Shown one piece after another: positions 1 through 64,000 of a stretch of 64,000 nucleotides of DNA. The notes below the pieces were generated by a model. That model did no database searches. It was not told the DNA's origin and saw only the letters and a program-made list of their open reading frames with translations. The stretch covers positions 11,374 through 75,373 of the forward strand of contig JAZLKZ010000107.1 in assembly GCA_045597845.1 (NCBI GenBank). The letters are read 5' to 3'. Origin of the DNA: Bacteroidales bacterium (lineage in GTDB: Bacteria > Bacteroidota > Bacteroidia > Bacteroidales > P3). Each line of letters starts with the position of its first letter. Position 1 is the first letter of the stretch. A program made the translations under genes and the position numbers.

Positions 1-442
1 CAACAAGCTAAAATTACAAAGTTTCTTCACCAAGCGGTCCTCCCATATAATAATCAGGATCATTCGGATCTCCACCACTGTACAGAGGTGGATTGCCACC
101 GTCGTTTGTCTCAAACTGAGAGAGAGCATATCCCTACTCCGTCAAATATTGAAAAACTTCAATTTCCGGAGAGCAATAATCCTTCTTGTTAGTTAATGAA
201 TTAATAATTTTATACATCTTAAACGGAATATTTTACAAATCAAAAGCACAGAACAAACACCAAATTGCAGCACAAAGCACTTATTTATGCGCACTCCGCA
301 TTATTTTCAAAAGCAAAAAAAACAATAAATCTTGGTGCAAAAGTATGAATAATAATTCAATTGGCAAAATCACATTCCCCAAAATACCAACCATTTATTA
401 ACAAAAAGAGAGCAGAACGACCGGCCTTTCAACAAAACATAG

Positions 443-450
443 TATTTTTG
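443..450 (+). promoter_or_regulatory. Candidate Bacteroidetes -7 promoter box (TATTTTTG)
   Basis: Matches the TAnnTTTG consensus and lies about 20 nt upstream of ATG 471. Confidence 0.4.
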
Positions 451-470
451 CAAAACAAAAGGCACGCGCA

Positions 471-1267
471 ATGATTTCTTTCAACAGCATCAGAGGCATC
501 TATTTCAGTCCTACCGGCACTACCTGTGCCGTCACCAAGTTTGATGTACAACAGTTGGCGTTGCGGTGGAGTCTGCCCTACTCGCTCACATCCTACACAC
601 TCCCCGTAGAGCGTGAGCAATGGAAACCAATCTCGGCAAACGAATTAGTGGTATGGGGGACTCCTGTTTATGCAGGACGCATTCCCAACAAGACATTGGA
701 ATTTGTGAAAGAGCACTTGAAATGCAACGGAGCGAAGTTCATCGCCATTGGGGTATATGGCGGACGCAACTACGACGACACCCTTGCGGAGCTGTGTCAA
801 ATTGCCGTAGATGGGGGTCTGACGCCCATCGGAGCCAAAGCCGTGGTGGCGCGGCACACCTTTTCCTCGACCCTCAACATTGGACGACCAAACGAAAAAG
901 ATTTCAATGCGTTGGATAGATTCTGCAATACGTTAAATCCCGAAAGCGTCACCCCTATTCTACCTCCAGGGAATCCATATCCCGAAAAATATTATACACC
1001 CCTGAAAGAGGACGGCACGCCGGCTTTGTTTCTCAAAGCCAAGCCTGCACTCGACAAACAACGGTGCAACAGTTGCGGCATCTGCGTGGAAATCTGTCCA
1101 ATGGTAGCATTACTCCCGAAGCGGAGGGCGTCGCAACAACAGGAGTATGCATAAAATGTCAGGCCTGCATTCAAAAATGCCCCCAGCAAGCACTTTCGTT
1201 CACCGACAAAGCATTTCTCTCACATGTAAGAATGCTTGAGAAAACGTTTGATCGGGAACAGAAATAG
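471..1267 (+). pseudogene. Flavodoxin-like / 2x[4Fe-4S] ferredoxin fusion protein, split by a frameshift near 1100
   Basis: ORF 471-1154 has a flavodoxin-like N-terminus (GIYFSPTGTT) and the first cluster motif CNSCGICVEICP. The second motif CIKCQACIQKCP lies in ORF 1064-1267, in another frame. Changing CCAATGG (1098-1104) to CCAAATGG would join them as ..EICPNGSITPE.. Confidence 0.6.
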
Positions 1268-2132
1268 TCACCCACAACCTTTTACCATTCGCTCTATTTT
1301 GCCTGTGAAAACCATAGAAATCACCGACCTTAACGACCCAAGAGTGGAGATGTTCACACATCTCACCGAGGCGCAGCTGCGCAACAAGCTCGACCCTGAA
1401 CAAGGCATCTTCATCGCCGAAAGTCCGAAAGTAATCAACGTGGCGTTGGACGCAGGAATGGAGCCCGTAGCGCTGCTCACTTCACACAAGAACCTCGACG
1501 GACAGGCGCAGCCCATCGTCGCACGTTGCGGTGACATTCCCATCTACACAGGCGACGACGCCTTGCTTACCGGCATTACAGGCTTTGAGCTCACCCGTGG
1601 CATACTCTGCGCCATGCGTCGAGCAAAGCCCCTGAGCGTACCGGAAGTCTGCGAAGGCAAACACCGCATCGTGATTATCGACAGCGTGGTGAACGCCACC
1701 AATACCGGCGCCATTTTCCGCGCGGCAGCGGCATTGGGAATGGACGGCATTTTGCTTACCCGCACCTGCTGCGATCCACTGAACCGTCGTTCGGTACGCG
1801 TAAGTATGGGCACCGTTTTCCAAATTCCATGGACCTATCTTGGCGAGACCTGCCACGACTGGCCACAGCCCAGAATGGAGCAATTGCACCAACTCGGCTT
1901 TAAGACCGCAGCCATGGCACTGAGCGACAATTCCATCAGCATCGACGACCCAAGATTGCGTTCCACAGACCGCCTCGCCATCATCATGGGAAACGAAGGC
2001 GACGGACTTTCAAACGAGGCGCTTGCCGCCTGCGACTACGTGGTGAAGATACCCATGCAGAATGGCGTGGATTCCCTCAACGTAGCGGGAGCCGCGGCGG
2101 TAGCGTTCTGGGAAATGAGGTCGAAAGAATAG
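1236..2132 (+). CDS. TrmH/SpoU-family RNA 2'-O-methyltransferase
   Basis: C-terminal SpoU motifs are present (IIMGNEGDGLS, VKIPM..GVDSLNVAGAAAVAFWE). The real start is probably downstream of 1267 (TTG 1299, GTG 1305 or ATG 1350), because 1236 overlaps the upstream gene. Confidence 0.8.
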   Translation: MRKRLIGNRNSHPQPFTIRSILPVKTIEITDLNDPRVEMFTHLTEAQLRNKLDPEQGIFIAESPKVINVALDAGMEPVALLTSHKNLDGQAQPIVARCGDIPIYTGDDALLTGITGFELTRGILCAMRRAKPLSVPEVCEGKHRIVIIDSVVNATNTGAIFRAAAALGMDGILLTRTCCDPLNRRSVRVSMGTVFQIPWTYLGETCHDWPQPRMEQLHQLGFKTAAMALSDNSISIDDPRLRSTDRLAIIMGNEGDGLSNEALAACDYVVKIPMQNGVDSLNVAGAAAVAFWEMRSKE

Positions 2133-2155
2133 CGTAGAAACATCGCACAACAGCT

Positions 2156-2611
2156 CTACAAAGGCCTGATGGTAACCATGTTCTGATTAAAGCGATAATC
2201 GTATTTGATGTCAAGGTTGATGCCTTGTACGATTTTCAAGCCAACACCTTCATTCTGTAGCGACGTCGCATTCAGCAATTCCACATCCAATGGATTAAAC
2301 GGTTTTCCGTCATCGTGGATAGAGATGCAGCTTTCGGTAGCGCGTACATCCACATACTTGGCTTGGCCGTGGTTGACGATATTGTTCAGTAGTTCTTCGG
2401 CACAAAGCATCATTCGGTCGGCCTGCGGTTGCGATTGGCTGCACAGAAACTGATACAGGCCTGTCAGGCAGTCTTTCAACGCTCCCTCAGAGGTCTCCAT
2501 AGTGACATCAAAGACTTTTTTTGCATCGCTACGAGGAATGAGGGTCAAAGGAGCCAGATTCTTGTCCTTAGACCTGACAACCGAAGTGAAAATCAGAAGG
2601 GCAGCCGCCAC
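2156..2611 (-). CDS. HATPase_c-like (anti-sigma-factor/histidine-kinase-type) ATP-binding domain protein, possibly the C-terminal part of the upstream MATE gene
   Basis: N-box EELLNNIVNHG, D-box IHDDGKPFNP and G-box GVGLKIV are present. The called start is GTG, and the frame stays open upstream of it across a hydrophobic helix. Confidence 0.55.
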   Translation of the reverse strand: MAAALLIFTSVVRSKDKNLAPLTLIPRSDAKKVFDVTMETSEGALKDCLTGLYQFLCSQSQPQADRMMLCAEELLNNIVNHGQAKYVDVRATESCISIHDDGKPFNPLDVELLNATSLQNEGVGLKIVQGINLDIKYDYRFNQNMVTIRPL

Positions 2612-2634
2612 TATCGCCTGACCGAGGAAAAATC

Positions 2635-3851
2635 CTATCCAGCCGCCTCTAAGGATCCAAAACCCACCATGGGAAGGAGCGTTTGAGCGATAGAAAGGAA
2701 AAGCGCGAGACGATTGTGACCATAAAACTGATAGATAGGCAAAAGATTGTAGAGCAACACCTGCATAACAATGTTCAAGGAAAAGAGCGGCAAGGCTTCG
2801 AGGACAAAGGGCATAGAAGACTCGTTGGCGGCGCCCAAAATCCGAGCGATAGGAGCAGGAAACGCAACGATTAGCACGGCATAGCTTGCCAGACAGATTC
2901 CCAAAAAAGTGTAGGTTCTCTTGAGGAGCAAAGTCATTCCTCTATCGTCGCCCAGACCTTTGAGAATGGCGCCAATAGGCTGGATGGTTCTCAGCGAACC
3001 CGAAAGGATGATCATAGAAAACGACACCAATTGAACACAAACAGCCAAGGCCACAAGGCCACCTTCGCCCAAATAGGTTGAAGCAACATAGTTGCTGCCA
3101 ACCAGTTGAACCGACAGTAGCACCGTACTGAAGAAAACGGGGACACCAATCGTGAGCAGTTTCCGATAGTTGATGTCGCCCCGCTTGAATCTGCAAAGGT
3201 GCAACGAATTTTTTTTCGGAAATGAGGAATCACCATAACGATGCAGACCAGATACATGACAAAAGTCGCCCATGCCGCCCCCGAAATACCCCAGCCAAAC
3301 ACCTTGATAAAGACAATGTCGAAAAGAATATTGATCACATTGCCCACAAAGACGTTACGAGTAACCAGTTTCGGAGCGCCATCGACTGCAAGGAACTGAT
3401 TGAGTGCAAGCATCAGCAACTGAGGGGCTGCCGAAAGAATAGAGACCAAGAGAAAGTCGTTGGTCATCTGACGCAAGGACTCTGAATTGCAAAGCAGCTG
3501 CGATAGTGGGTTGAATGCAGCAATACCCAAAACCATCAAGACTATGCCCAACAATAGCGATGTCACAACCGCAAAAGAGAAGAGCTTGTCCGCCTTGCGT
3601 TTATCGCCCTGTCCGATGGCCATACCCGCCATCATTGTAGCACTGGCAACGTAGAGACAGGAAAAGGAAAAGAAAGCCTGAAGGACGGGTTTGCAAAGAT
3701 TGACGGACGCCAAAGCTTCAGGACCGATTAGGTTGCCTACAATGGCGGCATCAACGATATTGGCAACCTGAGTTGAAGCCACGGTAAGCACAGAAGCAAC
3801 AATATAGCTTTTGAAAGCCTTTCCTACAAGATAAGAATTTCTGCGTTGCAT
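2635..3851 (-). pseudogene. MATE-family efflux transporter, interrupted by a frameshift at an A8 tract
   Basis: ORF 3012-3851 carries the N-terminal MATE helices up to ..VIPHFRKK. ORF 2635-3273 carries the rest from KKNSLHLCRFKRGDINYRKLLTIGVP. The frames switch at the T8/A8 run 3209-3216, and A9 would restore ..HFRKKNSLHL.. Confidence 0.75.
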
Positions 3852-3890
3852 TATATTGTTAATTCCTGATTATCAATATCAACGCCACTT

Positions 3891-4103
3891 CTAAACACCC
3901 AAGCGACAGTGGGTGTCTTGGGTGAACTTTTGAAGCGTTCTGACGGCTTCGGAGTGACGTTTGGCATCCTCATAGTGCTGGACATGCCAAATTTTGATAC
4001 GCTTATAGGCATCCGAAAATTTCTGGAAACGAAGCCAGGCTTCCGAATCCACCTTTATGGCGTCAAGCGCCCAGTCGTAATACACAAAATGAGCGGGATC
4101 CAT
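3891..4103 (-). CDS. Small hypothetical protein with weak resemblance to the YdeI/OmpD-associated C-terminal domain
   Basis: This is a 70-aa ORF. The pattern F..FS..YKRI.IWHV....AKR resembles the OmdA-type helix pair. It may be a truncated remnant. Confidence 0.3.
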   Translation of the reverse strand: MDPAHFVYYDWALDAIKVDSEAWLRFQKFSDAYKRIKIWHVQHYEDAKRHSEAVRTLQKFTQDTHCRLGV

Positions 4104-4149
4104 GTCGGGAGCGTCGCCAAACCCGCTGGAGTCATCTCGTCCAAACGTA

Positions 4150-5574
4150 TCAATCTTCTAAAGCGTTCCACGTTCTGTTCGCACCAGATTCCATGCTTCC
4201 TACGTGGTGTAAACCGCTGGATGGGGCGTCGGAGTCGATAACTTCCTCAATTTCCAGATGCGGTTTCGAGTTCCTTGCCTCGTCAAATTTCGCCTTCATG
4301 GTAGGATTGTTACGCGTAAGTTTCTTGATGGAGAGCGCCTCTGCTTTGTCGTTCGCCAGACGCAAGTTATTCTCGCTTCCAATAAGTGCGTCCTTGATTT
4401 TTTGAAGGTGCTGGATTGACTTATCAATCTCATCAATGGCGGTCTTGAACTTATCACTGGCCAGTCGATAATTCTTGCCAAACTTATCTTGAAAGTCAAG
4501 GAGTTGACTCTCGAAGTTGGTTACATCGATAGACTGACTTTGGGCAATAGCCAACTGTTTTTTGTATTCCAGACTTTTTTTCGACGTCTGCACCAACAAG
4601 GTAATGACAGGGATGAAAAACTGAGGACGGATAACGTACATTTTGTCATACCGATAAGAGACGTCAACTATGCCACCGTTGTACAGCTCGCTATCGGGCT
4701 CCAACATACTGACGAGCACAGCGAACTCACAGCCTTTCTTCTTGCGGTCCTCGTCCAATTTCTTGAAAAAGTCCTCGTTTTTATGCTTGGTAGCCGTAGC
4801 GTCCATTTCGTTCTTCATTTCAAACATGATGGAGACATACTCCACTCCATCTTCAAAGTCACGAAAAATAAAATCCCCCTTGGTACCATCCGCGGCATCG
4901 TTATCCTTCTCAAAATAAGCGCAAGGCATCACAGGGCGCAGCATCTGGTTAAAAAGAGTCGAGCAATGAATTTCCAGCGTTTCGCCGACCATCTTGGTAC
5001 TCATTCGCATCTTCAAATCCTTATAGTAGTCAACTTGTTCCTGCTTCATGCGCAGTTCCTCTTGGTGGTGCTTGATCAGTTCCGCCACATACACCTTAGA
5101 CTTGTTCTTTTCAATTTCCGCATCAGCCCTCAACTGGGCAATTTCAACATCCTTACACTGAATGGCTTGCTGAGCATTACGCTGTTCCTCCATTACGGCC
5201 ATCTTCAACGATGCCTGATTCTGCGCAATGGTAGCATTCAGCGAAGTAATGGCTTGGTCTTTAGCAGCCAAAGCCACTGCCTTTTCAGACTCCTTCTGAT
5301 TCACTATAGACTTTAACTGATCCGACAGTCGGGCAATCTCGGCATCCTTGTTTCCCAGTTCTTGCTCCTTTTTCCCAATAACGGCATCGTATTTCTGTTT
5401 TTCCTTGGCAAACGCCAACTCCTGCTCGGCCTTGTTGCGCAAAGCGATTTCAGAGAGACGACGTTGTATTTCCGACTCAAATTCAGCATTCTTGACTTGA
5501 CTCAAAATAGAGGCATAATCCGCCTCATCAACAGAAAATACACTTCCACATTTAGGACACTTGATTTCTTTCAT
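4150..5574 (-). CDS. DUF2130-family protein (N-terminal zinc ribbon, long coiled coil, C-terminal nuclease-like region)
   Basis: The N-terminus is [20 protein letters not shown], followed by about 200 aa rich in Q/E/K heptads. This is the typical DUF2130 architecture. Confidence 0.65.
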
Positions 5575-5652
5575 AATAAATTATTTGTAAAAACATTAAC
5601 AACAAATCGCGATTCCGCGCCACATTGACGAGCAAACCTCCCGACAACGTCT

Positions 5653-6150
5653 TCAGCAAAGCAAGGATTCGTAATATCTCGCATCGTCCTCGCAGAAACA
5701 GCAGATGACAACAGCACCCTCGAAATCACTTTCGTTGATGGCAGTCAAAGCCACCTTTGCGGCATATTCCTTCGGAAATCCATACACACCACAACTGACG
5801 CAGGGGAACGCGATACTCTTGACCCCATATTTCTTAGCGATAGCCAACGAAGTGGTATAGCACGAAGCCAGCAGCTCGGCAGCCTTTTTCTCGCTATAGT
5901 ATCGATAAATCGGTCCCACGGTATGGATAACATACTTGCAAGGCAAATCATACGCACCCGTAATCTTGCTTTGACCTGTTTTACAGCCATCAAGGGTCAT
6001 GCACTCCTTCAAGAGTCCCGGACCTGCAGCAAGATGGATAGCGCCATCCACGCCACCACCGCCCAAAAGCGAACAATTAGCCGCATTGACAATGGCATCC
6101 ACTTCTAATTTGGTGATGTCGCCTACAATCAACTTGATGTCTTTAGCCAT
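5653..6150 (-). CDS. Macro-domain protein / O-acetyl-ADP-ribose deacetylase
   Basis: Contains [28 protein letters not shown] and a CGVYGFP motif. Confidence 0.9.
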
Positions 6151-6227
6151 AAAAACTTCTCCTTAATATATGGTTCAACAAAAAAAACTGCCAATATAGC
6201 ACAGCACTGACCTTGTTCTAACAGTCG

Positions 6228-7571
6228 TCACTTTCCGATGCAGAAACGACCAAAAATCGAGCCAAGTATTTCATCGGAAGTCACTTGACCCGTGATGGCG
6301 CCAAGATGGTAGAGCGCTTCACGGAGGTCGATAATGATTAGGTCGGCGGGGATGCCTTGCGACATGCTTTCACGCACCTGACTGCAAGCAGAAAGGACTT
6401 GTTTCAAAGCCTCGTAGTGACGCACATTGGTAACCATCTGGGAATTGGCGTCAACGGTAGCACCCTTGACCAAAGAGACAAGCTGTTTTTTCAACTCACA
6501 AAGACCTTCGCCCGACTTGGCACAAATCCCAAACGATTGGAAATTAGAATTCAAGCAAGGATGGGCGAGGTCGGACTTGTTGGCAAGCAAAAGCAAGGTC
6601 TTGCCTTCAAGGGAGACTTGCTTCTCAAAAGCGGCAAGTTCTTCTTCTACATTCCTTTCTCGCGCATCCACCAGATAGAGTATAGTTCGCGCCTTCTGGG
6701 CGGCTTGATAACTGCGCTCAATGCCCACTGACTCGATGGCGTCGTTGCTGTGTCGGATACCGGCAGTATCTATAAAACGGAACATAACACCCTCCAGCGT
6801 AAGCGTATCCTCGATGGTATCGCGGGTGGTGCCAGGAATATCGCTCACAATGGCACGATTATCTTCCAGCAACGCATTGAGCAGCGTAGATTTACCCACA
6901 TTAGGCTTGCCCACAATAGCTACAGGAACACCGTTTTTGATGGCGTTGCCCATCAGGAAGGAATCCACCAATTGCGAGCAGACCAGCATTACCTGATCGA
7001 GCAATGTCCGTAGTTTGCTTCTATCGGCAAACTCGACATCTTCGTCGCTAAAGTCAAGTTCCAATTCCAAGAACGAGGCAAGTTCGACAAACTGGTCGCG
7101 CAAAGATGCCAAAGTTGCAGCGTAGCCGCCACGCAACTGACTCACAGCCAATTGGTGCATTGAAGCGTTAGTCGAAGCGATGAGGTCGGCGACAGCCTCC
7201 GACTGCGAGAGATCCATCTTGCCGTTGAGGAAAGCGCGTTTTGTAAATTCGCCCGGCTCCGCCAACCGTGCGCCAGCATCTATCAACAATTGCAATATGG
7301 TCTGCTGCACATACTGCGAACCATGACAGGCGATTTCCACCACATCTTCGCCCGTATAGGAATGAGGTGCAACGAAATAAGTCAGCACGACTTCATCGAG
7401 CAATGCGCCGTCGGGATTGTTAAAAGCGGTGAATGTGGCATGGCGAGGTTTGAGCGAATCGCAAGCGGCGAATTGCACAACCACAGCAACAGCATCAGGT
7501 CCGGAAACACGAATCAATGCAACACCGCCCACACCGGCAGGAGATGATATGGCAACGACGGTATCGCTCAT
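6228..7571 (-). CDS. mnmE: tRNA modification GTPase MnmE
   Basis: G-domain motifs GKPNVGKSTLLN, DTAG and NKSD are present, with the C-terminal CIGK tetrapeptide. Confidence 0.95.
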   Translation of the reverse strand: MSDTVVAISSPAGVGGVALIRVSGPDAVAVVVQFAACDSLKPRHATFTAFNNPDGALLDEVVLTYFVAPHSYTGEDVVEIACHGSQYVQQTILQLLIDAGARLAEPGEFTKRAFLNGKMDLSQSEAVADLIASTNASMHQLAVSQLRGGYAATLASLRDQFVELASFLELELDFSDEDVEFADRSKLRTLLDQVMLVCSQLVDSFLMGNAIKNGVPVAIVGKPNVGKSTLLNALLEDNRAIVSDIPGTTRDTIEDTLTLEGVMFRFIDTAGIRHSNDAIESVGIERSYQAAQKARTILYLVDARERNVEEELAAFEKQVSLEGKTLLLLANKSDLAHPCLNSNFQSFGICAKSGEGLCELKKQLVSLVKGATVDANSQMVTNVRHYEALKQVLSACSQVRESMSQGIPADLIIIDLREALYHLGAITGQVTSDEILGSIFGRFCIGK

Positions 7572-8062
7572 TCGCCCTGTTTTTCAATCTTATACAAATC
7601 GGGGAACAGTTCCGTCATCTGTTCATCGGAGAGGCCCAAGTCGGTCTTGATTTTCATATGATTTGGGTAGAGCATGAAAAGCGTAAGCACCAACAACATC
7701 AGTAGCATAAATAGCACGCTATTGTGCGAGAGGGTGATAAGCACGCATTCCACCACTACAATGCCCAAGGTGGTGAGGTAGATGTTGGACACCTGCTCGG
7801 AATATTTTGCGAGTTTCGCGTTCAGGTCGTCCATCTGGCGCAATTTAGGCGTAGATTTACGGACAATAAACAGAATGGTGCAAATAGCAAGAACCGACAA
7901 GACACATCCTGCAATCAACATGAAACGAAAACCTTGTTCGTTGATATAAAAACGCCTATTCCAAAGATAATAAAGTGCCAAAGTGGCGACAGAAACCAAC
8001 AACGAACCGTAAAGTCCGAAGTTTGCCGTGCGAGAGATTTTTTTCAAGTAGGTTTTATGCAT
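7568..8062 (-). CDS. Hypothetical membrane protein
   Basis: About four hydrophobic helices are present. ATG 8062 is preferred over 8128, which would overlap the uvrA 3' end. There is a 4-nt overlap with the mnmE start. Confidence 0.5.
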   Translation of the reverse strand: MHKTYLKKISRTANFGLYGSLLVSVATLALYYLWNRRFYINEQGFRFMLIAGCVLSVLAICTILFIVRKSTPKLRQMDDLNAKLAKYSEQVSNIYLTTLGIVVVECVLITLSHNSVLFMLLMLLVLTLFMLYPNHMKIKTDLGLSDEQMTELFPDLYKIEKQGE

Positions 8063-8120
8063 TGAACGATAAATTAAAATTACAATTAAATATTGAAAAC
8101 AAGCAAGATGTATAAGCACC

Positions 8121-11012
8121 TCATTCATTCTTTGCCATTAGAACTTCGCGCAAGAAATTGCCCGTATAAGACGATTCACACAGAACCAGCTTCTCGGGAA
8201 TGCCGGCAAAAACCACATTACCACCCTCGTTGCCACCTTCAGGCCCCATATCAATCACCCAGTCTGCCACCTTGATGATGTCGTGATGGTGCTCGATGAC
8301 CACGATGCTGTGACCTCGTTCAATCAAACTGTTGAAAGCCTTGATAAGCTTCTGGATGTCGTGGAAATGCAAACCCGTTGAAGGTTCGTCGAAGATGAAA
8401 AGCTGAGGCTGAGCCGCTTCACCCTTTACCAAGAAAGAGGCCAACTTGACACGCTGCGCCTCTCCCCCACTCAGCGAGCTGCTGCTCTGACCCAGTTTCA
8501 AGTATCCGAGTCCCACGTCCTGAAGTGGTTGCAGGCGAGAAAGAATACGCAACAAGGTGGAACTACTTTCGGAACGTTTGCCTTCGTTCTGCAAATCTAT
8601 GGCAGCCTGCGTTTCAGAGAAAAACGACAGAGCCTGATCGACCGTCATCTCCAATATATCGCTTACGTTTTTTCCTTGGAACTGCACTTCAAGCGTTTCC
8701 TCCTTAAAGCGCGTGCCATGACACTCTTCACACACCAGATGGACATCTGCCATAAACTGCATCCCGATAGTTACATAGCCCTCGCCTTCGCAATTTTCGC
8801 AACGGCCGCCCTCTGTGTTGAAGGAAAAATAGCCCGCCTTGTAGCCGCGAGCCTTGGCGAGCGGCTGCTGAGCATAAAGGCTGCGAATTTCGTCGTAAGC
8901 CTTCATATAGGTTGCGGGGTTGCTACGCGACGAGCGGCCAATAGGATTCTGGTCTACAAGCTCCACACCTCCGATGCGCGCAAGATCGCCATCCAAACTG
9001 GCACACTTGCCCACATATTCTACATTGCCGTCGAACCGTTTTTCCAGCACATCGTAAAGAACCTGCTTGATCAACGAAGTCTTGCCGCTGCCACTCACTC
9101 CCGTCACCACGGTAAGCACACCCAATGGGATGTCCACCGTAACATGCTTGAGATTATTGCAGAAAGCGTCGTGAATGGTAATTTTGTCCCGCCACAAACG
9201 GCGATGGCCGGGCACGGCGATGAAGCGCTCTCCCGAAAGGTAGTCGAGTGTGAGGGAGGAGTTTGTTTGTTGATTTGAAGGTTGTTTTCCACTCTTATGT
9301 CTCACTTCATCCGGAATTGGACCCTCAAACACCACGGTACCGCCCAAACGACCCGCGCCAGGGCCAATGTCTATCACATAGTCGGCGGCATTGATAATGT
9401 CGGAGTCGTGTTCCACCACGATGACAGTATTCCCAAGGTCGCGCAATTGCTTGAGGACCTTGATGAGGCGGAACGTGTCGCGCGAATGCAAGCCGATGGA
9501 CGGCTCGTCGAGGATATACATGGAACCCACCAACGAGCTTCCCAACGATGTGGCGAGGTTGATGCGCTGAGATTCGCCACCGGAAAGAGTGCTGGACATG
9601 CGGCTGAGGGTCAAATAGCCCAAGCCCACATCCATCAAATATCCTACACGGTTGTTAAGTTCAACAAGCAGACGCTTGGTCGCCTCACGCTCATTGTCGG
9701 TCAGCGAGATATTCTGCAGCCACTCGTAGAACTCCGAGATGGGCATCTGAGAAAGTTCCGTAATGCTCTTGCCCGACACCTTCACATAAGAAGCGTCCTT
9801 TCTAAGACGAGAGCCCTTGCAGTCGGGACAAGTAGTCTTGCCGCGATAGCGTGCCAACATGACACGGTATTGTATCTTATAATTCTGAGATTCAATCCAT
9901 TTAAAGAAGCCGTTGATACCTTCCCAATTGCCATAGCCGTTCCAAAGAATGTCCCGCTGACGGTCGGTCAAGTCGCAATAGGGCGTATGTATCGGAAAAT
10001 CCAACTTGGGCGAAAGTCGTATGAAATGCGTCTTCCACTCCTGCATCTTCTCTCCTTTCCAGCAAGCCACAGCGCCTTCGTAGATTGATAAAGTCTTGTT
10101 GGGCACCACAATATCCTCGTCAATGCCAATAACATTGCCATTGCCTTGACAGGTTTCGCAAGCACCGTAAGGATTATTGAAACTGAAAAAGTTAGGATTT
10201 GGTTTTTCAAAAGTGATTCCATCAGCTTCGAATCGGTTAGAAAAGTTGTGAAGTGTAATGGAATCCGACACTTCTACACCGACTACGCAACTGCCACGAC
10301 CCTCGAAAAAGGCCGTTTGCACATCCTCGCTCACGCGAGACAAAAGGTCGTCGTCGCCAGCACGCACCGAAATACGGTCCACCAACAGCAACACTTCTTT
10401 GAGACCATCAATGGCGTTCGTTTCCAAGCAATCGTCGATTTTGAGGATCGTACCCGCCTCCGAGACCCGCACAAAGCCCTCCTGACGTAGCATCTGCAGC
10501 TGGCCTCGCAAATCCCTGTCCTCGCAGGCTTCGAGCGGAGCATAAATATAAACACGCGTATCCTCCGGCAGCGCCATGACAAAATCCACCACATCGCTCA
10601 CGCTGTGACGCTTGACCTCCACGCCCGAGATGGGAGAAAAGGTACGACCAATGCGACCAAACAAAAGTTTCAGATACTCGTAAATCTCCGTCGAAGTGCC
10701 CACCGTGGAGCGAGGGTTGCTGGTATTCACCTTTTGCTCTATCGCCACGGCGGGAGAAATGCCACGAATCCAATCAACTTCGGGTTTGCTCATTCGGCCC
10801 AGGAACTGACGCGCATAAGAAGAAAGACTCTCCACATAACGCCGCTGACCTTCCGCATAAAGCGTATCGAAGGCCAGACTCGACTTACCGCTTCCACTTA
10901 CGCCAGTGATAACCACCAACTTATTGCATGGAATGGATACATCGATGTTCTTGAGGTTGTTCACCCTGGCACCCTTAATTTCTATCACCGATTTAGAACC
11001 TTGTTCCATCAT
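8121..11012 (-). CDS. uvrA: Excinuclease ABC subunit A
   Basis: Two ABC ATPase modules (GVSGSGKSSLAF, GVSGSGKTSL), LSGGE signatures and zinc-finger Cys clusters are present. Confidence 0.97.
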   Translation of the reverse strand: MMEQGSKSVIEIKGARVNNLKNIDVSIPCNKLVVITGVSGSGKSSLAFDTLYAEGQRRYVESLSSYARQFLGRMSKPEVDWIRGISPAVAIEQKVNTSNPRSTVGTSTEIYEYLKLLFGRIGRTFSPISGVEVKRHSVSDVVDFVMALPEDTRVYIYAPLEACEDRDLRGQLQMLRQEGFVRVSEAGTILKIDDCLETNAIDGLKEVLLLVDRISVRAGDDDLLSRVSEDVQTAFFEGRGSCVVGVEVSDSITLHNFSNRFEADGITFEKPNPNFFSFNNPYGACETCQGNGNVIGIDEDIVVPNKTLSIYEGAVACWKGEKMQEWKTHFIRLSPKLDFPIHTPYCDLTDRQRDILWNGYGNWEGINGFFKWIESQNYKIQYRVMLARYRGKTTCPDCKGSRLRKDASYVKVSGKSITELSQMPISEFYEWLQNISLTDNEREATKRLLVELNNRVGYLMDVGLGYLTLSRMSSTLSGGESQRINLATSLGSSLVGSMYILDEPSIGLHSRDTFRLIKVLKQLRDLGNTVIVVEHDSDIINAADYVIDIGPGAGRLGGTVVFEGPIPDEVRHKSGKQPSNQQTNSSLTLDYLSGERFIAVPGHRRLWRDKITIHDAFCNNLKHVTVDIPLGVLTVVTGVSGSGKTSLIKQVLYDVLEKRFDGNVEYVGKCASLDGDLARIGGVELVDQNPIGRSSRSNPATYMKAYDEIRSLYAQQPLAKARGYKAGYFSFNTEGGRCENCEGEGYVTIGMQFMADVHLVCEECHGTRFKEETLEVQFQGKNVSDILEMTVDQALSFFSETQAAIDLQNEGKRSESSSTLLRILSRLQPLQDVGLGYLKLGQSSSSLSGGEAQRVKLASFLVKGEAAQPQLFIFDEPSTGLHFHDIQKLIKAFNSLIERGHSIVVIEHHHDIIKVADWVIDMGPEGGNEGGNVVFAGIPEKLVLCESSYTGNFLREVLMAKNE

Positions 11013-11130
11013 TTAACGTTAACGCACAAAAGTCGGAAAAATTGCACGAAGCACCCGTATGCCATCAAGAAAAAGCAAAAACAGATTCAACTTTGCGGTT
11101 AAATCTGTTTTTGTTTGATTTTCAAATCTG

Positions 11131-11204
11131 TCGGGGCGAAAAGACTCGAACTTTCGACCCCTTGCACCCCATGCAAGTGCGCTAGCCAACTGCGCCACGC
11201 CCCG
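11131..11204 (-). tRNA. tRNA-Pro (anticodon GGG), CCA not encoded
   Basis: I folded the cloverleaf by hand. Acceptor CGGGGCG/CGCCCCG, D stem GCGC/GCGC, anticodon stem CTTGC/GCAAG with loop AT-GGG-GT, T arm GAAAG-TTCGAGT-CTTTT. Confidence 0.85.
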
Positions 11205-11241
11205 AGTGATTTGCAAGACTTGCGTCCCTTGAAATCGAGTG

Positions 11242-11249
11242 CAAAAGTA
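11242..11249 (-). promoter_or_regulatory. Candidate -7 promoter box (TACTTTTG) for tRNA-Pro
   Basis: A TAnnTTTG match on the minus strand, about 38 nt upstream of the tRNA 5' end. Confidence 0.4.
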
Positions 11250-11421
11250 CTACATTTTTTTTTATTGGCAAAATCTTTTTGACAAAAAATCGAATCCTAT
11301 CCGACAACAGCCTGAAAAGCTTTCCATTACAAAATCAAAAAGATTATTTCCCAAAGGTCTTTCCTGAAAACAAAATCGCTTAATTTTCCAGTAACAATTA
11401 CGAAACCGAGCCAATTAGGCA

Positions 11422-12852
11422 TTAATTATTGTGGAGTTTTACGACAACCTCGCTTTCCCTTGCATCTCGCTGACGCGAACGAGAGTAAGTGGTATTGGTA
11501 CAGTTAATGCGCAGCTCCGGCACGTTAAGAAATTCTTTCAGGGATTCTATTCTGTAATCCGAAAGCATCTTGTCGAGCAGCATGTCGCCAAAGGCGGCGC
11601 TACTCAACGACACGGAAATAGTGACATTGGGATTCATCGACAGGAACTCCGCCAGGCGTCCCATCTCCGACAAGCCTTTGGAAGTGAAATCCGCACTTGA
11701 CGCAGCAAAGACATCCGTATAATTGATGGCGACATCCATAGGCATATCGTCAAGAACAACGTCATGGGTGACATCGGCGAAAAATCTGTCAGACTGATGT
11801 ACGGGAATGACATCCTGCCGATCGAAGCAAGCCTCCGCCGAGAAGCCGATCTGATAGCTACGTCCGGCCTTCAACAGCAGCTGATAGTCTCCCGAAGCAT
11901 CTGTCTCAGTGGACATTCCGTTGCCATTATCGTCGCACCACCTCACTGTTGCATGAGGCAACGGCTTTCCATATTGAGTGGCAACATGTCCATGCAACAA
12001 GGCGCAACGAAGGGCATCGACACAGAGATATAGCGCATCGGTTCCTTTACGGCGAGAGAGCAGGTAAAGCGCATGGTTTTCAAGGTCGGCGGCAAGTTCA
12101 TAATCATCTGCGGATGAATTGATTGGAGATGGCAGTTTCTGAACAGGAGCAAGTCCAATGGTGTTAAGCCTTGCCGTATCGTCGAAAACAACGTCAGACT
12201 TGAAACGCGTAGCATAAAGCGACCAAGCGGAATCGCCGGGCTGACGGTTGCGGGAAGCAAACAGCAAAAAACCATTCACCAAAACAGGAGCCCCCTCATC
12301 CCCTGCAGTATTGACTCGCACACCCATATTACGAGGCCTTCCCCATATATTATTTATGGTATCGAACTCGCTGTACCAAAGATCCTTGCCGCCCATTCCC
12401 ACCAAGTCGGATGTTGCAAAGACCATTATCGACCCATCTTCGGAGAAAACAGGATGTTCTACAGAAAGCGACTGGGCGTCACGCATTTTGACCTTAGAAA
12501 TCTTAGGCGACTTGTCCTCATTTTCAATTCGTTCGTAAAGCGCAGAGCCTTTCTTCGAAGCCGACGTAAAAAACAGGTTTCCCGTTCGTGGATTCCGCAC
12601 CACATAATCAAGGCGATTGTCCAAATTCGACCATACGGTATCGCCCACAACACCAGTCACAGTACCCGAAATGCGAGGCAGGCAAAGATGCAAACCACCG
12701 GAATAGGCATATAACTGGCCATCGACAATGGAAAGGTTGGACACGTTGGCAGGAAAAACCGCCAAGTGCTGAAACGTGACGGACAAAGGCTGCGCCACTA
12801 ATTGCGTACAAGCAAAAAGAACAACCAAGAAGAGAGAAATGCGATGTAGCAT
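11422..12852 (-). CDS. Secreted TolB-like (PD40 repeat) / carboxypeptidase-regulatory-like / OmpA-like C-terminal domain protein
   Basis: Has a signal peptide (LFLVVLFACTQLVAQ), PD40-like repeats (SEDGSIMVFATS..KDLWYSEF, GFLLFASRN), a CarbopepD_reg-like segment (GHVATQYGKPLPHATV..TDASGDYQL) and a degenerate OmpA-like tail. Confidence 0.5.
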   Translation of the reverse strand: MLHRISLFLVVLFACTQLVAQPLSVTFQHLAVFPANVSNLSIVDGQLYAYSGGLHLCLPRISGTVTGVVGDTVWSNLDNRLDYVVRNPRTGNLFFTSASKKGSALYERIENEDKSPKISKVKMRDAQSLSVEHPVFSEDGSIMVFATSDLVGMGGKDLWYSEFDTINNIWGRPRNMGVRVNTAGDEGAPVLVNGFLLFASRNRQPGDSAWSLYATRFKSDVVFDDTARLNTIGLAPVQKLPSPINSSADDYELAADLENHALYLLSRRKGTDALYLCVDALRCALLHGHVATQYGKPLPHATVRWCDDNGNGMSTETDASGDYQLLLKAGRSYQIGFSAEACFDRQDVIPVHQSDRFFADVTHDVVLDDMPMDVAINYTDVFAASSADFTSKGLSEMGRLAEFLSMNPNVTISVSLSSAAFGDMLLDKMLSDYRIESLKEFLNVPELRINCTNTTYSRSRQRDARESEVVVKLHNN

Positions 12853-12912
12853 GGAAAATGAATTACAAGTTTAGCAAAAATCTAATATTGAAAAAAGCCA
12901 GAGACAAACCAG

Positions 12913-15408
12913 TTATTTTTCAAGCAATATAAATGGCAACGCCTCGTGCATTTCATTGATATAGTGAAACGTGAGACCTTTGAGATATTCTGGATTGATG
13001 TCCTCGACGTCGCGACGGTTGTCTTCGCACATCAAAATATCGGTGATGCCGGCGCGCTTGGCGGCGAGGATCTTCTCCTTGATGCCACCCACAGGAGTAA
13101 CGGCGCCGCGGAGCGTGATTTCGCCCGTCATTGCAAAGTCGGCGCGGACCTTGCGATGGGTGAAAGCGGAAACCATTGCGACAAACATCGTGATGCCAGC
13201 CGAAGGGCCATCTTTCGGCGTCGCCCCTTCGGGGACATGGATATGGATGTTGCTCTCCTCTATGGTCTTGAAATCAATACCGAACGTATCGCAATTAGAC
13301 TTAAGGTACTCAAATGCCAAAGTGGCAGATTCCTTCATCACATCGCCCAGATTTCCCGTCATGGTAAGCGTGCCTTTGCCTTTGCTGATAGACGACTCGA
13401 TGAAAAGGATTTCGCCTCCCACCTGAGTCCAGGCAAGACCCGTAACCACGCCCACCTTGGCGTCCTTGCCACGGTGTTCGCTGTTGTGGATAGGGAGGCC
13501 AAGCATGGATTTCAACGACTCGGGAGCGATTTTTTTCTCGAAAGGCTCGCCAGAGGCTTTCTTGACAGCGGCGCAACGCACTATTTTGGCTATGTTCTTT
13601 TCAAGTTGGCGCACGCCACTTTCACGGGTATAGTCATTTATCAAACGCACCAGCAGCTCGTTGGAGAAGGAAAGTTCGGAACGCTTGAAGCCATGTTCCT
13701 TGAGCTGGCGAGGGATAAGATGGCGCTTGGCTATCTCAAGTTTCTCCTCCAAGATATAGCCGCTCACGTCGATTACCTCCATACGGTCGAGCAATGCCGG
13801 CTGGATAGTAGAAAGGCTGTTGGCCGTAGCCACAAAAAGCACCTTGGAGAGGTCGTAGTCCAAATCAAGATAATTGTCGTGGAAAGCGCTGTTCTGCTCA
13901 GGGTCGAGCACCTCAAGCAAAGCCGAAGTTGGGTCGCCGTTGAGGCTGTTGGACTGCACCTTGTCGATTTCGTCAAGGATGAAAACAGGATTGGAAGTCC
14001 CAGCCTTCTTCACACTTTGGATGATACGTCCAGGCATAGCGCCCACATAGGTGCGGCGATGGCCTCGGATTTCCGCCTCATCGTGCAATCCACCCAAAGC
14101 CACACGCACATATTTGCGTTTCATTGCGGCGGCGATGCTCTTGCCCAAAGAGGTCTTGCCCGTGCCCGGAGGACCCACGAGACAGAGTATGGGAGATTTC
14201 ATGTCGTCTTTCAGCGAAAGAACGGCAATGTGTTCCAAAATACGATCCTTCACCTTTTCGATGCCATAATGGTCCTTGTCGAGGGTTTTCTTGGCGTGGT
14301 CGATATTGAGATTGTCTTTTGAATACTCGTTCCAAGGCAACGAAAGCATCAAATCGAGATAGTTAAGCTGTACGGTATAATCGGGCGACTGAGGCTGCGT
14401 ACGTTGGAGTTTCTTGACCTCCTTCTCGAAGCAGTCCTGCACTGCGTCGCTCCAATGTTTCTTAGCAGCGCGCTCCATCAATTCCTCCACATCCTGCTCG
14501 GCAGGAGAGCCTCCCAATTCATCTTGGATGACACGCATCTGCTGGTTAAGGAAATACTCTCTCTGCTGCTTATCCATCTCGCTACGCGTCTTGTCCTGGA
14601 TTTCGTCTCGCACCTTGGCAAACTGCATTTCCTCGTTGAGGAAACCCAGCAGCAAAGTCAGACGGTCTTCGTATCCAGGAGACTCCAGAAGCATCTGTTT
14701 CTCAGCCGATGAAATATCAAGATGAGAGGCGATGAAATTGATGAGAATCTTGTCGCTCCCAATATTCTTGATACTGGAAGATGGATCCGCATTGGAGCCG
14801 TGCGACTTGAGCAAAGCCACATATTGCTTGCGCAAGAGCGACAGGTTCGACTTATATTGCTTGGGATGCTGAATGTCGGCATTTTCTTCAATTGGAGAAA
14901 CCTTGCCCACATAATAGGGCTCGTCGGAAGTGATGGCGTCAAGGCGGAACTTGCGGGTTCCCTGCACCACACCCATCGTAACGCCGTTGGGCAAATCGAA
15001 CACTTTAAGAATGCGCGCCACTACACCAATATTGAACATATCGTCGATGGTCGGGTTGTCGGTATCCGATATCTGCGTCACAACACCAATACGAAGCGAT
15101 TTCTTGTTGGCATAATTGAGCAGATGCACCGATTTCTTTCGGCTCGCAGCAATAGGCAAAATCACGCCGGGGAAAAGCACATTGTCGCGCAATGGCAGAA
15201 TGGGGAGTTCTTCAGGCACCTCGTCGTCGGTGAGCAAGAATTCCTCCTCGTCTTTCGAGATGAGGGGTATAAACTCAGCATGAGCCATGATGCCGTCGGT
15301 CAGATCCTTTTCAAATTGAGTAAAAGGCTTGATCATGAATACAGTATTGTTGTTCGGTTGTTTAGATTCTTCAGAATGACACAAAGGTTTCAATTCTTGG
15401 AAATACAT
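12913..15408 (-). CDS. lon: ATP-dependent endopeptidase La (Lon)
   Basis: Walker A GPPGTGKTSLGKS and the protease motif PKDGPSAG are present. The true start may be ATG 15336 (MIKPFTQFEKD). Confidence 0.95.
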   Translation of the reverse strand: MYFQELKPLCHSEESKQPNNNTVFMIKPFTQFEKDLTDGIMAHAEFIPLISKDEEEFLLTDDEVPEELPILPLRDNVLFPGVILPIAASRKKSVHLLNYANKKSLRIGVVTQISDTDNPTIDDMFNIGVVARILKVFDLPNGVTMGVVQGTRKFRLDAITSDEPYYVGKVSPIEENADIQHPKQYKSNLSLLRKQYVALLKSHGSNADPSSSIKNIGSDKILINFIASHLDISSAEKQMLLESPGYEDRLTLLLGFLNEEMQFAKVRDEIQDKTRSEMDKQQREYFLNQQMRVIQDELGGSPAEQDVEELMERAAKKHWSDAVQDCFEKEVKKLQRTQPQSPDYTVQLNYLDLMLSLPWNEYSKDNLNIDHAKKTLDKDHYGIEKVKDRILEHIAVLSLKDDMKSPILCLVGPPGTGKTSLGKSIAAAMKRKYVRVALGGLHDEAEIRGHRRTYVGAMPGRIIQSVKKAGTSNPVFILDEIDKVQSNSLNGDPTSALLEVLDPEQNSAFHDNYLDLDYDLSKVLFVATANSLSTIQPALLDRMEVIDVSGYILEEKLEIAKRHLIPRQLKEHGFKRSELSFSNELLVRLINDYTRESGVRQLEKNIAKIVRCAAVKKASGEPFEKKIAPESLKSMLGLPIHNSEHRGKDAKVGVVTGLAWTQVGGEILFIESSISKGKGTLTMTGNLGDVMKESATLAFEYLKSNCDTFGIDFKTIEESNIHIHVPEGATPKDGPSAGITMFVAMVSAFTHRKVRADFAMTGEITLRGAVTPVGGIKEKILAAKRAGITDILMCEDNRRDVEDINPEYLKGLTFHYINEMHEALPFILLEK

Positions 15409-15606
15409 AATTTTTACGAAAAGTTGAGCGAAAATGTTACATCAAAAAGCGTGCCAAACATCGAGTCTCGAGCAAAAAAGTACAACAGGCTCCAATCGCT
15501 TCTTCGACGCACGGGGAACTGACAACAAGCAATCAGCAAGAGCAGTGGGAAAACACCAAACTGACACTGAAAAGTTTTGTCATTTCCGCAAATCAGTATT
15601 TTTTTG

Positions 15607-15614
15607 TATCTTTG
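15607..15614 (+). promoter_or_regulatory. Candidate -7 promoter box (TATCTTTG) for the MarR gene
   Basis: A TAnnTTTG match 34 nt upstream of ATG 15648. Confidence 0.45.
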
Positions 15615-15647
15615 CAAAGTTAAATCAATCTACAATCATATTTTCCC

Positions 15648-16094
15648 ATGCTCTTATCCAAAGAAATTGCCGTATATCTGAATCTTGCCGGGTGCAAGCT
15701 CAAGCAATACACCGCTTCGATGCTTCGCCAAGGCAACATCCAGCTCACGCCAGAGCAGTTTCTTTTGATAGACCTTCTTTGGAATCAGGGAGCGATGTCG
15801 CAACAGCAACTGGCCGACATACTTCACAAAGACAAGAACAGCGTCACTAAACTCGTGGACGCATTGGAACGCAAGGAGTTGGTTTCGCGAGAGCGCAGTA
15901 CTTCCGACCGAAGGTCGAATATCATCACGCTCACCGAAAAAGCCGAACAGCTGAAGGAGAAAGCGAAAGAACAAGGCATCTCGGCGTTGGACAAAATGCT
16001 TGACGGCATCAGCGAAGAGGAGCTGCGGCAATTTCTCAACACGCTCAACAAGATGTCCAAGAACATGGAAAACGCAAACAAAAGCCAAGAGTGA
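15648..16094 (+). CDS. MarR-family transcriptional regulator
   Basis: The winged-helix core is present: LTPEQFLLIDLLWNQGAMSQQQLADILHKDKNSVTKLVDALERKELVSRERSTSDRRSNIITLTEKA. Confidence 0.9.
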   Translation: MLLSKEIAVYLNLAGCKLKQYTASMLRQGNIQLTPEQFLLIDLLWNQGAMSQQQLADILHKDKNSVTKLVDALERKELVSRERSTSDRRSNIITLTEKAEQLKEKAKEQGISALDKMLDGISEEELRQFLNTLNKMSKNMENANKSQE

Positions 16095-16120
16095 AACTCC
16101 TGGCTTTTATTCAATAAAAT

Positions 16121-17389
16121 CTAAAACAAAGCGCTCACGCGTTGCACCACGTCCTCGTCGGGAGTATCAGGCGAAAGCACCAAATCTGGTTTTTTCATCA
16201 CTACGCCTTGCCGCTGGGCCTCGATGAGACCGCCACCCGTACAATTCAGCATGATATACTCGTCGCGCTTCACTGCGCCTGACTTTACGGTCTGAGCCAA
16301 AGCCGAGACGGCCACACAAGCGGCGGGCAGCAAGTCGTAGCCTTCCAAATTGCGGAACTGCATCATCCAATATATGATGTCGTTATTGTCGCTCAAGAAG
16401 AAGTCGCCGTGACTCTGCCGCAAAGTATCAAACAACCCTCCAGCGAGGCCATACGGCGGCTTGCGGTTGGAGAGCACCTTGGCAAGAATCACTTCCACCT
16501 TGTGGTGTGCATCTTCGAGTTCGAGCAACTGTCGCGAACCAGCTTTCCAAGAATCATACATTATGGAGAAAGGATCGTTCTGCGCCACAAAGACCTTCAT
16601 GTTGTTTTGGCCCCAGTTTCCATCTTGCTCCAATCGACACGCGTTCTCCCAAGCCGCAATGGCTCCCGTACCAGAGCCCACAGCTTGGAAATAAGCGTCG
16701 GGAATCCGTCCCATCTGCTCGGCGCAGCTCAAGACAGTCGTACCCATTCCATCACGACGTGCAACATTTTTGGCGCCACCCTCCAAAAAGAATCGGGGAT
16801 CCTTCGCAAGCTTCTCACCCAAAGCTATGGCGTCGTAATAATCACAACCATGAGGCACTGCGACCAACTTGACGCAAGAATCCAACGGTTGCGCAAACCA
16901 CAAATCACGCAGGCAATCTTGTGGCACACATATCACAATAGGGATTTTATTGTCGGAGCACACCTGAGCGAAAGCTCTTGCCGTATTGCCAGCCGACTGC
17001 ACAACAAGTATGCGTTTTTCGGCATCGTCCATTCGAGCCAACACAGCATACGCTTCAGTCTCCTTGAACGAGCAGGTGCGCATCTTGGCGCCAATCCGAG
17101 GATTCCATCCCGAAAAAGTAATGTACAGATTTTGCAAACCCAACAATCGAGCCAGACCTTCGGACTTGTAGGACACAGGGGCACAGGAGCCTTTCAGCAA
17201 CCGTTTGATAGGCAGCCAACAAGCATAACGATAAAGTCCTTCAAGGTCTTCTCGGGGCTGGAATTTTCCATATTGCGCTCGAATCAAAGAAGGATTACTG
17301 CTTTGAGGATCAGCGAGCGACCAGCCACTGTCTTCAAACACATGGCCATCGCTCACATTCATGAGATTGTATTTCGTTGGTATAAACAT
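16121..17389 (-). CDS. Threonine-synthase-fold PLP enzyme, cysteate-synthase-like
   Basis: The PLP-lysine context TCSFKETEA differs from the SFKD of canonical threonine synthase. The block GLYRYACWLPI..APVSYKSEGLARLLGLQNLYITFSGWNPRIGAKM resembles what I recall of the cysteate synthase family (TIGR03844). Not verified by a search. Confidence 0.55.
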   Translation of the reverse strand: MFIPTKYNLMNVSDGHVFEDSGWSLADPQSSNPSLIRAQYGKFQPREDLEGLYRYACWLPIKRLLKGSCAPVSYKSEGLARLLGLQNLYITFSGWNPRIGAKMRTCSFKETEAYAVLARMDDAEKRILVVQSAGNTARAFAQVCSDNKIPIVICVPQDCLRDLWFAQPLDSCVKLVAVPHGCDYYDAIALGEKLAKDPRFFLEGGAKNVARRDGMGTTVLSCAEQMGRIPDAYFQAVGSGTGAIAAWENACRLEQDGNWGQNNMKVFVAQNDPFSIMYDSWKAGSRQLLELEDAHHKVEVILAKVLSNRKPPYGLAGGLFDTLRQSHGDFFLSDNNDIIYWMMQFRNLEGYDLLPAACVAVSALAQTVKSGAVKRDEYIMLNCTGGGLIEAQRQGVVMKKPDLVLSPDTPDEDVVQRVSALF

Positions 17390-17445
17390 ATTGTTGAGTT
17401 TTTAGTTTCAGATTTTTCAGAATTTCAGACGATCAGAGTTTTAGA

Positions 17446-19278
17446 TTAGTGACTATGGGAGACATCCTCGATTATCAATTCGTCAACTATCTCGGCCAAA
17501 TCACGAACAGGGCGGTCGGAATAGCGAGAAAAAGTGGTCTTGCACAATGGACAGGCCGTAGCAATGGCTTCAGCCCCACTCTCGGCAAGGTTATCCAAAG
17601 ATGCACGCGTAATCTTTTCTCTCTGGGCAAAATCCAACGACAACGAGCCAAGCGAGCCACCGCAGCATACGCTCATCTCACGATTTTTCTCTGCCTCGCG
17701 AATTTGCGCCACACGATTCAACAATTGCCGAGGTTCCTCATACATGCCACATCCCCTACCCAATTCACATGGATCGTGGAAAACATAGCTAACCTCACTT
17801 TGAATGATTTGAATCTTCTCCGACGCAATAAGATCCAGCATAAAAGGAACATAATGCACCACGCTGATGTCCTTCAAATCGTAATGTTCGAGAAACATCC
17901 TATAACAGATCGGGCAACTTACGAGTAGAACTTTCGCCCCACTATTTTTGATAAGTTCTTGATTCTTTCGAACCAGCTGTTCAGCCTCCTTCATTCGTCC
18001 CGCCGTGTAGAGCGGACGTCCGCAGCATATTCCACCTTCACGATCCATCCACTCATAATCGACGCCGGATTTGCGCAAAATAGATTCCACGCTCTTGCCT
18101 ATCGCAGGTGTCAGTTGAGTCATACAACCTCCAAAATAGAGGACTTTGTCGATTTGTTGATTTGAAGAACTGGTGATTAGCGATTGAGGGAGGTTGGAAA
18201 AATCGGGAGAGAATCCATAATGTCTCCTAGCCCGCTGCATCAAGCGCAATTGAGCGCCATCCACTCCCACTTGGCACACTTCCTTGCATTTCCCGCACAT
18301 AAGACATTTGTCGCTAATCTGCTCGATGCGACGCTCGTTTCCCCTTCGAACCTGCCGGGTAAGATAGACAGTACAATCCTTGAGATTCGCTCTATTGGCA
18401 CTCATTGGACAAGCATCAACACATACACCGCAATTGGGGCAGCTCAACACCTGCACACGGGTAAATCCTTTGCGCGCATCCACCATTTTCAATCCCGCAT
18501 TGCGCATGGGAATCAACAACATCTCTGCGGGGATATGCATATATCGCGTAAACGGAAGCACACACATAAAGACGCACAAAGCAATAGAATAGGCCCACCA
18601 CGTAGGCAGCATGTTCAACTCATTGCCCAAGAACTGACGGAACACCCAGTTTGCAGGGATTGTCAGGAACGAGCCACCGCTGATGTGAGCCGTAAAGCTT
18701 TCGGCCAACAGGCGCAAGGGGAAAATAGCCCACAAAGCATAGAGTCCCACCAAATTCAGGAAAGAAGGTCGCGCCGTACGCCGCATACCGAAGAGTCGAG
18801 AACTCACCCTTTTGACCATTGCCAGCACGATGCCGCTCAGCACCACCAACAAGAAGAAATCCATCAAGAAAAACAGCAGCGAGCCTCGCAATGTCATCTC
18901 ATCTTCGGCCACAAAATAGTTGAAAAAGATAGGATAATAGAACAAATTGATTCGCTTAGGGACAAACAATACGACCTCAAGATGGCCGAGAACAATCAGC
19001 ATAAACCAGCCAAAGGCAATGCTGGAATGCATATATCCCAGAAACCTGTTGCGCTTCCACAATTTCACATGGAACAGACAGTCACAAAAGATATCGCGGA
19101 TGTTCTTCAGCATTGTCTCGGGAGTAATCAAACTCACTGCCAGCTTGCGTCGATCTTTCCACGACAGCTGCTTTATTATCCTAAACAATCCAAATGCGCA
19201 ATAGCCAAGCACAAAAGCCATTCCTACGAGAAATGGGATAACGAACGGATGAAATCCTGATGGAATGCGATCAATCAT
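17446..19278 (-). CDS. Membrane-anchored Fe-S/CCG-domain oxidoreductase (HdrE/DsrM-like membrane domain fused to HdrD/DsrK-like domain)
   Basis: The N-terminal ~270 aa are polytopic with conserved His (GYMHSSIAFGW, TRYMHIPAE). Two ferredoxin motifs follow (CPNCGVCVDACP, CLMCGKCKEVC), then two CCG-type Cys modules (CCGRP..CPICY, CCGGS..CPLCK). Confidence 0.7.
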   Translation of the reverse strand: MIDRIPSGFHPFVIPFLVGMAFVLGYCAFGLFRIIKQLSWKDRRKLAVSLITPETMLKNIRDIFCDCLFHVKLWKRNRFLGYMHSSIAFGWFMLIVLGHLEVVLFVPKRINLFYYPIFFNYFVAEDEMTLRGSLLFFLMDFFLLVVLSGIVLAMVKRVSSRLFGMRRTARPSFLNLVGLYALWAIFPLRLLAESFTAHISGGSFLTIPANWVFRQFLGNELNMLPTWWAYSIALCVFMCVLPFTRYMHIPAEMLLIPMRNAGLKMVDARKGFTRVQVLSCPNCGVCVDACPMSANRANLKDCTVYLTRQVRRGNERRIEQISDKCLMCGKCKEVCQVGVDGAQLRLMQRARRHYGFSPDFSNLPQSLITSSSNQQIDKVLYFGGCMTQLTPAIGKSVESILRKSGVDYEWMDREGGICCGRPLYTAGRMKEAEQLVRKNQELIKNSGAKVLLVSCPICYRMFLEHYDLKDISVVHYVPFMLDLIASEKIQIIQSEVSYVFHDPCELGRGCGMYEEPRQLLNRVAQIREAEKNREMSVCCGGSLGSLSLDFAQREKITRASLDNLAESGAEAIATACPLCKTTFSRYSDRPVRDLAEIVDELIIEDVSHSH

Positions 19279-19314
19279 GGAATAAAGAGTGAGTATCGAT
19301 TAGAAGCACAAAGA

Positions 19315-19629
19315 TTACAAGTTTCGGCAGACTGTCAAAACAAGATTGCGCGTATTGACGCCACGAGGACAAGCCATGGAGCACTTTCCGCACAACATGC
19401 AATTGGACAACATCGTACGGACGTCCTTGCCTCGCTGAAGGGCAAGAATCACCTTACGCACGCTCATACCGCTATATGGCGCCGCCACGCAGCTTGCGCT
19501 ACAAGACCCACAACTCATGCAGATGCGTGCGCTAGGGACCTGACGGCAGACCCGTTCGTACAGTTCTACGTCAACGGAATCCATGTCGATGGTAGCGCTT
19601 TTGCTGATAGTAAAGCCAAAGTCTGTCAT
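19315..19629 (-). CDS. Small 2x[4Fe-4S]-type ferredoxin-domain protein
   Basis: Contains CMSCGSCSASC and CMLCGKCSMACP. Its start overlaps the stop of the upstream gene by 4 nt. Confidence 0.65.
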   Translation of the reverse strand: MTDFGFTISKSATIDMDSVDVELYERVCRQVPSARICMSCGSCSASCVAAPYSGMSVRKVILALQRGKDVRTMLSNCMLCGKCSMACPRGVNTRNLVLTVCRNL

Positions 19630-20654
19630 AGGTTATTGAAATAAGAATGAATACGCAATGCCACGGCACGGGCCTCCGACAGGGTTTCCGGGATGGTTTT
19701 TGCGCCCGTGCATGCACCAGCATAGAAAACGCCATCCTGGTTGGATTCCTGGATATTTGCCAGATTGTCGCGGCTCTTGAAAAATCCATCGTTGCCAACG
19801 TCCAACCTCAACATTTCGGCGACTTTCGGAGTCTGTGGATGGCACACCATGCCTGCCATCAACACAAGCAAGTCGAGACGTATCTTGAGCGGCTTTCCCA
19901 TGAGCGTATCCTCCGCCTTGACGCACAACCTACCTTCAATGTCCTCGCCCACCTCAGACACCCTGCCCCGAATAAAATGCACTCCAAAATCGCGCTGGGC
20001 GTTGATGTAGAAATCCTCGTATTTTTTCCCGAAAAGGCGCAGATCCATATAAAAGCAATAGAGTTCGGAATCAGGAAACAGTTCTTTCATCTCTATGGCC
20101 TGCTTGACAGCCGTCATACAACAGACCTTAGAACATTGATTGTTTCCCGCCTTCAAGTCGCGAGAGCCCACACAATGCACAAAGCCTACGCTTCGCGGCG
20201 ATTCAGGAACACGTGTGTCAACGCGACCATTCATCCATTGCTCCAAGTCGCCATTGGTTATCACGCGGTCGTAAACGCCATAGCCATATTCTTCTTTCTT
20301 TCTGGCGTCGAAAAGGCCAAAACCCGTCGCAACCAGCACAACTCGAGTGGTTACATCAACGCCATTGCTGAGCGAAAGCGTATAGTGAGACCTGCTGAAC
20401 TTCACCGAAACAACGCTGGTGTCCAAGAAAACATTCGTAGAGGCAATGGCTTTTGACAGTCTGCCAATGACATCACGCGCCACCGACATGTCGGGGAACA
20501 ACCTGTGCCATTGAGCCACATGTCCACCAAGAGTGCTTTCTCGCTCCACGATTATCGGATTATAGCCAAGCATCTGCAGTTGATTGGCCGCTTCCATTCC
20601 GGCGATACCGCCACCTATTATGACAACGTTTTGCTTCATATCTTTTAATAACAA
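19626..20654 (-). CDS. Short HdrA-like FAD-dependent oxidoreductase
   Basis: The dinucleotide fold VVIIGGGIAGMEAA is present, with HdrA-type Cys (VHCVGSRD..CSKVCC). Its 342 aa resembles the short sHdrA type rather than methanogen HdrA. Confidence 0.7.
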   Translation of the reverse strand: MLLKDMKQNVVIIGGGIAGMEAANQLQMLGYNPIIVERESTLGGHVAQWHRLFPDMSVARDVIGRLSKAIASTNVFLDTSVVSVKFSRSHYTLSLSNGVDVTTRVVLVATGFGLFDARKKEEYGYGVYDRVITNGDLEQWMNGRVDTRVPESPRSVGFVHCVGSRDLKAGNNQCSKVCCMTAVKQAIEMKELFPDSELYCFYMDLRLFGKKYEDFYINAQRDFGVHFIRGRVSEVGEDIEGRLCVKAEDTLMGKPLKIRLDLLVLMAGMVCHPQTPKVAEMLRLDVGNDGFFKSRDNLANIQESNQDGVFYAGACTGAKTIPETLSEARAVALRIHSYFNNL

Positions 20655-21751
20655 CGAATGGACTTTGGCAACTCGGGACGCATGATATCCTCACGATTCA
20701 CGCCGAGATATTTTGCGTCGGAATCATAATCCACACCCATTTTATCCAGCAGAGGCTCCACCGCCACCTGATGCAACTGCAATCCCAAATCCCAAGGGTC
20801 GTATCCCAACACCAAACCCGCCAGTTCCTCATAAGTAAGCACTGGTATTCCGAATCCATTTTCGCCGTAGGTCTTTCCCGTCTGTTCCGCGATGACATAC
20901 TGCCATCTGTCGAGAAAATAGGGGCACCCCGGGCAATTGGCAACGATGGCATCTGGATGGTAAGGCTTCATAGATTCGAATTTCTTATAGGTGTTGGAAA
21001 TGCTATAACCTCGGTTGGCCTTTACATGATATTGGCGGAAACCATATCCGCAACAATGCCGACGCTCGGGATAATCGACCACCTCTCCGCCCCAGCTCTC
21101 AATCATTCCGGCCAGGACATAAGGATACTCGGCACCGCCTTCGCCTTTGGAAGGGAACATCTTGGCGTAATGGCAGCCGATATGCTCAACGATACGCAAC
21201 GGAACGCCCGTATGAGGATTTACCAAAAGATGCTTCGCCTTGGCAGCAATGGCATCACGCCAATGAAAAATCAAGTCGCTCGAATGGGCGAGGTATTTAG
21301 GCTTTTTGAATTCCCGTCGACAAGCCTTCCACAAATTCTCCCGAATCTTGGCTTCCAGTTCGGGAAACTGCTCCCAAGTCTCCAGAATTTCGGCATAGTT
21401 TCCGAAAGAGGTAATGCAACTTGGCACATAATTCTCATAACCCGCCTCGGTCATCAAGGCAAACTGTCGCGCCACGATGGTCATCGCGGTTTCTTGAGGC
21501 AAGGTATCGCAATGATAGGCAATACCTCCACAAGTGGTATGATGCGGAGTTTCGTAAAGGTCTTTTCCAAGCACATTACGCGTAATCTCAGTAAACATTC
21601 TTTCGCTGGCAGGAAAGAAATTCTGACGGATGCAGCTCCGCACATAATACCAATGATCGTCTGGTATATCTTTTTGATATTCACTCCAAATTCTCTTTTT
21701 ACCTTCGTAAATCATGCTGAGTTCCAGGTTTAAAATTAATTGAGGCGTCAA
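20645..21751 (-). CDS. HdrB-like protein with two CCG domains
   Basis: Cys motifs CGGIAYHC, CCGYGF and CPGCPYF are present. The alternative start ATG 21715 (MIYEGKK) is likely. Confidence 0.7.
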   Translation of the reverse strand: MTPQLILNLELSMIYEGKKRIWSEYQKDIPDDHWYYVRSCIRQNFFPASERMFTEITRNVLGKDLYETPHHTTCGGIAYHCDTLPQETAMTIVARQFALMTEAGYENYVPSCITSFGNYAEILETWEQFPELEAKIRENLWKACRREFKKPKYLAHSSDLIFHWRDAIAAKAKHLLVNPHTGVPLRIVEHIGCHYAKMFPSKGEGGAEYPYVLAGMIESWGGEVVDYPERRHCCGYGFRQYHVKANRGYSISNTYKKFESMKPYHPDAIVANCPGCPYFLDRWQYVIAEQTGKTYGENGFGIPVLTYEELAGLVLGYDPWDLGLQLHQVAVEPLLDKMGVDYDSDAKYLGVNREDIMRPELPKSIRCY

Positions 21752-21766
21752 CCCACAAGTTACAAC

Positions 21767-22459
21767 TCACTCATTGAAATGTTTGTCGGAACCATACTCA
21801 AATGCTTGGCGCTCATATTCATCCAGACCAAGACCCATCTCGGCGGCCTTTTTGGCGGAGCACTCCTCCACATGACGAATACGTTCCGAACCGCCCGTAA
21901 CATCGAAAATGGCCTTAAGTTCATCCAACGACGATTGTGGAATTTGACGCAGAACCCCGGGACCTTCACCTTTGTAGTTTGCACCTTGTCGGCGCAGGCT
22001 CTGTTCCAAATGCTCTGTATGCCATTTCCATACAGGTCCAGACTCCTTGTGGTCCTCCCAACGGAAAGTCTCAGGATGGACACAATAGCCATATTTGAGG
22101 ATATTCCCAGTCATGATATGCGTGAGCGGGAGCATCTGCCTACCTTTTTCCGACTCGGTGAAATAGCCCAGGCGCACACTCAAATCCCGCAAAGCCATAA
22201 TAACCAAGCCAGGACCGTTTTTTCGAGGGCAGCGGGTCACGCAACTCATGCACTCGCCACAGTACCATATTGTATCCGATTTCAGCAACGCCTCAATCTG
22301 CTCATCGTCTCTCGTCTGGACGGTGGAGACAATCTTGCGCGGGTCGTATTTATAGAATTCAGCCGCAGGGCATACCGCAGTGCAGGTGCCGCAGTTTATG
22401 CAAGTATGGAAGCCCTCCTTGAATCGATAGTCCTTTGACAATTCCTCAAACAAATTCAT
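21767..22459 (-). CDS. HdrC-like 4Fe-4S dicluster protein
   Basis: CINCGTCTAVCP and CGECMSCVTRCP are spaced as in HdrC. The protein has a long C-terminal extension. Confidence 0.7.
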   Translation of the reverse strand: MNLFEELSKDYRFKEGFHTCINCGTCTAVCPAAEFYKYDPRKIVSTVQTRDDEQIEALLKSDTIWYCGECMSCVTRCPRKNGPGLVIMALRDLSVRLGYFTESEKGRQMLPLTHIMTGNILKYGYCVHPETFRWEDHKESGPVWKWHTEHLEQSLRRQGANYKGEGPGVLRQIPQSSLDELKAIFDVTGGSERIRHVEECSAKKAAEMGLGLDEYERQAFEYGSDKHFNE

Positions 22460-22528
22460 GTCGGTTCTAAGTTTTAAATTTCAAGCGGGTTTGATTTTAG
22501 AATCATCATGGCTTCTTTTCATTCACCA

Positions 22529-23314
22529 CTACACAGCATTTACGCGCCTTGCGAGCCATGCGCACATTCCAGGGAAGAATCGCTTGACTCTAACCATCCA
22601 CAATTCAGAACCTCCGACAAAGACCTCACGACGACCTCTTCGGATAGCCTTCACTATTTTCCTTGCCGCTTTGTCGGCAGAGATGCCACCCGCTTGACCG
22701 GGGTCCATCACGCCATGGCGCAAACCACCTTTATCCAATGCATTCACTGAAACATTTGTCTGAACCCTACCGGGACACACCATCGTCACGCGAATATCAT
22801 TGTTGTAATACTCCGCTTGCAAGGTCTCAAAAAAGCCATACAACGCATGTTTAGACGAGCTGTATGCGCAACGTAGCGGGAAACCGAAATAGCCAGCGAT
22901 GGAAGTTGTTACGGCAATACGTCCGCCGCCGGAAGCTATCATCATAGGCAGGATTGCCTGCGCCAAAGACACTGGGGCGAAGTAATTCACCTCCATAATC
23001 TTTCTCACCATGGAGGAAGATGTATCTTCAACAGAAGTGCGCTGACTTATTCCTGCATTGCAAAACAGGACTTCAATTCCATTAAAGAGATCCCACGCTT
23101 GTCGCACCAACATTCGCAGACCTTCCGGGTTTCCGAAATCATACGGCAATACCGCAACACCAGGCGCTCCCAGACTACGGCATTTTTCCGCCACAACAAG
23201 GAGCCTTTCCTCGGACGAAGAAGTGAGCACCAAACGCTCGCCTTTGCTGGCATAGTTGTAGGCGCACGCCTCTCCAATTCCCGAAGAGGCCCCAGTAATC
23301 CAAATTGTATTCAT
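22529..23314 (-). CDS. Classical short-chain dehydrogenase/reductase (SDR)
   Basis: Contains TGASSGIG, NAG and the catalytic YSSSK. Confidence 0.9.
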   Translation of the reverse strand: MNTIWITGASSGIGEACAYNYASKGERLVLTSSSEERLLVVAEKCRSLGAPGVAVLPYDFGNPEGLRMLVRQAWDLFNGIEVLFCNAGISQRTSVEDTSSSMVRKIMEVNYFAPVSLAQAILPMMIASGGGRIAVTTSIAGYFGFPLRCAYSSSKHALYGFFETLQAEYYNNDIRVTMVCPGRVQTNVSVNALDKGGLRHGVMDPGQAGGISADKAARKIVKAIRRGRREVFVGGSELWMVRVKRFFPGMCAWLARRVNAV

Positions 23315-23359
23315 ATCAATCAGACCACAAATTACAGTTCATTGGTCACTAGTCGCCAT

Positions 23360-24619
23360 TTAGCATTTGCGATCGGGCATTTCCTTGTCGTATTCGCCAT
23401 TCGCCAAACGCTGCTTGATGTCGCGGAAAGCCTCCAACGTACGGTCCACATCTTCGATAGTGTGGGCTGCGGTAGGAATGATACGGAAAATGAGCATTCC
23501 TGGAGGAATGACAGGATAGGTGACAATAGAGCAGAAAATATGATAGTTTTCGCGCAAATCGACCGCGATGTTGGTCGCCTGGTTGATGCCACAAGCCAGA
23601 TGGACAGGAGTCACGCACGCCTCGGCAGGTCCAATCTCGTAGCCCAATTCGCGAAAACCGTTCTGCAATCGGCGAGTTACTTCCCACAACTGTTTTCTGC
23701 GGGCGTCGCCCTCGGGTCCACGGATGATTTCAAGGCGTTTCAAACAGCCTTCCACAATAGGCATCGGCAACGATTTGGCGTACATCTGCGAACGCATATT
23801 GTAGCGCAGATAGGTGATGATTTCTTTCTCGGAAGCCACAAAACCGCCAATGGTGGCCATCGACTTGGCATAGGCACCAATATACAAGTCCACGCCGTCC
23901 ATGACTCCAAAATGCTCGGAGGTGCCACGTCCGTGAGGCCCCATGACGCCAAAGCCATGAGCGTCATCTATCAAGAAACGGAAGTTGTATTTCTGCTTCA
24001 ACGCTACAATCTGATCCAAAATGCCCAACGCACCCGTCATTCCAAACACGCCTTCGGTAATCACCAAAACGCCGCCACCGTTTTTGTCGGCTTCGGCACA
24101 GGCGCGAGCAACCATCTTCTCGCAATCCACAATGTCGTTATGACGGAATTTGTATTTGCTGCCAATGTGCAGACGGATGCCATCCAACAGGCAAGCGTGA
24201 CTTTCTGCGTCATATACAATAACATCATGGCGACCCACCAACGCGTCGATAGTAGAGACAATGCCCTGATATCCAAAATTGAATTCAAAAGCAGCCTCTT
24301 TGCATTCAAAGTCGGCCAACTGACGTTCCAATTCTTCATGCAAAGCAGTCTGGCCTGTCATCATACGGCTTCCCATTGGATACGCCATTCCCCAGCGGGC
24401 GGCGGCTTCGGCGTCCACCTTTCTGATTTCGGGATGATTGGCAAGTCCTAAATAATTGTTCAAGCTCCAGCAAAGTACGTCTTGTCCATTGAAACGCATA
24501 TTGGGGCCAAGCTCACCCTCCAACTTCGGGAAAGCGAAATAACCATCGGCCTTTTCACGAAACTGTCCGATAGGACCGCCCGTTGACTGCTTGATTTTAT
24601 CAAAGATATCTTTCTGCAT
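23360..24619 (-). CDS. Alpha-oxoamine synthase family PLP enzyme (AONS/KBL/SPT/cysteate-acyltransferase family)
   Basis: Shows the fold-type I AOS pattern: NNYLGLANHPE, DDAHGFGVMG, and a PLP-lysine region GAYAKSMATIGGF. Confidence 0.85.
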   Translation of the reverse strand: MQKDIFDKIKQSTGGPIGQFREKADGYFAFPKLEGELGPNMRFNGQDVLCWSLNNYLGLANHPEIRKVDAEAAARWGMAYPMGSRMMTGQTALHEELERQLADFECKEAAFEFNFGYQGIVSTIDALVGRHDVIVYDAESHACLLDGIRLHIGSKYKFRHNDIVDCEKMVARACAEADKNGGGVLVITEGVFGMTGALGILDQIVALKQKYNFRFLIDDAHGFGVMGPHGRGTSEHFGVMDGVDLYIGAYAKSMATIGGFVASEKEIITYLRYNMRSQMYAKSLPMPIVEGCLKRLEIIRGPEGDARRKQLWEVTRRLQNGFRELGYEIGPAEACVTPVHLACGINQATNIAVDLRENYHIFCSIVTYPVIPPGMLIFRIIPTAAHTIEDVDRTLEAFRDIKQRLANGEYDKEMPDRKC

Positions 24620-24666
24620 ATTATTGAAATTTTAAGTTTACAAATTAAGTTCAAATCATCGTTCAC

Positions 24667-25740
24667 CTATCTCACTTGCTCTTTCGAAACCCATCCCATC
24701 ATTCGGAAAAGCATTTTGGGCAAAGGTTTGTATTTATCTCTTTTCGTCATGTCGATAAACCATCCCAATTTCTTGACAATAGGGATTTTGTGCGTTTCCA
24801 CAAACTCTATCAACGTACCATCAGGATCTTCGATGTAAGTAAAATGACCCGAAGCGTCACCCATGTCGAACAACTCGTTTCCCGGACAACTATCCACCGT
24901 GAACGGATGGCCCTGTGAGGCGCAGAAGGCGCCCAACTCGCGCATTCCACTCACGTCGAAACAAATCTGAATGAAACCGGGGTCGCCCCAAAAACGGCCC
25001 TCGTAGATTTTACGAGGCACGCGCTCCAATGCCTGGACCAACTCTATGGAACTGTCGCCAAACATCTCGGCAAAGGCACCCTTTCGCGGTTGCGAAGTGG
25101 TTAGGAGCACCCTACGGCAACGCTGGCCTCCACCCGACAAACCAGCCCAATCCCCAAACTGATCGGTTACATCATACACCACTTTGTCGTAGCCAAGCAA
25201 CTCGCTGTAAAACTTAACGGACGCTTCCATATTGCTGACGCCAACCATAGCACCCGCGATTCCGCCCGTGAGACATTTACGTCGGATATAGCTGTGCGGT
25301 TGAGATACCATCTGGAAAAGATTCCCGTACAAATCCTTCACATAAAAGGTCTTTGTTCCATCTGGCATCTGGGCAGGCTTCGTACAGTCTTCCCACTTGG
25401 CGGACAACTCTTTATAGAAGGCATCCACGTCGCGACAATTCACCTTGGCGCAGAAAATACCCAAATCGCCAATCGACAATTCAAAATCAATCGGTTTTGG
25501 CTTGCGTTCAGAATACTGCCATATTTCGAAACCGCCACCTCCTTGCAAGTTTACGGCAATACAAGCATGACGCTTTTGAGGTGCGTTGCCAGTGTATGGC
25601 AACATACGTTCAGCAACGGTATCGTCCTCCAAAATCTTTGTATCCACGGAAAACATTTCAATAAACCAATTCCATGATTTACGGAAATCCTCCGTGCCAA
25701 CACCCACTTGCTGAATACCTGAGATATTAAAACCAGACAT
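24667..25740 (-). CDS. VOC (glyoxalase/bleomycin-resistance/dioxygenase) superfamily protein, multi-module
   Basis: Repeated beta-alpha-beta-beta-beta modules are visible (GIQQVGVGTEDF.., FCAKVNCRDVDAFY.., TYIEDPDGTLIEFVE). This is the first gene of the operon. Confidence 0.7.
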   Translation of the reverse strand: MSGFNISGIQQVGVGTEDFRKSWNWFIEMFSVDTKILEDDTVAERMLPYTGNAPQKRHACIAVNLQGGGGFEIWQYSERKPKPIDFELSIGDLGIFCAKVNCRDVDAFYKELSAKWEDCTKPAQMPDGTKTFYVKDLYGNLFQMVSQPHSYIRRKCLTGGIAGAMVGVSNMEASVKFYSELLGYDKVVYDVTDQFGDWAGLSGGGQRCRRVLLTTSQPRKGAFAEMFGDSSIELVQALERVPRKIYEGRFWGDPGFIQICFDVSGMRELGAFCASQGHPFTVDSCPGNELFDMGDASGHFTYIEDPDGTLIEFVETHKIPIVKKLGWFIDMTKRDKYKPLPKMLFRMMGWVSKEQVR

Positions 25741-25906
25741 ATTTATTATTTATTGTTGATTACCTATTGAAAACCGAGAAACTACAACTTGCAGAACCGG
25801 CAATTGTACGGTGCATGATGTATCTCGTTTTTTTTATTTCCCCTTGCCAACTCCTCAAAACCCATCCTAAACAATTGTATCAAGTTATATTGTAATTACA
25901 TATATT

Positions 25907-25935
25907 GTAAAATGTAATATAGTATAACATTTTAC
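25907..25935. promoter_or_regulatory. AT-rich inverted repeat GTAAAATGT-N11-ACATTTTAC (candidate operator or 5' leader hairpin)
   Basis: It has perfect 9-bp arms and sits immediately downstream of the candidate promoter box. Next to it are the palindrome TTACATATATTGTAA (25896-25910) and a direct repeat TATATTGTAA (25886-25895, 25901-25910). Confidence 0.45.
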
Positions 25936-25943
25936 TATCAGTG

Positions 25944-25951
25944 CAAAAATA
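25944..25951 (-). promoter_or_regulatory. Candidate -7 promoter box (TATTTTTG) for the 25740-16121 operon
   Basis: The plus strand reads CAAAAATA. It is the only TAnnTTTG match I found between the VOC gene start and the rpmE2 terminator, about 205 nt upstream of ATG 25740. Confidence 0.35.
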
Positions 25952-26020
25952 AGACTTTTTTTTTATATGAAGGCTTTTATGGGGGAAAAAAATTACACTT
26001 CCCAAATTTTCGGCCTTATA

Positions 26021-26049
26021 TAAAAAGAAAAGGCATCCTAATGGATGCC
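26021..26049 (-). terminator. Intrinsic terminator of rpmE2
   Basis: The stem GGCATCC/GGATGCC (26032-26038 and 26043-26049) is followed on the minus strand by TTTTCTTTTT. Confidence 0.75.
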
Positions 26050-26093
26050 TTAAATCTAAATCTAAAACAAAATACCGATATGGAATGTATAGA

Positions 26094-26351
26094 TTATTTC
26101 TTGGAATATCTCTTGTACTTGTTCATGAACTTATCAACGCGTCCGGCGGTGTCAACAAGTTTCAACTTACCCGTGAAGAAAGGGTGTGAAGTGTTGGAGA
26201 TTTCAAGCTTTACAACGGGATACTCATTACCATCGGTATAGGTAACGGTTTCTTTGGTGTTGGCGCAGCTCTTGGTGAGCACCATGGTGTCGTTAGACAT
26301 ATCCTTGAATACAACCAAGCGGTAATTTTCGGGATGGATTCCTTTTTTCAT
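26094..26351 (-). CDS. rpmE2: 50S ribosomal protein L31 type B
   Basis: Contains MKKGIHPENY...SNTSHPFFTGK..VDTAGRVDKF and lacks the CxxC zinc motif. Confidence 0.95.
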   Translation of the reverse strand: MKKGIHPENYRLVVFKDMSNDTMVLTKSCANTKETVTYTDGNEYPVVKLEISNTSHPFFTGKLKLVDTAGRVDKFMNKYKRYSKK

Positions 26352-26832
26352 CGTATTTGCGTTTTGCCGTTTTAAGCAGTGGCTTTTTAAACGATTGGTT
26401 AAACAATTATTTTCACTAAAAGATTTGCAAAATTACACAATTATTTTGAATTGGAGAAATAATTTACATTCCATCTTTACAGAATCACGAAGACACAAAG
26501 AAATACAACACATTACAAAAACAAACCAATCAAATACAACAAGGCAATTTTGAGTTGTGCATATCGATAATCCTTTGTAAAAATTGATTTTTCACTACAA
26601 AAAATAAGAATTCATCCAACAGGTTTTATATCTTTGCAACATAAATATTAGGTACGAAGCGGCCAAAGCAGGCTCTCAGTCGAACACCCATAAGCAAAAA
26701 GTTGAATTTTTAGAGCCTGTATCATTTTTTTTATATCTTTGCACCATCAAAAGGTAGTAATAACACCTGATTCCCGTTGTGAGTTCGGAATGAGGAAGTT
26801 AATAATTATAACTCACATATATACAATATAAT

Positions 26833-28146
26833 ATGAAAAAATTATCATTCAGACTTATGGTGTGCGCCTTGCTAATAGCCACCCCCGCCCACTCCCAAAA
26901 TTTTATTAAACAACTGGGCAACGCTGCCAAAAACGCTGCCAAAAACGCAGTAGAGCGTAACGTTACAAATAAAGTGGAGGAAGGCGTAGATAAAGCCTTT
27001 GACGCCAATTTACACAAAAACAACAACGAAAACCAGACATCCGATAACAATGAAGAACAGGCAGCTAACGGCTGGCAATGCCCGCAATGCGGTACAAAAG
27101 GCAATACAGGCAAGTTCTGCAACGAATGCGGAGCCAAACGCCCTGACGGAAGTTCTGCTACAGCAACAGTCACTGAGAAAAAAACAACCACAACCGAATA
27201 TGCAAAATGTGATTTCGTCCCAGGTGACGAGGTCTTCTTTGACGATCCTGTTGAGGGTGAACAAGTTGGTGAGTTCCCTAGCAAATGGGATATGATCAGT
27301 GGCTCTTCCGAAATAGCCGTCTTGAATGGAGAGCAAGTCATCACAATTGTTGAGCCTACTAGAATCTTGCCGCTTATGAAAGATGCCCGCAATTTCTTGG
27401 GTGATGCTTTCACTCTCGAACTCGATTTCTGGGGCACCGAACTCCAAGGCAGCGACTATGCCGAATATCTTCTTAATTTTGAAAGTGGCGATTATGGCAT
27501 TAAGATGTTTGTTTACAGCTCGAGCACCTCGTATGAAGTGTGGTGGCACAACAACTCAACAGGCAACTGGGCAAATGCTAGTGGCGAAATACCAAATATC
27601 AATATCAACGGATGGAACCACCTTGCTGTCTCTTTCAACAAACGCGCTCTCAAAGTCTATATCAATGGCACACGCGTTGCTTCTGCTCCTAATGTCAAGC
27701 CTTCCACATGGTTCAATATCGGAAATGAGCTCTGGAAATCTCATGGTTACATCAAAAACATCCGTTTGGCAAAGGGCGCAGTACCTCTCTACGACCGACT
27801 TGCTTCAGAAGGCAAAATCATCACCTACGCTATCACTTTTGAGACAGGAAAGGCTGACCTCAAACCTGAGTCTATGGTCGAAATTAACCGTATTGCCAAG
27901 CTGATGAACAACGACGCTTCGCTCAACTTTGAGGTTCAAGGCCACTGCGACAATACCGGCTCCGACAAAGTCAACGACCCGCTCAGCCAGAAGCGTGCAG
28001 AAGCAATCGTTGCCGCTTTGGTAGAACAGGGCATTAATGCTTCCCGCCTCACCGCTGTAGGCAAAGGTAGCCATAACCCTATTGCAGACAACTCGACAGA
28101 TGAGGGCCGCGCTAAAAACAGAAGAGTGGAATTCATAAAAAAATAA
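26833..28146 (+). CDS. OmpA-family protein with signal peptide, zinc-ribbon-like segment, LamG/lectin-like middle domain and OmpA_C domain
   Basis: Signal peptide ..LLIATPAHSQ, CPQCGTKGNTGKFCNECG, a LamG-like region (WNHLAVSFNKRALKVYINGTRV), and an OmpA_C region (FETGKADL.., GHCDNTGS..LSQKRA.., NRRVEF). Confidence 0.85.
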   Translation: MKKLSFRLMVCALLIATPAHSQNFIKQLGNAAKNAAKNAVERNVTNKVEEGVDKAFDANLHKNNNENQTSDNNEEQAANGWQCPQCGTKGNTGKFCNECGAKRPDGSSATATVTEKKTTTTEYAKCDFVPGDEVFFDDPVEGEQVGEFPSKWDMISGSSEIAVLNGEQVITIVEPTRILPLMKDARNFLGDAFTLELDFWGTELQGSDYAEYLLNFESGDYGIKMFVYSSSTSYEVWWHNNSTGNWANASGEIPNININGWNHLAVSFNKRALKVYINGTRVASAPNVKPSTWFNIGNELWKSHGYIKNIRLAKGAVPLYDRLASEGKIITYAITFETGKADLKPESMVEINRIAKLMNNDASLNFEVQGHCDNTGSDKVNDPLSQKRAEAIVAALVEQGINASRLTAVGKGSHNPIADNSTDEGRAKNRRVEFIKK

Positions 28147-28407
28147 TACAAAACAAACAACTTAACGCATTCAACCATATTGGCTTTGGTATTAGCCGTT
28201 CAAACATTGGCCAGTGTCAACATCGATATACACCCCTTAACTCGGCCGCTTCTATCATAGCATCCGAACGACTCAAACCAAAATATCGAGTGGCAACTAT
28301 TATAAAGGAGATACTTGCAAATGCACCAAGAATACGCAACCTTCACCCGCCACCAATATAACAATTATGATAATATATACTTTATCCTAAATAAAAAATT
28401 ATTCATC

Positions 28408-28977
28408 ATGAAAAAATTAGCATTATCTATCCTATGTACCGCCTGTATTATAGGATTCACCGCCTGCGGACACTCAGGTGAAACATCTTCAGCAGAAAAA
28501 ATAGCAGAATCCATGGACCTTCCGGAAGAAGGTATGCACGGCTATTCCGGCAGTGCAGGCGAAGCACTTCAGAATGTTACCGATAATAATTACATAGACA
28601 TAGCCCAAGGTATATTCGGCATAGATGTAGCTCTGCAAGACGGGTGGACCCTTAAAAGTGCCACAAGTCCTAACAAAGTGAACAACCTGAAGATTGTATA
28701 AGAAATAGCCGACGCCGATGCCGATATAAATGCCATAACCAAATCCTATTATGACCAATGCCTGGCTATAGCTACCGATGGCGTATATGCCGTAAAAATG
28801 GATTATAATACCGGAGCCGTAAATAGAGGAGAAAAATATGCCGACTATGAATCATACAAAGCACAAAGCGGTGGAATGGATATGTGGTCATATGACTACA
28901 ATGGTCAAACCATACAATTCACATTCTCCTCATGGAAAAAACAAGTGGAAATTACATTTGTTCTTACCACCAAATAA
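28408..28977 (+). pseudogene. Lipoprotein gene with an in-frame TAA at 28699-28701
   Basis: The lipobox is LCTACIIGFTAC|G. After the TAA, 91 sense codons stay open in the same frame in AT-rich DNA, until TAA 28975-28977. A strong terminator follows at 29014-29051. Confidence 0.6.
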
Positions 28978-29013
28978 GCATTGGCTTAGCTATATTTTGA
29001 CAAATAGTGTCGA

Positions 29014-29051
29014 AAAATCACTTTTGTCTAAAGGGCAAAAGTGATTTTTTT
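29014..29051 (+). terminator. Intrinsic terminator
   Basis: A 13-bp stem AAAATCACTTTTG/CAAAAGTGATTTT with a 9-nt loop and a T-run. Confidence 0.8.
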
Positions 29052-29070
29052 AATATAAACCCCAAACAAT

Positions 29071-32000
29071 ATGAATATGAAAAACAAAATTTTTATTCTA
29101 TTTGCAGTTCTCATTATAGGAAGCGGCTATGCCCAAAACCATTACGTATCACAGCCCATAGCTAACGCTATGAAAACCGGTAAATTCTACATGAAAATGG
29201 CCGGCACACAAGGCTATACCGAAAACGATAATGCCGTAAGCATGCAAATGCAAATAGAAACCGCCCTACACAATGGAGTAAACATGTCCAAAACAAAATT
29301 TCAGGGCTCCAATACGGTAAGTCTTACCACCTCCTCCGGATGCTATATACTGAACGAAGCTGCCAAAACATGGCAATTCCAACCTAATGCCGGAGCGTAT
29401 CCCGCTTTTACCAATTTGAAGTTCAAACGACAAGGCACCTGCAAGGTAAATGGAGAAGAGGGCTGGTTCTTTGATGAATACTATGCAGGCAACAATATAT
29501 TCTCCTTCTACTACCAATCCGATAAAGTAGCTATTATTGACCTGGGCGGACAAGACGAAGACGCCATGGGTCCTATGCATCTGCACTCCTTTAATGCTAC
29601 CATTCCCTTTTCCATGTACTTCTGCGTAGGCAACGATTGGAAGCCTGCCGGCAGCAACTCCGTAACCGCCACTGCCGGCATAGACAGAGCCGCCATAGAA
29701 AAACAAATACGTGATGCCCTTAAAGGACAACAACTGCCGCCGGGCATGACCATTGACGACCTAGTGAATAAAGCCATGAAAAATATGGGTGGTGCCAAAA
29801 CCGCCCCTTCGACCGCGCCAAAACCGCCCACCTGCTCCACCCCATGGAAAGACAGCACCTCTGGTACGGAACTGGCCTGCGGCAACGGATATAATAAAAT
29901 AATTATAACCGACAAACGCACACTTACCACACCTGTATATGCCGAAAATTTGGCTCCTGCCGCATCCACTGCACCCGCTCGAACCGACCTTAACGTAACC
30001 GAAAACGGCATAAAACAAGCCCTAAAAAAGCTGCAAAGCCAAATAGCCGATATGAACGACAATGAAATATCGGACTACATAATGAAATATAACAATGACA
30101 TAATGTGCGCCTTTCGCGCCAATGCCATTACCGGCAACCTCATAGAAGAAGCCATAGCTCATGCTATAGCATATCCTAACGCTCTTACACTTAATAACAT
30201 AGGTATTATTTACCTGTATAAAGATGAAGCCATAAACGCTTTGCCCTATTTTGAATCAGCCCTTAAATACGACAACAATAACCCTACAGTGCTGGCCAAC
30301 CTAGCCGAATCCTACTTTGAACAAAATAAACTGGATGAAGCCGAAAAATATGCCAAACAATGCCTAGCCATAGCCCCACAATTCGGCTCAGCACTGCAAG
30401 TAATGACATCCATATACTTTAGCCGCGGCAAACATATTGAAGGTATGACATGGCTACTCAAAACCGCTCCCCATTATTTTACCGACATTACCGCATCACA
30501 ATTTAACAGTCTGTGGATGGCCATAGAAGAACTGAAAACGCTGGGTGGCCAAGGATATGATGTAAAACCCTATTTTGATAAAATATACACACCCGAAAAC
30601 CTCGCTCTGCTGGAAGAAGCTACCAAAGCAGGCTTTGAACACCATTATTTGGAAACTGCCATGGGCAACCGCCAATGGAATTGGCCGGTAAAAACCACCG
30701 TGGAATTTTCTTGGAAATACTACCAAAAATGCGCCCAACAAATGGCAGAAAAAGAGAATGAAATGCAGTTGTACGCCAAAGAATGCGCCAATAGAAAAGG
30801 CAGCCTGCTCAACTTATACTCCATTATGGGAGCCGGCTCCGTTATAGGCAACATGTCACGCATAGAACACAATATGCAACAGGTAATAAATGCCAAAGGC
30901 GGCAATAGGGCAGCTAATATTACCGGCCAACAACCTAACACCGATATTACCAACCTGCTGCCTGACCAAGAAAAAATAAATCAGGCATATCTGCTGGAAA
31001 GCAAACTGCAGTCCGGAGACAACGACGGTCAAATACTCTATGACGCACGTCAATACTGGTGTCTGAAACTATGGCAACAACTATTTCAAATGAAAATGAA
31101 ATACGAACAGGGCCAAATGTGCACCACCGATAAAAACGGGAACCTCATAGGATATTTCCCGTCATACTACGCCGATTATCTCACCCATGAAAAAAACCTA
31201 AACAAAGAACTGGCCTTCGCTGATGAAAAACGCGACCGACGCATAGAACCCGAAAACAACAAGAGGATAGAAGAGTTGAAAGCATTGGAGAAAAAAAGCA
31301 GCAATATGAGCGCCGCCCAATACGATGCCGCAAAAAAAGCAATAGATATAGCTTACTACTCCCGCCTTGAAGAAATAATGCAAGCCTGGTACGGTGAAAA
31401 AAAACAAATAGAACTGGAACGATTGGGCGATTTCCACCGCTACTATACACAACATTACCAACCTGTAATGGAATCCTACTGGAAAAAAATGAACCAAATG
31501 TGCGTGTGGTGTAACAGCAAGGACGTAATAGATTACTACCTGTACATGGCGGAAGCCGAAAACATCCGCCCAGTAACTCAAGCATTTGAACATGGCAGCG
31601 ACATCGGCGGCAGCATATACTCCTACTATCAGCAATGGCGAGCCATACGAGAAGCCATTGACGAACACGTAGAAGATCTAAAAGAAGAAGTTGCCGAACT
31701 GGATATGCAAATAGCACAAGAAGGCACCCATCCCAATGGCTGCAGTAAATACCCCTGCGACATTACTGCAGGTGTAGACCTGGTAGCCCGAGAGTTTTCT
31801 GTCACACTGAATAAAGACGGCAAATTCCTGATAGATATTAAAAACAAAGAAACCGGCAGCACCATCACACATAACCTTACCGACCATACCTGCACCAGCA
31901 AGGAATTATATGTGGTTACACCTCAGGAAAAAGCCGACGCCCTGGCTAACGCACAAAAAGTACGCCAAAACCTGTATACCGCCATAGGCAATGAGGCCTT

Positions 32001-32316
32001 GGGTCTGGCAATAGGGAAAATACCTGGCGCCATGAGTAAAATCATGGAACAATCCGTGAATGTTGGCACAGCCGCCGAAAGATTCCACACCGTGGACAAC
32101 ACCCGCCAACGCTACATTACTCAGGATGGCGCCGGCAATATACTCGGTGCCCGCAAAACATTAGAGACCTCCACTACCCATACCTACTCCTATGGAAACG
32201 TGAGCATATCACACACTACATCCCAATCAGACCTACTTACTGGCGGAGCCAAAAACAAACAATACCACGTTAGAGCCGCCTACAAAATCGGCTTTATACA
32301 AATATCATCACATTAA
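29071..32316 (+). CDS. Large secreted hypothetical protein with central TPR repeats
   Basis: Signal peptide FILFAVLIIGSGYAQ, and TPR-like repeats around aa 380-470 (YLYKDEAINALPYFESALKYDNNNP.., YFEQNKLDEAEKYAKQCLAIAP). I recognise no catalytic motif. Confidence 0.6.
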   Translation: MNMKNKIFILFAVLIIGSGYAQNHYVSQPIANAMKTGKFYMKMAGTQGYTENDNAVSMQMQIETALHNGVNMSKTKFQGSNTVSLTTSSGCYILNEAAKTWQFQPNAGAYPAFTNLKFKRQGTCKVNGEEGWFFDEYYAGNNIFSFYYQSDKVAIIDLGGQDEDAMGPMHLHSFNATIPFSMYFCVGNDWKPAGSNSVTATAGIDRAAIEKQIRDALKGQQLPPGMTIDDLVNKAMKNMGGAKTAPSTAPKPPTCSTPWKDSTSGTELACGNGYNKIIITDKRTLTTPVYAENLAPAASTAPARTDLNVTENGIKQALKKLQSQIADMNDNEISDYIMKYNNDIMCAFRANAITGNLIEEAIAHAIAYPNALTLNNIGIIYLYKDEAINALPYFESALKYDNNNPTVLANLAESYFEQNKLDEAEKYAKQCLAIAPQFGSALQVMTSIYFSRGKHIEGMTWLLKTAPHYFTDITASQFNSLWMAIEELKTLGGQGYDVKPYFDKIYTPENLALLEEATKAGFEHHYLETAMGNRQWNWPVKTTVEFSWKYYQKCAQQMAEKENEMQLYAKECANRKGSLLNLYSIMGAGSVIGNMSRIEHNMQQVINAKGGNRAANITGQQPNTDITNLLPDQEKINQAYLLESKLQSGDNDGQILYDARQYWCLKLWQQLFQMKMKYEQGQMCTTDKNGNLIGYFPSYYADYLTHEKNLNKELAFADEKRDRRIEPENNKRIEELKALEKKSSNMSAAQYDAAKKAIDIAYYSRLEEIMQAWYGEKKQIELERLGDFHRYYTQHYQPVMESYWKKMNQMCVWCNSKDVIDYYLYMAEAENIRPVTQAFEHGSDIGGSIYSYYQQWRAIREAIDEHVEDLKEEVAELDMQIAQEGTHPNGCSKYPCDITAGVDLVAREFSVTLNKDGKFLIDIKNKETGSTITHNLTDHTCTSKELYVVTPQEKADALANAQKVRQNLYTAIGNEALGLAIGKIPGAMSKIMEQSVNVGTAAERFHTVDNTRQRYITQDGAGNILGARKTLETSTTHTYSYGNVSISHTTSQSDLLTGGAKNKQYHVRAAYKIGFIQISSH

Positions 32317-32547
32317 TTAATACCCTCTCATATCACATTATATAAAACGCCACAAAATCATAATAACAGAAAATGTCACATTGCAATCTATACAAAATCA
32401 AACAATTGACAATTATGCAATTATACTGATTATTTTTGTTGTTTATTTAAACTTATTCACGAATATTGAGGTTACTATATAAACCCACCAAGAGATATTC
32501 TCGGCAGACAAGCTCTGCCAAATCTCAAATCTTAAAACTTAAACATT

Positions 32548-33259
32548 ATGAAAAAAAACAAGATATATCATAGTCCTCGGAGCGGCCATGTTTGCAGTTG
32601 GTGCAATGCTTTTTGTGGCTTGTGAAAAAGAGAACGAAAAGAGCACAATAGGAGACAATTCCAAAGAACAACTTGGTAACGACTTTTCTTTATTGATAAA
32701 CACAAACAATGGAGAGGTTGAAAACTTTTACGAAATAATCGATGTCAAACAAGGATTGGTTAACTGGAGAAGGTTCAAAAACGGCAAATTCGCTTTTAGT
32801 CAAGACATCAATGTCATACCCGACACGATGATAAATGTAAAAGTTATTGATAAGTCAACATTACATGTGGATTATTCCGATGGTCAAACATTGGATTTGA
32901 TGAACATAAAATCATCCGAAGGGAAGGTTACATTCAACATTTTGTCCGACGAAGACACACCAATCTCTATTGCAATGGAATTCCCTTCAGATGTAGATAT
33001 TATTCATCTATTTTCCAATGAAATAAATGATGCAAAAATTGCGCCCCCTCTAATCTATGGCGGTGTGCTTTTAGGAATTGCAATATTCGAGGGCATTCAA
33101 TACATTGTATGTGAGAACGAAAAAGCCGATCATGCCAAAGAGTGCGAAGACAGACACTGCAAAGCCGAGCTACAAGGCAGCGGCGTTGATTGCCAACCAA
33201 AACCAAATACAGACTACAATGGTATCAATTGCAACGACTATGATTTTTGGTGCAATTGA
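32548..33259 (+). pseudogene. Cys-rich lipoprotein whose signal peptide is out of frame at an A8 tract
   Basis: ATG 32548 plus A8 (32551-32558) gives a 26-codon (25-aa) dead-end ORF. With A7 or A10 the reading becomes MKK(K)TRYIIVLGAAMFAVGAMLFVAC|EKEN.., a textbook lipobox that continues into ORF 32588-33259. Confidence 0.65.
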
Positions 33260-33289
33260 TTGCCGATACGCAATGATTCAATAACATAG

Positions 33290-33315
33290 CCCCCCTCCCC
33301 CCACAAAAAAAACGG
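33290..33315 (+). repeat. C-rich/A8 motif copy 1 (CCCCCCTCCCCCCACAAAAAAAACGG)
   Basis: Shares CCCCTCCCCCC..AAAAAAAACG with 34625-34645. A complementary AGGGGGGC lies at 33347-33354. Confidence 0.5.
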
Positions 33316-33374
33316 AACAACGAGTCAATAATCCGGACAATTCATTAGGGGGGCATTTTACACAAACACTTAAA

Positions 33375-34553
33375 ATGAAAAAACTTTTTTATCAGTATCG
33401 CTGGATGATTTGGATTGGAATCTTATTGTGGATATCGGGAGTTGTAGGCTGCAGCATTCTGTCAATAACCACGCAAACACTTCATATTGTTCCCTGTCCA
33501 CTTTTCCCAATAGGCTTTGTCGCAAATTTCATTTTGTTGATAATAATCACACCAATAGTAGAGGAATTCCTATTTCGATCGTGGGCGCTTGGCAAACCCG
33601 TATTCAACATAGTTATTTCTGCTTCTCTATCTGGATTCTTTTATTTTATCTTTGGGAAATGGTACCTATCCGCATCGTTACTTGTTGCAATATTGTTAAT
33701 GGCATTTCTTCTTAAAGACAAGGTTCGGTTCATCAGTCTCAGCATTATTACTTCACTTCTTTTCGCATATATGCATATCTATTCCATTGACAAAATCACC
33801 TTGGAAATAGTTTTTGTTTCTTTTCAATTCGTAGGACTCGCTATTTTGTGTTGCTGGTTGGTATACAACAAAGGTTTACTCTACGCCATAGGGCTCCATT
33901 CATTAATCAATTTACTTTCGTTTGCAATGATGATGATACCGACAACAACAACAACTATTGGTAAAGATAGTTATACTATTACTCCACTTTTTGAAAACAG
34001 CTATGCGGTAAAAGAGGAAGTCGCTGATGGCATTATTTATCGCGGGCAATTGCCCTTGGTGGCAGCTATCATGGCTACGGACCAACTATTAGACGACAAA
34101 ATTGACTTTACAAGATGCAATGTATTTTACAGGTTAAAAATTGAAAAAGTAAATATCCCAGTCAAACTTTATATAAAGAAACAATCTGAAAATGAGAAAA
34201 TAGATAGAATTGCCATACTCAAAACAATACAGGATGGTGGACTATTAAAATCCGACACTACATACGAGCCATTAATCTTCATGGAATTGCACAACAACAA
34301 CTTATTGCTACAACCTCACCAAGGGGATTCCACAACAATTGGCCAGGTGGTACGAGACCTTCAAATTCATTACAAAATCCCAGTCAATATCAGCAGTTCA
34401 CTCAACGGGAATTGCCAAATCCTCTTTCCTTTTGAAAAATTCCAAACTGATTCTTTGAATGAAATAAAGGAATATTTAAGCAATGAATATGGTCTTGAAT
34501 TATGGGAGTCAAACCATGCTTATGCACAAATAATCACATTTCATAATGGGTAA
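33375..34553 (+). CDS. CPBP-family intramembrane glutamic endopeptidase with a ~200-aa C-terminal extra domain
   Basis: CPBP motifs EEFLFRSW, FAYMH and HSLINL are present in about 7 TM helices, followed by a soluble domain of unknown function. Confidence 0.75.
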   Translation: MKKLFYQYRWMIWIGILLWISGVVGCSILSITTQTLHIVPCPLFPIGFVANFILLIIITPIVEEFLFRSWALGKPVFNIVISASLSGFFYFIFGKWYLSASLLVAILLMAFLLKDKVRFISLSIITSLLFAYMHIYSIDKITLEIVFVSFQFVGLAILCCWLVYNKGLLYAIGLHSLINLLSFAMMMIPTTTTTIGKDSYTITPLFENSYAVKEEVADGIIYRGQLPLVAAIMATDQLLDDKIDFTRCNVFYRLKIEKVNIPVKLYIKKQSENEKIDRIAILKTIQDGGLLKSDTTYEPLIFMELHNNNLLLQPHQGDSTTIGQVVRDLQIHYKIPVNISSSLNGNCQILFPFEKFQTDSLNEIKEYLSNEYGLELWESNHAYAQIITFHNG

Positions 34554-34624
34554 TGCGTTCTTGCAAATTACCACAAAACAAGATTTGCAGAACTGCACAA
34601 TTCGTTGTTTCGCACTTTTGATTA

Positions 34625-34645
34625 CCCCTCCCCCCAAAAAAAACG
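34625..34645 (+). repeat. C-rich/A8 motif copy 2 (CCCCTCCCCCCAAAAAAAACG)
   Basis: See 33290-33315. Both copies lie 30-70 nt downstream of a stop codon. Confidence 0.5.
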
Positions 34646-35017
34646 AGCAAAAGCGAAATAACTGAATTCTGTTTGTCGGCTGTCTTATTGCGGATAATTG
34701 GATTAAAAAGAAGCGTCATTTTGAACACTTGCATTATACAACCCGACTACTAAAAGATGGGAGCAATAGTTTTGATGATCCCCAAATGTATCAATGCGGT
34801 CGTATCTGCTGAGTTAATCCCAAGCAATACGACCGCTTTTTCGTTTCATCCCAATAATACAAGATTTTCTCGGAAATCGTCACTATATTTCTGTCTTCAG
34901 GCTCCAACTTTCAAAGTACAAAACGACATTCTCTATCACAATCTTTTACAAGAATATTGTTCCAAAACGCAATAGATTAAGGATTATTGCGTTATAAATA
35001 AGATTAATTCCTCTAAA

Positions 35018-36421
35018 ATGAAACGTTTTCTTTTGTTTTTTGCATTGACTGTTCTTTGTGCTTCAACCACTTGTTTCGCAAAGAAAGACAAATACAAGAT
35101 AACAGTAAACATTCACAACACAGCCGACACGATGCTTATGTTGGGATACTACCACATTGAGCATACCTACGTCATCGACACCGCCTTCATCAACAATAAA
35201 GAGCAGTTTGTGTTTCAGAAGGACAAAACACTTGACCCCGGTCTCTATTTTTTCTGCAACCAGAAAGGCGAGTTCGCCGAGTTCGCAATCTACAACGACA
35301 AGCCTTTCTTCAAGTTTGAAACCGACGCCGCCGACTGGACCACAAACATGAAAGTTACTGGTTCGGAGGAGAATGAACTCCTGTTCAACTACCATAGGAC
35401 AAACGCAATGCTGTACGAAGAGACCATGTCAAAGAAGAGCCAGATGGACAGCGCGGCATTCAAGACTTACTACCAAGAACAACGGAAGAAAATGTCGGAT
35501 TTCGACAGAGAATTCATGAATGCGCACCCTCGCCACATCCTAAGCGTGATGATGCGCGCCGAACGTGACGTGCCCGTACCTTTGGTGAACGAGCAGGGCG
35601 ACTCGCTCTCCCAAAAGCAACGTTTCGACTATTTCATGGAACACTACTTCGACAGCATGGATTTGGGCGACCCCGTATTTCTGCGAACCCCCAAAAGCGT
35701 ATTCCATCGAAAAATCACCGAATATCTCGACAAATACCTCAAAGGGGCGCCTCCCGAGATTATCAATCCCTACATCGACAGCATGATAGCACGTGCCCGT
35801 CCTGCCGAAAAAACGTTCCACTGGCTCATTCATTTCATCACCGAAAAATACCTGCAAAGTGGCGTAATGGGCTACGATGCAATATATGTACACATGGTGA
35901 AACGCTACTATGAAACCGGAGAAAGCACCCTATCCTCCCCCAGCTTTGTGGACGAGCAGGTGGTGAGGGCCAACAAGTGGGAAAAGCTGCTCATCGGGAA
36001 AGTCGCCCCGGAACTGATACTGTACGACACGCTTGGCATAGCGCATTCGCTCCACGGGCTGCCAAACAAATACACTTTGTTGGTGTTTTGGTCACCAACT
36101 TGCGGACATTGCAAGACTATGGTGCCGGCACTCTACAAGAAATACCTCGAATACAAAGACAAATACGACATTGCCGGCTTCGCGATTCTCAGCGAACCCG
36201 ACGAACCGACCACCCCACTCTGGAAAAAATTCATCCGCGACCACAACTTCGATTGGATCAATCTTGACGGCGGTGTGGCGAACATCGACTGGCACGACGT
36301 ATATGACGTCATCACCACCCCACAGATTTACCTCTTGGACAAAGACAAGAAAATCATCGGCAAGCACCTCAACGCCGATCTGTTCGAAAAAATATTACTA
36401 TTTCACGAAGAAGAAAAGTGA
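35018..36421 (+). CDS. Thioredoxin-fold (TlpA-like) thiol-disulfide oxidoreductase with N-terminal accessory domain
   Basis: Has a signal peptide, and the C-terminal Trx motif LVFWSPTCGHCKTMVP. Confidence 0.8.
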   Translation: MKRFLLFFALTVLCASTTCFAKKDKYKITVNIHNTADTMLMLGYYHIEHTYVIDTAFINNKEQFVFQKDKTLDPGLYFFCNQKGEFAEFAIYNDKPFFKFETDAADWTTNMKVTGSEENELLFNYHRTNAMLYEETMSKKSQMDSAAFKTYYQEQRKKMSDFDREFMNAHPRHILSVMMRAERDVPVPLVNEQGDSLSQKQRFDYFMEHYFDSMDLGDPVFLRTPKSVFHRKITEYLDKYLKGAPPEIINPYIDSMIARARPAEKTFHWLIHFITEKYLQSGVMGYDAIYVHMVKRYYETGESTLSSPSFVDEQVVRANKWEKLLIGKVAPELILYDTLGIAHSLHGLPNKYTLLVFWSPTCGHCKTMVPALYKKYLEYKDKYDIAGFAILSEPDEPTTPLWKKFIRDHNFDWINLDGGVANIDWHDVYDVITTPQIYLLDKDKKIIGKHLNADLFEKILLFHEEEK

Positions 36422-36473
36422 ATTGTGAAACGACAATGCGATCCGTCGAAAACTTAAAATCTATTATTATATC

Positions 36474-38567
36474 ATGAAAAAAACATTACTCATCGCAGCT
36501 TGCGCCACCCTCGTGGCATTCACAGGCTGCAAAGACAAAAAGAACATGGACAACCCATTTTTCTCCGCATGGGAAACACCTTACGGCATTCCCGATTTCA
36601 GCAAAATCAAGACTGAACATCACCTGCCGGCCTTCGATGAGGGCATGCGTCTGCAGAAAGAAGAAATCGACGCTATCGTCAACAACACCGAAGCACCCAC
36701 CTTCGAAAACACCATTGAGGCATACGAATACAGCGGCGCCATGCTGAACGAAGTGGCCAGCGTGTTCTTCAACCTCAGCGAATGCGAAAACTCGGAAGAG
36801 ATGGAGCAGATTGCCGAAGAGGTGACCCCGAAACTCTCCGCCCATGGTGACGACATCGCACTCAACGCAAAACTATTCGAGCGCATCAAGGTCGTTTACG
36901 ACCAGCGCGAAAGCCTCAACCTCGAACCCGAGCAAATGCGTCTGCTCGAAGAGACCTACAAAGGTTTCGTACGTTCCGGCGCCAACGTGGCTGCCGACCA
37001 GCAAGCTCGTTTTCGCGAGTTGAACGAGCAGATTGCATCCCTCACCCTCCGCTTCGCACAGAACGTTCTCAAGGCCACCAACGCCTACAAACTTGTTTTG
37101 GACGAAAACCAATTGGAAGGCTTGAGTGAAGACCAAAAAGCCGCCGCAAAAGCTACCGAAGGCGAGAATGCGGGCAAATATGTCTTCTCTCTTCAAATGC
37201 CCAGCTGGGAGCCCTTCATGCAGAGCTGCTCCAACCGCGACCTCCGCAAACAGATGTGGACTGCCTACGCCAACCGTTGCTATGGTGGAGAATTCGACAA
37301 CACCAAGATTATCGACACACTCGTCAACCTACGTCTTGAACGCGCCAACATTCTCGGCTTCAAATCCCACGCCGACTATGTGTTGGACGACTGCCTCGCA
37401 AAGACACCTCAGGCTGTTTACGACTGTCTGATGCAAATCTGGAAACCCGCCCTTGCAAAAGCCAAGAGCGAATGCGCCGAATACCAAAAAATGATCAAGG
37501 CAGATGACGCCACCGCAAAGCTCGAACCTTGGGATTGGCGTTACTACAGCGAAAAACTGCGTCAGCAAAAATACGAGCTTGAAGACGAAGTGGTGCGTCC
37601 TTACTTCTCGCTCGACGGTGTACGAGAAGGTGCTTTCAACGTAGCCAACAAGCTCTACGGTTTGACTTTCAAGGAGAATCCCGAACTGCCCACCTACGAC
37701 AAAGAGGCTCACGCTTATGAAGTGATGGACGGCGACCAAGTAATTGGAATTCTCTATATGGACTTCTTCCCCCGCGAGAGCAAACGCAGCGGCGCTTGGA
37801 TGACCGAGTTCCGCGGCCAGAAAATCGACAAGGACGGCAACAATGTCATTCCTATCATCCAGGTTGTATGCAACTTCACCAAACCCACTGCCGACAAGCC
37901 CTCTTTGTTGAACTTCGACGAAAGCGAGACCCTCTTCCACGAATTTGGCCACGCACTCCACGGTCTGCTCAGCAAATGCCACTATCCCTCATTGGCAGGT
38001 ACCAACGTATCGCGCGACTTCGTTGAACTGCCCAGCCAGATTATGGAAAACTGGTGCCGCAATCCGCAAGTGATGAAGGAATACGCCAAGCACTACCAGA
38101 CCGGCGAAGCCATTCCCGACGAACTCATCAAGAAGATTGCCGCCGCACAGACCTACGGACAGGGATTCATCAACACCGAGCTGTTGGCTGCCTCCCTGCT
38201 CGACATGGACTACCACAGCATTACCGAAAAGCAAGCCATTGACCCTGTAGCCTTTGAAAAAGCCGCTCTCGACCGTCTCGGACTTATTCCCGAAATCATC
38301 AGCCGTTACAAGAGCGCTTACTTCCAGCACATCTTCACCACCGGCTACGATGCTGGTTACTACAGCTACACCTGGACCGCCATCCTCGACCACAATGCCT
38401 TTGCAGCCTTCACCGAAAGCGGCGACCTCTTCAACCCTGAACTGGCCAAAAAGTTCCGTCATGTGCTTGAGAGTGGCAACACCCAAGACCTGATGTCCCT
38501 CTACCGCGAATTCCGCGGCAAAGACCCCGATGTGAAGCCTTTGCTCCGCGACAGAGGTCTGATTTAA
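36474..38567 (+). CDS. dcp: M3-family peptidyl-dipeptidase (Dcp-like)
   Basis: Lipoprotein-like N-terminus (VAFTGC), zinc motif HEFGHALH, and M3 length. Confidence 0.9.
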   Translation: MKKTLLIAACATLVAFTGCKDKKNMDNPFFSAWETPYGIPDFSKIKTEHHLPAFDEGMRLQKEEIDAIVNNTEAPTFENTIEAYEYSGAMLNEVASVFFNLSECENSEEMEQIAEEVTPKLSAHGDDIALNAKLFERIKVVYDQRESLNLEPEQMRLLEETYKGFVRSGANVAADQQARFRELNEQIASLTLRFAQNVLKATNAYKLVLDENQLEGLSEDQKAAAKATEGENAGKYVFSLQMPSWEPFMQSCSNRDLRKQMWTAYANRCYGGEFDNTKIIDTLVNLRLERANILGFKSHADYVLDDCLAKTPQAVYDCLMQIWKPALAKAKSECAEYQKMIKADDATAKLEPWDWRYYSEKLRQQKYELEDEVVRPYFSLDGVREGAFNVANKLYGLTFKENPELPTYDKEAHAYEVMDGDQVIGILYMDFFPRESKRSGAWMTEFRGQKIDKDGNNVIPIIQVVCNFTKPTADKPSLLNFDESETLFHEFGHALHGLLSKCHYPSLAGTNVSRDFVELPSQIMENWCRNPQVMKEYAKHYQTGEAIPDELIKKIAAAQTYGQGFINTELLAASLLDMDYHSITEKQAIDPVAFEKAALDRLGLIPEIISRYKSAYFQHIFTTGYDAGYYSYTWTAILDHNAFAAFTESGDLFNPELAKKFRHVLESGNTQDLMSLYREFRGKDPDVKPLLRDRGLI

Positions 38568-38635
38568 TATTAGTGATTATGAATTAGGATCCTCCAAATC
38601 TTCTAATCTTCAAATCCGAATTATCTTACAACGAT

Positions 38636-38842
38636 ATGGAAAACAATGTAAAAAAACTCATGCGCAGCACTTCCAATCGCAAGATTGCGGGCGTCTGTGG
38701 AGGCGTAGCCGACTACCTAAACGTTGATGTCACCGTTGTGCGCATCATCTTCTTGATAGCCCTTATCTGCGGCAGTTTCGGCGGCTGGGCATACCTCATC
38801 ATCTGGTGCTGCGCACCTGAAGACAACAGACTCCAACCTTAA
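38636..38842 (+). CDS. PspC-domain membrane protein
   Basis: Contains RSTSNRKIAGVCGGVADYLNVDVTVVRIIFLI. Confidence 0.85.
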   Translation: MENNVKKLMRSTSNRKIAGVCGGVADYLNVDVTVVRIIFLIALICGSFGGWAYLIIWCCAPEDNRLQP

Positions 38843-38861
38843 CGGAAAGTTTGTCATTCAA

Positions 38862-38901
38862 CAAAAAGAGAAGAGAACCAATTGGTTCTCTTCTCTTTTT
38901 T
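38862..38901. terminator. Bidirectional intrinsic terminator
   Basis: A 14-bp stem AGAGAAGAGAACCA/TGGTTCTCTTCTCT is flanked by A5 and T6 runs. It lies between convergent genes. Confidence 0.8.
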
Positions 38902-38969
38902 ATTATCTTCGGAACAATTCCAGTTCCAAATCCAATATCAAATTAAAAGCTCACAACTGAAAATCCAAT

Positions 38970-41900
38970 CTACTTACGCATAACTTTACGAATCACAATG
39001 CCTTGATTCAAAGTAATGCGAACCGTGTAGATGCCCCGAGTCAAATGACCGAGATCGATCTGGTTGGTTGCATCGGACTGGATTACCCTGCGGCCAAGGG
39101 CATCGAAGAGTTCCACTTTTTGCATGCCTTCAGCTTGGAGATTCAATATGCCCATAGTGGGGTTAGGATAAATGTGTACATCAACATCTTCCACATTATC
39201 GATTGCAACATTCTCGGCAAACTCAGCGGAAAGTGTCACATTTTCAGACACTACGAAAGAGTATGGGTTGTCCGTGACTCCATTGTTCCAACGCACAAAA
39301 TGGTAGCCATCGAAAGGCGTAGCCGTGAGAGTCACCATAGCGCCAGCTTCATAGACGCCGCCACCTGAGACGGTTCCCATATCAGGATTGGAAGAAATGA
39401 CCGTAACGGTATAGGTGATGGGGGCGTTTTGGGCGAAAGAAGCCGTATAGGTAGCGTTGCCTGTAACGGTAATGGTACGCGGATTGGAGGTGTTGCCATC
39501 CTGCCAGCTCACAAAGTGGTAGCCAGCGTTGGGAGTAGCGAGAAGCGTTGCCGTAGCGCCAGCAGCATAGCTTCCGCCACCAGTAACGGTGCCCATGGCA
39601 GGATCAGAGGAAGTAGCAGAAATTACATAGTCGCCTGCCGTTTCAGCAGTAATGGCGCGAATCATCCAAGTGTAGTCTTAGTCACCGCCTGAAGCAGCCT
39701 GAACTGAGGTCCACGACGAACCGTCCAAAGAGAGCATACTACCATTGTAATCGCCCGTAAAGTCACAACTTGCTGCCGGATAATCAACATCTTCCGTATA
39801 GAAAGTCACCCACAAAGGTTGAGAGGCACTGAGTGCGACGGGTGTATTGATATGGATGGTTTTCCAAGCATTTTCGTCAGCCGTTGCATAGGTTTGACTC
39901 TGCGTACAGGCAAGAGTCAAAGGTGCAGTCGAGCCACCTTGATAAATATTCAGTTGATAGGAGCCTGCCCCACTGCCAGGAACATAAAGCATCACATCGG
40001 TAAGGTAGTTACGTCCAGCCAAAGCATTCGCCTCGAACTTGATACCCCAATAAAACTCAGATTGTGTACCAACAGAGGTGGCGAAGGTGCCATTGTCGTA
40101 ATACAAAGTGTCGCCCCAAATAGAGGCAAAAGTAGCCGTATAGGTAGCGTTGCCCGTAACGGTGATCGTGCGCGGGTTTGTGGTGATGCCATCCTGCCAC
40201 TGAACAAAACGATAGCCGCTGTTGGGCGTGGCATTCAAGGTAACAGAAGTTCCTTGCGGATAGGAACCGCCTCCTGACACAGAACCCATCGTATTGTCGT
40301 TCACTGCGGTAGTAATAGTATAGCTCGGCCCCGAAGCGGCGGTCAAGGAGATATCGTCGATTTTGAGCCAATACTGATCCGTGACGTTAAAATGGCGGAA
40401 AGCGATATGGACAGTTTGACCGGCATAGGCATCCAAGGAGACAGTTTTTTGTGTATAGGTCGCACCTTCAACAATTCCTTGATAGACAGCCGTGGTAAAA
40501 TCCGTAGTTGAAGAACCTGTAGTAGATACGTAAACAGCGTAATATTCATCAGGATAGTCCGCATCTTGGGCTGCAGCATACCACGAAAGCGTCAATCCAC
40601 TGGCAGGCACCACGATGGCGGGACTGATCATCCAGTTGTCGGGTTGCAACGCTCCAACATCATTAACGTATGAAGCCGAAGCCATGAAATACTCGCCTCC
40701 GTGAGCATATTCCCAACCCACAATGAACTCATCCGTCCAGCCATAGCCATCGCCATCGGAATCGACGAAGGTCCAACAGTCTACCGGATCATTCGATTCG
40801 AATCCCATTATATAAGGGAAAGTGGTGATGTCAGAACACGGATTGTTTACACAAGGAGCATTCACGACATAGTTTCCCGAAGCCGAAGGATTACTTTGAG
40901 AGAAGACAACGTCAACTGAGGCTGAGGAATCGACCCCATTGAGAGAGCCCACATAAAAAGTACATTCGTCGTCGTAAGCGCCAGGGTTCCAAACGAACTG
41001 GACAGGTGCTGGACATACAGGGATGATGTAGTAGGTTTGTACCCCCGTAGAAAGAGTATAGGTGCCATAGTCAAGTCCATCAAGCGACTGCACCGTCACA
41101 CTGGCACCGTTCCAACCATCACCATACGAATCCCTCAAAACAAGCATAATGTTACACATATCCGCAGTTGCGCAGCCCGACTGAGCGACATTGACCGTTG
41201 CCGTGTGTCCTCCATGGTTGACGGTAACCACTGCAGTGCGTGTAGCACCCGTATTATTAGCTGACGCAGAGATGGTAAGGTTAGTCACGGCACCGCTACC
41301 ACTTCCTGTAGCAGGAGAAATAGAGGCCCACGACTGACTGGACGAAGCCGTCCAAGAAGTGCTGATATTGGAGCAACTGGAGACGTGGACCGTTGCAGAC
41401 CCGCCTTCTTGAGGAAGCGAGACTAATTGTGGATCAACACGCAAGGACCCATCAGGCTCGATACCAAAAACCGCGCCATTGTTGAGGTTAAAAGTATAGG
41501 TGGCATTTCCTCCCGTTCCGCCAGGATTGGGATTCAATGAGCCAATGGTATAATAGCCGTCACAGTAGCCACCCCATCCCCAGTTGAAATGGAACTGGTT
41601 GTTGTTATTATATCCATCGCACACAAAGCAGTGTCCGCCTGAAGTATCAGAACCAGAATAGATGACAGGATGAGAGAGATCAAGATCGGCACGCAACATG
41701 TCCAACCACTGAGTATCGGTATAGAACTGCTTAAACTCGCCATGCAAAGTATTCTTATACTTGAAGTAAGTCTTGAGGGCGTTTTCGGCGGAAGGCAAGC
41801 TTTGACCATACTCGAACGTATAGGCACCACTGCCCGATACACCATAGTCCATTTCAATAGCAACCCCGATATGATAGGTCAATGTTGCCACCGCTGTCTT

Positions 41901-42602
41901 CTGAGCGGTGGACGACGAAGCAGAGAGACTATTGGGCATCTGAGACCAGTTATAGGTGGTGTTGGCGAAATCGGCACTCAAAGTTCCGTAAGTAGGGTGG
42001 ACAAAAGAGTGGGAGCCGACACCCGAGCTGGGGTGGTTCCAATACTTCATTACTTGGGAGGTTGCCGTCGCCACGCAACCAGCCACTGCACGTTCGCCAT
42101 ACTCGCTGTCGTAGGGACAGAGGTCGTTGTAGTAGGGAGACTGGTTCCAAGTGGTTGTCAGCAAAGGCGACACCGTAGTAACCACTTGAGGCGCATTGTC
42201 GCGCTGAAGTTGTTCCCACTGTTGCTGCACAAAATCGGTAGCAGCGACATCATGCTCCTTCAAGTAGCGAATCTCGCGTTCATAGTCCCGCAGCCAAGCG
42301 GCAGCATTAACGGGCATGTTCTCGATATCTATCGTGCTGTTAGTGGAATAACCCAAAACAGGGAGCGCACGGTCGTCTCCAGACACGATGACAAATCCTT
42401 TTCCCTCGGTGTTGACAAAGAGATACAACTCCGTAAAGGGAGAACGAATCATCCTGAAATTTGCCGAATGACTATTGTCGGACAGGCTGTTCCAAAAAAG
42501 CTCAGCAACACTTTGTGCCTGCTTTTGTGATACGGGATTTGCCACAAGCGTTTCCGCAAAAAAACAGCACAACAAGGCTAAGAGTGTGAATGTCTTTTTC
42601 AT
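38970..42602 (-). pseudogene. C10-family cysteine peptidase (propeptide, C10, BACON, adhesin-like and Listeria-Bacteroides repeats, T9SS CTD) with an in-frame TAA at 39678-39680
   Basis: Propeptide GFVIVSGDDRALPVLGYS, catalytic Cys AGCVATATSQVM, catalytic His GGHCFVCDGY. ORFs 39678-42602 and 38970-39665 share the same frame (..ASGGD*DYTWMIRAIT..). The T9SS sorting domain (..IYPNPTMGILNLQ..) is only in the distal piece. Confidence 0.8.
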
Positions 42603-42673
42603 AACAGTATTATAATTAGGTTATCCCCTATATCTGCAGTTGCGACGATAGGGGATATTGGGTTTTGCAATGA

Positions 42674-44062
42674 TTAAATCTCGGCAATCACCTGTTGCGC
42701 TAACTCGTTGGCTCGCGCTTCGGTATGTGCCTCGCTGTAGATACGGATAATAGGCTCGGTATTGGATTTGCGCAGATGTACCCAACCATCCTCAAAATCA
42801 ATCTTCACGCCATCGATGGTGGTAACTTGGCAATTCTTGTCTTTTCCGTATTTTTCGGCAATCTTGCGCAGCAAGGCGTCAACGTCCATGTCGGGCGTAA
42901 GGTCTTTGCGGTTCTTTGAGATGATGTAGTCGGGATAGGTCTTGCGGAGTTCGCTGACTTTCATACCCTTCTTGGCAAGCAAGGTTAGGAACAAAGCCAC
43001 ACCTACGAGTGCGTCGCGACCTGCATGGAGGGCGGGATAGATAACGCCTCCATTGCCCTCGCCACCGATAACGGCATTGGTCTCACGCATCTTAGTGGTT
43101 ACGTTTACCTCACCTACAGCGGCTGCCGAATAGCTGCAGCCTGCATAGCGAGCGGTAACATCACGCAATGCGCGGGAAGAAGAAAGGTTGGAAACAGTAT
43201 TGCCCGGCGTGTGCGACAACACATAGTCGGCCACGCTAACAAGCGTATATTCCTCACCAAACATCTCACCCGTTTCGCACACCAAAGCCAAGCGGTCAAC
43301 GTCGGGGTCAACCACGATGCCAAAATCGCAATGGTTGGCGGGAACAGCCTCGGCTATCTGGGTAAGATTCTGAGGAATAGGTTCCGGATTGTGGGCAAAA
43401 TGGCCCGTAGGTTCGCAGTTGAGTTCCACCACCTGATTTACGCCTAAAGCACGAAGCAGTCGAGGGATGGCGATACCGCCTGTGGAATTGACGGCATCAA
43501 CAGCCACCTTGAAATTAGCTTTGCGAATGGCATCCACATCCACTAAGGGGAGCTGGAGTACCAGTTCGATATGTCGGTCTATGGTGTTCAGGTCTTCGGT
43601 CACTTGGCCGAGGTCGTCCACTTCGGAATACAAGATTTCGTTGCTTTCGGCAAGACGCAGCACCTCTTGACCCTCAGCGGCATCGATAAATTCCCCTTTC
43701 GCGTTAAGCAACTTCAAGGCATTCCAATGCTTAGGGTTGTGCGAAGCGGTGATGATGATGCCGCCATCGGCATGCTTGTCAATCACAGTCATTTCGGTGG
43801 TAGGCGTAGTAGAAAGGCCTGTCTCTATCACATTGATACCCATTCCTTGAAGCGTGCCCACAACCAAACGATCCACCATGGCTCCCGACAAACGGGCATC
43901 GCGACCTACTACAAGGGTAAGCGGTGTTTGGGAAGATTTATTGCGTTTGAGAAATGTTGCAAAAGCGGAAGTGAATTTCACCACATCGATGGGGCTGAGG
44001 CCTTCGCCGGGAACGCCGCCAATGGTACCGCGAATACCCGAAATTGACTTAATAAGAGACAT
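42674..44062 (-). CDS. glmM: Phosphoglucosamine mutase
   Basis: Contains GIRGTIGG, the active-site TASHNP, and the DPDVDR metal loop. Confidence 0.9.
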   Translation of the reverse strand: MSLIKSISGIRGTIGGVPGEGLSPIDVVKFTSAFATFLKRNKSSQTPLTLVVGRDARLSGAMVDRLVVGTLQGMGINVIETGLSTTPTTEMTVIDKHADGGIIITASHNPKHWNALKLLNAKGEFIDAAEGQEVLRLAESNEILYSEVDDLGQVTEDLNTIDRHIELVLQLPLVDVDAIRKANFKVAVDAVNSTGGIAIPRLLRALGVNQVVELNCEPTGHFAHNPEPIPQNLTQIAEAVPANHCDFGIVVDPDVDRLALVCETGEMFGEEYTLVSVADYVLSHTPGNTVSNLSSSRALRDVTARYAGCSYSAAAVGEVNVTTKMRETNAVIGGEGNGGVIYPALHAGRDALVGVALFLTLLAKKGMKVSELRKTYPDYIISKNRKDLTPDMDVDALLRKIAEKYGKDKNCQVTTIDGVKIDFEDGWVHLRKSNTEPIIRIYSEAHTEARANELAQQVIAEI

Positions 44063-44318
44063 GACGATTAATAGAGTTAAGAATTATTGAGTTAAGAAAT
44101 ATAATCACCAGTGACCAGAGACCAGTCACTAAAGTATTGCAAAAATACATATTATTTTTTATTTGGCGACCATCAAAAAAAAACGACATAATCGCGCCAT
44201 TGACATACTCAAGATAAAACAATGCAAATTATTTAGTTATACATAATCAACATTTCTATTTTGATTTATACTTATATACACTTTTCATTTTTCATTTTTT
44301 ATTTTTCATTTATTTCTG

Positions 44319-44326
44319 TATCTTTG
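44319..44326 (+). promoter_or_regulatory. Candidate -7 promoter box (TATCTTTG)
   Basis: A TAnnTTTG match 86 nt upstream of ATG 44412, preceded by tandem TTTTCAT(T) repeats. Confidence 0.4.
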
Positions 44327-44411
44327 CTTATTTGAAAATATTATCCTATCATTGCTATACATCTCTATTTCAACAAGAAAAAGAGATGTTTGAGTAGTTA
44401 AAAGTAATATT

Positions 44412-45032
44412 ATGCACATCGCTATAGCAGGAAATATCGGATCAGGCAAGACAACCCTCACAAAATTGCTTGCACGTCACTATGGTTATCGAACCTTGTT
44501 CGAGAGTGTTGACAACAACCCTTATATCAATAGTTTCTACGAAGATATGCGTCGTTGGTCGTTCAACATCCAAATCTACTTTCTCCACACCCGCGTAAGA
44601 CAATTGTTGGAGCTGAGCAAAGAGTCCAACAACATCATACAAGACCGTACGCTTTACGAGGACGCATACATTTTTGCGCCTAACTTGCACGCTATGGGAC
44701 TGATGAACACTCGCGACTTTGAGAACTACCTGCAGACGTTTGAATTGATTTCTTCGTTCATACAGCCTCCCGACCTGCTCATATATCTCCGTGGCGAAGT
44801 GCCTTCGCTCATCAGGCAAATACAGCATCGCGGCAGAGACTACGAAAGCGCCATTCGATTGGACTACCTCACCAGCCTCAACCAACGCTACGAGAACTGG
44901 ATTGAGGGATACAACAAAGGCAAGCTGCTTATCATCGACATCGACGAGCTCAACTTTGCCGACAAGCCCGAAGACCTTGGCGTTGTAATCAACAAAATCG
45001 ACGCCGAATTCAACAGTCTGTTCAGCGATTGA
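44412..45032 (+). CDS. Deoxynucleoside kinase
   Basis: P-loop GNIGSGKTTL and the dNK family pattern (RWSF..QIYFL, DR). Confidence 0.9.
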   Translation: MHIAIAGNIGSGKTTLTKLLARHYGYRTLFESVDNNPYINSFYEDMRRWSFNIQIYFLHTRVRQLLELSKESNNIIQDRTLYEDAYIFAPNLHAMGLMNTRDFENYLQTFELISSFIQPPDLLIYLRGEVPSLIRQIQHRGRDYESAIRLDYLTSLNQRYENWIEGYNKGKLLIIDIDELNFADKPEDLGVVINKIDAEFNSLFSD

Positions 45033-45093
45033 TAATTGTTGGTTTTTCTGTTGATCAAACTTACGCTGCCTTAACTCATTAACTTCAATCCAA

Positions 45094-45861
45094 TTGAACA
45101 CCCTTATCGTCATACCAGCCCGTTATGCCTCAACCCGCTTCCCCGGCAAGCCCTTGGCATTGCTTGGCGGCAAGCCCATTATCCAATGGGTGTGGGAACG
45201 CGTAAGCGCCATGCCCGTCGAGGCCGTGGTTGCCACCGACGACAGCCGCATTCTTGAAGCCGTGCAGACTTTTGGCGGCAAGGCTATTATGACACGCAGC
45301 GACCACCACAGCGGCACCGACCGTTGCGGCGAAGTATTCTTGGCCCTCGAAGCCCAAGGCAAACATTTCGACATCGTGGTGAACGTGCAAGGAGACGAGC
45401 CTTTTGTGAAACAAGAACAGCTGAAGCTGCTCATCGACAGTTTCGACAACCCCGACGTACAGATTGCCACGCTGAAAAAATGCATCAACAGCGACGAAGA
45501 ACTCAGCTCGCCCAACAATGTCAAAGTGGTGGCAGGCATCCACGGCCGCGCACTATATTTCAGCCGCCAGCCCATTCCTTTCGTTCGCGGAGCTGCGTTC
45601 GGTAACTGGCGAGAAAAACAACAATACTATAAACATATCGGCATCTACGCCTTCCGCACCGAAGTACTCAAGAAACTCATTCAACTTGCACAAAGCCAAT
45701 TAGAAAAAAGCGAATCTCTGGAGCAACTACGCTGGCTCGAAAACGGATTTTCCATCTATGTGAAAGAAACAGCCTTCGAGAATATCGGAATCGACACTCC
45801 CGACGACCTCGCCATAGCAGAACAGGCCTTGAAACAAAGCCATACCAACTCGTTATTTTGA
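45094..45861 (+). CDS. kdsB: 3-deoxy-manno-octulosonate cytidylyltransferase
   Basis: Contains IIPARYASTRFPGKPL and VNVQGDEP. The called start is TTG. Confidence 0.92.
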   Translation: MNTLIVIPARYASTRFPGKPLALLGGKPIIQWVWERVSAMPVEAVVATDDSRILEAVQTFGGKAIMTRSDHHSGTDRCGEVFLALEAQGKHFDIVVNVQGDEPFVKQEQLKLLIDSFDNPDVQIATLKKCINSDEELSSPNNVKVVAGIHGRALYFSRQPIPFVRGAAFGNWREKQQYYKHIGIYAFRTEVLKKLIQLAQSQLEKSESLEQLRWLENGFSIYVKETAFENIGIDTPDDLAIAEQALKQSHTNSLF

Positions 45862-45877
45862 ATAAAACACACTCAAT

Positions 45878-47746
45878 ATGAATATTACAGACCTTATCGT
45901 AGATTTATTACAACAGGGAAAGAACGTTGAAATACCTGGCATTGGAACTTTGAGAACCGAGATGCAAGCAGCGCATCACGACCCCAGAACCCACACCTAT
46001 TATCCTGCCCGCCGCGTAGTGGCCTATTCCGACATTCAGAGTGGCAGCCACGACCTCATTGACGTCATCGCAAAGAAAGAATGCGTCAACGAGGAGATTG
46101 CAGAGATGATGTTGAAGAACTACGTTAGTGCATTGGACGGCAAACTGCAACGAGAAGGCTGTCATACCTTTGCCAACATCGGAACCTTGACCAAAAACGA
46201 GTCAGGATTTGGATTCTGTCCCGACAGCAACTTTGGCGTTGAGAAAAACAACATTGCAGAAAGGCCCATCGAACACATCAACACCTATGTTCCCAAGAAA
46301 TCCGATCCTTTTGCAGCCTTTGAGAAACCAGCAGAAACTCCTCAACCTGAGACGGAAAAACCCATTGATGCAGTTCCAGCTGTAGAAGAGGTTCCCACTC
46401 CCATAGCAGAACCCGAACCTGTTGTAGCAGCAGCCGAGCAAGAGGCAGCAACTCCCGCAGAAGAGCATCCCCAGACAGAGAAAACCGAAGTTGCGCCCGA
46501 TTCCGTAGAGTGCGAACCAATCCAGGAAGAACCTAAAACCGCTAAAGTTGAAGCCGCATCTGAACCCTCACCCGAAACGTCAGAGCCATTGATGCAAGAG
46601 CCCATCTCCAATATAGAAGAGCCCGTTCTCGCAGAAACCGTGCAAAACAGCGAACCTCAGGCAACAGACTCAGCCGATGACACCAACGAGCTTTTGCAAC
46701 AGCTCGACGCCATTCCCGATGCACCAAAGACCATAGAAAAAGAGGAGAAGAAAAAGAAGAAAGGTTGGTTGTGGTTGTTCATCATCCTGCTTCTTCTTTT
46801 AATTGGCGCCGGCGCATACTACTACTTCGTTTACCTGCTCTCGCAGCAACCCACAACGGCAATGGAACAAACCAAAGATTCTGTCGCCATTCAAGACACC
46901 GCCACACCCAATGCATTGCTTGGCACCGACAGTCTGACTCTTACCGAAACCACCGACAGCAACGCCCTCGCCAATGAAGATTCCGTCGCAAATACCGACG
47001 TTGAAAATATTCCCGTCACGGCTTCCAACACCCACAAATGCGACCTTTTCTCAAACACCAACATCTTCACTTTCAACACCGATAGAATTGCATACTCGCA
47101 AGAAGAGATTGACAACTTGTCGGTAAATGTGCGCAACTACCTGAACGACTATGTTGACAGCTACCTGAAAGCCGAAGGCTACGCCACCGCCAAGGACGTA
47201 CTGATGGACAGCGTGGAACGCTACGCCAACAGACGCATCGGAGAGTTGCTCGACAACAACAAATACTGTGTGCAGAATTTCATTCCTTACAACGACTACA
47301 CACACAACTTTGTAGAACCTTATCTAAAAGACGCCAAAGCCAGCAAGGCACGCACTACAGTCCAGACCGAAATCATGAACGTCAGCTATCTGGCTCCTAC
47401 GCTCAACGGCATCATCGACGCACTGCAGCTTACGCCCGAAGCCGTGGCAAAACCCAAAACCACAGCCACCGCTCCCAAGCAAGCCGAGCCAAACTACGGC
47501 AACGTCAATTTCGCATCACAGAGCAAGAAAGGATTCGACATCATCGCAGGATTCTTCAAGAACAAGAGCGGCGCCGCAAAACTCACCCAAAACCTTAAAG
47601 CGCAAGGCTGCGACGCCTACATCATTTCCACCAGCAACGGACACTATGTCAGCATGGGAAGCACATCCAACCGCACCCAAGCCGATGCCATGTACAATCA
47701 CATCAAATCGTGGTATTCCGGCGACGTAGTTATCAAGCAATGGTAA
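45878..47746 (+). CDS. HU-like N-terminal domain / TM / SPOR-domain protein
   Basis: HU-like N-terminus (DLLQQGKNVEIPGIGTL), an acidic Pro/Glu-rich linker, a TM helix (WLWLFIILLLLLIGAGAYYYFVYLL) and a C-terminal SPOR-like domain (GFDIIAGFFKNKSGAAKL..). Confidence 0.7.
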   Translation: MNITDLIVDLLQQGKNVEIPGIGTLRTEMQAAHHDPRTHTYYPARRVVAYSDIQSGSHDLIDVIAKKECVNEEIAEMMLKNYVSALDGKLQREGCHTFANIGTLTKNESGFGFCPDSNFGVEKNNIAERPIEHINTYVPKKSDPFAAFEKPAETPQPETEKPIDAVPAVEEVPTPIAEPEPVVAAAEQEAATPAEEHPQTEKTEVAPDSVECEPIQEEPKTAKVEAASEPSPETSEPLMQEPISNIEEPVLAETVQNSEPQATDSADDTNELLQQLDAIPDAPKTIEKEEKKKKKGWLWLFIILLLLLIGAGAYYYFVYLLSQQPTTAMEQTKDSVAIQDTATPNALLGTDSLTLTETTDSNALANEDSVANTDVENIPVTASNTHKCDLFSNTNIFTFNTDRIAYSQEEIDNLSVNVRNYLNDYVDSYLKAEGYATAKDVLMDSVERYANRRIGELLDNNKYCVQNFIPYNDYTHNFVEPYLKDAKASKARTTVQTEIMNVSYLAPTLNGIIDALQLTPEAVAKPKTTATAPKQAEPNYGNVNFASQSKKGFDIIAGFFKNKSGAAKLTQNLKAQGCDAYIISTSNGHYVSMGSTSNRTQADAMYNHIKSWYSGDVVIKQW

Positions 47747-47817
47747 TTAGTGAATTGTGGCATCTTTATTAATTCTCCATTCATTAAGTTCCTAACTCCT
47801 AACTCTTAACTTCCCCA

Positions 47818-48504
47818 ATGGGTCACCACAAACTCGAACATTTCGCCGAAAACCTCACCTTCCCCAACCTGTTTCAAGTCTCTTATGAAATGCTGAAGCA
47901 GGAAGGCTTCGCCTTGCGCGGCCGCTGGGCCGAACATTTTGGCAACAACAACCCCATCACATTGGAACTGGGCTGTGGCAAAGGCGACTACACTGTGGCT
48001 TTGGCGCGCATACACCCCGACCGCAACTACATCGGCGTAGATATCAAAGGTGCCCGCCTGTGGCGCGGCGCAAAGACCGCCCACGAAGACCACATGGACA
48101 ACGTGGCGTTCATCCGCACCCGCATCGAGCTCATCGAACAGTTTTTCGCACCCGAAGAGGTCAGCGAGATTTGGATAACATTCCCCGACCCGCAACCCAA
48201 GAGGCCCAACAAGCGATTGACTTGCGAACGTTTCCTTGGCTACTACAAGCACTTCCTCAAACCCGGAAATCCCATCCACCTCAAAACCGACTCGCAGGAA
48301 TTGCACGAATACACCCGCGACGAAGTAATTCCCGAAGGCCGCTACACGGTTGAATATGCCACCAACGACCTCTACGCCACTCCCGCCGAGGTTCATCCCG
48401 ACATTCCCTGTCTGGTGGAGGCACAGATGACGCAGACCTTCTACGAACGCATGTTCCTCGCCGAAGGCAAGCCCATCACCTATATCAAGTTCAGAATAAA
48501 TTAA
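47818..48504 (+). CDS. trmB: tRNA (guanine46-N7)-methyltransferase
   Basis: SAM motif ELGCGKGDY and FPDPQPK. Confidence 0.92.
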   Translation: MGHHKLEHFAENLTFPNLFQVSYEMLKQEGFALRGRWAEHFGNNNPITLELGCGKGDYTVALARIHPDRNYIGVDIKGARLWRGAKTAHEDHMDNVAFIRTRIELIEQFFAPEEVSEIWITFPDPQPKRPNKRLTCERFLGYYKHFLKPGNPIHLKTDSQELHEYTRDEVIPEGRYTVEYATNDLYATPAEVHPDIPCLVEAQMTQTFYERMFLAEGKPITYIKFRIN

Positions 48505-48534
48505 TCAAATAATAACAAATTAAATCATCACATT

Positions 48535-49278
48535 ATGTCAGGACACAATAAATGGTCAAAGATTAAGAGAGCCAAAGGTGCAGCTGATGCAAAACGCTCC
48601 AAACAGTACTCCAAAATTTTGAAAGAAGTTGCCGTAGCCGTTCGCGAAAGCGGTCCCGATCCCGACAGCAACCCCCGTCTGCGTCTGCTCGTGCAGAATG
48701 CTCGTGGATGCAACATGCCCAAGGACACCCTGATGCGTGCCATCAACAAGGCAAGCGACAAGGATGCAGCTGTTTTGCAGGAAATCACCTTCGAGTGCCA
48801 CGCCAACCACGGCATCGCCCTCTTCATCGAGTGTCTCTCCGACAACAATATGCGTACCGTTGCCAACGTACGTAGCATCATGAACAAGTTTGGCGGCACC
48901 ATGGAAACCAACGGCAGCCTTAGCTTCCTCTTCACCCGCAAAGGCGTGTTCGTAATTCCCCGCAAACCCGAAATGGACGTCGAGGAACTTGAAATGAACC
49001 TTATCGACGGCGGTCTCGAAGAGATGGAAGTGGATGACGAATACCTCACCCTCTACACCGCTTACGAAGACTTCGGCAACATGGTCAAGATGCTCGAAGA
49101 GATGAAGATTGAGTGCGAAAGCGCAGAGCTCCAGCGCATTCCCAACACCACCCGCAGCATCGACGAAGACTCCATGCGCAAGGTATTGAAGGTCATCAGC
49201 ATGCTCGAAGATGACGACGACGTTACCAACGTATTCCACGACATGGAAATCCCCGATGACTTCGAAGAAGAAGAATAG
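48535..49278 (+). CDS. YebC/PmpR-family DNA-binding regulator
   Basis: Contains MSGHNKWSKIKRAKGAADAKRSK. Confidence 0.95.
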   Translation: MSGHNKWSKIKRAKGAADAKRSKQYSKILKEVAVAVRESGPDPDSNPRLRLLVQNARGCNMPKDTLMRAINKASDKDAAVLQEITFECHANHGIALFIECLSDNNMRTVANVRSIMNKFGGTMETNGSLSFLFTRKGVFVIPRKPEMDVEELEMNLIDGGLEEMEVDDEYLTLYTAYEDFGNMVKMLEEMKIECESAELQRIPNTTRSIDEDSMRKVLKVISMLEDDDDVTNVFHDMEIPDDFEEEE

Positions 49279-49301
49279 TACATTGCTTCACACCAATAGA
49301 T

Positions 49302-49340
49302 AAAGTGTAGGGTTCCGCACTCTACACTTTATCTTTATGT
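49302..49340 (+). terminator. Candidate intrinsic terminator after the yebC-like gene
   Basis: The stem AAAGTGTAG/CTACACTTT (49302-49310 and 49322-49330) is followed by a T-rich tail. Confidence 0.5.
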
Positions 49341-49419
49341 TGGATTAGCGACTAAAGTAATGTTGATTTTAAGGTTAAACTCCTAACTCTAAACTAATTT
49401 TCAATTCTCAATTAATTTA

Positions 49420-50097
49420 ATGCGTCTCTATCTCGTTCCTACTCCTGTCGGCAATCTCGGCGACATGACCTTTCGCGCCGTGGAGGTGCTGAAATCCGTT
49501 GACCTTATCTTGGCGGAAGACACCCGCACCTCGCGTGTACTTATGCAGCACTACGGCATCACTACGCCGTTGCAGTCCTACCACATCTTCAACGAACATC
49601 AGATTGTCGATCAAATCGTTGACAAGATTCTCAGTGGAATGGACATCGCCGTGGTGACCGATGCTGGCACGCCGGGCATCAGCGACCCAGGATTTCTCTT
49701 GGTTCGCGAAGTGGTGAAGCACGACATCGAGGTGGAATGCCTGCCCGGAGCAACAGCTTTCGTGCCTGCACTTATCGACAGCGGCTTGCCTTGCGACCGA
49801 TTTGTCTTCGAGGGATTCCTGCCCCACAAAAAAGGCCGTCAGACCAAGATCCAGAGTCTTGCCGAAGAGACGCGCACCATGATCATCTACGAGTCGCCCT
49901 TCCGCTTGGTCAAACTGCTGGAGCAACTCATCGAAGTGCTCGGACCCGAACGGCAAGTGAGCGTATCGCGCGAAATCAGCAAGCTCCACGCCGAAACCGC
50001 CCGTGGCACCCTTCAAGAAGTATTCGACCACTTCAACAGCAAAGAGGTCAAAGGAGAGATTGTCGTCATCCTCGCCGGAAAGCCGAATGGTGAATAG
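49420..50097 (+). CDS. rsmI: 16S rRNA (cytidine1402-2'-O)-methyltransferase
   Basis: Contains LYLVPTPVGNLGDMT..AEDTR and DAGTPGISDPG. Confidence 0.93.
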   Translation: MRLYLVPTPVGNLGDMTFRAVEVLKSVDLILAEDTRTSRVLMQHYGITTPLQSYHIFNEHQIVDQIVDKILSGMDIAVVTDAGTPGISDPGFLLVREVVKHDIEVECLPGATAFVPALIDSGLPCDRFVFEGFLPHKKGRQTKIQSLAEETRTMIIYESPFRLVKLLEQLIEVLGPERQVSVSREISKLHAETARGTLQEVFDHFNSKEVKGEIVVILAGKPNGE

Positions 50098-50140
50098 AGA
50101 CCTTGACCTTGACCTTAACCTTAACTAATTCTCAATTCGT

Positions 50141-50614
50141 ATGGAACTCACCGTTTTTCTCAACCGCCTACTCTGCGCCCTCGTGGCAGGAATCCTCATC
50201 GGACTGGAGCGTCAGCTGCGCCAACGCAATGCAGGACTGGTCACGAACTCCTTGGTGGCTGTAGGTGCCTGCATTTTCATCCTCACCTCCGAGAGCGTCA
50301 TCCTCGCCACCACCGCCGACCGACCCAATTTCGACAACCTGCGCGTACTCTCACAAGTCGTCACGGGCATAGGTTTCTTGGGCGCCGGCGTCATCATGAA
50401 AGACGGACTCACCATCCACGGGCTCAACTCCGCCGCAACACTCTGGTGTTCAGCGGCAGTAGGAAGTCTCTGCGGCTTCGGTATGTGGCGCGAAGCCATC
50501 GTCGCCAGCATCGTCATCCTGTTCATCAACTGGATACTCCGCTACATCGAGCGCAATATCGCCGAACGCGCCCAAGACAAATTCAACAAAGAAGACCACC
50601 CCGAAAAGAAATAG
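50141..50614 (+). CDS. MgtC/SapB-family membrane protein
   Basis: Contains LIGLERQ...AGLVTNSLV and GIGFLGAG. Confidence 0.88.
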   Translation: MELTVFLNRLLCALVAGILIGLERQLRQRNAGLVTNSLVAVGACIFILTSESVILATTADRPNFDNLRVLSQVVTGIGFLGAGVIMKDGLTIHGLNSAATLWCSAAVGSLCGFGMWREAIVASIVILFINWILRYIERNIAERAQDKFNKEDHPEKK

Positions 50615-50956
50615 CTTTTCGAGACAGATCTTACCCACCAATTTTCTGAATCTTTTTGCCAAAGACTGCAGAGAAATACTCCCAGTAGAATTTACTGATT
50701 TCGATTTACTTAACGCCAAATTCGGTCATTTGGCGCAGTTTCGTCTGATTACTTTTCTACCATTTGCGGATAATTTGCGGTCATTTGCGTTTGCTTTATC
50801 CTAAAAACATTAGGACCGAAAAGAACCACGCCACATCTTGACATTCTCCTTAACTTTGCACCCTGAAACAGACAGAAGCATGTTCCCCAAGTAAGCCGAA
50901 TAAAAAACCTTATCACCAACGGAAGAAATTGTCATCCACAAGGCATCTAATATGCA

Positions 50957-50964
50957 AAAAATTT
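50957..50964 (+). promoter_or_regulatory. Candidate -7 promoter box (TATCTTTG) ahead of a long leader
   Basis: A TAnnTTTG match about 305 nt upstream of ATG 51269. A second match, TAACTTTG, is at 50851-50858. Confidence 0.4.
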
Positions 50965-51268
50965 GTATCTTTGCACTTGAAAACCACGAGCGTTTTGTGG
51001 GATGCCTTTGAAAGCATTTGTACGGTCTCATCTAGAAAATCGCCAATTAAATAGAGGGAAAGATCGCGTCAAAAGCCTATTGTTTGATATGTTATGGCAG
51101 CACCATTCATATCTCAAGCATAGGATGACGTTTCTTCCGTTTTATTTCCCCGCAGGTGTTTGGCGATACCTCTAGATGATAGGACGTTGCAACAGAGTTC
51201 TATGCTTTCTCTGTATTGGCAAGTGAACATCATCTCGGGAACTCGGATGAAAAATAAAATGCAAAACA

Positions 51269-51511
51269 ATGCTCATTATATCAAAACTCAAATGTGAAGC
51301 ATGTGGGGAAGCCTATGAGTGCATTATGCCAGCCAACGGTATTTGGTGCAAAACATGCGGAAAACCTTTTAATTTGTGTCCTGAATGCAAAAAGACCATA
51401 ACTCATTGTGATTGGTGTGGCGGTGAATTTGAAGACGGCTATGCCCATACATCTAAAGAAGTCAGCAAAAGAGAACACATCAATTGTCGTCCAGAAGAAA
51501 TAATGTTTTAA
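51269..51511 (+). CDS. Small double zinc-ribbon protein (four CxxC pairs)
   Basis: CEAC..CKTC..CPEC..CDWC within 80 aa. It lies 12 nt upstream of the next ORF. Confidence 0.5.
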   Translation: MLIISKLKCEACGEAYECIMPANGIWCKTCGKPFNLCPECKKTITHCDWCGGEFEDGYAHTSKEVSKREHINCRPEEIMF

Positions 51512-51522
51512 TTCATAAAGAA

Positions 51523-52623
51523 ATGTTGATACAAGATATCTTACGAAACTTCCAACAACAATTGTTGGATGAACTATATTCAATATCTCTTCCTTCAGAG
51601 AATGAATTGAATAAGAAAACATCAAAATTACAGATCAAACGATATTGCTGTTTGAGGATGTTATACAACGTCGCTGAATGTATGATAAACCAACCGCAAT
51701 GGGAGGATAGGGAATTGATTGAAGGACTTCCCAAAAGAAAAATCCACCTATTAAGCGAGAAAGACATAATTGCTTTATGCAAAGAATTGTTTGAGATAAA
51801 AAGAGAATACAGTGACGGCATTGTTTTTCGTTGCCCCCCAATAACCTGGTCAGGACGTGACATCGCTGGTACTCTATTAAATGACAACGAAGGCAGCTAT
51901 GAGAAATTACTCAATGCGATAAACCTTAATCCTATTACGAAAACACCTCAGTACAAAACCACAGCAAACGGTAAGACCGAAGTACATGGCTTTACGTACC
52001 TTCCTGCCGTCACCAGTATGTTAGACACACTCCAGCATCATGATTTGACAATGGAAAACATTTATCAAATCTCGTTGTGGAAAGTTGACCGCTATCCTCA
52101 ATTGGATTATCTAACATTAGACGCACTGAATAGCGTCAAAGACGACACCAATTTGGATGTAGCCAAGACACGAGACATCTTGGAAAAACTACTCAACACC
52201 CAAGGAGTAGGACTGCCTATGGCTTCGGCATATCTTCGTTTTATCTATCCTCAAGTATATCAAATCATCGACCACCGTGCCTATCGCGCCGCATTTGATT
52301 ACAAGGAGCCACTGCACGCAAATGATTCCGTAAAAAATCTTTGCGACACATACATCAAGTATTTGGAAAAGCTGCAAGGCATAGCTGATAATGGTTATCA
52401 TGGCATATCTGTCACCTTTGAAGACTTGGACCGTTTTCTCTACGACGTGGACAAAAAAGCAGGTTATACTGTGAACATGCCACTAAAAGACATCAACCGT
52501 GATTTATGGAAGGATGTTGTCAAAAATCTTGGGGGAAAATTTCAAAAATATCTCATAACCAAAGACAACATCGGAAATATTGTAAAGAATCATCGAAACC
52601 AGAAGAATAACAAAAAATTATGA
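51523..52623 (+). CDS. Hypothetical protein with possible helix-hairpin-helix-like segment
   Basis: ATG 51523 is preferred over 51484, which overlaps the upstream gene. The segment GVGLPMASAYLRFIYPQVYQIIDHRAY looks like an HhH-type motif, but this is weak. The stop overlaps the next start (ATGA at 52620-52623). Confidence 0.5.
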   Translation: MLIQDILRNFQQQLLDELYSISLPSENELNKKTSKLQIKRYCCLRMLYNVAECMINQPQWEDRELIEGLPKRKIHLLSEKDIIALCKELFEIKREYSDGIVFRCPPITWSGRDIAGTLLNDNEGSYEKLLNAINLNPITKTPQYKTTANGKTEVHGFTYLPAVTSMLDTLQHHDLTMENIYQISLWKVDRYPQLDYLTLDALNSVKDDTNLDVAKTRDILEKLLNTQGVGLPMASAYLRFIYPQVYQIIDHRAYRAAFDYKEPLHANDSVKNLCDTYIKYLEKLQGIADNGYHGISVTFEDLDRFLYDVDKKAGYTVNMPLKDINRDLWKDVVKNLGGKFQKYLITKDNIGNIVKNHRNQKNNKKL

Positions 52624-55600
52624 AAAAGACATTATTTCTTTTTACATTCCTTGCCGTAGTCTTTGCAAGCTACGCTTACAATTTCAGTGCAGTAGCTCCA
52701 ACAGGGCAGACATTGTACTACACCATCACATCCTCAACGTCACCTCGTACCGTTGCAGTTACATACCCGAGCAGTTCATCGTCCAGTCCTTGGTCGGGTT
52801 ACACTATGCCTACAGGGGATCTAACAATTCCTTCTACAGTCAGTTATGAAGGAACCACTTATTCGGTGACTTCGATTGGAATTAAGGCTTTCAGCGAGTG
52901 CGTTGACCTCACGAGCGTAACCATTCCCAATTCCGTAACTGACATCGGGTGGTGTGCTTTCGAATATTGCGTTTCAATGAGTGTGACAATACCCAATTCT
53001 GTGACTCACATCAGCTTTTTAGCCTTCAATTATGTCAAAAACATTGTCTATTTAGGCAATGCTTCGGGTAGTCCTTGGGGGGCTTTGACAGTGAATGGCT
53101 ATGTTGAGGGTGATTTGATTTACGAAAATGCCAATAAAACTAAAGTTACAGGATGCTACACCTCCGCTACGAGCGTGACCATTCCCAATTCTGTGACTTC
53201 TATCGGGAATTATGCTTTCTTTTATTGCTACAACCTCACAAGTGTAACCATTCCCAATTCCGTGACTTCCATTGGGGATTATGCTTTCTATATTTGTAGT
53301 GGGCTCACGAGTGTTACTATCCCCAATTCCGTTACCTCCATCGGCAGTTCTGCTTTCTATGGTTGCAGCGGTCTCACTTCCGTCACTATCCCCAATTCCG
53401 TGACTTCCATCGGGGATTATGCTTTCTGCAGGTGCGTTGGCCTTACGAGCGTGACCATCCCCAATTCGGTGATTTCCATAGGGTCAGATGCCTTCTATTT
53501 AGTTAGAAACATTATCTATTTAGGCAATGCTTCGGGTAGTCCTTGGGGGGCTTTGACAGTGAATGGTTATGTTGAAGGTGATTTGATTTACGAAAATGCC
53601 AATAAAACGAAAGTTACAGGATGCAATGCCTCCGCTACGAGCGTGACCATTCCCAATTCAGTGACTTCCATCGGAAGTTTTGCTTTCACAGATTGTAGCG
53701 GTCTAACGAGCGTAACCATTGGCAATTCCGTTACATCCATTGAGGATAATGCTTTCTCTGGTTGCACAAATGTAGACACCTTATATTATAACGCAAGAGC
53801 TCTAACCACAAACAGTTATTGGCTAAATTCATCATACGGTTTTCGCCCTATGGAAAATCTACGCACCATCATTATTGGTGACAGTGTACAAACCCTACCT
53901 GAGGGTGTATTCTACAACCAAAGTAGTCTTCATACAGTTTATTCACTCAACCCGACAGCACCCACATTAGGCTCTTTCTGCTTTTACAATTGTCTTATTC
54001 AGGAAATCCATATTCCTTGTGGAAGTTTGGGGTCCTATTCTTCACGATGGACATCTTTTAGAAACTATTTGCAAGAACCGAATGCACCTTTCGTAAGGAC
54101 ATTGCTAAGTAACAATGATACAATGGGGAACGTTAGGTTATTGTCTCAAGTTTGTGCGGATACAAGCACTATTTTGGCAACGCCCAACTACGGCTATCAT
54201 TTCACACAATGGAGCGACGGAGACACGGCAAATCCTCGTACTTTTATTTTGACGCAGGACACCACCTTTACGGCAGAGTTCGCCATAAACCAATACTCCA
54301 TTATGGCTGTAAGTGCAGACGCGGTGATGGGCATAGCCTTGGGCGACAGCACAGTTGACTACTTGCAGCAGGCAACACTGACTGCCATACCAAACTATGG
54401 ATATCATTTTGTTCGTTGGAGTGATGGCAGTACAGATAATCCGCATACTGTTACAGTAACGCAAAACAGAACCTACACTGCTCAGTTTACCTACAACACT
54501 TATCATATTACTAAGAATTGTGACGATACTAAAGGAACGATAATTGGTTCGTCGTCTGCGAATTATCTCTCGACGGTAACGTTGACAGCTAATCCCAACT
54601 ACGGCTACCATTTCACGCAGTGGAGCGATAGTGTTACGGACAATCCACGTACTTTCGTTTTGACGCAAGACACGGCGTTCACCGCCGAATTTGAAAGAAA
54701 CAGCTATGCCATTACAGGTGTCACTGGCGACGCTTCGTTTGGACAAGTGCAGGGTGGTGGCAGTTTCTTGTATCTTGACACCATTGTGTTGACCGCCACG
54801 GCTGTTGATCATTACCATTTCACCCATTGGCAGGACGGCAATACGGAGAATCCACGCAGCATCGTGGTCTATTCCGATTCGGTATTCACTGCTCAATTCG
54901 CAATCGACACACAGCATATCGTGGTTGTATCCTCAGACATCAACATGGGCTATGTATCTGGTGGCGGAGACATCATCTATGGCCAGCCTGTCACTGTGTC
55001 GGCTACGGCATATAGTGGCTATCATTTCAGCTGCTGGAGCAACGGCAGTCGTTACAATCCCTACACCTTTGCCGCCATTCAGGATCTGACGCTTTCTGCG
55101 GTGTTCGTCAGCGACGAGGCTCCGTTCTACACCATCACCGTAGCCGCCAACAATGCCGCCATGGGTCATGTGGAGGGTAGCGGCACCTACGATGATGGTA
55201 CGGTCGCGCTGATTACCGCCACTCCGAGCGAAGGTTGTCAGTTCCTGCATTGGAGCGACGGAAGCACCGAGGCGCAGCATCTTGTGACCATCAGTGCCAC
55301 GGCGACCTATACCGCCTATTTCGCACCAGAATCGTGCAGCGTTACAACGGAAACCAATGACGCTAACGCTGGCGTGGTTTCCGGCGATGGCATCTACTAT
55401 ATGGGCGACACGCTGTCGCTGACTGCTACCGCCAACGAAGGCTATAGTTTCACCCACTGGAGCGACGGAAGCACTGACGCCGTGCGTACCATTGTGGTGG
55501 ACGAGAACCTGAGCGCTGCTATGCAGTCCTTGGGTGGCGGAGCCTACGGAATCACCTTCACCGCTTATTTTGAGAACAGCACCGAAGGCATCGAGATGGT

Positions 55601-55805
55601 GCAGAAGAGCTACACGTTGACGGTGGTCGGCAATGCCATCCGCATCAGTGGCGCGATGGGCGAGACGGTGAGAGTGTTTGACGTGGTGGGACGCCAACTG
55701 CTGACAAAGAAACTCGACAGCGAGGAAATCCTTCTGAACCAGACGGGTGTGTTCTTCGTCCAGGTCGGCAACACTCCGGCGGAGAAAGTGGTGATTGTAC
55801 GATAA
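52620..55805 (+). CDS. BspA-type leucine-rich-repeat surface protein with Listeria-Bacteroides repeats and T9SS C-terminal sorting domain
   Basis: Has a signal peptide, more than 12 LRR units (SVTIPNSVTSIG.YAF..C..LT), about 7 units of the GYHF..WSDG.T.NPRT type, and a CTD-like end (..GVFFVQVGNTPAEKVVIVR). Confidence 0.85.
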   Translation: MKKTLFLFTFLAVVFASYAYNFSAVAPTGQTLYYTITSSTSPRTVAVTYPSSSSSSPWSGYTMPTGDLTIPSTVSYEGTTYSVTSIGIKAFSECVDLTSVTIPNSVTDIGWCAFEYCVSMSVTIPNSVTHISFLAFNYVKNIVYLGNASGSPWGALTVNGYVEGDLIYENANKTKVTGCYTSATSVTIPNSVTSIGNYAFFYCYNLTSVTIPNSVTSIGDYAFYICSGLTSVTIPNSVTSIGSSAFYGCSGLTSVTIPNSVTSIGDYAFCRCVGLTSVTIPNSVISIGSDAFYLVRNIIYLGNASGSPWGALTVNGYVEGDLIYENANKTKVTGCNASATSVTIPNSVTSIGSFAFTDCSGLTSVTIGNSVTSIEDNAFSGCTNVDTLYYNARALTTNSYWLNSSYGFRPMENLRTIIIGDSVQTLPEGVFYNQSSLHTVYSLNPTAPTLGSFCFYNCLIQEIHIPCGSLGSYSSRWTSFRNYLQEPNAPFVRTLLSNNDTMGNVRLLSQVCADTSTILATPNYGYHFTQWSDGDTANPRTFILTQDTTFTAEFAINQYSIMAVSADAVMGIALGDSTVDYLQQATLTAIPNYGYHFVRWSDGSTDNPHTVTVTQNRTYTAQFTYNTYHITKNCDDTKGTIIGSSSANYLSTVTLTANPNYGYHFTQWSDSVTDNPRTFVLTQDTAFTAEFERNSYAITGVTGDASFGQVQGGGSFLYLDTIVLTATAVDHYHFTHWQDGNTENPRSIVVYSDSVFTAQFAIDTQHIVVVSSDINMGYVSGGGDIIYGQPVTVSATAYSGYHFSCWSNGSRYNPYTFAAIQDLTLSAVFVSDEAPFYTITVAANNAAMGHVEGSGTYDDGTVALITATPSEGCQFLHWSDGSTEAQHLVTISATATYTAYFAPESCSVTTETNDANAGVVSGDGIYYMGDTLSLTATANEGYSFTHWSDGSTDAVRTIVVDENLSAAMQSLGGGAYGITFTAYFENSTEGIEMVQKSYTLTVVGNAIRISGAMGETVRVFDVVGRQLLTKKLDSEEILLNQTGVFFVQVGNTPAEKVVIVR
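53041..53205 (+). repeat. Internal ~165-bp near-identical direct repeat, copy 1
   Basis: Encodes IVYLGNASGSPWGALTVNGYVEGDLIYENANKTKVTGCYTSATSVTIPNSVT. The second copy is 468 bp downstream. Confidence 0.8.
53509..53673 (+). repeat. Internal ~165-bp near-identical direct repeat, copy 2
   Basis: Encodes IIYLGNASGSPWGALTVNGYVEGDLIYENANKTKVTGCNASATSVTIPNSVT. Only a handful of nucleotide differences from copy 1. Confidence 0.8.
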
Positions 55806-55830
55806 ACACGTTATTGATTACTTAAAGCAA

Positions 55831-55860
55831 GGTGGCGAAATTTTTCGCCACCTTTTTTTT
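55831..55860 (+). terminator. Intrinsic terminator
   Basis: GGTGGCGAAA-TT-TTTCGCCACC followed by T8. Confidence 0.85.
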
Positions 55861-56136
55861 ATTGCAACTATTTGCATAATGCCATCTTGCAAACATCCCG
55901 TAGGTAAAGAACCAAACGAAATTGCCAGCAGCACGATATTAGTCTGGCATTCAAAATTGTGAGATAGTTACAACGCGAAAAATTGCGTCGTAGGACTGCA
56001 TTAACAAAATGGAAGGCTACAACACCGGTGGGACGGTACTAAATCACAATAATCAATTCCACACAATACAATAATTATCAATATTTAACGTTACATAATA
56101 CACAAACAAGAATCTATTGTTTTCAGGACAAAAAAA

Positions 56137-57192
56137 ATGGAACAAGAAATCACACTGAACGAACGCAATAAGCAGGAGTACCCACCGATGCATATAGGAG
56201 AATCCGACACATCCTCTATTGTGCTCTACATTGCCGAGGACAACAGCATCCAACTGGACGTAAAGCTGGAGAACGAGACGGTGTGGCTCAGCCAACAGCA
56301 GATGGCAATGCTGTTCGGCACAGATAGAACCTCCATTCTCCGACATATTAACAATATCTACAAGAGCGAAGAATTGGACGAGATGGCAACTTGTGCAAAA
56401 ATTGCACAGGTTCGATTAGAAGGCAAACGCCGAGTTGAGCGTACCATCCCCTTTTATAATCTTGACATGATAATTTCTGTCGGATATCGAGTGAATTCAA
56501 AGAGTGCCACTAGTTTTCGCAGATGGGCAACTTCAATCCTCAAGGACTACCTCGTCAGAGGCTATGCCGTCAATCAGAAGATTACCCAGCAACGCTACGA
56601 TGAACTGAAAGATGTGGTGCGGCTGATGTCCAGAACCTACCAGCTGCAGGAGTCGGTATCCTCGGAGGAGGCTGACGGCCTGCTGACCATGATTGGTGAC
56701 TATGTGTATGCTCTCGACACCCTCGACCACTATGACTATCAACAACTCTCGGTAGATAAGACTACAACCCATGAATCTTTCTATGCCACCTACGAGAACG
56801 CCATGGAGGCTATCAACCTGCTGAAACCCAAGTTCGGAGGCAGCGCCCTGTTTGCCAACGAGAAGGACGAATCGTTCAAGAGTTCCATAGGGCAGATATA
56901 CCAAACTTTTGACGGCGTGGAGCTCTATCCTTCCGTGGAGGAGAAGGCCGCCATGCTGCTCTACCTTGTCACCAAAAACCATTCTTTCAGCGACGGCAAC
57001 AAACGCATAGCCGCCATGCTGTTTCTCTGGTTCATGGACAAGAACCGAGTGCTCTATGCCGCCGACGGACATAAACGCATCGCAGACAACACTCTCGTGG
57101 CCCTCACATTGATGATCGCCGAGTCAAGACCCGAAGAAAAAGATATCATCATCAGACTGGTTGTGAACCTAATTAATCAGAACAATCAATAA
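56137..57192 (+). CDS. RhuM-family N-terminal domain fused to Fic/Doc-like domain
   Basis: RhuM-like block (ENETVWLSQQQMAMLF..YNLDMIISVGYRVNSKSATSFRRWAT) and a Doc-type motif HSFSDGNKRIAA. The first ~19 codons copy the neighbouring gene. Confidence 0.75.
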   Translation: MEQEITLNERNKQEYPPMHIGESDTSSIVLYIAEDNSIQLDVKLENETVWLSQQQMAMLFGTDRTSILRHINNIYKSEELDEMATCAKIAQVRLEGKRRVERTIPFYNLDMIISVGYRVNSKSATSFRRWATSILKDYLVRGYAVNQKITQQRYDELKDVVRLMSRTYQLQESVSSEEADGLLTMIGDYVYALDTLDHYDYQQLSVDKTTTHESFYATYENAMEAINLLKPKFGGSALFANEKDESFKSSIGQIYQTFDGVELYPSVEEKAAMLLYLVTKNHSFSDGNKRIAAMLFLWFMDKNRVLYAADGHKRIADNTLVALTLMIAESRPEEKDIIIRLVVNLINQNNQ

Positions 57193-57196
57193 TACA

Positions 57197-57664
57197 ATGG
57201 AACAGGAAATCACATTAAACGCTCACAACAAGCAGGAATATCCGCCGATGCATACTGCGGAGCATATTTTGAATGCCACAATAGTCAAGATGTTTGGCTG
57301 CCCGCGTTCGCGCAACGCTCACATCGAACGCAAGAAAAGCAAATGCGACTACCAGCTGGTCTCCGCGCCCACCGAAGCACAGGTGCAAGCCATTGAGAGC
57401 CGCGTCAACGAAGTCATCGGACAACATTTAGACGTGACCATCGAGTATGTGGACCGCGACCACATCCCCGCCGAAGTCGATCTCAGCAAGTTGCCCGAAG
57501 ATGCCAGCGAAACACTACGGCTTGTCCGCATAGGCGACTACGACACCTGCGCTTGCGTGGGCGCACATGTGCAGAACACCTCAGAGATTGGCACCTTCAA
57601 AATCATCAGTCACGACTATAACGAAGGCACCTGGCGTGTCCGTTTCAAACTCCAAGAACAATGA
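57197..57664 (+). CDS. AlaX-like tRNA-editing (tRNA_SAD) domain protein
   Basis: Zinc and editing motifs PMHTAEHIL and CACVGAHV are present. Small (155 aa) stand-alone form. Confidence 0.7.
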   Translation: MEQEITLNAHNKQEYPPMHTAEHILNATIVKMFGCPRSRNAHIERKKSKCDYQLVSAPTEAQVQAIESRVNEVIGQHLDVTIEYVDRDHIPAEVDLSKLPEDASETLRLVRIGDYDTCACVGAHVQNTSEIGTFKIISHDYNEGTWRVRFKLQEQ

Positions 57665-58143
57665 TCTACGACCACATCAACAACAGCAACCGATATCCAG
57701 ATTCCGCCATTCAAAAGGGACTCGAGATTATTCACCAACTCATACAAAAGTACGCTCAAGGCGAGCCCTTAAACGAAGGATCTTATCCTCTCGAAAACGG
57801 ACTGCGTTACAATATCGACCGCTATCAATCCAAGACAGAGAACACCGCTGGATACGAGGCACATCGCCAATACATCGACATCCAGTTCTTGCTGGAAGGC
57901 ACCGAAATGATTCGCGTACACAACCTTGATGGAATGCTTTGCAAGACACCTTATGACATTTCTCGCGATGCAGGATTTTATCTTCCAAACGACGACTTTC
58001 ACTCCGACATACGCATCGGCGACGGCTACTTCACCATCCTCTACCCCAACGACGCCCACATGCCCCAGCTCTGCATCGAATCGCCAGCTCCCGTACTCAA
58101 AATTGTCGTCAAAGTTCCCGTCGAACGGACCTTTGCACAATAA
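57661..58143 (+). CDS. YhcH/YjgK/YiaL (DUF386) family protein
   Basis: Family pattern ..EAHRQYIDIQFLLEGTE.., and ..YPNDAHMP... There is a 4-nt overlap with the upstream stop. Confidence 0.7.
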   Translation: MIYDHINNSNRYPDSAIQKGLEIIHQLIQKYAQGEPLNEGSYPLENGLRYNIDRYQSKTENTAGYEAHRQYIDIQFLLEGTEMIRVHNLDGMLCKTPYDISRDAGFYLPNDDFHSDIRIGDGYFTILYPNDAHMPQLCIESPAPVLKIVVKVPVERTFAQ

Positions 58144-58157
58144 TTTGCAAGAACCTC

Positions 58158-60684
58158 ATGAAAGCCAACCGATACCTTATTGGGGGATTATTGACCCTAC
58201 TCGTCTGCTCCTGCTCCACATTCAAGGTTTACGACCTACAATGCGAAGGCTTGAACGAGCCATTGGGAATCGATTCAGGGACACCCCATTTCAGTTGGAA
58301 GACCCTCTGCGACAAAACCATGATGCAGACCGCCTACCAAATTGAAGTAGCATCGTCAGAATCAAAACTCCTTGCCGGCGAGGCGGATTTGTGGCAGAGC
58401 GGCAAGGTGGAATCATCCGTGCAAATCATGATTCCCTATTCAGGCACAGGACTCTCTTCCCGACAGCAATGCTGGTGGCGTGTCAAGATTTGGGACAACG
58501 GCAAAGAATCCCAATGGAGCAGTCCCCAAAGATTCGGAGTCGGAATACTTGATGGAATGAGAGGCAATTACATCGGAGCCGCACCTGGCAACTCTTCCCA
58601 CTAAGAAAAAAATTCCACATCGCAGGGAAAGGTTCCCAAGCCTTGCTGTATGTAAATAGCCTCGGCTACCATGAAGTTTATCTTAACGGAGAAAAGGTTT
58701 CCGATGCAGTGCTCTCACCCGCCGTCTCACAACTCAACAAGCACTCACTCATCACCACTATGATGTCTCCAATTTACTCAAGGAAGGCGAAAACGACTTG
58801 GTTATATGGACTGGCGCGGGATGGTACAGAAAACATTTCGATGCCGTCTATGACGGTGCCGTGGTCTGCGCCGAACTCGACATCGATGGCAAAACCCTAC
58901 TTACTACCGACGAGACTTGGAAAGGGCGAGCAAGCGGCTACCGTGACCTCGGCACATGGATTCACGACGACTACACGGGCGAAAGCATCAATGCCATGCT
59001 CGTTCCGAAAGTACTTACTGGCGAGGCACTTGACACCTTGAAATGGGTGGAAGTGGACACCGTAAGCGTTTCCGTGGAAGCCGTTCAGCAGATGTGCGAA
59101 CCTTGCACCATTCAAGAGACATTCTCTGCAGTAAGCGTCAAGCCCTACGGCGAAAACATGTGGATTGCCGACATGGGGCGCGTGGTGAACGGACTTCCAG
59201 AAATCACACTGCCACAACTACCAGCAGGACACGAAACCACCGTAGGCTTTTCTGACACTAAATTCGATGACGGTACGGTTTTCACTTTTCTGCACAACAC
59301 CCTCATCAGCTCGGGAGCGGAAGGAGGCGACACCTTCACCGACAAATTCATTCAACAAGCCTTCCAATATCTGGTACTGGTCAATCTGCCTGTCGCCCCC
59401 AAAGCGGAAGACATCAAGGTGCACCGCATGAGAACCAACTACAAAAACCGCGCCACTTTCAGTTGTTCCGACACCGACCTCTGCGCGATTCACGACATGA
59501 TTGCCTACACCACTCAAAATCTGGCATTCAATGGATATATGGTCGATTGCGGCAGTCTTGAGAAACACGGCTACGGTGGTGACGGCAACGCCTCCACCCT
59601 CATCTTGCAAACACTTTACGAGGTAGCTCCGCTCTACTACAACTGGTTGCAAGCCTGGAACGACGTCATCAGGGAAGACGGTTCGCTACCCAATACTGCA
59701 CCCAGCACGCACCCAGCAGGTGGAGGACCCTACTGGTGTTCGTTCATCATCCAGACACCTTGGAGAACTTTCATGAGCTATGGCGACGACAGGAACCTCA
59801 CCAAAGGCTACCCCACAATGAAGCGATGGCTGGAATTTGTAGAACAATCCTACGACGACGGATTGTATTTCAGAAGCGCCAACGGGAAAGACTGGGGTCT
59901 CGGCGACTGGCTCGCACCAAAAGGTGTGGACGTACAAGACAAGGAGTCTGTCGAATTGGTAAACAATTGCGCCATAAGTCAGTGTTTCAACAATATGATG
60001 CATATAGCCGGCCATCTCGGTTTGACGCAAGACAGTCTCATTTTTGCAAGGAAACTAAAATCTCTCAACCGCAACATTCACAAGACGTTCTATCACGAAG
60101 ACGGCACCTATGGAACTGGTTCCCAGATTGACATGGCATACCCCATGCTCGTGGGAGCCGTTCCCGACAGTCTTATTGAACTAGTGAAAGACAAACTGTT
60201 AGAACGCACGGCGCAACAATACGACAACCATATTGCCTGTGGGCTTGTAGGCGTTCCCGTCCTCACGGAATGGGCCACGCTTGCAGGTGCATGCGACTTC
60301 ATCTACACCCTGCTGAAACAGCCCGACTACCCAGGCTACCTCTATATGAAAAACAGCGGAGCCACAGCCGTATGGGAGTCGTGGAACGGCGAACGGTCGC
60401 GTCTGCACAACTGCTACAATGGCATCGGTAGCTGGTTCTATCAAGCACTTGGCGGAATCATACCCACCCTGCCAGGCTACCAACACGTTACTATCAATCC
60501 ACAGACTCCCAAAGGATTATCGTGGGTCGAAGTCAGCGAAGAAACCCCTTACGGCACCCTACACGTAAGATGGGACCGCAAAAAAGACAAATGCGTATTG
60601 AAGGCAACCATTCCCGTAGGCATCACCGCCGACATCTTCGGCAAATCCTACGGAAACGGGGATCACACCATCGAATTCAAGTAA
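58158..60684 (+). pseudogene. GH78 alpha-L-rhamnosidase, interrupted by two frameshifts
   Basis: There are three consecutive ORFs in different frames. The N-terminal piece has the lipoprotein signal plus GLNEPLGIDSGTPHFSWK. The middle piece is LYVNSLGYHEVYLNGEKV, and the large catalytic remainder follows. The joins are at about 58591-58600 and 58751-58760. Confidence 0.75.
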
Positions 60685-60746
60685 TCCACAATAGTGACTG
60701 GTGATTAGGAATAGAGTCCTTCAAATCAACAAATCACATTCCCCTC

Positions 60747-63002
60747 TTATCGCACCACGATTTCATCAGTAAAGAGCCAGACGGGATTGCCGGCGGCACG
60801 GTGCCAATCTGGGATTTTAGGAAGGGATTCTGCCACGACACGCACATAACGGACCTTGGTCGTTTTGTCCAAATGGCAACCGAAATGTTTGATTTCAGGG
60901 GTCGCCAGATTTTGAGGATTGTCGCCTTGCCGACTCCCCACTTTGGACCAATTCTTGCCATCGTTCGACACATAGAATGTCACTTGTTTGGGCGCAAAAA
61001 TCCATGACAAGGGATAGAAGAAAAAGTCCATCGAGATTTCCGACACCTTCTTTTCTACGCCTAAATCCACAGTGGCGTCAACCTCATTGCCATAGAAACC
61101 AAGCCAGTTGTGCTGGTAGTTGAGGATACCCGACTTGCCGTCGGTCAGCGATTGTGCCCCGCCAGCATCATAGCGGGCATCGAAAGGTTTTGCCAACGTA
61201 ACCTTGCAGCCTTGCGCCAGCGAGTTGCCTTGCGCCTTGCGGATATAATTGTCGATGTCGGCACGAAACTCTTCAGGGCGGTAGCCCATCTCATGCAATT
61301 TCTCGATGCCAAACACTTTGCAGCCTTGCAAGAAAGCGTCGGCGCGCCGCACCCATGCTGAATCCAAAACACGAAAGCCTGCGCTATCAGTAAAGAAACT
61401 ATAGCCCGGCAATGCCTCATAGAGTGCCATCTCCAAGGCGGCGAAATCCAGCGAAAGCTGGAAATACCACAGCCGAGAAGTCTCCTCGACACTTTCCGCC
61501 ACTGCAAAAGCGGAATCCATCAGGGTTTCATAATATTCCAAATACTTGAGGTAAGTGTCTTTGGCGTCGATGGGATAGCCGTAAATCTCCAACCTTTTCT
61601 TCGAACGGACAACCTGCAGCGTCATATCGTCAAGGATGCGTTCCACATAGCAACTTCCCACCCCATAATAGCCCTGGCAAAAATCATGTATCAAGGAATC
61701 GACATCCTCGTCTGGATTCCACATCAGCTTGGCGATGAGATAAGTACGCAGTTCCATCCATGCCGTCTTGTTGTCCTCGCCAGTACCCTGTTCAAACATC
61801 ATACGTACGCCGTGGTCGTGGAAATATTGCAAGTTGGACTGCAAGACGTGAAGGTTGGGGAAAGGGTCCATAAAATTGCGGAACTGCACGATATAGTCCC
61901 ACATAAAAATGTTATTGGTAAGACTTCCCCACCCTTCCATATCATTACGGAACGATTTTTCGACAGGATTGGTAGCGATAGGCAGATGTCGGTCGCACTC
62001 GATGGAGCAGAACATGATATTCACGTTGCTGTCTGGATGTTGGGGGTCTGGACAGTCCAGCTGAGGGGGCCTGCGTGTGAACTGATAGCCCAAAGTGGAA
62101 ATGGTCTTGTCTGGGAAACGGCGTGCCACCTGATTGACGAAGTGGATAAGCGTACCCGACGGACCTCCGTAAAGGGAGTCAGCATGGCGACAGGCTGGAC
62201 AGGTGCAGTTGCTGTAGTTGTCGTTGTTCGACACCGACCAAATGGTTTTCTCGGGATGGGCGCGCATCATGGAGTCGAGATTCTGGCAAAGTACCTCCAG
62301 CACTTGCGGATTAGAGAGACATAGCTGGCCGTCACGCATACGATGTCCGTCAATCTCGGAAAACCACTCGGGGTGCTTGGCAAAATAGCGCTGCTGCGGG
62401 ACAAGGTGTTGGAAGGTGTGGACAAACATCCCCCAGTCACGGAAAAGGTCTTGGCGGTTGTGGAGCTTGTGCTTGTCGGCATACGACTGGCTGTGGTTGG
62501 GGTAATAGTAGAGCGTTTCGCGATAGCGGAAAGCAGGATTCTTCACCTCTACAAACGGTTCCAAAACATACTCTTGCAAATGAGGCACAAACTCCGCTTC
62601 GGGAGTATAGTAACGGCAGCCCAAATGGTGTTCCAAAAAGTCATACACGCCATAAAGCGTCGCCTTGGCAGTGTTGCCACAGATAACCAAGTCATGCCCA
62701 TCGCTGCACACCAAGAATCCATCGTCGCGCAATTGCGCCAATTGCTTGGCGTAATGCTGCTCCACATAGCGCGTTCTACCGATATAGACGATAGCCATAT
62801 CAGTACCTTGACGGCGATTTTCCGCGCCTGCGATGCGACCCATATACTCCTGAAACTCGGCGCCAGCCAAATGTTCCAGCGAGTCGGCACCCGCAGGATA
62901 GACAATGCGGAAATTGGTCATTCCTTTCTGTATCAGAGGCTGTTGCGCACACGTTATGACAAACGCAAACATCGCCGACAACAACAAGAGGATTCTTTTC
63001 AT
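60747..63002 (-). CDS. DUF4838-like glycoside-hydrolase-related protein with C-terminal F5/8 type C (discoidin) domain
   Basis: Has a signal peptide, a DUF4838-like N-terminus (FRIVYP..LYGVYDFLEHHLGCRYYTPE) and a discoidin-like C-terminus. Confidence 0.55.
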   Translation of the reverse strand: MKRILLLLSAMFAFVITCAQQPLIQKGMTNFRIVYPAGADSLEHLAGAEFQEYMGRIAGAENRRQGTDMAIVYIGRTRYVEQHYAKQLAQLRDDGFLVCSDGHDLVICGNTAKATLYGVYDFLEHHLGCRYYTPEAEFVPHLQEYVLEPFVEVKNPAFRYRETLYYYPNHSQSYADKHKLHNRQDLFRDWGMFVHTFQHLVPQQRYFAKHPEWFSEIDGHRMRDGQLCLSNPQVLEVLCQNLDSMMRAHPEKTIWSVSNNDNYSNCTCPACRHADSLYGGPSGTLIHFVNQVARRFPDKTISTLGYQFTRRPPQLDCPDPQHPDSNVNIMFCSIECDRHLPIATNPVEKSFRNDMEGWGSLTNNIFMWDYIVQFRNFMDPFPNLHVLQSNLQYFHDHGVRMMFEQGTGEDNKTAWMELRTYLIAKLMWNPDEDVDSLIHDFCQGYYGVGSCYVERILDDMTLQVVRSKKRLEIYGYPIDAKDTYLKYLEYYETLMDSAFAVAESVEETSRLWYFQLSLDFAALEMALYEALPGYSFFTDSAGFRVLDSAWVRRADAFLQGCKVFGIEKLHEMGYRPEEFRADIDNYIRKAQGNSLAQGCKVTLAKPFDARYDAGGAQSLTDGKSGILNYQHNWLGFYGNEVDATVDLGVEKKVSEISMDFFFYPLSWIFAPKQVTFYVSNDGKNWSKVGSRQGDNPQNLATPEIKHFGCHLDKTTKVRYVRVVAESLPKIPDWHRAAGNPVWLFTDEIVVR

Positions 63003-63190
63003 GCTAAGGGTTTCTTTGGTGACTTACTTAATTTGTCGATTGCAATGCAAAAATACGATTAATTCTTCATAGTTTCAAACTGACAAAATGACACATCAAG
63101 CAATATGGCACAGGACTTGAAGACATTCACCATGGTGTGCGGAGCAGTCCGCAGACTGACACATTGATTATTCATTAAAACACGTATATC

Positions 63191-64000
63191 ATGGAAGGTA
63201 ATCTCAACGTACAGACCGAAAACATTTTCCCGGTAATCAAAAAATTTCTCTACTCTGACCACGAAATCTTTCTGCGCGAACTGGTTAGCAACGCCATCGA
63301 CGCAACTCAGAAACTCAAAGCGCTCTCCTCGCGCGGCGAATTCAAGGGCGAGATGGGCGACCTCACCGTAGAGGTGAAGCTCGACAAGAAAACCCTTACC
63401 ATCAGCGACCACGGCATTGGCATGAGCGCCGACGAAATTGAAAAATACATCAACCAGATAGCCTTCTCGGGTGCCAACGACTTTTTGGACAAATACAAGG
63501 ACGTACAGGAAAACCTCATCGGACATTTTGGCCTGGGATTCTATTCCGCCTTCATGGTTGCCGACAAGGTTGAAATCAAGACCAAGTCCTACACCGACGC
63601 CCCCGCCATGCATTGGAGCTGCGACGGTTCCCCTTCTTTCACGATGAAAGAATGCAAGAAGGAAGAGCGCGGCACCGACATCATCCTCCACATCGCCGAC
63701 GACTGCAAGGAATTCCTCGAAGAGCACCGCATCCTCAACCTACTGAAGAAATACTGTCGATTCATGCCCGTAGCCATCCGCTTTGGCGAAGAGAGCGACT
63801 GGGTGGACAGCGAAACCGAATTCAACGAAGTAGATGACGGCAACGGCGGCAAAAAGAAAGAACCCAAGCGAGTGGAAGTCAAGAAACCACGCATCATCAA
63901 CGACACCGACCCAGCCTGGAAGAAGACCCCTGCCAACCTGACAGACGAAGACTACAAAAAGTTCTACCATGAGCTTTACCCCATGAACTTCGAGGATCCG
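63191..64000 (+). CDS. htpG: Molecular chaperone HtpG (Hsp90), 5' part; runs off the window
   Basis: My own translation from ATG 63191 gives MEGNLNVQTENIFPVIKKFLYSDHEIFLRELVSNAIDATQKL..ISDHGIGMS... The frame is open to the window end (270 codons). It is missing from the ORF track because no stop falls in the window. Confidence 0.93.
   Translation, partial: MEGNLNVQTENIFPVIKKFLYSDHEIFLRELVSNAIDATQKLKALSSRGEFKGEMGDLTVEVKLDKKTLTISDHGIGMSADEIEKYINQIAFSGANDFLDKYKDVQENLIGHFGLGFYSAFMVADKVEIKTKSYTDAPAMHWSCDGSPSFTMKECKKEERGTDIILHIADDCKEFLEEHRILNLLKKYCRFMPVAIRFGEESDWVDSETEFNEVDDGNGGKKKEPKRVEVKKPRIINDTDPAWKKTPANLTDEDYKKFYHELYPMNFEDP

What the first reader, a model, noticed from the sequence alone, without database searches (positions are those of the whole stretch)
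16121..25740. Nine-gene operon joining capnine/sulfonolipid-type enzymes to an sHdr-like heterodisulfide-reductase module
**Seen in sequence.** Nine minus-strand ORFs have junctions ranging from a 10-nt overlap to a 69-nt gap, including overlaps at 19626-19629 and 20645-20654. In transcription order they are:

1. VOC protein
2. alpha-oxoamine synthase
3. SDR
4. HdrC-like protein (two CxxCxxCxxxCP)
5. HdrB-like protein (CCGYGF, CPGCPYF)
6. short HdrA-like flavoprotein (GGGIAG, CSKVCC)
7. 104-aa di-cluster ferredoxin
8. 610-aa membrane/FeS/CCG fusion
9. threonine-synthase-fold PLP enzyme with TCSFKETEA

**Established knowledge, as I recall it.** Capnine is made by cysteate synthase, a cysteate acyltransferase of the AONS family, and an SDR dehydrocapnine reductase (Cap/Sul genes of Capnocytophaga, Flavobacterium, Alistipes). 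Cysteate synthase consumes sulfite plus O-phosphoserine. sHdr complexes of sulfur oxidisers have the gene order hdrC1-B1-A-hyp-C2-B2 and release sulfite from bound sulfane sulfur.

**Inference.** The Hdr genes here follow that same order, with C2-B2 replaced by a membrane-anchored fusion. The module may be a dedicated sulfite-generating or redox-coupling unit feeding cysteate and sulfonolipid synthesis in an anaerobe. I know of no characterised example of this linkage.
Basis: partly seen in the sequence, partly recalled or inferred. Interest (0 to 1): 0.88.

Follow-up and report, generated by a model that had tools for sequence, protein, structure and literature searches.

The report
Sulfonolipid operon with membrane-anchored Hdr-like module
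A horse-gut Bacteroidales bacterium has one operon joining the enzymes that build the sulfonolipid head group to a membrane-anchored iron-sulfur flavoprotein complex; this pairing recurs in relatives and may explain where strict anaerobes get the sulfite these lipids need.

Summary
The nine minus-strand genes are real, tightly packed and bracketed by terminator-like hairpins.

Two genes are firmly capnine-pathway enzymes. One is a cysteate synthase (TIGR03844, 413 bits against a cutoff of 325). The other is a cysteate fatty-acyltransferase (553 bits to Alistipes SulA, 214 to Spt).

Five genes lie between the SDR and the cysteate synthase:
- HdrC1-like
- HdrB1-like
- short HdrA
- a truncated HdrC2-like ferredoxin
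- a 610-aa protein built like EtfD/EMO (five TM helices, two ferredoxin clusters, two CCG motifs)

The linkage is conserved. 38 of 80 related cysteate-synthase loci carry the module directly upstream. Six loci carry only the module plus cysteate synthase. Two other Bacteroidales lineages keep the module next to SulA-type genes in different gene orders. Loci without the module almost always carry a YeiH-family transporter instead.

The module also stands alone in Alistipes, the cultured sulfonolipid producers. No lipoate-binding protein is linked, so it is not a canonical sHdr.

Best reading (inferred, untested): the module supplies sulfite to cysteate synthase by oxidising sulfane sulfur and passing the electrons to menaquinone. 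I found no prior description.

The parts
26030..26051 (-). Terminator-like hairpin after the upstream rpmE (L31) gene; upstream limit of the operon
   Evidence: 9-pair stem with 5 GC pairs, followed by a T-rich tail.
25944..25951 (-). Candidate Bacteroidetes-type -7 promoter box (TATTTTTG, matching TAnnTTTG)
   Evidence: Sequence read. The consensus is from my own knowledge. Function not tested.
24667..25740 (-). VOC/glyoxalase-fold protein (357 aa) of unknown role; first gene of the operon
   Evidence: Pfam PF00903, 43 bits. No close solved structure. Co-conserved with the cap genes. Lies directly next to HdrC in the rearranged loci L121, L131, L132, L134 and L158.
23360..24619 (-). Cysteate C-fatty-acyltransferase (SulA/CapB/CFAT type alpha-oxoamine synthase)
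   Evidence: 552.7 bits to 7U7H and 537.9 bits to 28eh 'Cysteate-C-fatty acyltransferase', against 214 bits to Spt. That 7U7H is the Alistipes finegoldii SulA structure is my recollection. Below the NCBIfam cutoffs for Spt, Kbl and BioF.
22529..23314 (-). Short-chain dehydrogenase, candidate 3-ketocapnine reductase
   Evidence: PF00106, 158 bits. PRK06181, 202 bits, just under the cutoff of 215. The role is assigned from position only.
21767..22459 (-). HdrC1-like di-[4Fe-4S] protein (230 aa)
   Evidence: NCBIfam HdrC models, 67-83 bits, below cutoffs. 51% identical to HdrC1 of the Picosynechococcus hdr cluster.
20645..21715 (-). HdrB1-like protein (356 aa from ATG 21715). The C-terminal CCG motif is complete. 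The N-terminal CCG motif is reduced to 3 of 5 Cys, with the last Cys replaced by Ser
   Evidence: 115.6 bits to methanogen HdrB. Alignment. Homologues are 356 aa. Exhaustive search shows a small distinct clade.
19626..20639 (-). Short HdrA-like FAD/[4Fe-4S] flavoprotein (337 aa from ATG 20639), without ferredoxin domains
   Evidence: Full-length match to sHdrA 6TJR (192 bits, residues 10-334). 223 bits to the methanogen HdrA core.
19315..19629 (-). 104-aa di-cluster ferredoxin, a truncated HdrC2-like protein
   Evidence: 31% identical to residues 11-112 of cyanobacterial HdrC2. HdrC models score 30 bits.
17446..19278 (-). EtfD/EMO/HdrDE-like membrane protein (610 aa): about five TM helices, two CxxCxxCxxxC motifs and two complete CCG motifs
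   Evidence: Invariant His70, His84 and His248 plus all cluster Cys in 27 homologues. Best PDB profile match is 9ojn, 113 bits. Best fold match is 9ojn 'M. smegmatis EtfD', E 1e-16 (the model is low confidence, pLDDT 62). The architecture matches the EMO description.
16121..17389 (-). Cysteate synthase (O-phosphoserine + sulfite -> cysteate); last gene
   Evidence: TIGR03844, 412.9 bits, above the cutoff of 324.9. 487 bits to PDB 9k3c 'Cysteate synthase'.
16075..16113 (-). Terminator-like hairpin right after cysteate synthase; downstream limit of the operon
   Evidence: 18-pair stem; sequence.
15648..16094 (+). Convergent MarR-family regulator with a single invariant N-terminal Cys16; possible regulator of the locus
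   Evidence: PF01047, 66 bits. Sits next to cysteate synthase in many related loci. Cys16 is present in every full-length homologue aligned.

Best explanation
This is one operon for making the sulfonolipid (capnine-type) head group, with its own redox module built in.

**Shown by homology.**
- Cysteate synthase makes cysteate from O-phosphoserine and sulfite.
- The SulA-type acyltransferase condenses cysteate with a fatty acyl thioester.
- The SDR is the candidate ketoreductase.

**Inferred.** The five genes between the SDR and cysteate synthase encode one membrane-anchored Hdr-like complex.
- HdrB1/HdrC1 form the catalytic site.
- Short HdrA is the flavin hub.
- The small HdrC2-like ferredoxin is the wire.
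- The EtfD/EMO-like haem-b/FeS protein is the link to menaquinone.

**Most likely role.** The complex supplies sulfite to cysteate synthase. It would oxidise sulfane sulfur, derived from the abundant sulfide or cysteine of the gut, to sulfite. The four electrons would pass to the menaquinone pool, and then for example to fumarate reductase.

Relatives that lack the module would instead import the sulfur substrate through a YeiH-family transporter.

**My confidence in each step.**

| Step | Confidence |
|---|---|
| Capnine enzymes | about 0.9 |
| Functional coupling of the module to cysteate synthase | about 0.75 |
| Sulfite supply | about 0.55 |
| Oxidative direction with menaquinone as acceptor | about 0.4 |
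For: **Enzyme identities.**

**Conserved linkage.**
- 38 of 80 cysteate-synthase loci from related species carry all, or in truncated loci part, of the module directly upstream of cysteate synthase.
- In six loci with at least 9 kb of upstream sequence, the module plus cysteate synthase form a six-gene unit without the other cap genes. L031/L044 and L040 show this unit in different flanks.
- Two further Bacteroidales lineages keep the module next to a SulA-type gene (630 bits to 7U7H) in different gene orders: L087/L088, and L134 and L158.

**Complementary pattern.**
- Among cap or Hdr loci with enough flank, the counts are: Hdr only 26, both 6, YeiH-family transporter only 13, neither 1 (Fisher p = 3e-6, not corrected for phylogeny).
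- The two states interleave on a cysteate-synthase tree, implying repeated swaps.
- YeiH is named a candidate sulfite transporter in PMC11582611.

**Sulfur-related neighbours of the same HdrC1/B1 clade elsewhere.**
- Methionine-gamma-lyase-family enzymes.
- Sulfide:quinone reductase on a Picosynechococcus plasmid.
- A CoA-disulfide-reductase-like flavoprotein, assigned by reading its sequence and not scanned against Pfam.

**Parallels to sHdr.** The gene order C1-B1-A-(C2-like)-(membrane quinone link) parallels type II sHdr, which is proposed to pass electrons to menaquinone via Etf and EMO.

**The membrane protein is EtfD/EMO-like.**

**Presence in sulfonolipid producers.** The module occurs in Alistipes putredinis, A. 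communis and other Alistipes, the known sulfonolipid-producing genus.
Against: - There is no experimental evidence. Substrate and direction are inferred from neighbourhood only.
- sHdr systems depend on LbpA and on TusA/DsrE sulfurtransferases. None is linked here or in any of the first 173 fetched loci.
- HdrA scores higher per residue to methanogen HdrA than to sHdrA. The nearest named HdrB outgroups are archaeal.
- In Alistipes and many other contigs the module stands alone among housekeeping genes. Related HdrCBA modules sit in polysaccharide loci with no obvious sulfur link. The module is therefore not dedicated to sulfonolipids.
- The SQR neighbour was seen in one cyanobacterial record and not in Planktothrix or Phormidium.
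- Many sulfonolipid-type loci do without the module.
- By textbook potentials that I recall, the sulfite/S0 couple lies slightly above menaquinone. The oxidation would need pulling by sulfite consumption and quinol reoxidation.
Confidence: 0.45

Rival explanations
1. The module still supplies sulfite, but by reduction. It would work like HdrDE or DsrMK, taking electrons from menaquinol or another donor to cleave an S-S bond in thiosulfate, S-sulfocysteine, tetrathionate or a protein thiosulfonate. This would release sulfite for cysteate synthase.
For: - The membrane protein has all ten CCG cysteines, as in catalytic HdrB/HdrD, and the HdrDE architecture.
- DsrK, TmcB and HmcF models hit its C-terminal half.
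- The neighbourhood evidence for a link to cysteate synthase fits this reading equally well.
Against: - By the potentials I recall, thiosulfate cleavage lies far below menaquinol, so it would need extra energy input.
- No thiosulfate transporter or rhodanese is linked.
- In EMO/EtfD the same domains serve electron transfer, not catalysis.
- One sister cluster sits next to a sulfide-oxidising SQR.
Confidence: 0.2
2. The module is a general thiol/disulfide or electron-sink complex of these anaerobes. It has no specific tie to sulfite, and its position inside the sulfonolipid operon reflects operon shuffling or shared regulation.
For: - The module stands alone in Alistipes and many other Bacteroidota.
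- HdrC/HdrB pairs of the same clade occur with quite different partners.
- 16 cap-type loci and 11 loci with cysteate synthase alone (all with at least 6 kb of upstream sequence) lack the module nearby.
Against: - The module is adjacent to cysteate synthase or CFAT in at least three independent gene orders.
- The six-gene unit of module plus cysteate synthase occurs in different flanks.
- Its distribution is complementary to a YeiH-family transporter, with repeated switches.
Confidence: 0.2
3. The module acts on a pathway intermediate rather than on inorganic sulfur. For example, it could oxidise a thiol-bearing precursor (cysteine or a thiol lipid) stepwise to the sulfonate, or recycle a thiol cofactor used by the PLP enzymes.
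For: - In the L087, L134 and L158 lineages the PLP enzyme next to CFAT is not a TIGR03844 cysteate synthase. It is a different ThrC-fold enzyme, so the chemistry upstream of CFAT may differ there.
- The VOC protein of unknown role travels with HdrC in rearranged loci.
Against: - In this window the PLP enzyme is a clear cysteate synthase, whose characterised relatives use sulfite (the reaction is from my knowledge of the family).
- No precedent for such chemistry by CCG proteins is known to me.
Confidence: 0.1

Closest known systems
Capnine/sulfobacin pathway (cysteate synthase CapA/Cys, cysteate fatty-acyltransferase CapB/SulA/CFAT, 3-ketocapnine reductase CapC/KCR)
   Same: Cysteate synthase and CFAT are clear orthologues. 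An SDR sits with them.
   Different: - In Alistipes finegoldii and Chryseobacterium gleum the reductases are reported as scattered and not clustered with cfat and Cys (PMC11211663).
- Here everything is in one operon, together with a VOC protein and a five-gene redox module.
- I found no sulfonolipid paper that mentions heterodisulfide reductase, and the three that hold 'sulfonolipid', 'cysteate' and 'sulfite' deal with sulfonate degradation or sulfated metabolites.
Sulfur-oxidising heterodisulfide-reductase-like system (sHdr) types I and II of sulfur oxidisers
   Same: - Gene order C1-B1-A followed by C2/B2-type components.
- Short HdrA without ferredoxin domains, with a full-length match to sHdrA 6TJR.
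- Type II is proposed to hand electrons to menaquinone through an EMO protein.
- The proposed product is sulfite.
   Different: - No LbpA, lipoate-maturation, TusA or DsrE genes are linked, although these are described as inevitably associated.
- No sHdrH, and no EtfAB.
- The EMO-like protein is inside the module.
- The host is a strict gut anaerobe and the context is biosynthetic rather than dissimilatory.
- The nearest named HdrB outgroups in the exhaustive search are archaeal; where sulfur-oxidiser sHdrB1 falls was not tested.
EtfD/EMO (ETF:(methyl)menaquinone oxidoreductase) and methanogen HdrDE
   Same: - One chain with about five TM helices, an HdrC-like two-cluster domain and an HdrB-like CCG domain.
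- Invariant His84 and His248 lie within 3 residues of the proximal-haem ligands His87 and His251 of Syntrophus EMO.
- EtfD is the best sequence and fold match.
   Different: - No EtfAB partner genes. The partner here is an HdrCBA unit plus a small ferredoxin.
- The distal-haem histidine is not conserved. An extra invariant His70 is present.
- Only 18% identity to EtfD in the fold alignment.
Methanogen HdrABC
   Same: It gives the best PDB sequence matches for HdrA and HdrB. The C-terminal CCG motif is complete.
   Different: - HdrA lacks the N-terminal, inserted and C-terminal ferredoxin domains.
- The HdrB N-terminal CCG motif keeps only 3 of 5 cysteines.
- No hydrogenase or formate dehydrogenase partner.
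- All HdrA, HdrB and HdrC NCBIfam scores are far below cutoffs.
Cyanobacterial hdrC1B1A-C2B2 clusters (Picosynechococcus plasmid, Planktothrix)
   Same: They are the closest relatives outside the Bacteroidales-dominated group: HdrC 51%, HdrB 42% and HdrA 42% identical. They share the same reduced N-terminal CCG motif.
   Different: - Soluble C2 and B2 replace the membrane protein.
- One record has an adjacent SQR; the others do not.
- I came across no characterisation of these clusters, but did not search the literature for them.

Membership tests
Capnine/sulfonolipid biosynthesis pathway | Cysteate synthase of the TIGR03844 family | tested here: met
   412.9 bits, above the curated cutoff of 324.9. 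487 bits to PDB 9k3c, against 49 bits to threonine synthase.
Capnine/sulfonolipid biosynthesis pathway | Cysteate C-fatty-acyltransferase (SulA/CapB clade of alpha-oxoamine synthases), distinct from Spt, Kbl and BioF | tested here: met
   553 and 538 bits to 7U7H and 28eh, against 214 bits to Spt. Below the Spt, Kbl and BioF cutoffs.
Capnine/sulfonolipid biosynthesis pathway | 3-ketocapnine reductase (CapC/KCR) activity of the SDR | tested here: inconclusive
   Only family-level SDR matches. No characterised KCR sequence was available for comparison.
Capnine/sulfonolipid biosynthesis pathway | The organism makes capnine- or sulfobacin-type lipids | not testable with these tools
   The organism is an uncultured MAG (Candidatus Colimorpha pelethequi-like). 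Lipidomics is needed.
sHdr (sulfur-oxidising Hdr-like) system | Syntenic shdrC1-B1-A core with a short HdrA | tested here: met
   Gene order. Full-length match of the short HdrA (342-aa ORF, 337 aa from ATG) to 6TJR.
sHdr (sulfur-oxidising Hdr-like) system | Associated lipoate-binding protein LbpA and its maturation genes | tested here: not met
   No GcvH/LbpA-like ORF in the 64-kb window or in the 173 loci held at the time (tblastn with a GcvH-like probe, best E above 1). The rest of the genome could not be examined.
sHdr (sulfur-oxidising Hdr-like) system | Associated TusA, DsrE or rhodanese sulfurtransferases | tested here: not met
   None among the nine operon genes. None was evident in the window ORF list, but that list was not HMM-scanned gene by gene.
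sHdr (sulfur-oxidising Hdr-like) system | sHdrH plus HdrC2/HdrB2 (type I), or HdrB3 plus EtfAB plus EMO (type II) | tested here: not met
   The small protein is C2-like. There is no separate B2 or B3 and no EtfAB. An EMO-like protein is present.
sHdr (sulfur-oxidising Hdr-like) system | HdrB1 and HdrA group phylogenetically with those of sulfur oxidisers | not tested
   No curated sHdrB1 sequences were available. Indirectly, the closest named outgroups are archaeal, and HdrA scores higher to methanogen HdrA than to 6TJR.
Methanogen-type HdrABC | Long HdrA with ferredoxin domains, and HdrB with ten cluster cysteines | tested here: not met
   HdrA is 337-342 aa and matches only the core. The HdrB N-terminal CCG motif has 3 of 5 Cys.
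EtfD/EMO family | NarI-like five-TM domain with a proximal-haem His pair, an HdrC-like two-cluster domain and a CCG (NCB) domain in one chain | tested here: met
   - Invariant His84 and His248 and all cluster Cys.
- Helix pattern of the model (low confidence).
- Best PDB matches are to 9ojn EtfD.
- Haem binding itself was not tested.
EtfD/EMO family | Works with EtfAB | tested here: not met
   No Etf genes in the operon or window.

The most novel reading that the evidence does not exclude
Strictly anaerobic gut Bacteroidales (UBA932-type rumen and hindgut species, and Alistipes) possess a third kind of sHdr-like system. It is lipoate-independent and wired to menaquinone through a built-in EtfD/EMO-like subunit. 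It would run an anabolic, oxygen-free oxidation of sulfide-derived sulfane sulfur to sulfite, whose purpose is to feed cysteate and sulfonolipid synthesis. This would be the missing sulfite source for immunomodulatory gut sulfonolipids.
Probability: 0.35. Interest if true: 0.88.

Novelty: new variant of a known kind. Interest (0 to 1): 0.78.

Why it matters
Sulfonolipids of Alistipes and its relatives act on host immunity, for example through TLR4 signalling and in inflammatory bowel disease (PMC11525784). Their pathway starts with a sulfite-dependent cysteate synthase. I found no account of where strict anaerobes in a sulfide-rich gut obtain sulfite.

A conserved redox module welded to cysteate synthase gives a concrete candidate, and so does an apparently interchangeable YeiH-family transporter. 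The idea is testable because the same module exists in cultured Alistipes.

For sulfur biochemistry, it would extend Hdr-like sulfur oxidation in four ways:
- to anaerobes
- to a biosynthetic role
- to a lipoate-free form
- to a direct EtfD/EMO-type quinone link

It also shows that HdrC1/HdrB1 units are modular parts combined with several different electron-transfer partners.

Tried and rejected
- **Ordinary threonine synthase or Kbl/Spt.** Rejected by curated cutoffs and PDB scores.
- **The 104-aa protein as sHdrH ('hyp').** Rejected. It aligns to the N-terminal half of HdrC2.
- **Pfam match for the membrane domain.** None found, even at E = 10. Homology had to come from the profile search, the fold search and the conserved His positions.
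- **HdrC-HdrB-only loci as true sHdr-LbpA clusters.** Rejected. Reading the neighbour sequences, they look like DUF134, NifX-like, MinD-type Fe-S ATPase, radical SAM, CGGC and CoADR-like proteins. These neighbours were not scanned against Pfam, but tblastn found no LbpA-like ORF.
- **SQR adjacency as a general feature of the cyanobacterial sister clade.** Not upheld. It holds only for the Picosynechococcus plasmid.
- **Acidithiobacillus plasmid hit.** It is a different 446-aa Hdr-related protein at 28% identity and gives no help for placement.
- **Structure prediction with a diverse alignment.** The shallow alignment gave only pLDDT 62, so the fold search is indicative only.
- **One paper search.** It was wasted through a loose term setting.
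- **The BBA review on Fe/S proteins of sulfur oxidation.** Not held.
- **Cysteine pattern and placement of genuine sHdrB1.** Could not be checked.
- **Rest of the genome.** Could not be examined for LbpA, TusA, CysH, CysDN or a second copy of the module.

Full report
**1. The observation**

Listing ORFs across 13-29 kb shows nine consecutive minus-strand ORFs at exactly the coordinates given.

Two start codons probably lie further downstream than the ORF maxima:
- HdrB homologues are uniformly 356 aa, which implies ATG at 21715.
- HdrA relatives begin at the MK(N)IVIIGGG position, which implies ATG at 20639.

With these starts, the claimed 10-nt overlap becomes a 5-nt gap. The 4-nt HdrA/ferredoxin overlap remains, and all gaps stay at 69 nt or less.

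A terminator-like hairpin follows the upstream rpmE gene (26051-26030). An 18-pair hairpin follows the last gene (16113-16075). A TATTTTTG box, matching the Bacteroides -7 consensus as I recall it, lies at 25951-25944. This anatomy fits a single transcription unit, although co-transcription itself was not tested.

The closest genome is the horse-gut MAG Candidatus Colimorpha pelethequi, in the Bacteroidales (97% identity for cysteate synthase).

**2. The biosynthetic genes**

The last gene is a cysteate synthase.
- It scores 412.9 bits on TIGR03844, above the curated cutoff of 324.9.
- It scores 487 bits to the solved cysteate synthase 9k3c, against 49 bits to threonine synthase.

The alpha-oxoamine synthase is a cysteate C-fatty-acyltransferase.
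- It scores 553 bits to 7U7H and 538 bits to a chain named 'Cysteate-C-fatty acyltransferase', against 214 bits to serine palmitoyltransferase. That 7U7H is the Alistipes finegoldii SulA structure is my recollection.
- It falls below the curated cutoffs for Spt, Kbl and BioF.

The SDR is assignable only at family level. The first gene is a VOC-fold protein with no close relative of known function.

**3. The redox module**

*HdrC-like protein.* It has two ferredoxin-type motifs.

*HdrB-like protein.* It aligns end to end with methanogen HdrB. Its C-terminal CCG motif is complete. Its N-terminal motif keeps only three of five cysteines, with the last replaced by Ser. This signature is shared by the whole clade.

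*HdrA-like protein.* It is the short form. It matches sHdrA of Hyphomicrobium (6TJR) over its full length at 192 bits. It scores higher, at 223 bits, to the core of methanogen HdrA.

*104-aa ferredoxin.* It aligns to the N-terminal half of an HdrC2. It is therefore not the 'hyp' (sHdrH) of sHdr clusters.

*610-aa protein.* Several lines point to an EtfD/EMO-type protein.
- Across 27 homologues only 34-42% identical to it (one closer at 71%), it keeps invariant His70, His84 and His248 in the membrane part, eight Cys of two ferredoxin motifs and ten Cys of two CCG motifs.
- Its best PDB match by profile is 9ojn (113 bits, E 1e-31).
- Its best fold match is the same entry, 'Mycobacterium smegmatis EtfD' (E 1e-16).
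- The model is of low confidence (pLDDT 62). Its helix pattern nevertheless reproduces the five TM helices, with short helices after TM I and TM IV, described for EMO.
- The EMO preprint gives the proximal-haem ligands of Syntrophus EMO as His87 and His251. These lie three residues from the invariant His84 and His248 here.
- Architecturally, the protein is therefore an EtfD/EMO/HdrDE-type link between cytoplasmic Fe-S clusters and the menaquinone pool.

**4. Conservation of the linkage**

A scan of one genome per species returned 80 loci with a 67-97% identical cysteate synthase, nearly all from rumen or hindgut Bacteroidales MAGs. tblastn of all nine proteins gave these counts:
- 38 loci have the module directly upstream of cysteate synthase.
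- 30 of those also have cap genes, and 23 have all three.
- Six loci with at least 9 kb of upstream sequence have only the module plus cysteate synthase. L031/L044 and L040 show this six-gene unit in unrelated flanks.
- 16 loci have cap genes without the module.
- 18 loci have cysteate synthase alone.

On a neighbour-joining tree of cysteate synthase, the states with and without the module interleave. The module has therefore been gained or lost several times.

**5. A complementary partner**

In the cap loci that lack the module, a 446-aa PF03601 (YeiH family) membrane protein and a 95-aa membrane protein lie next to cysteate synthase.

Among loci with enough flanking DNA the counts are:

| State | Loci |
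|---|---|
| Module only | 26 |
| Both | 6 |
| Transporter only | 13 |
| Neither | 1 |

Fisher's test gives p = 3e-6, but this is not corrected for relatedness.

YeiH has been named a candidate sulfite transporter in Hyphomicrobium (PMC11582611). The simplest reading is that the module and the transporter are alternative ways of supplying the same substrate to cysteate synthase. This is an inference.

**6. Beyond this family**

An exhaustive search of 1.84 billion representatives with HdrB found only 54 proteins at E 1e-30 or better, mostly fragments of one clade. The full-length outgroups I could name, at 28-34% identity, are archaeal HdrB-like proteins.

Context look-ups and a metagenome scan showed the following.

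(i) *Cap genes in other gene orders.*
- In another Bacteroidales lineage the order is SulA-type gene, ThrC-fold PLP enzyme, HdrC-B-A-Fdx-membrane protein, then a thioredoxin-like gene, with an SDR on the opposite strand (L087/L088).
- The SulA-type gene there scores 630 bits to 7U7H.
- The PLP enzyme there is not a TIGR03844 member.
- A rearranged module, VOC-HdrC-Fdx-membrane protein-HdrB-HdrA, lies beside the same cap genes in L134 and L158.

(ii) *The module alone.* The five-gene module stands alone in Alistipes putredinis, A. communis and other Alistipes among housekeeping genes. It also stands alone in other Bacteroidota.

(iii) *Lyase neighbours.* In Tenuifilaceae the module is followed by a methionine-gamma-lyase-family enzyme. 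HdrC-HdrB pairs are also followed by such an enzyme (L095, L096).

(iv) *HdrC-HdrB alone.* These pairs sit in clusters that, judged by reading the neighbour sequences, encode DUF134, NifX-like, MinD-type ATPase and CGGC proteins and a CoADR-like flavoprotein. These neighbours were not scanned against Pfam.

(v) *Polysaccharide loci.* HdrCBA with a soluble Fer4-CCG fusion and an Amidohydro_2 gene lies inside polysaccharide loci.

(vi) *Cyanobacteria.* They have hdrC1B1A-C2B2 clusters. One lies next to a sulfide:quinone reductase (333 bits to SQR structures). Planktothrix and Phormidium lack that neighbour.

(vii) *A hybrid.* One contig has C1-B1-A, two ferredoxins, the membrane protein and then C2-B2 (L176). 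This suggests the membrane protein is an added electron outlet and not a substitute for B2.

**7. Comparison with sHdr**

The literature defines two types:
- Type I is shdrC1B1AHC2B2.
- Type II is shdrC1B1AHB3-etfAB-emo.
- Both are always accompanied by LbpA and by sulfurtransferases.
- Type II is proposed to pass electrons to menaquinone through Etf and EMO.

The module here shares the C1-B1-A core, the short HdrA and an EMO-type quinone link. It differs in three ways:
- No LbpA-like gene lies in the window or in any of the first 173 fetched loci.
- No sulfurtransferase is encoded in the operon, and none was evident in the window ORF list.
- There is no sHdrH and no EtfAB.

It should therefore not be filed as an sHdr system. 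It may still work like one.

**8. Mechanism**

*Shown by homology.* Cysteate synthase needs sulfite; the reaction is known from characterised family members and is my knowledge. The acyltransferase uses cysteate.

*Inferred.*
- The module supplies sulfite.
- Sulfane sulfur is oxidised at the HdrB1/HdrC1 site.
- Electrons pass through the HdrA flavin and the small ferredoxin to the EtfD-like subunit and then to menaquinone.

By textbook potentials that I recall, this oxidation is close to equilibrium with menaquinone. It would be pulled forward by sulfite consumption and by fumarate respiration.

The reductive alternative, release of sulfite from thiosulfate or S-sulfonates, cannot be excluded. 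A role unrelated to sulfite is made less likely by sections 4 to 6, but remains possible because the module often stands alone.

**9. Novelty**

- Full-text searches found no paper holding both 'sulfonolipid' and 'heterodisulfide reductase'.
- Ten papers hold both 'Alistipes' and 'heterodisulfide reductase'. Judged by titles and abstracts, and by the passages in the two I opened, none deals with an Alistipes Hdr-like complex.
- Three papers hold 'sulfonolipid', 'cysteate' and 'sulfite'. By title and abstract they concern sulfonate degradation or sulfated metabolites, not the sulfite supply for sulfonolipids.
- The kcr study reports that the reductase genes of A. finegoldii are scattered and do not cluster with the cfat and Cys genes.

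I rate this a new variant of a known kind, namely Hdr-like complexes, in a new biosynthetic context. Interest is high because the hypothesis is specific and can be tested in cultured Alistipes.

Noticed in passing
window 15648-16094 (+): A MarR-family regulator lies convergent with cysteate synthase. It has a single cysteine (Cys16), present in every full-length homologue aligned from related loci and placed as in 1-Cys OhrR-type redox sensors (the OhrR comparison is from memory). It may regulate the operon in response to oxidants or sulfur species.
   Followed up: partly
L002:11346-12686 and about 20 other related loci, directly after cysteate synthase or after the MarR gene: A 446-aa PF03601 (YeiH family) membrane protein and a 95-aa membrane protein accompany cysteate synthase in nearly all cap loci that lack the Hdr module. 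They are candidates for import of the sulfur substrate.
   Followed up: partly
L087:8033-9280, also L134 and L158: A 415-aa ThrC-fold PLP enzyme overlaps the stop of a SulA-type gene. It is neither a TIGR03844 cysteate synthase (110 bits against a cutoff of 325) nor a standard threonine synthase (155 bits against a cutoff of 303). It may be a second, undescribed type of cysteate or amino-sulfonate synthase.
   Followed up: partly
L083:8993-14219 and L085:5028-10187: An HdrC(320-329 aa)-HdrB-HdrA unit, with a soluble Fer4-CCG fusion (416-422 aa) and an Amidohydro_2 gene, is embedded in Wzz/flippase/glycosyltransferase polysaccharide loci. One of these contigs comes from a 'Deltaproteobacteria' MAG. 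Its role is unknown.
   Followed up: no
L098, L099, L103, L104, L106, L107, L112, L144, L162: HdrC-HdrB pairs of the same clade, without HdrA, sit in conserved clusters. Judged by reading the neighbour sequences (no Pfam scan), these encode DUF134, NifX-like proteins, MinD-type Fe-S ATPases, a radical SAM enzyme, a CGGC-domain protein and a CoA-disulfide-reductase-like flavoprotein.
   Followed up: partly
L081:9242-14982 (Picosynechococcus sp. PCC 7003 plasmid): An hdrC1-B1-A-C2-B2 cluster is followed directly by a sulfide:quinone reductase. It is the closest relative of the module outside the Bacteroidales-dominated group. The SQR neighbour is absent in Planktothrix (L175) and Phormidium (L174).
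   Followed up: partly
L176:4552-11511: One contig from an unidentified organism carries C1-B1-A, two small ferredoxins, a 632-aa membrane CCG protein, and then C2 and B2. It thus combines the membrane link with the classical C2/B2 pair.
   Followed up: no
window 24667-25740 (-); L121, L131, L132, L134, L158: The 357-aa VOC-fold protein has no close solved structure. It is the first gene of cap operons with or without the module. In rearranged loci it sits directly before HdrC, sometimes with no cap gene in view.
   Followed up: partly
L050:5041-6177 and 13 other loci with cysteate synthase alone: A conserved 378-aa protein with no Pfam match lies two or three genes downstream of the stand-alone cysteate synthases.
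   Followed up: no
L082:787-4490 (Acidithiobacillus ferrooxidans plasmid pACF1): A 446-aa Hdr-related CCG protein (28% identical to HdrB) lies near a GcvH-like gene, hemerythrin-domain genes and a thioredoxin gene on a small plasmid.
   Followed up: no
window 26000-36000: G+C drops to 0.38-0.44 here, against about 0.48-0.50 elsewhere. The stretch encodes large secreted or surface proteins. It may be a differently sourced segment.
   Followed up: no
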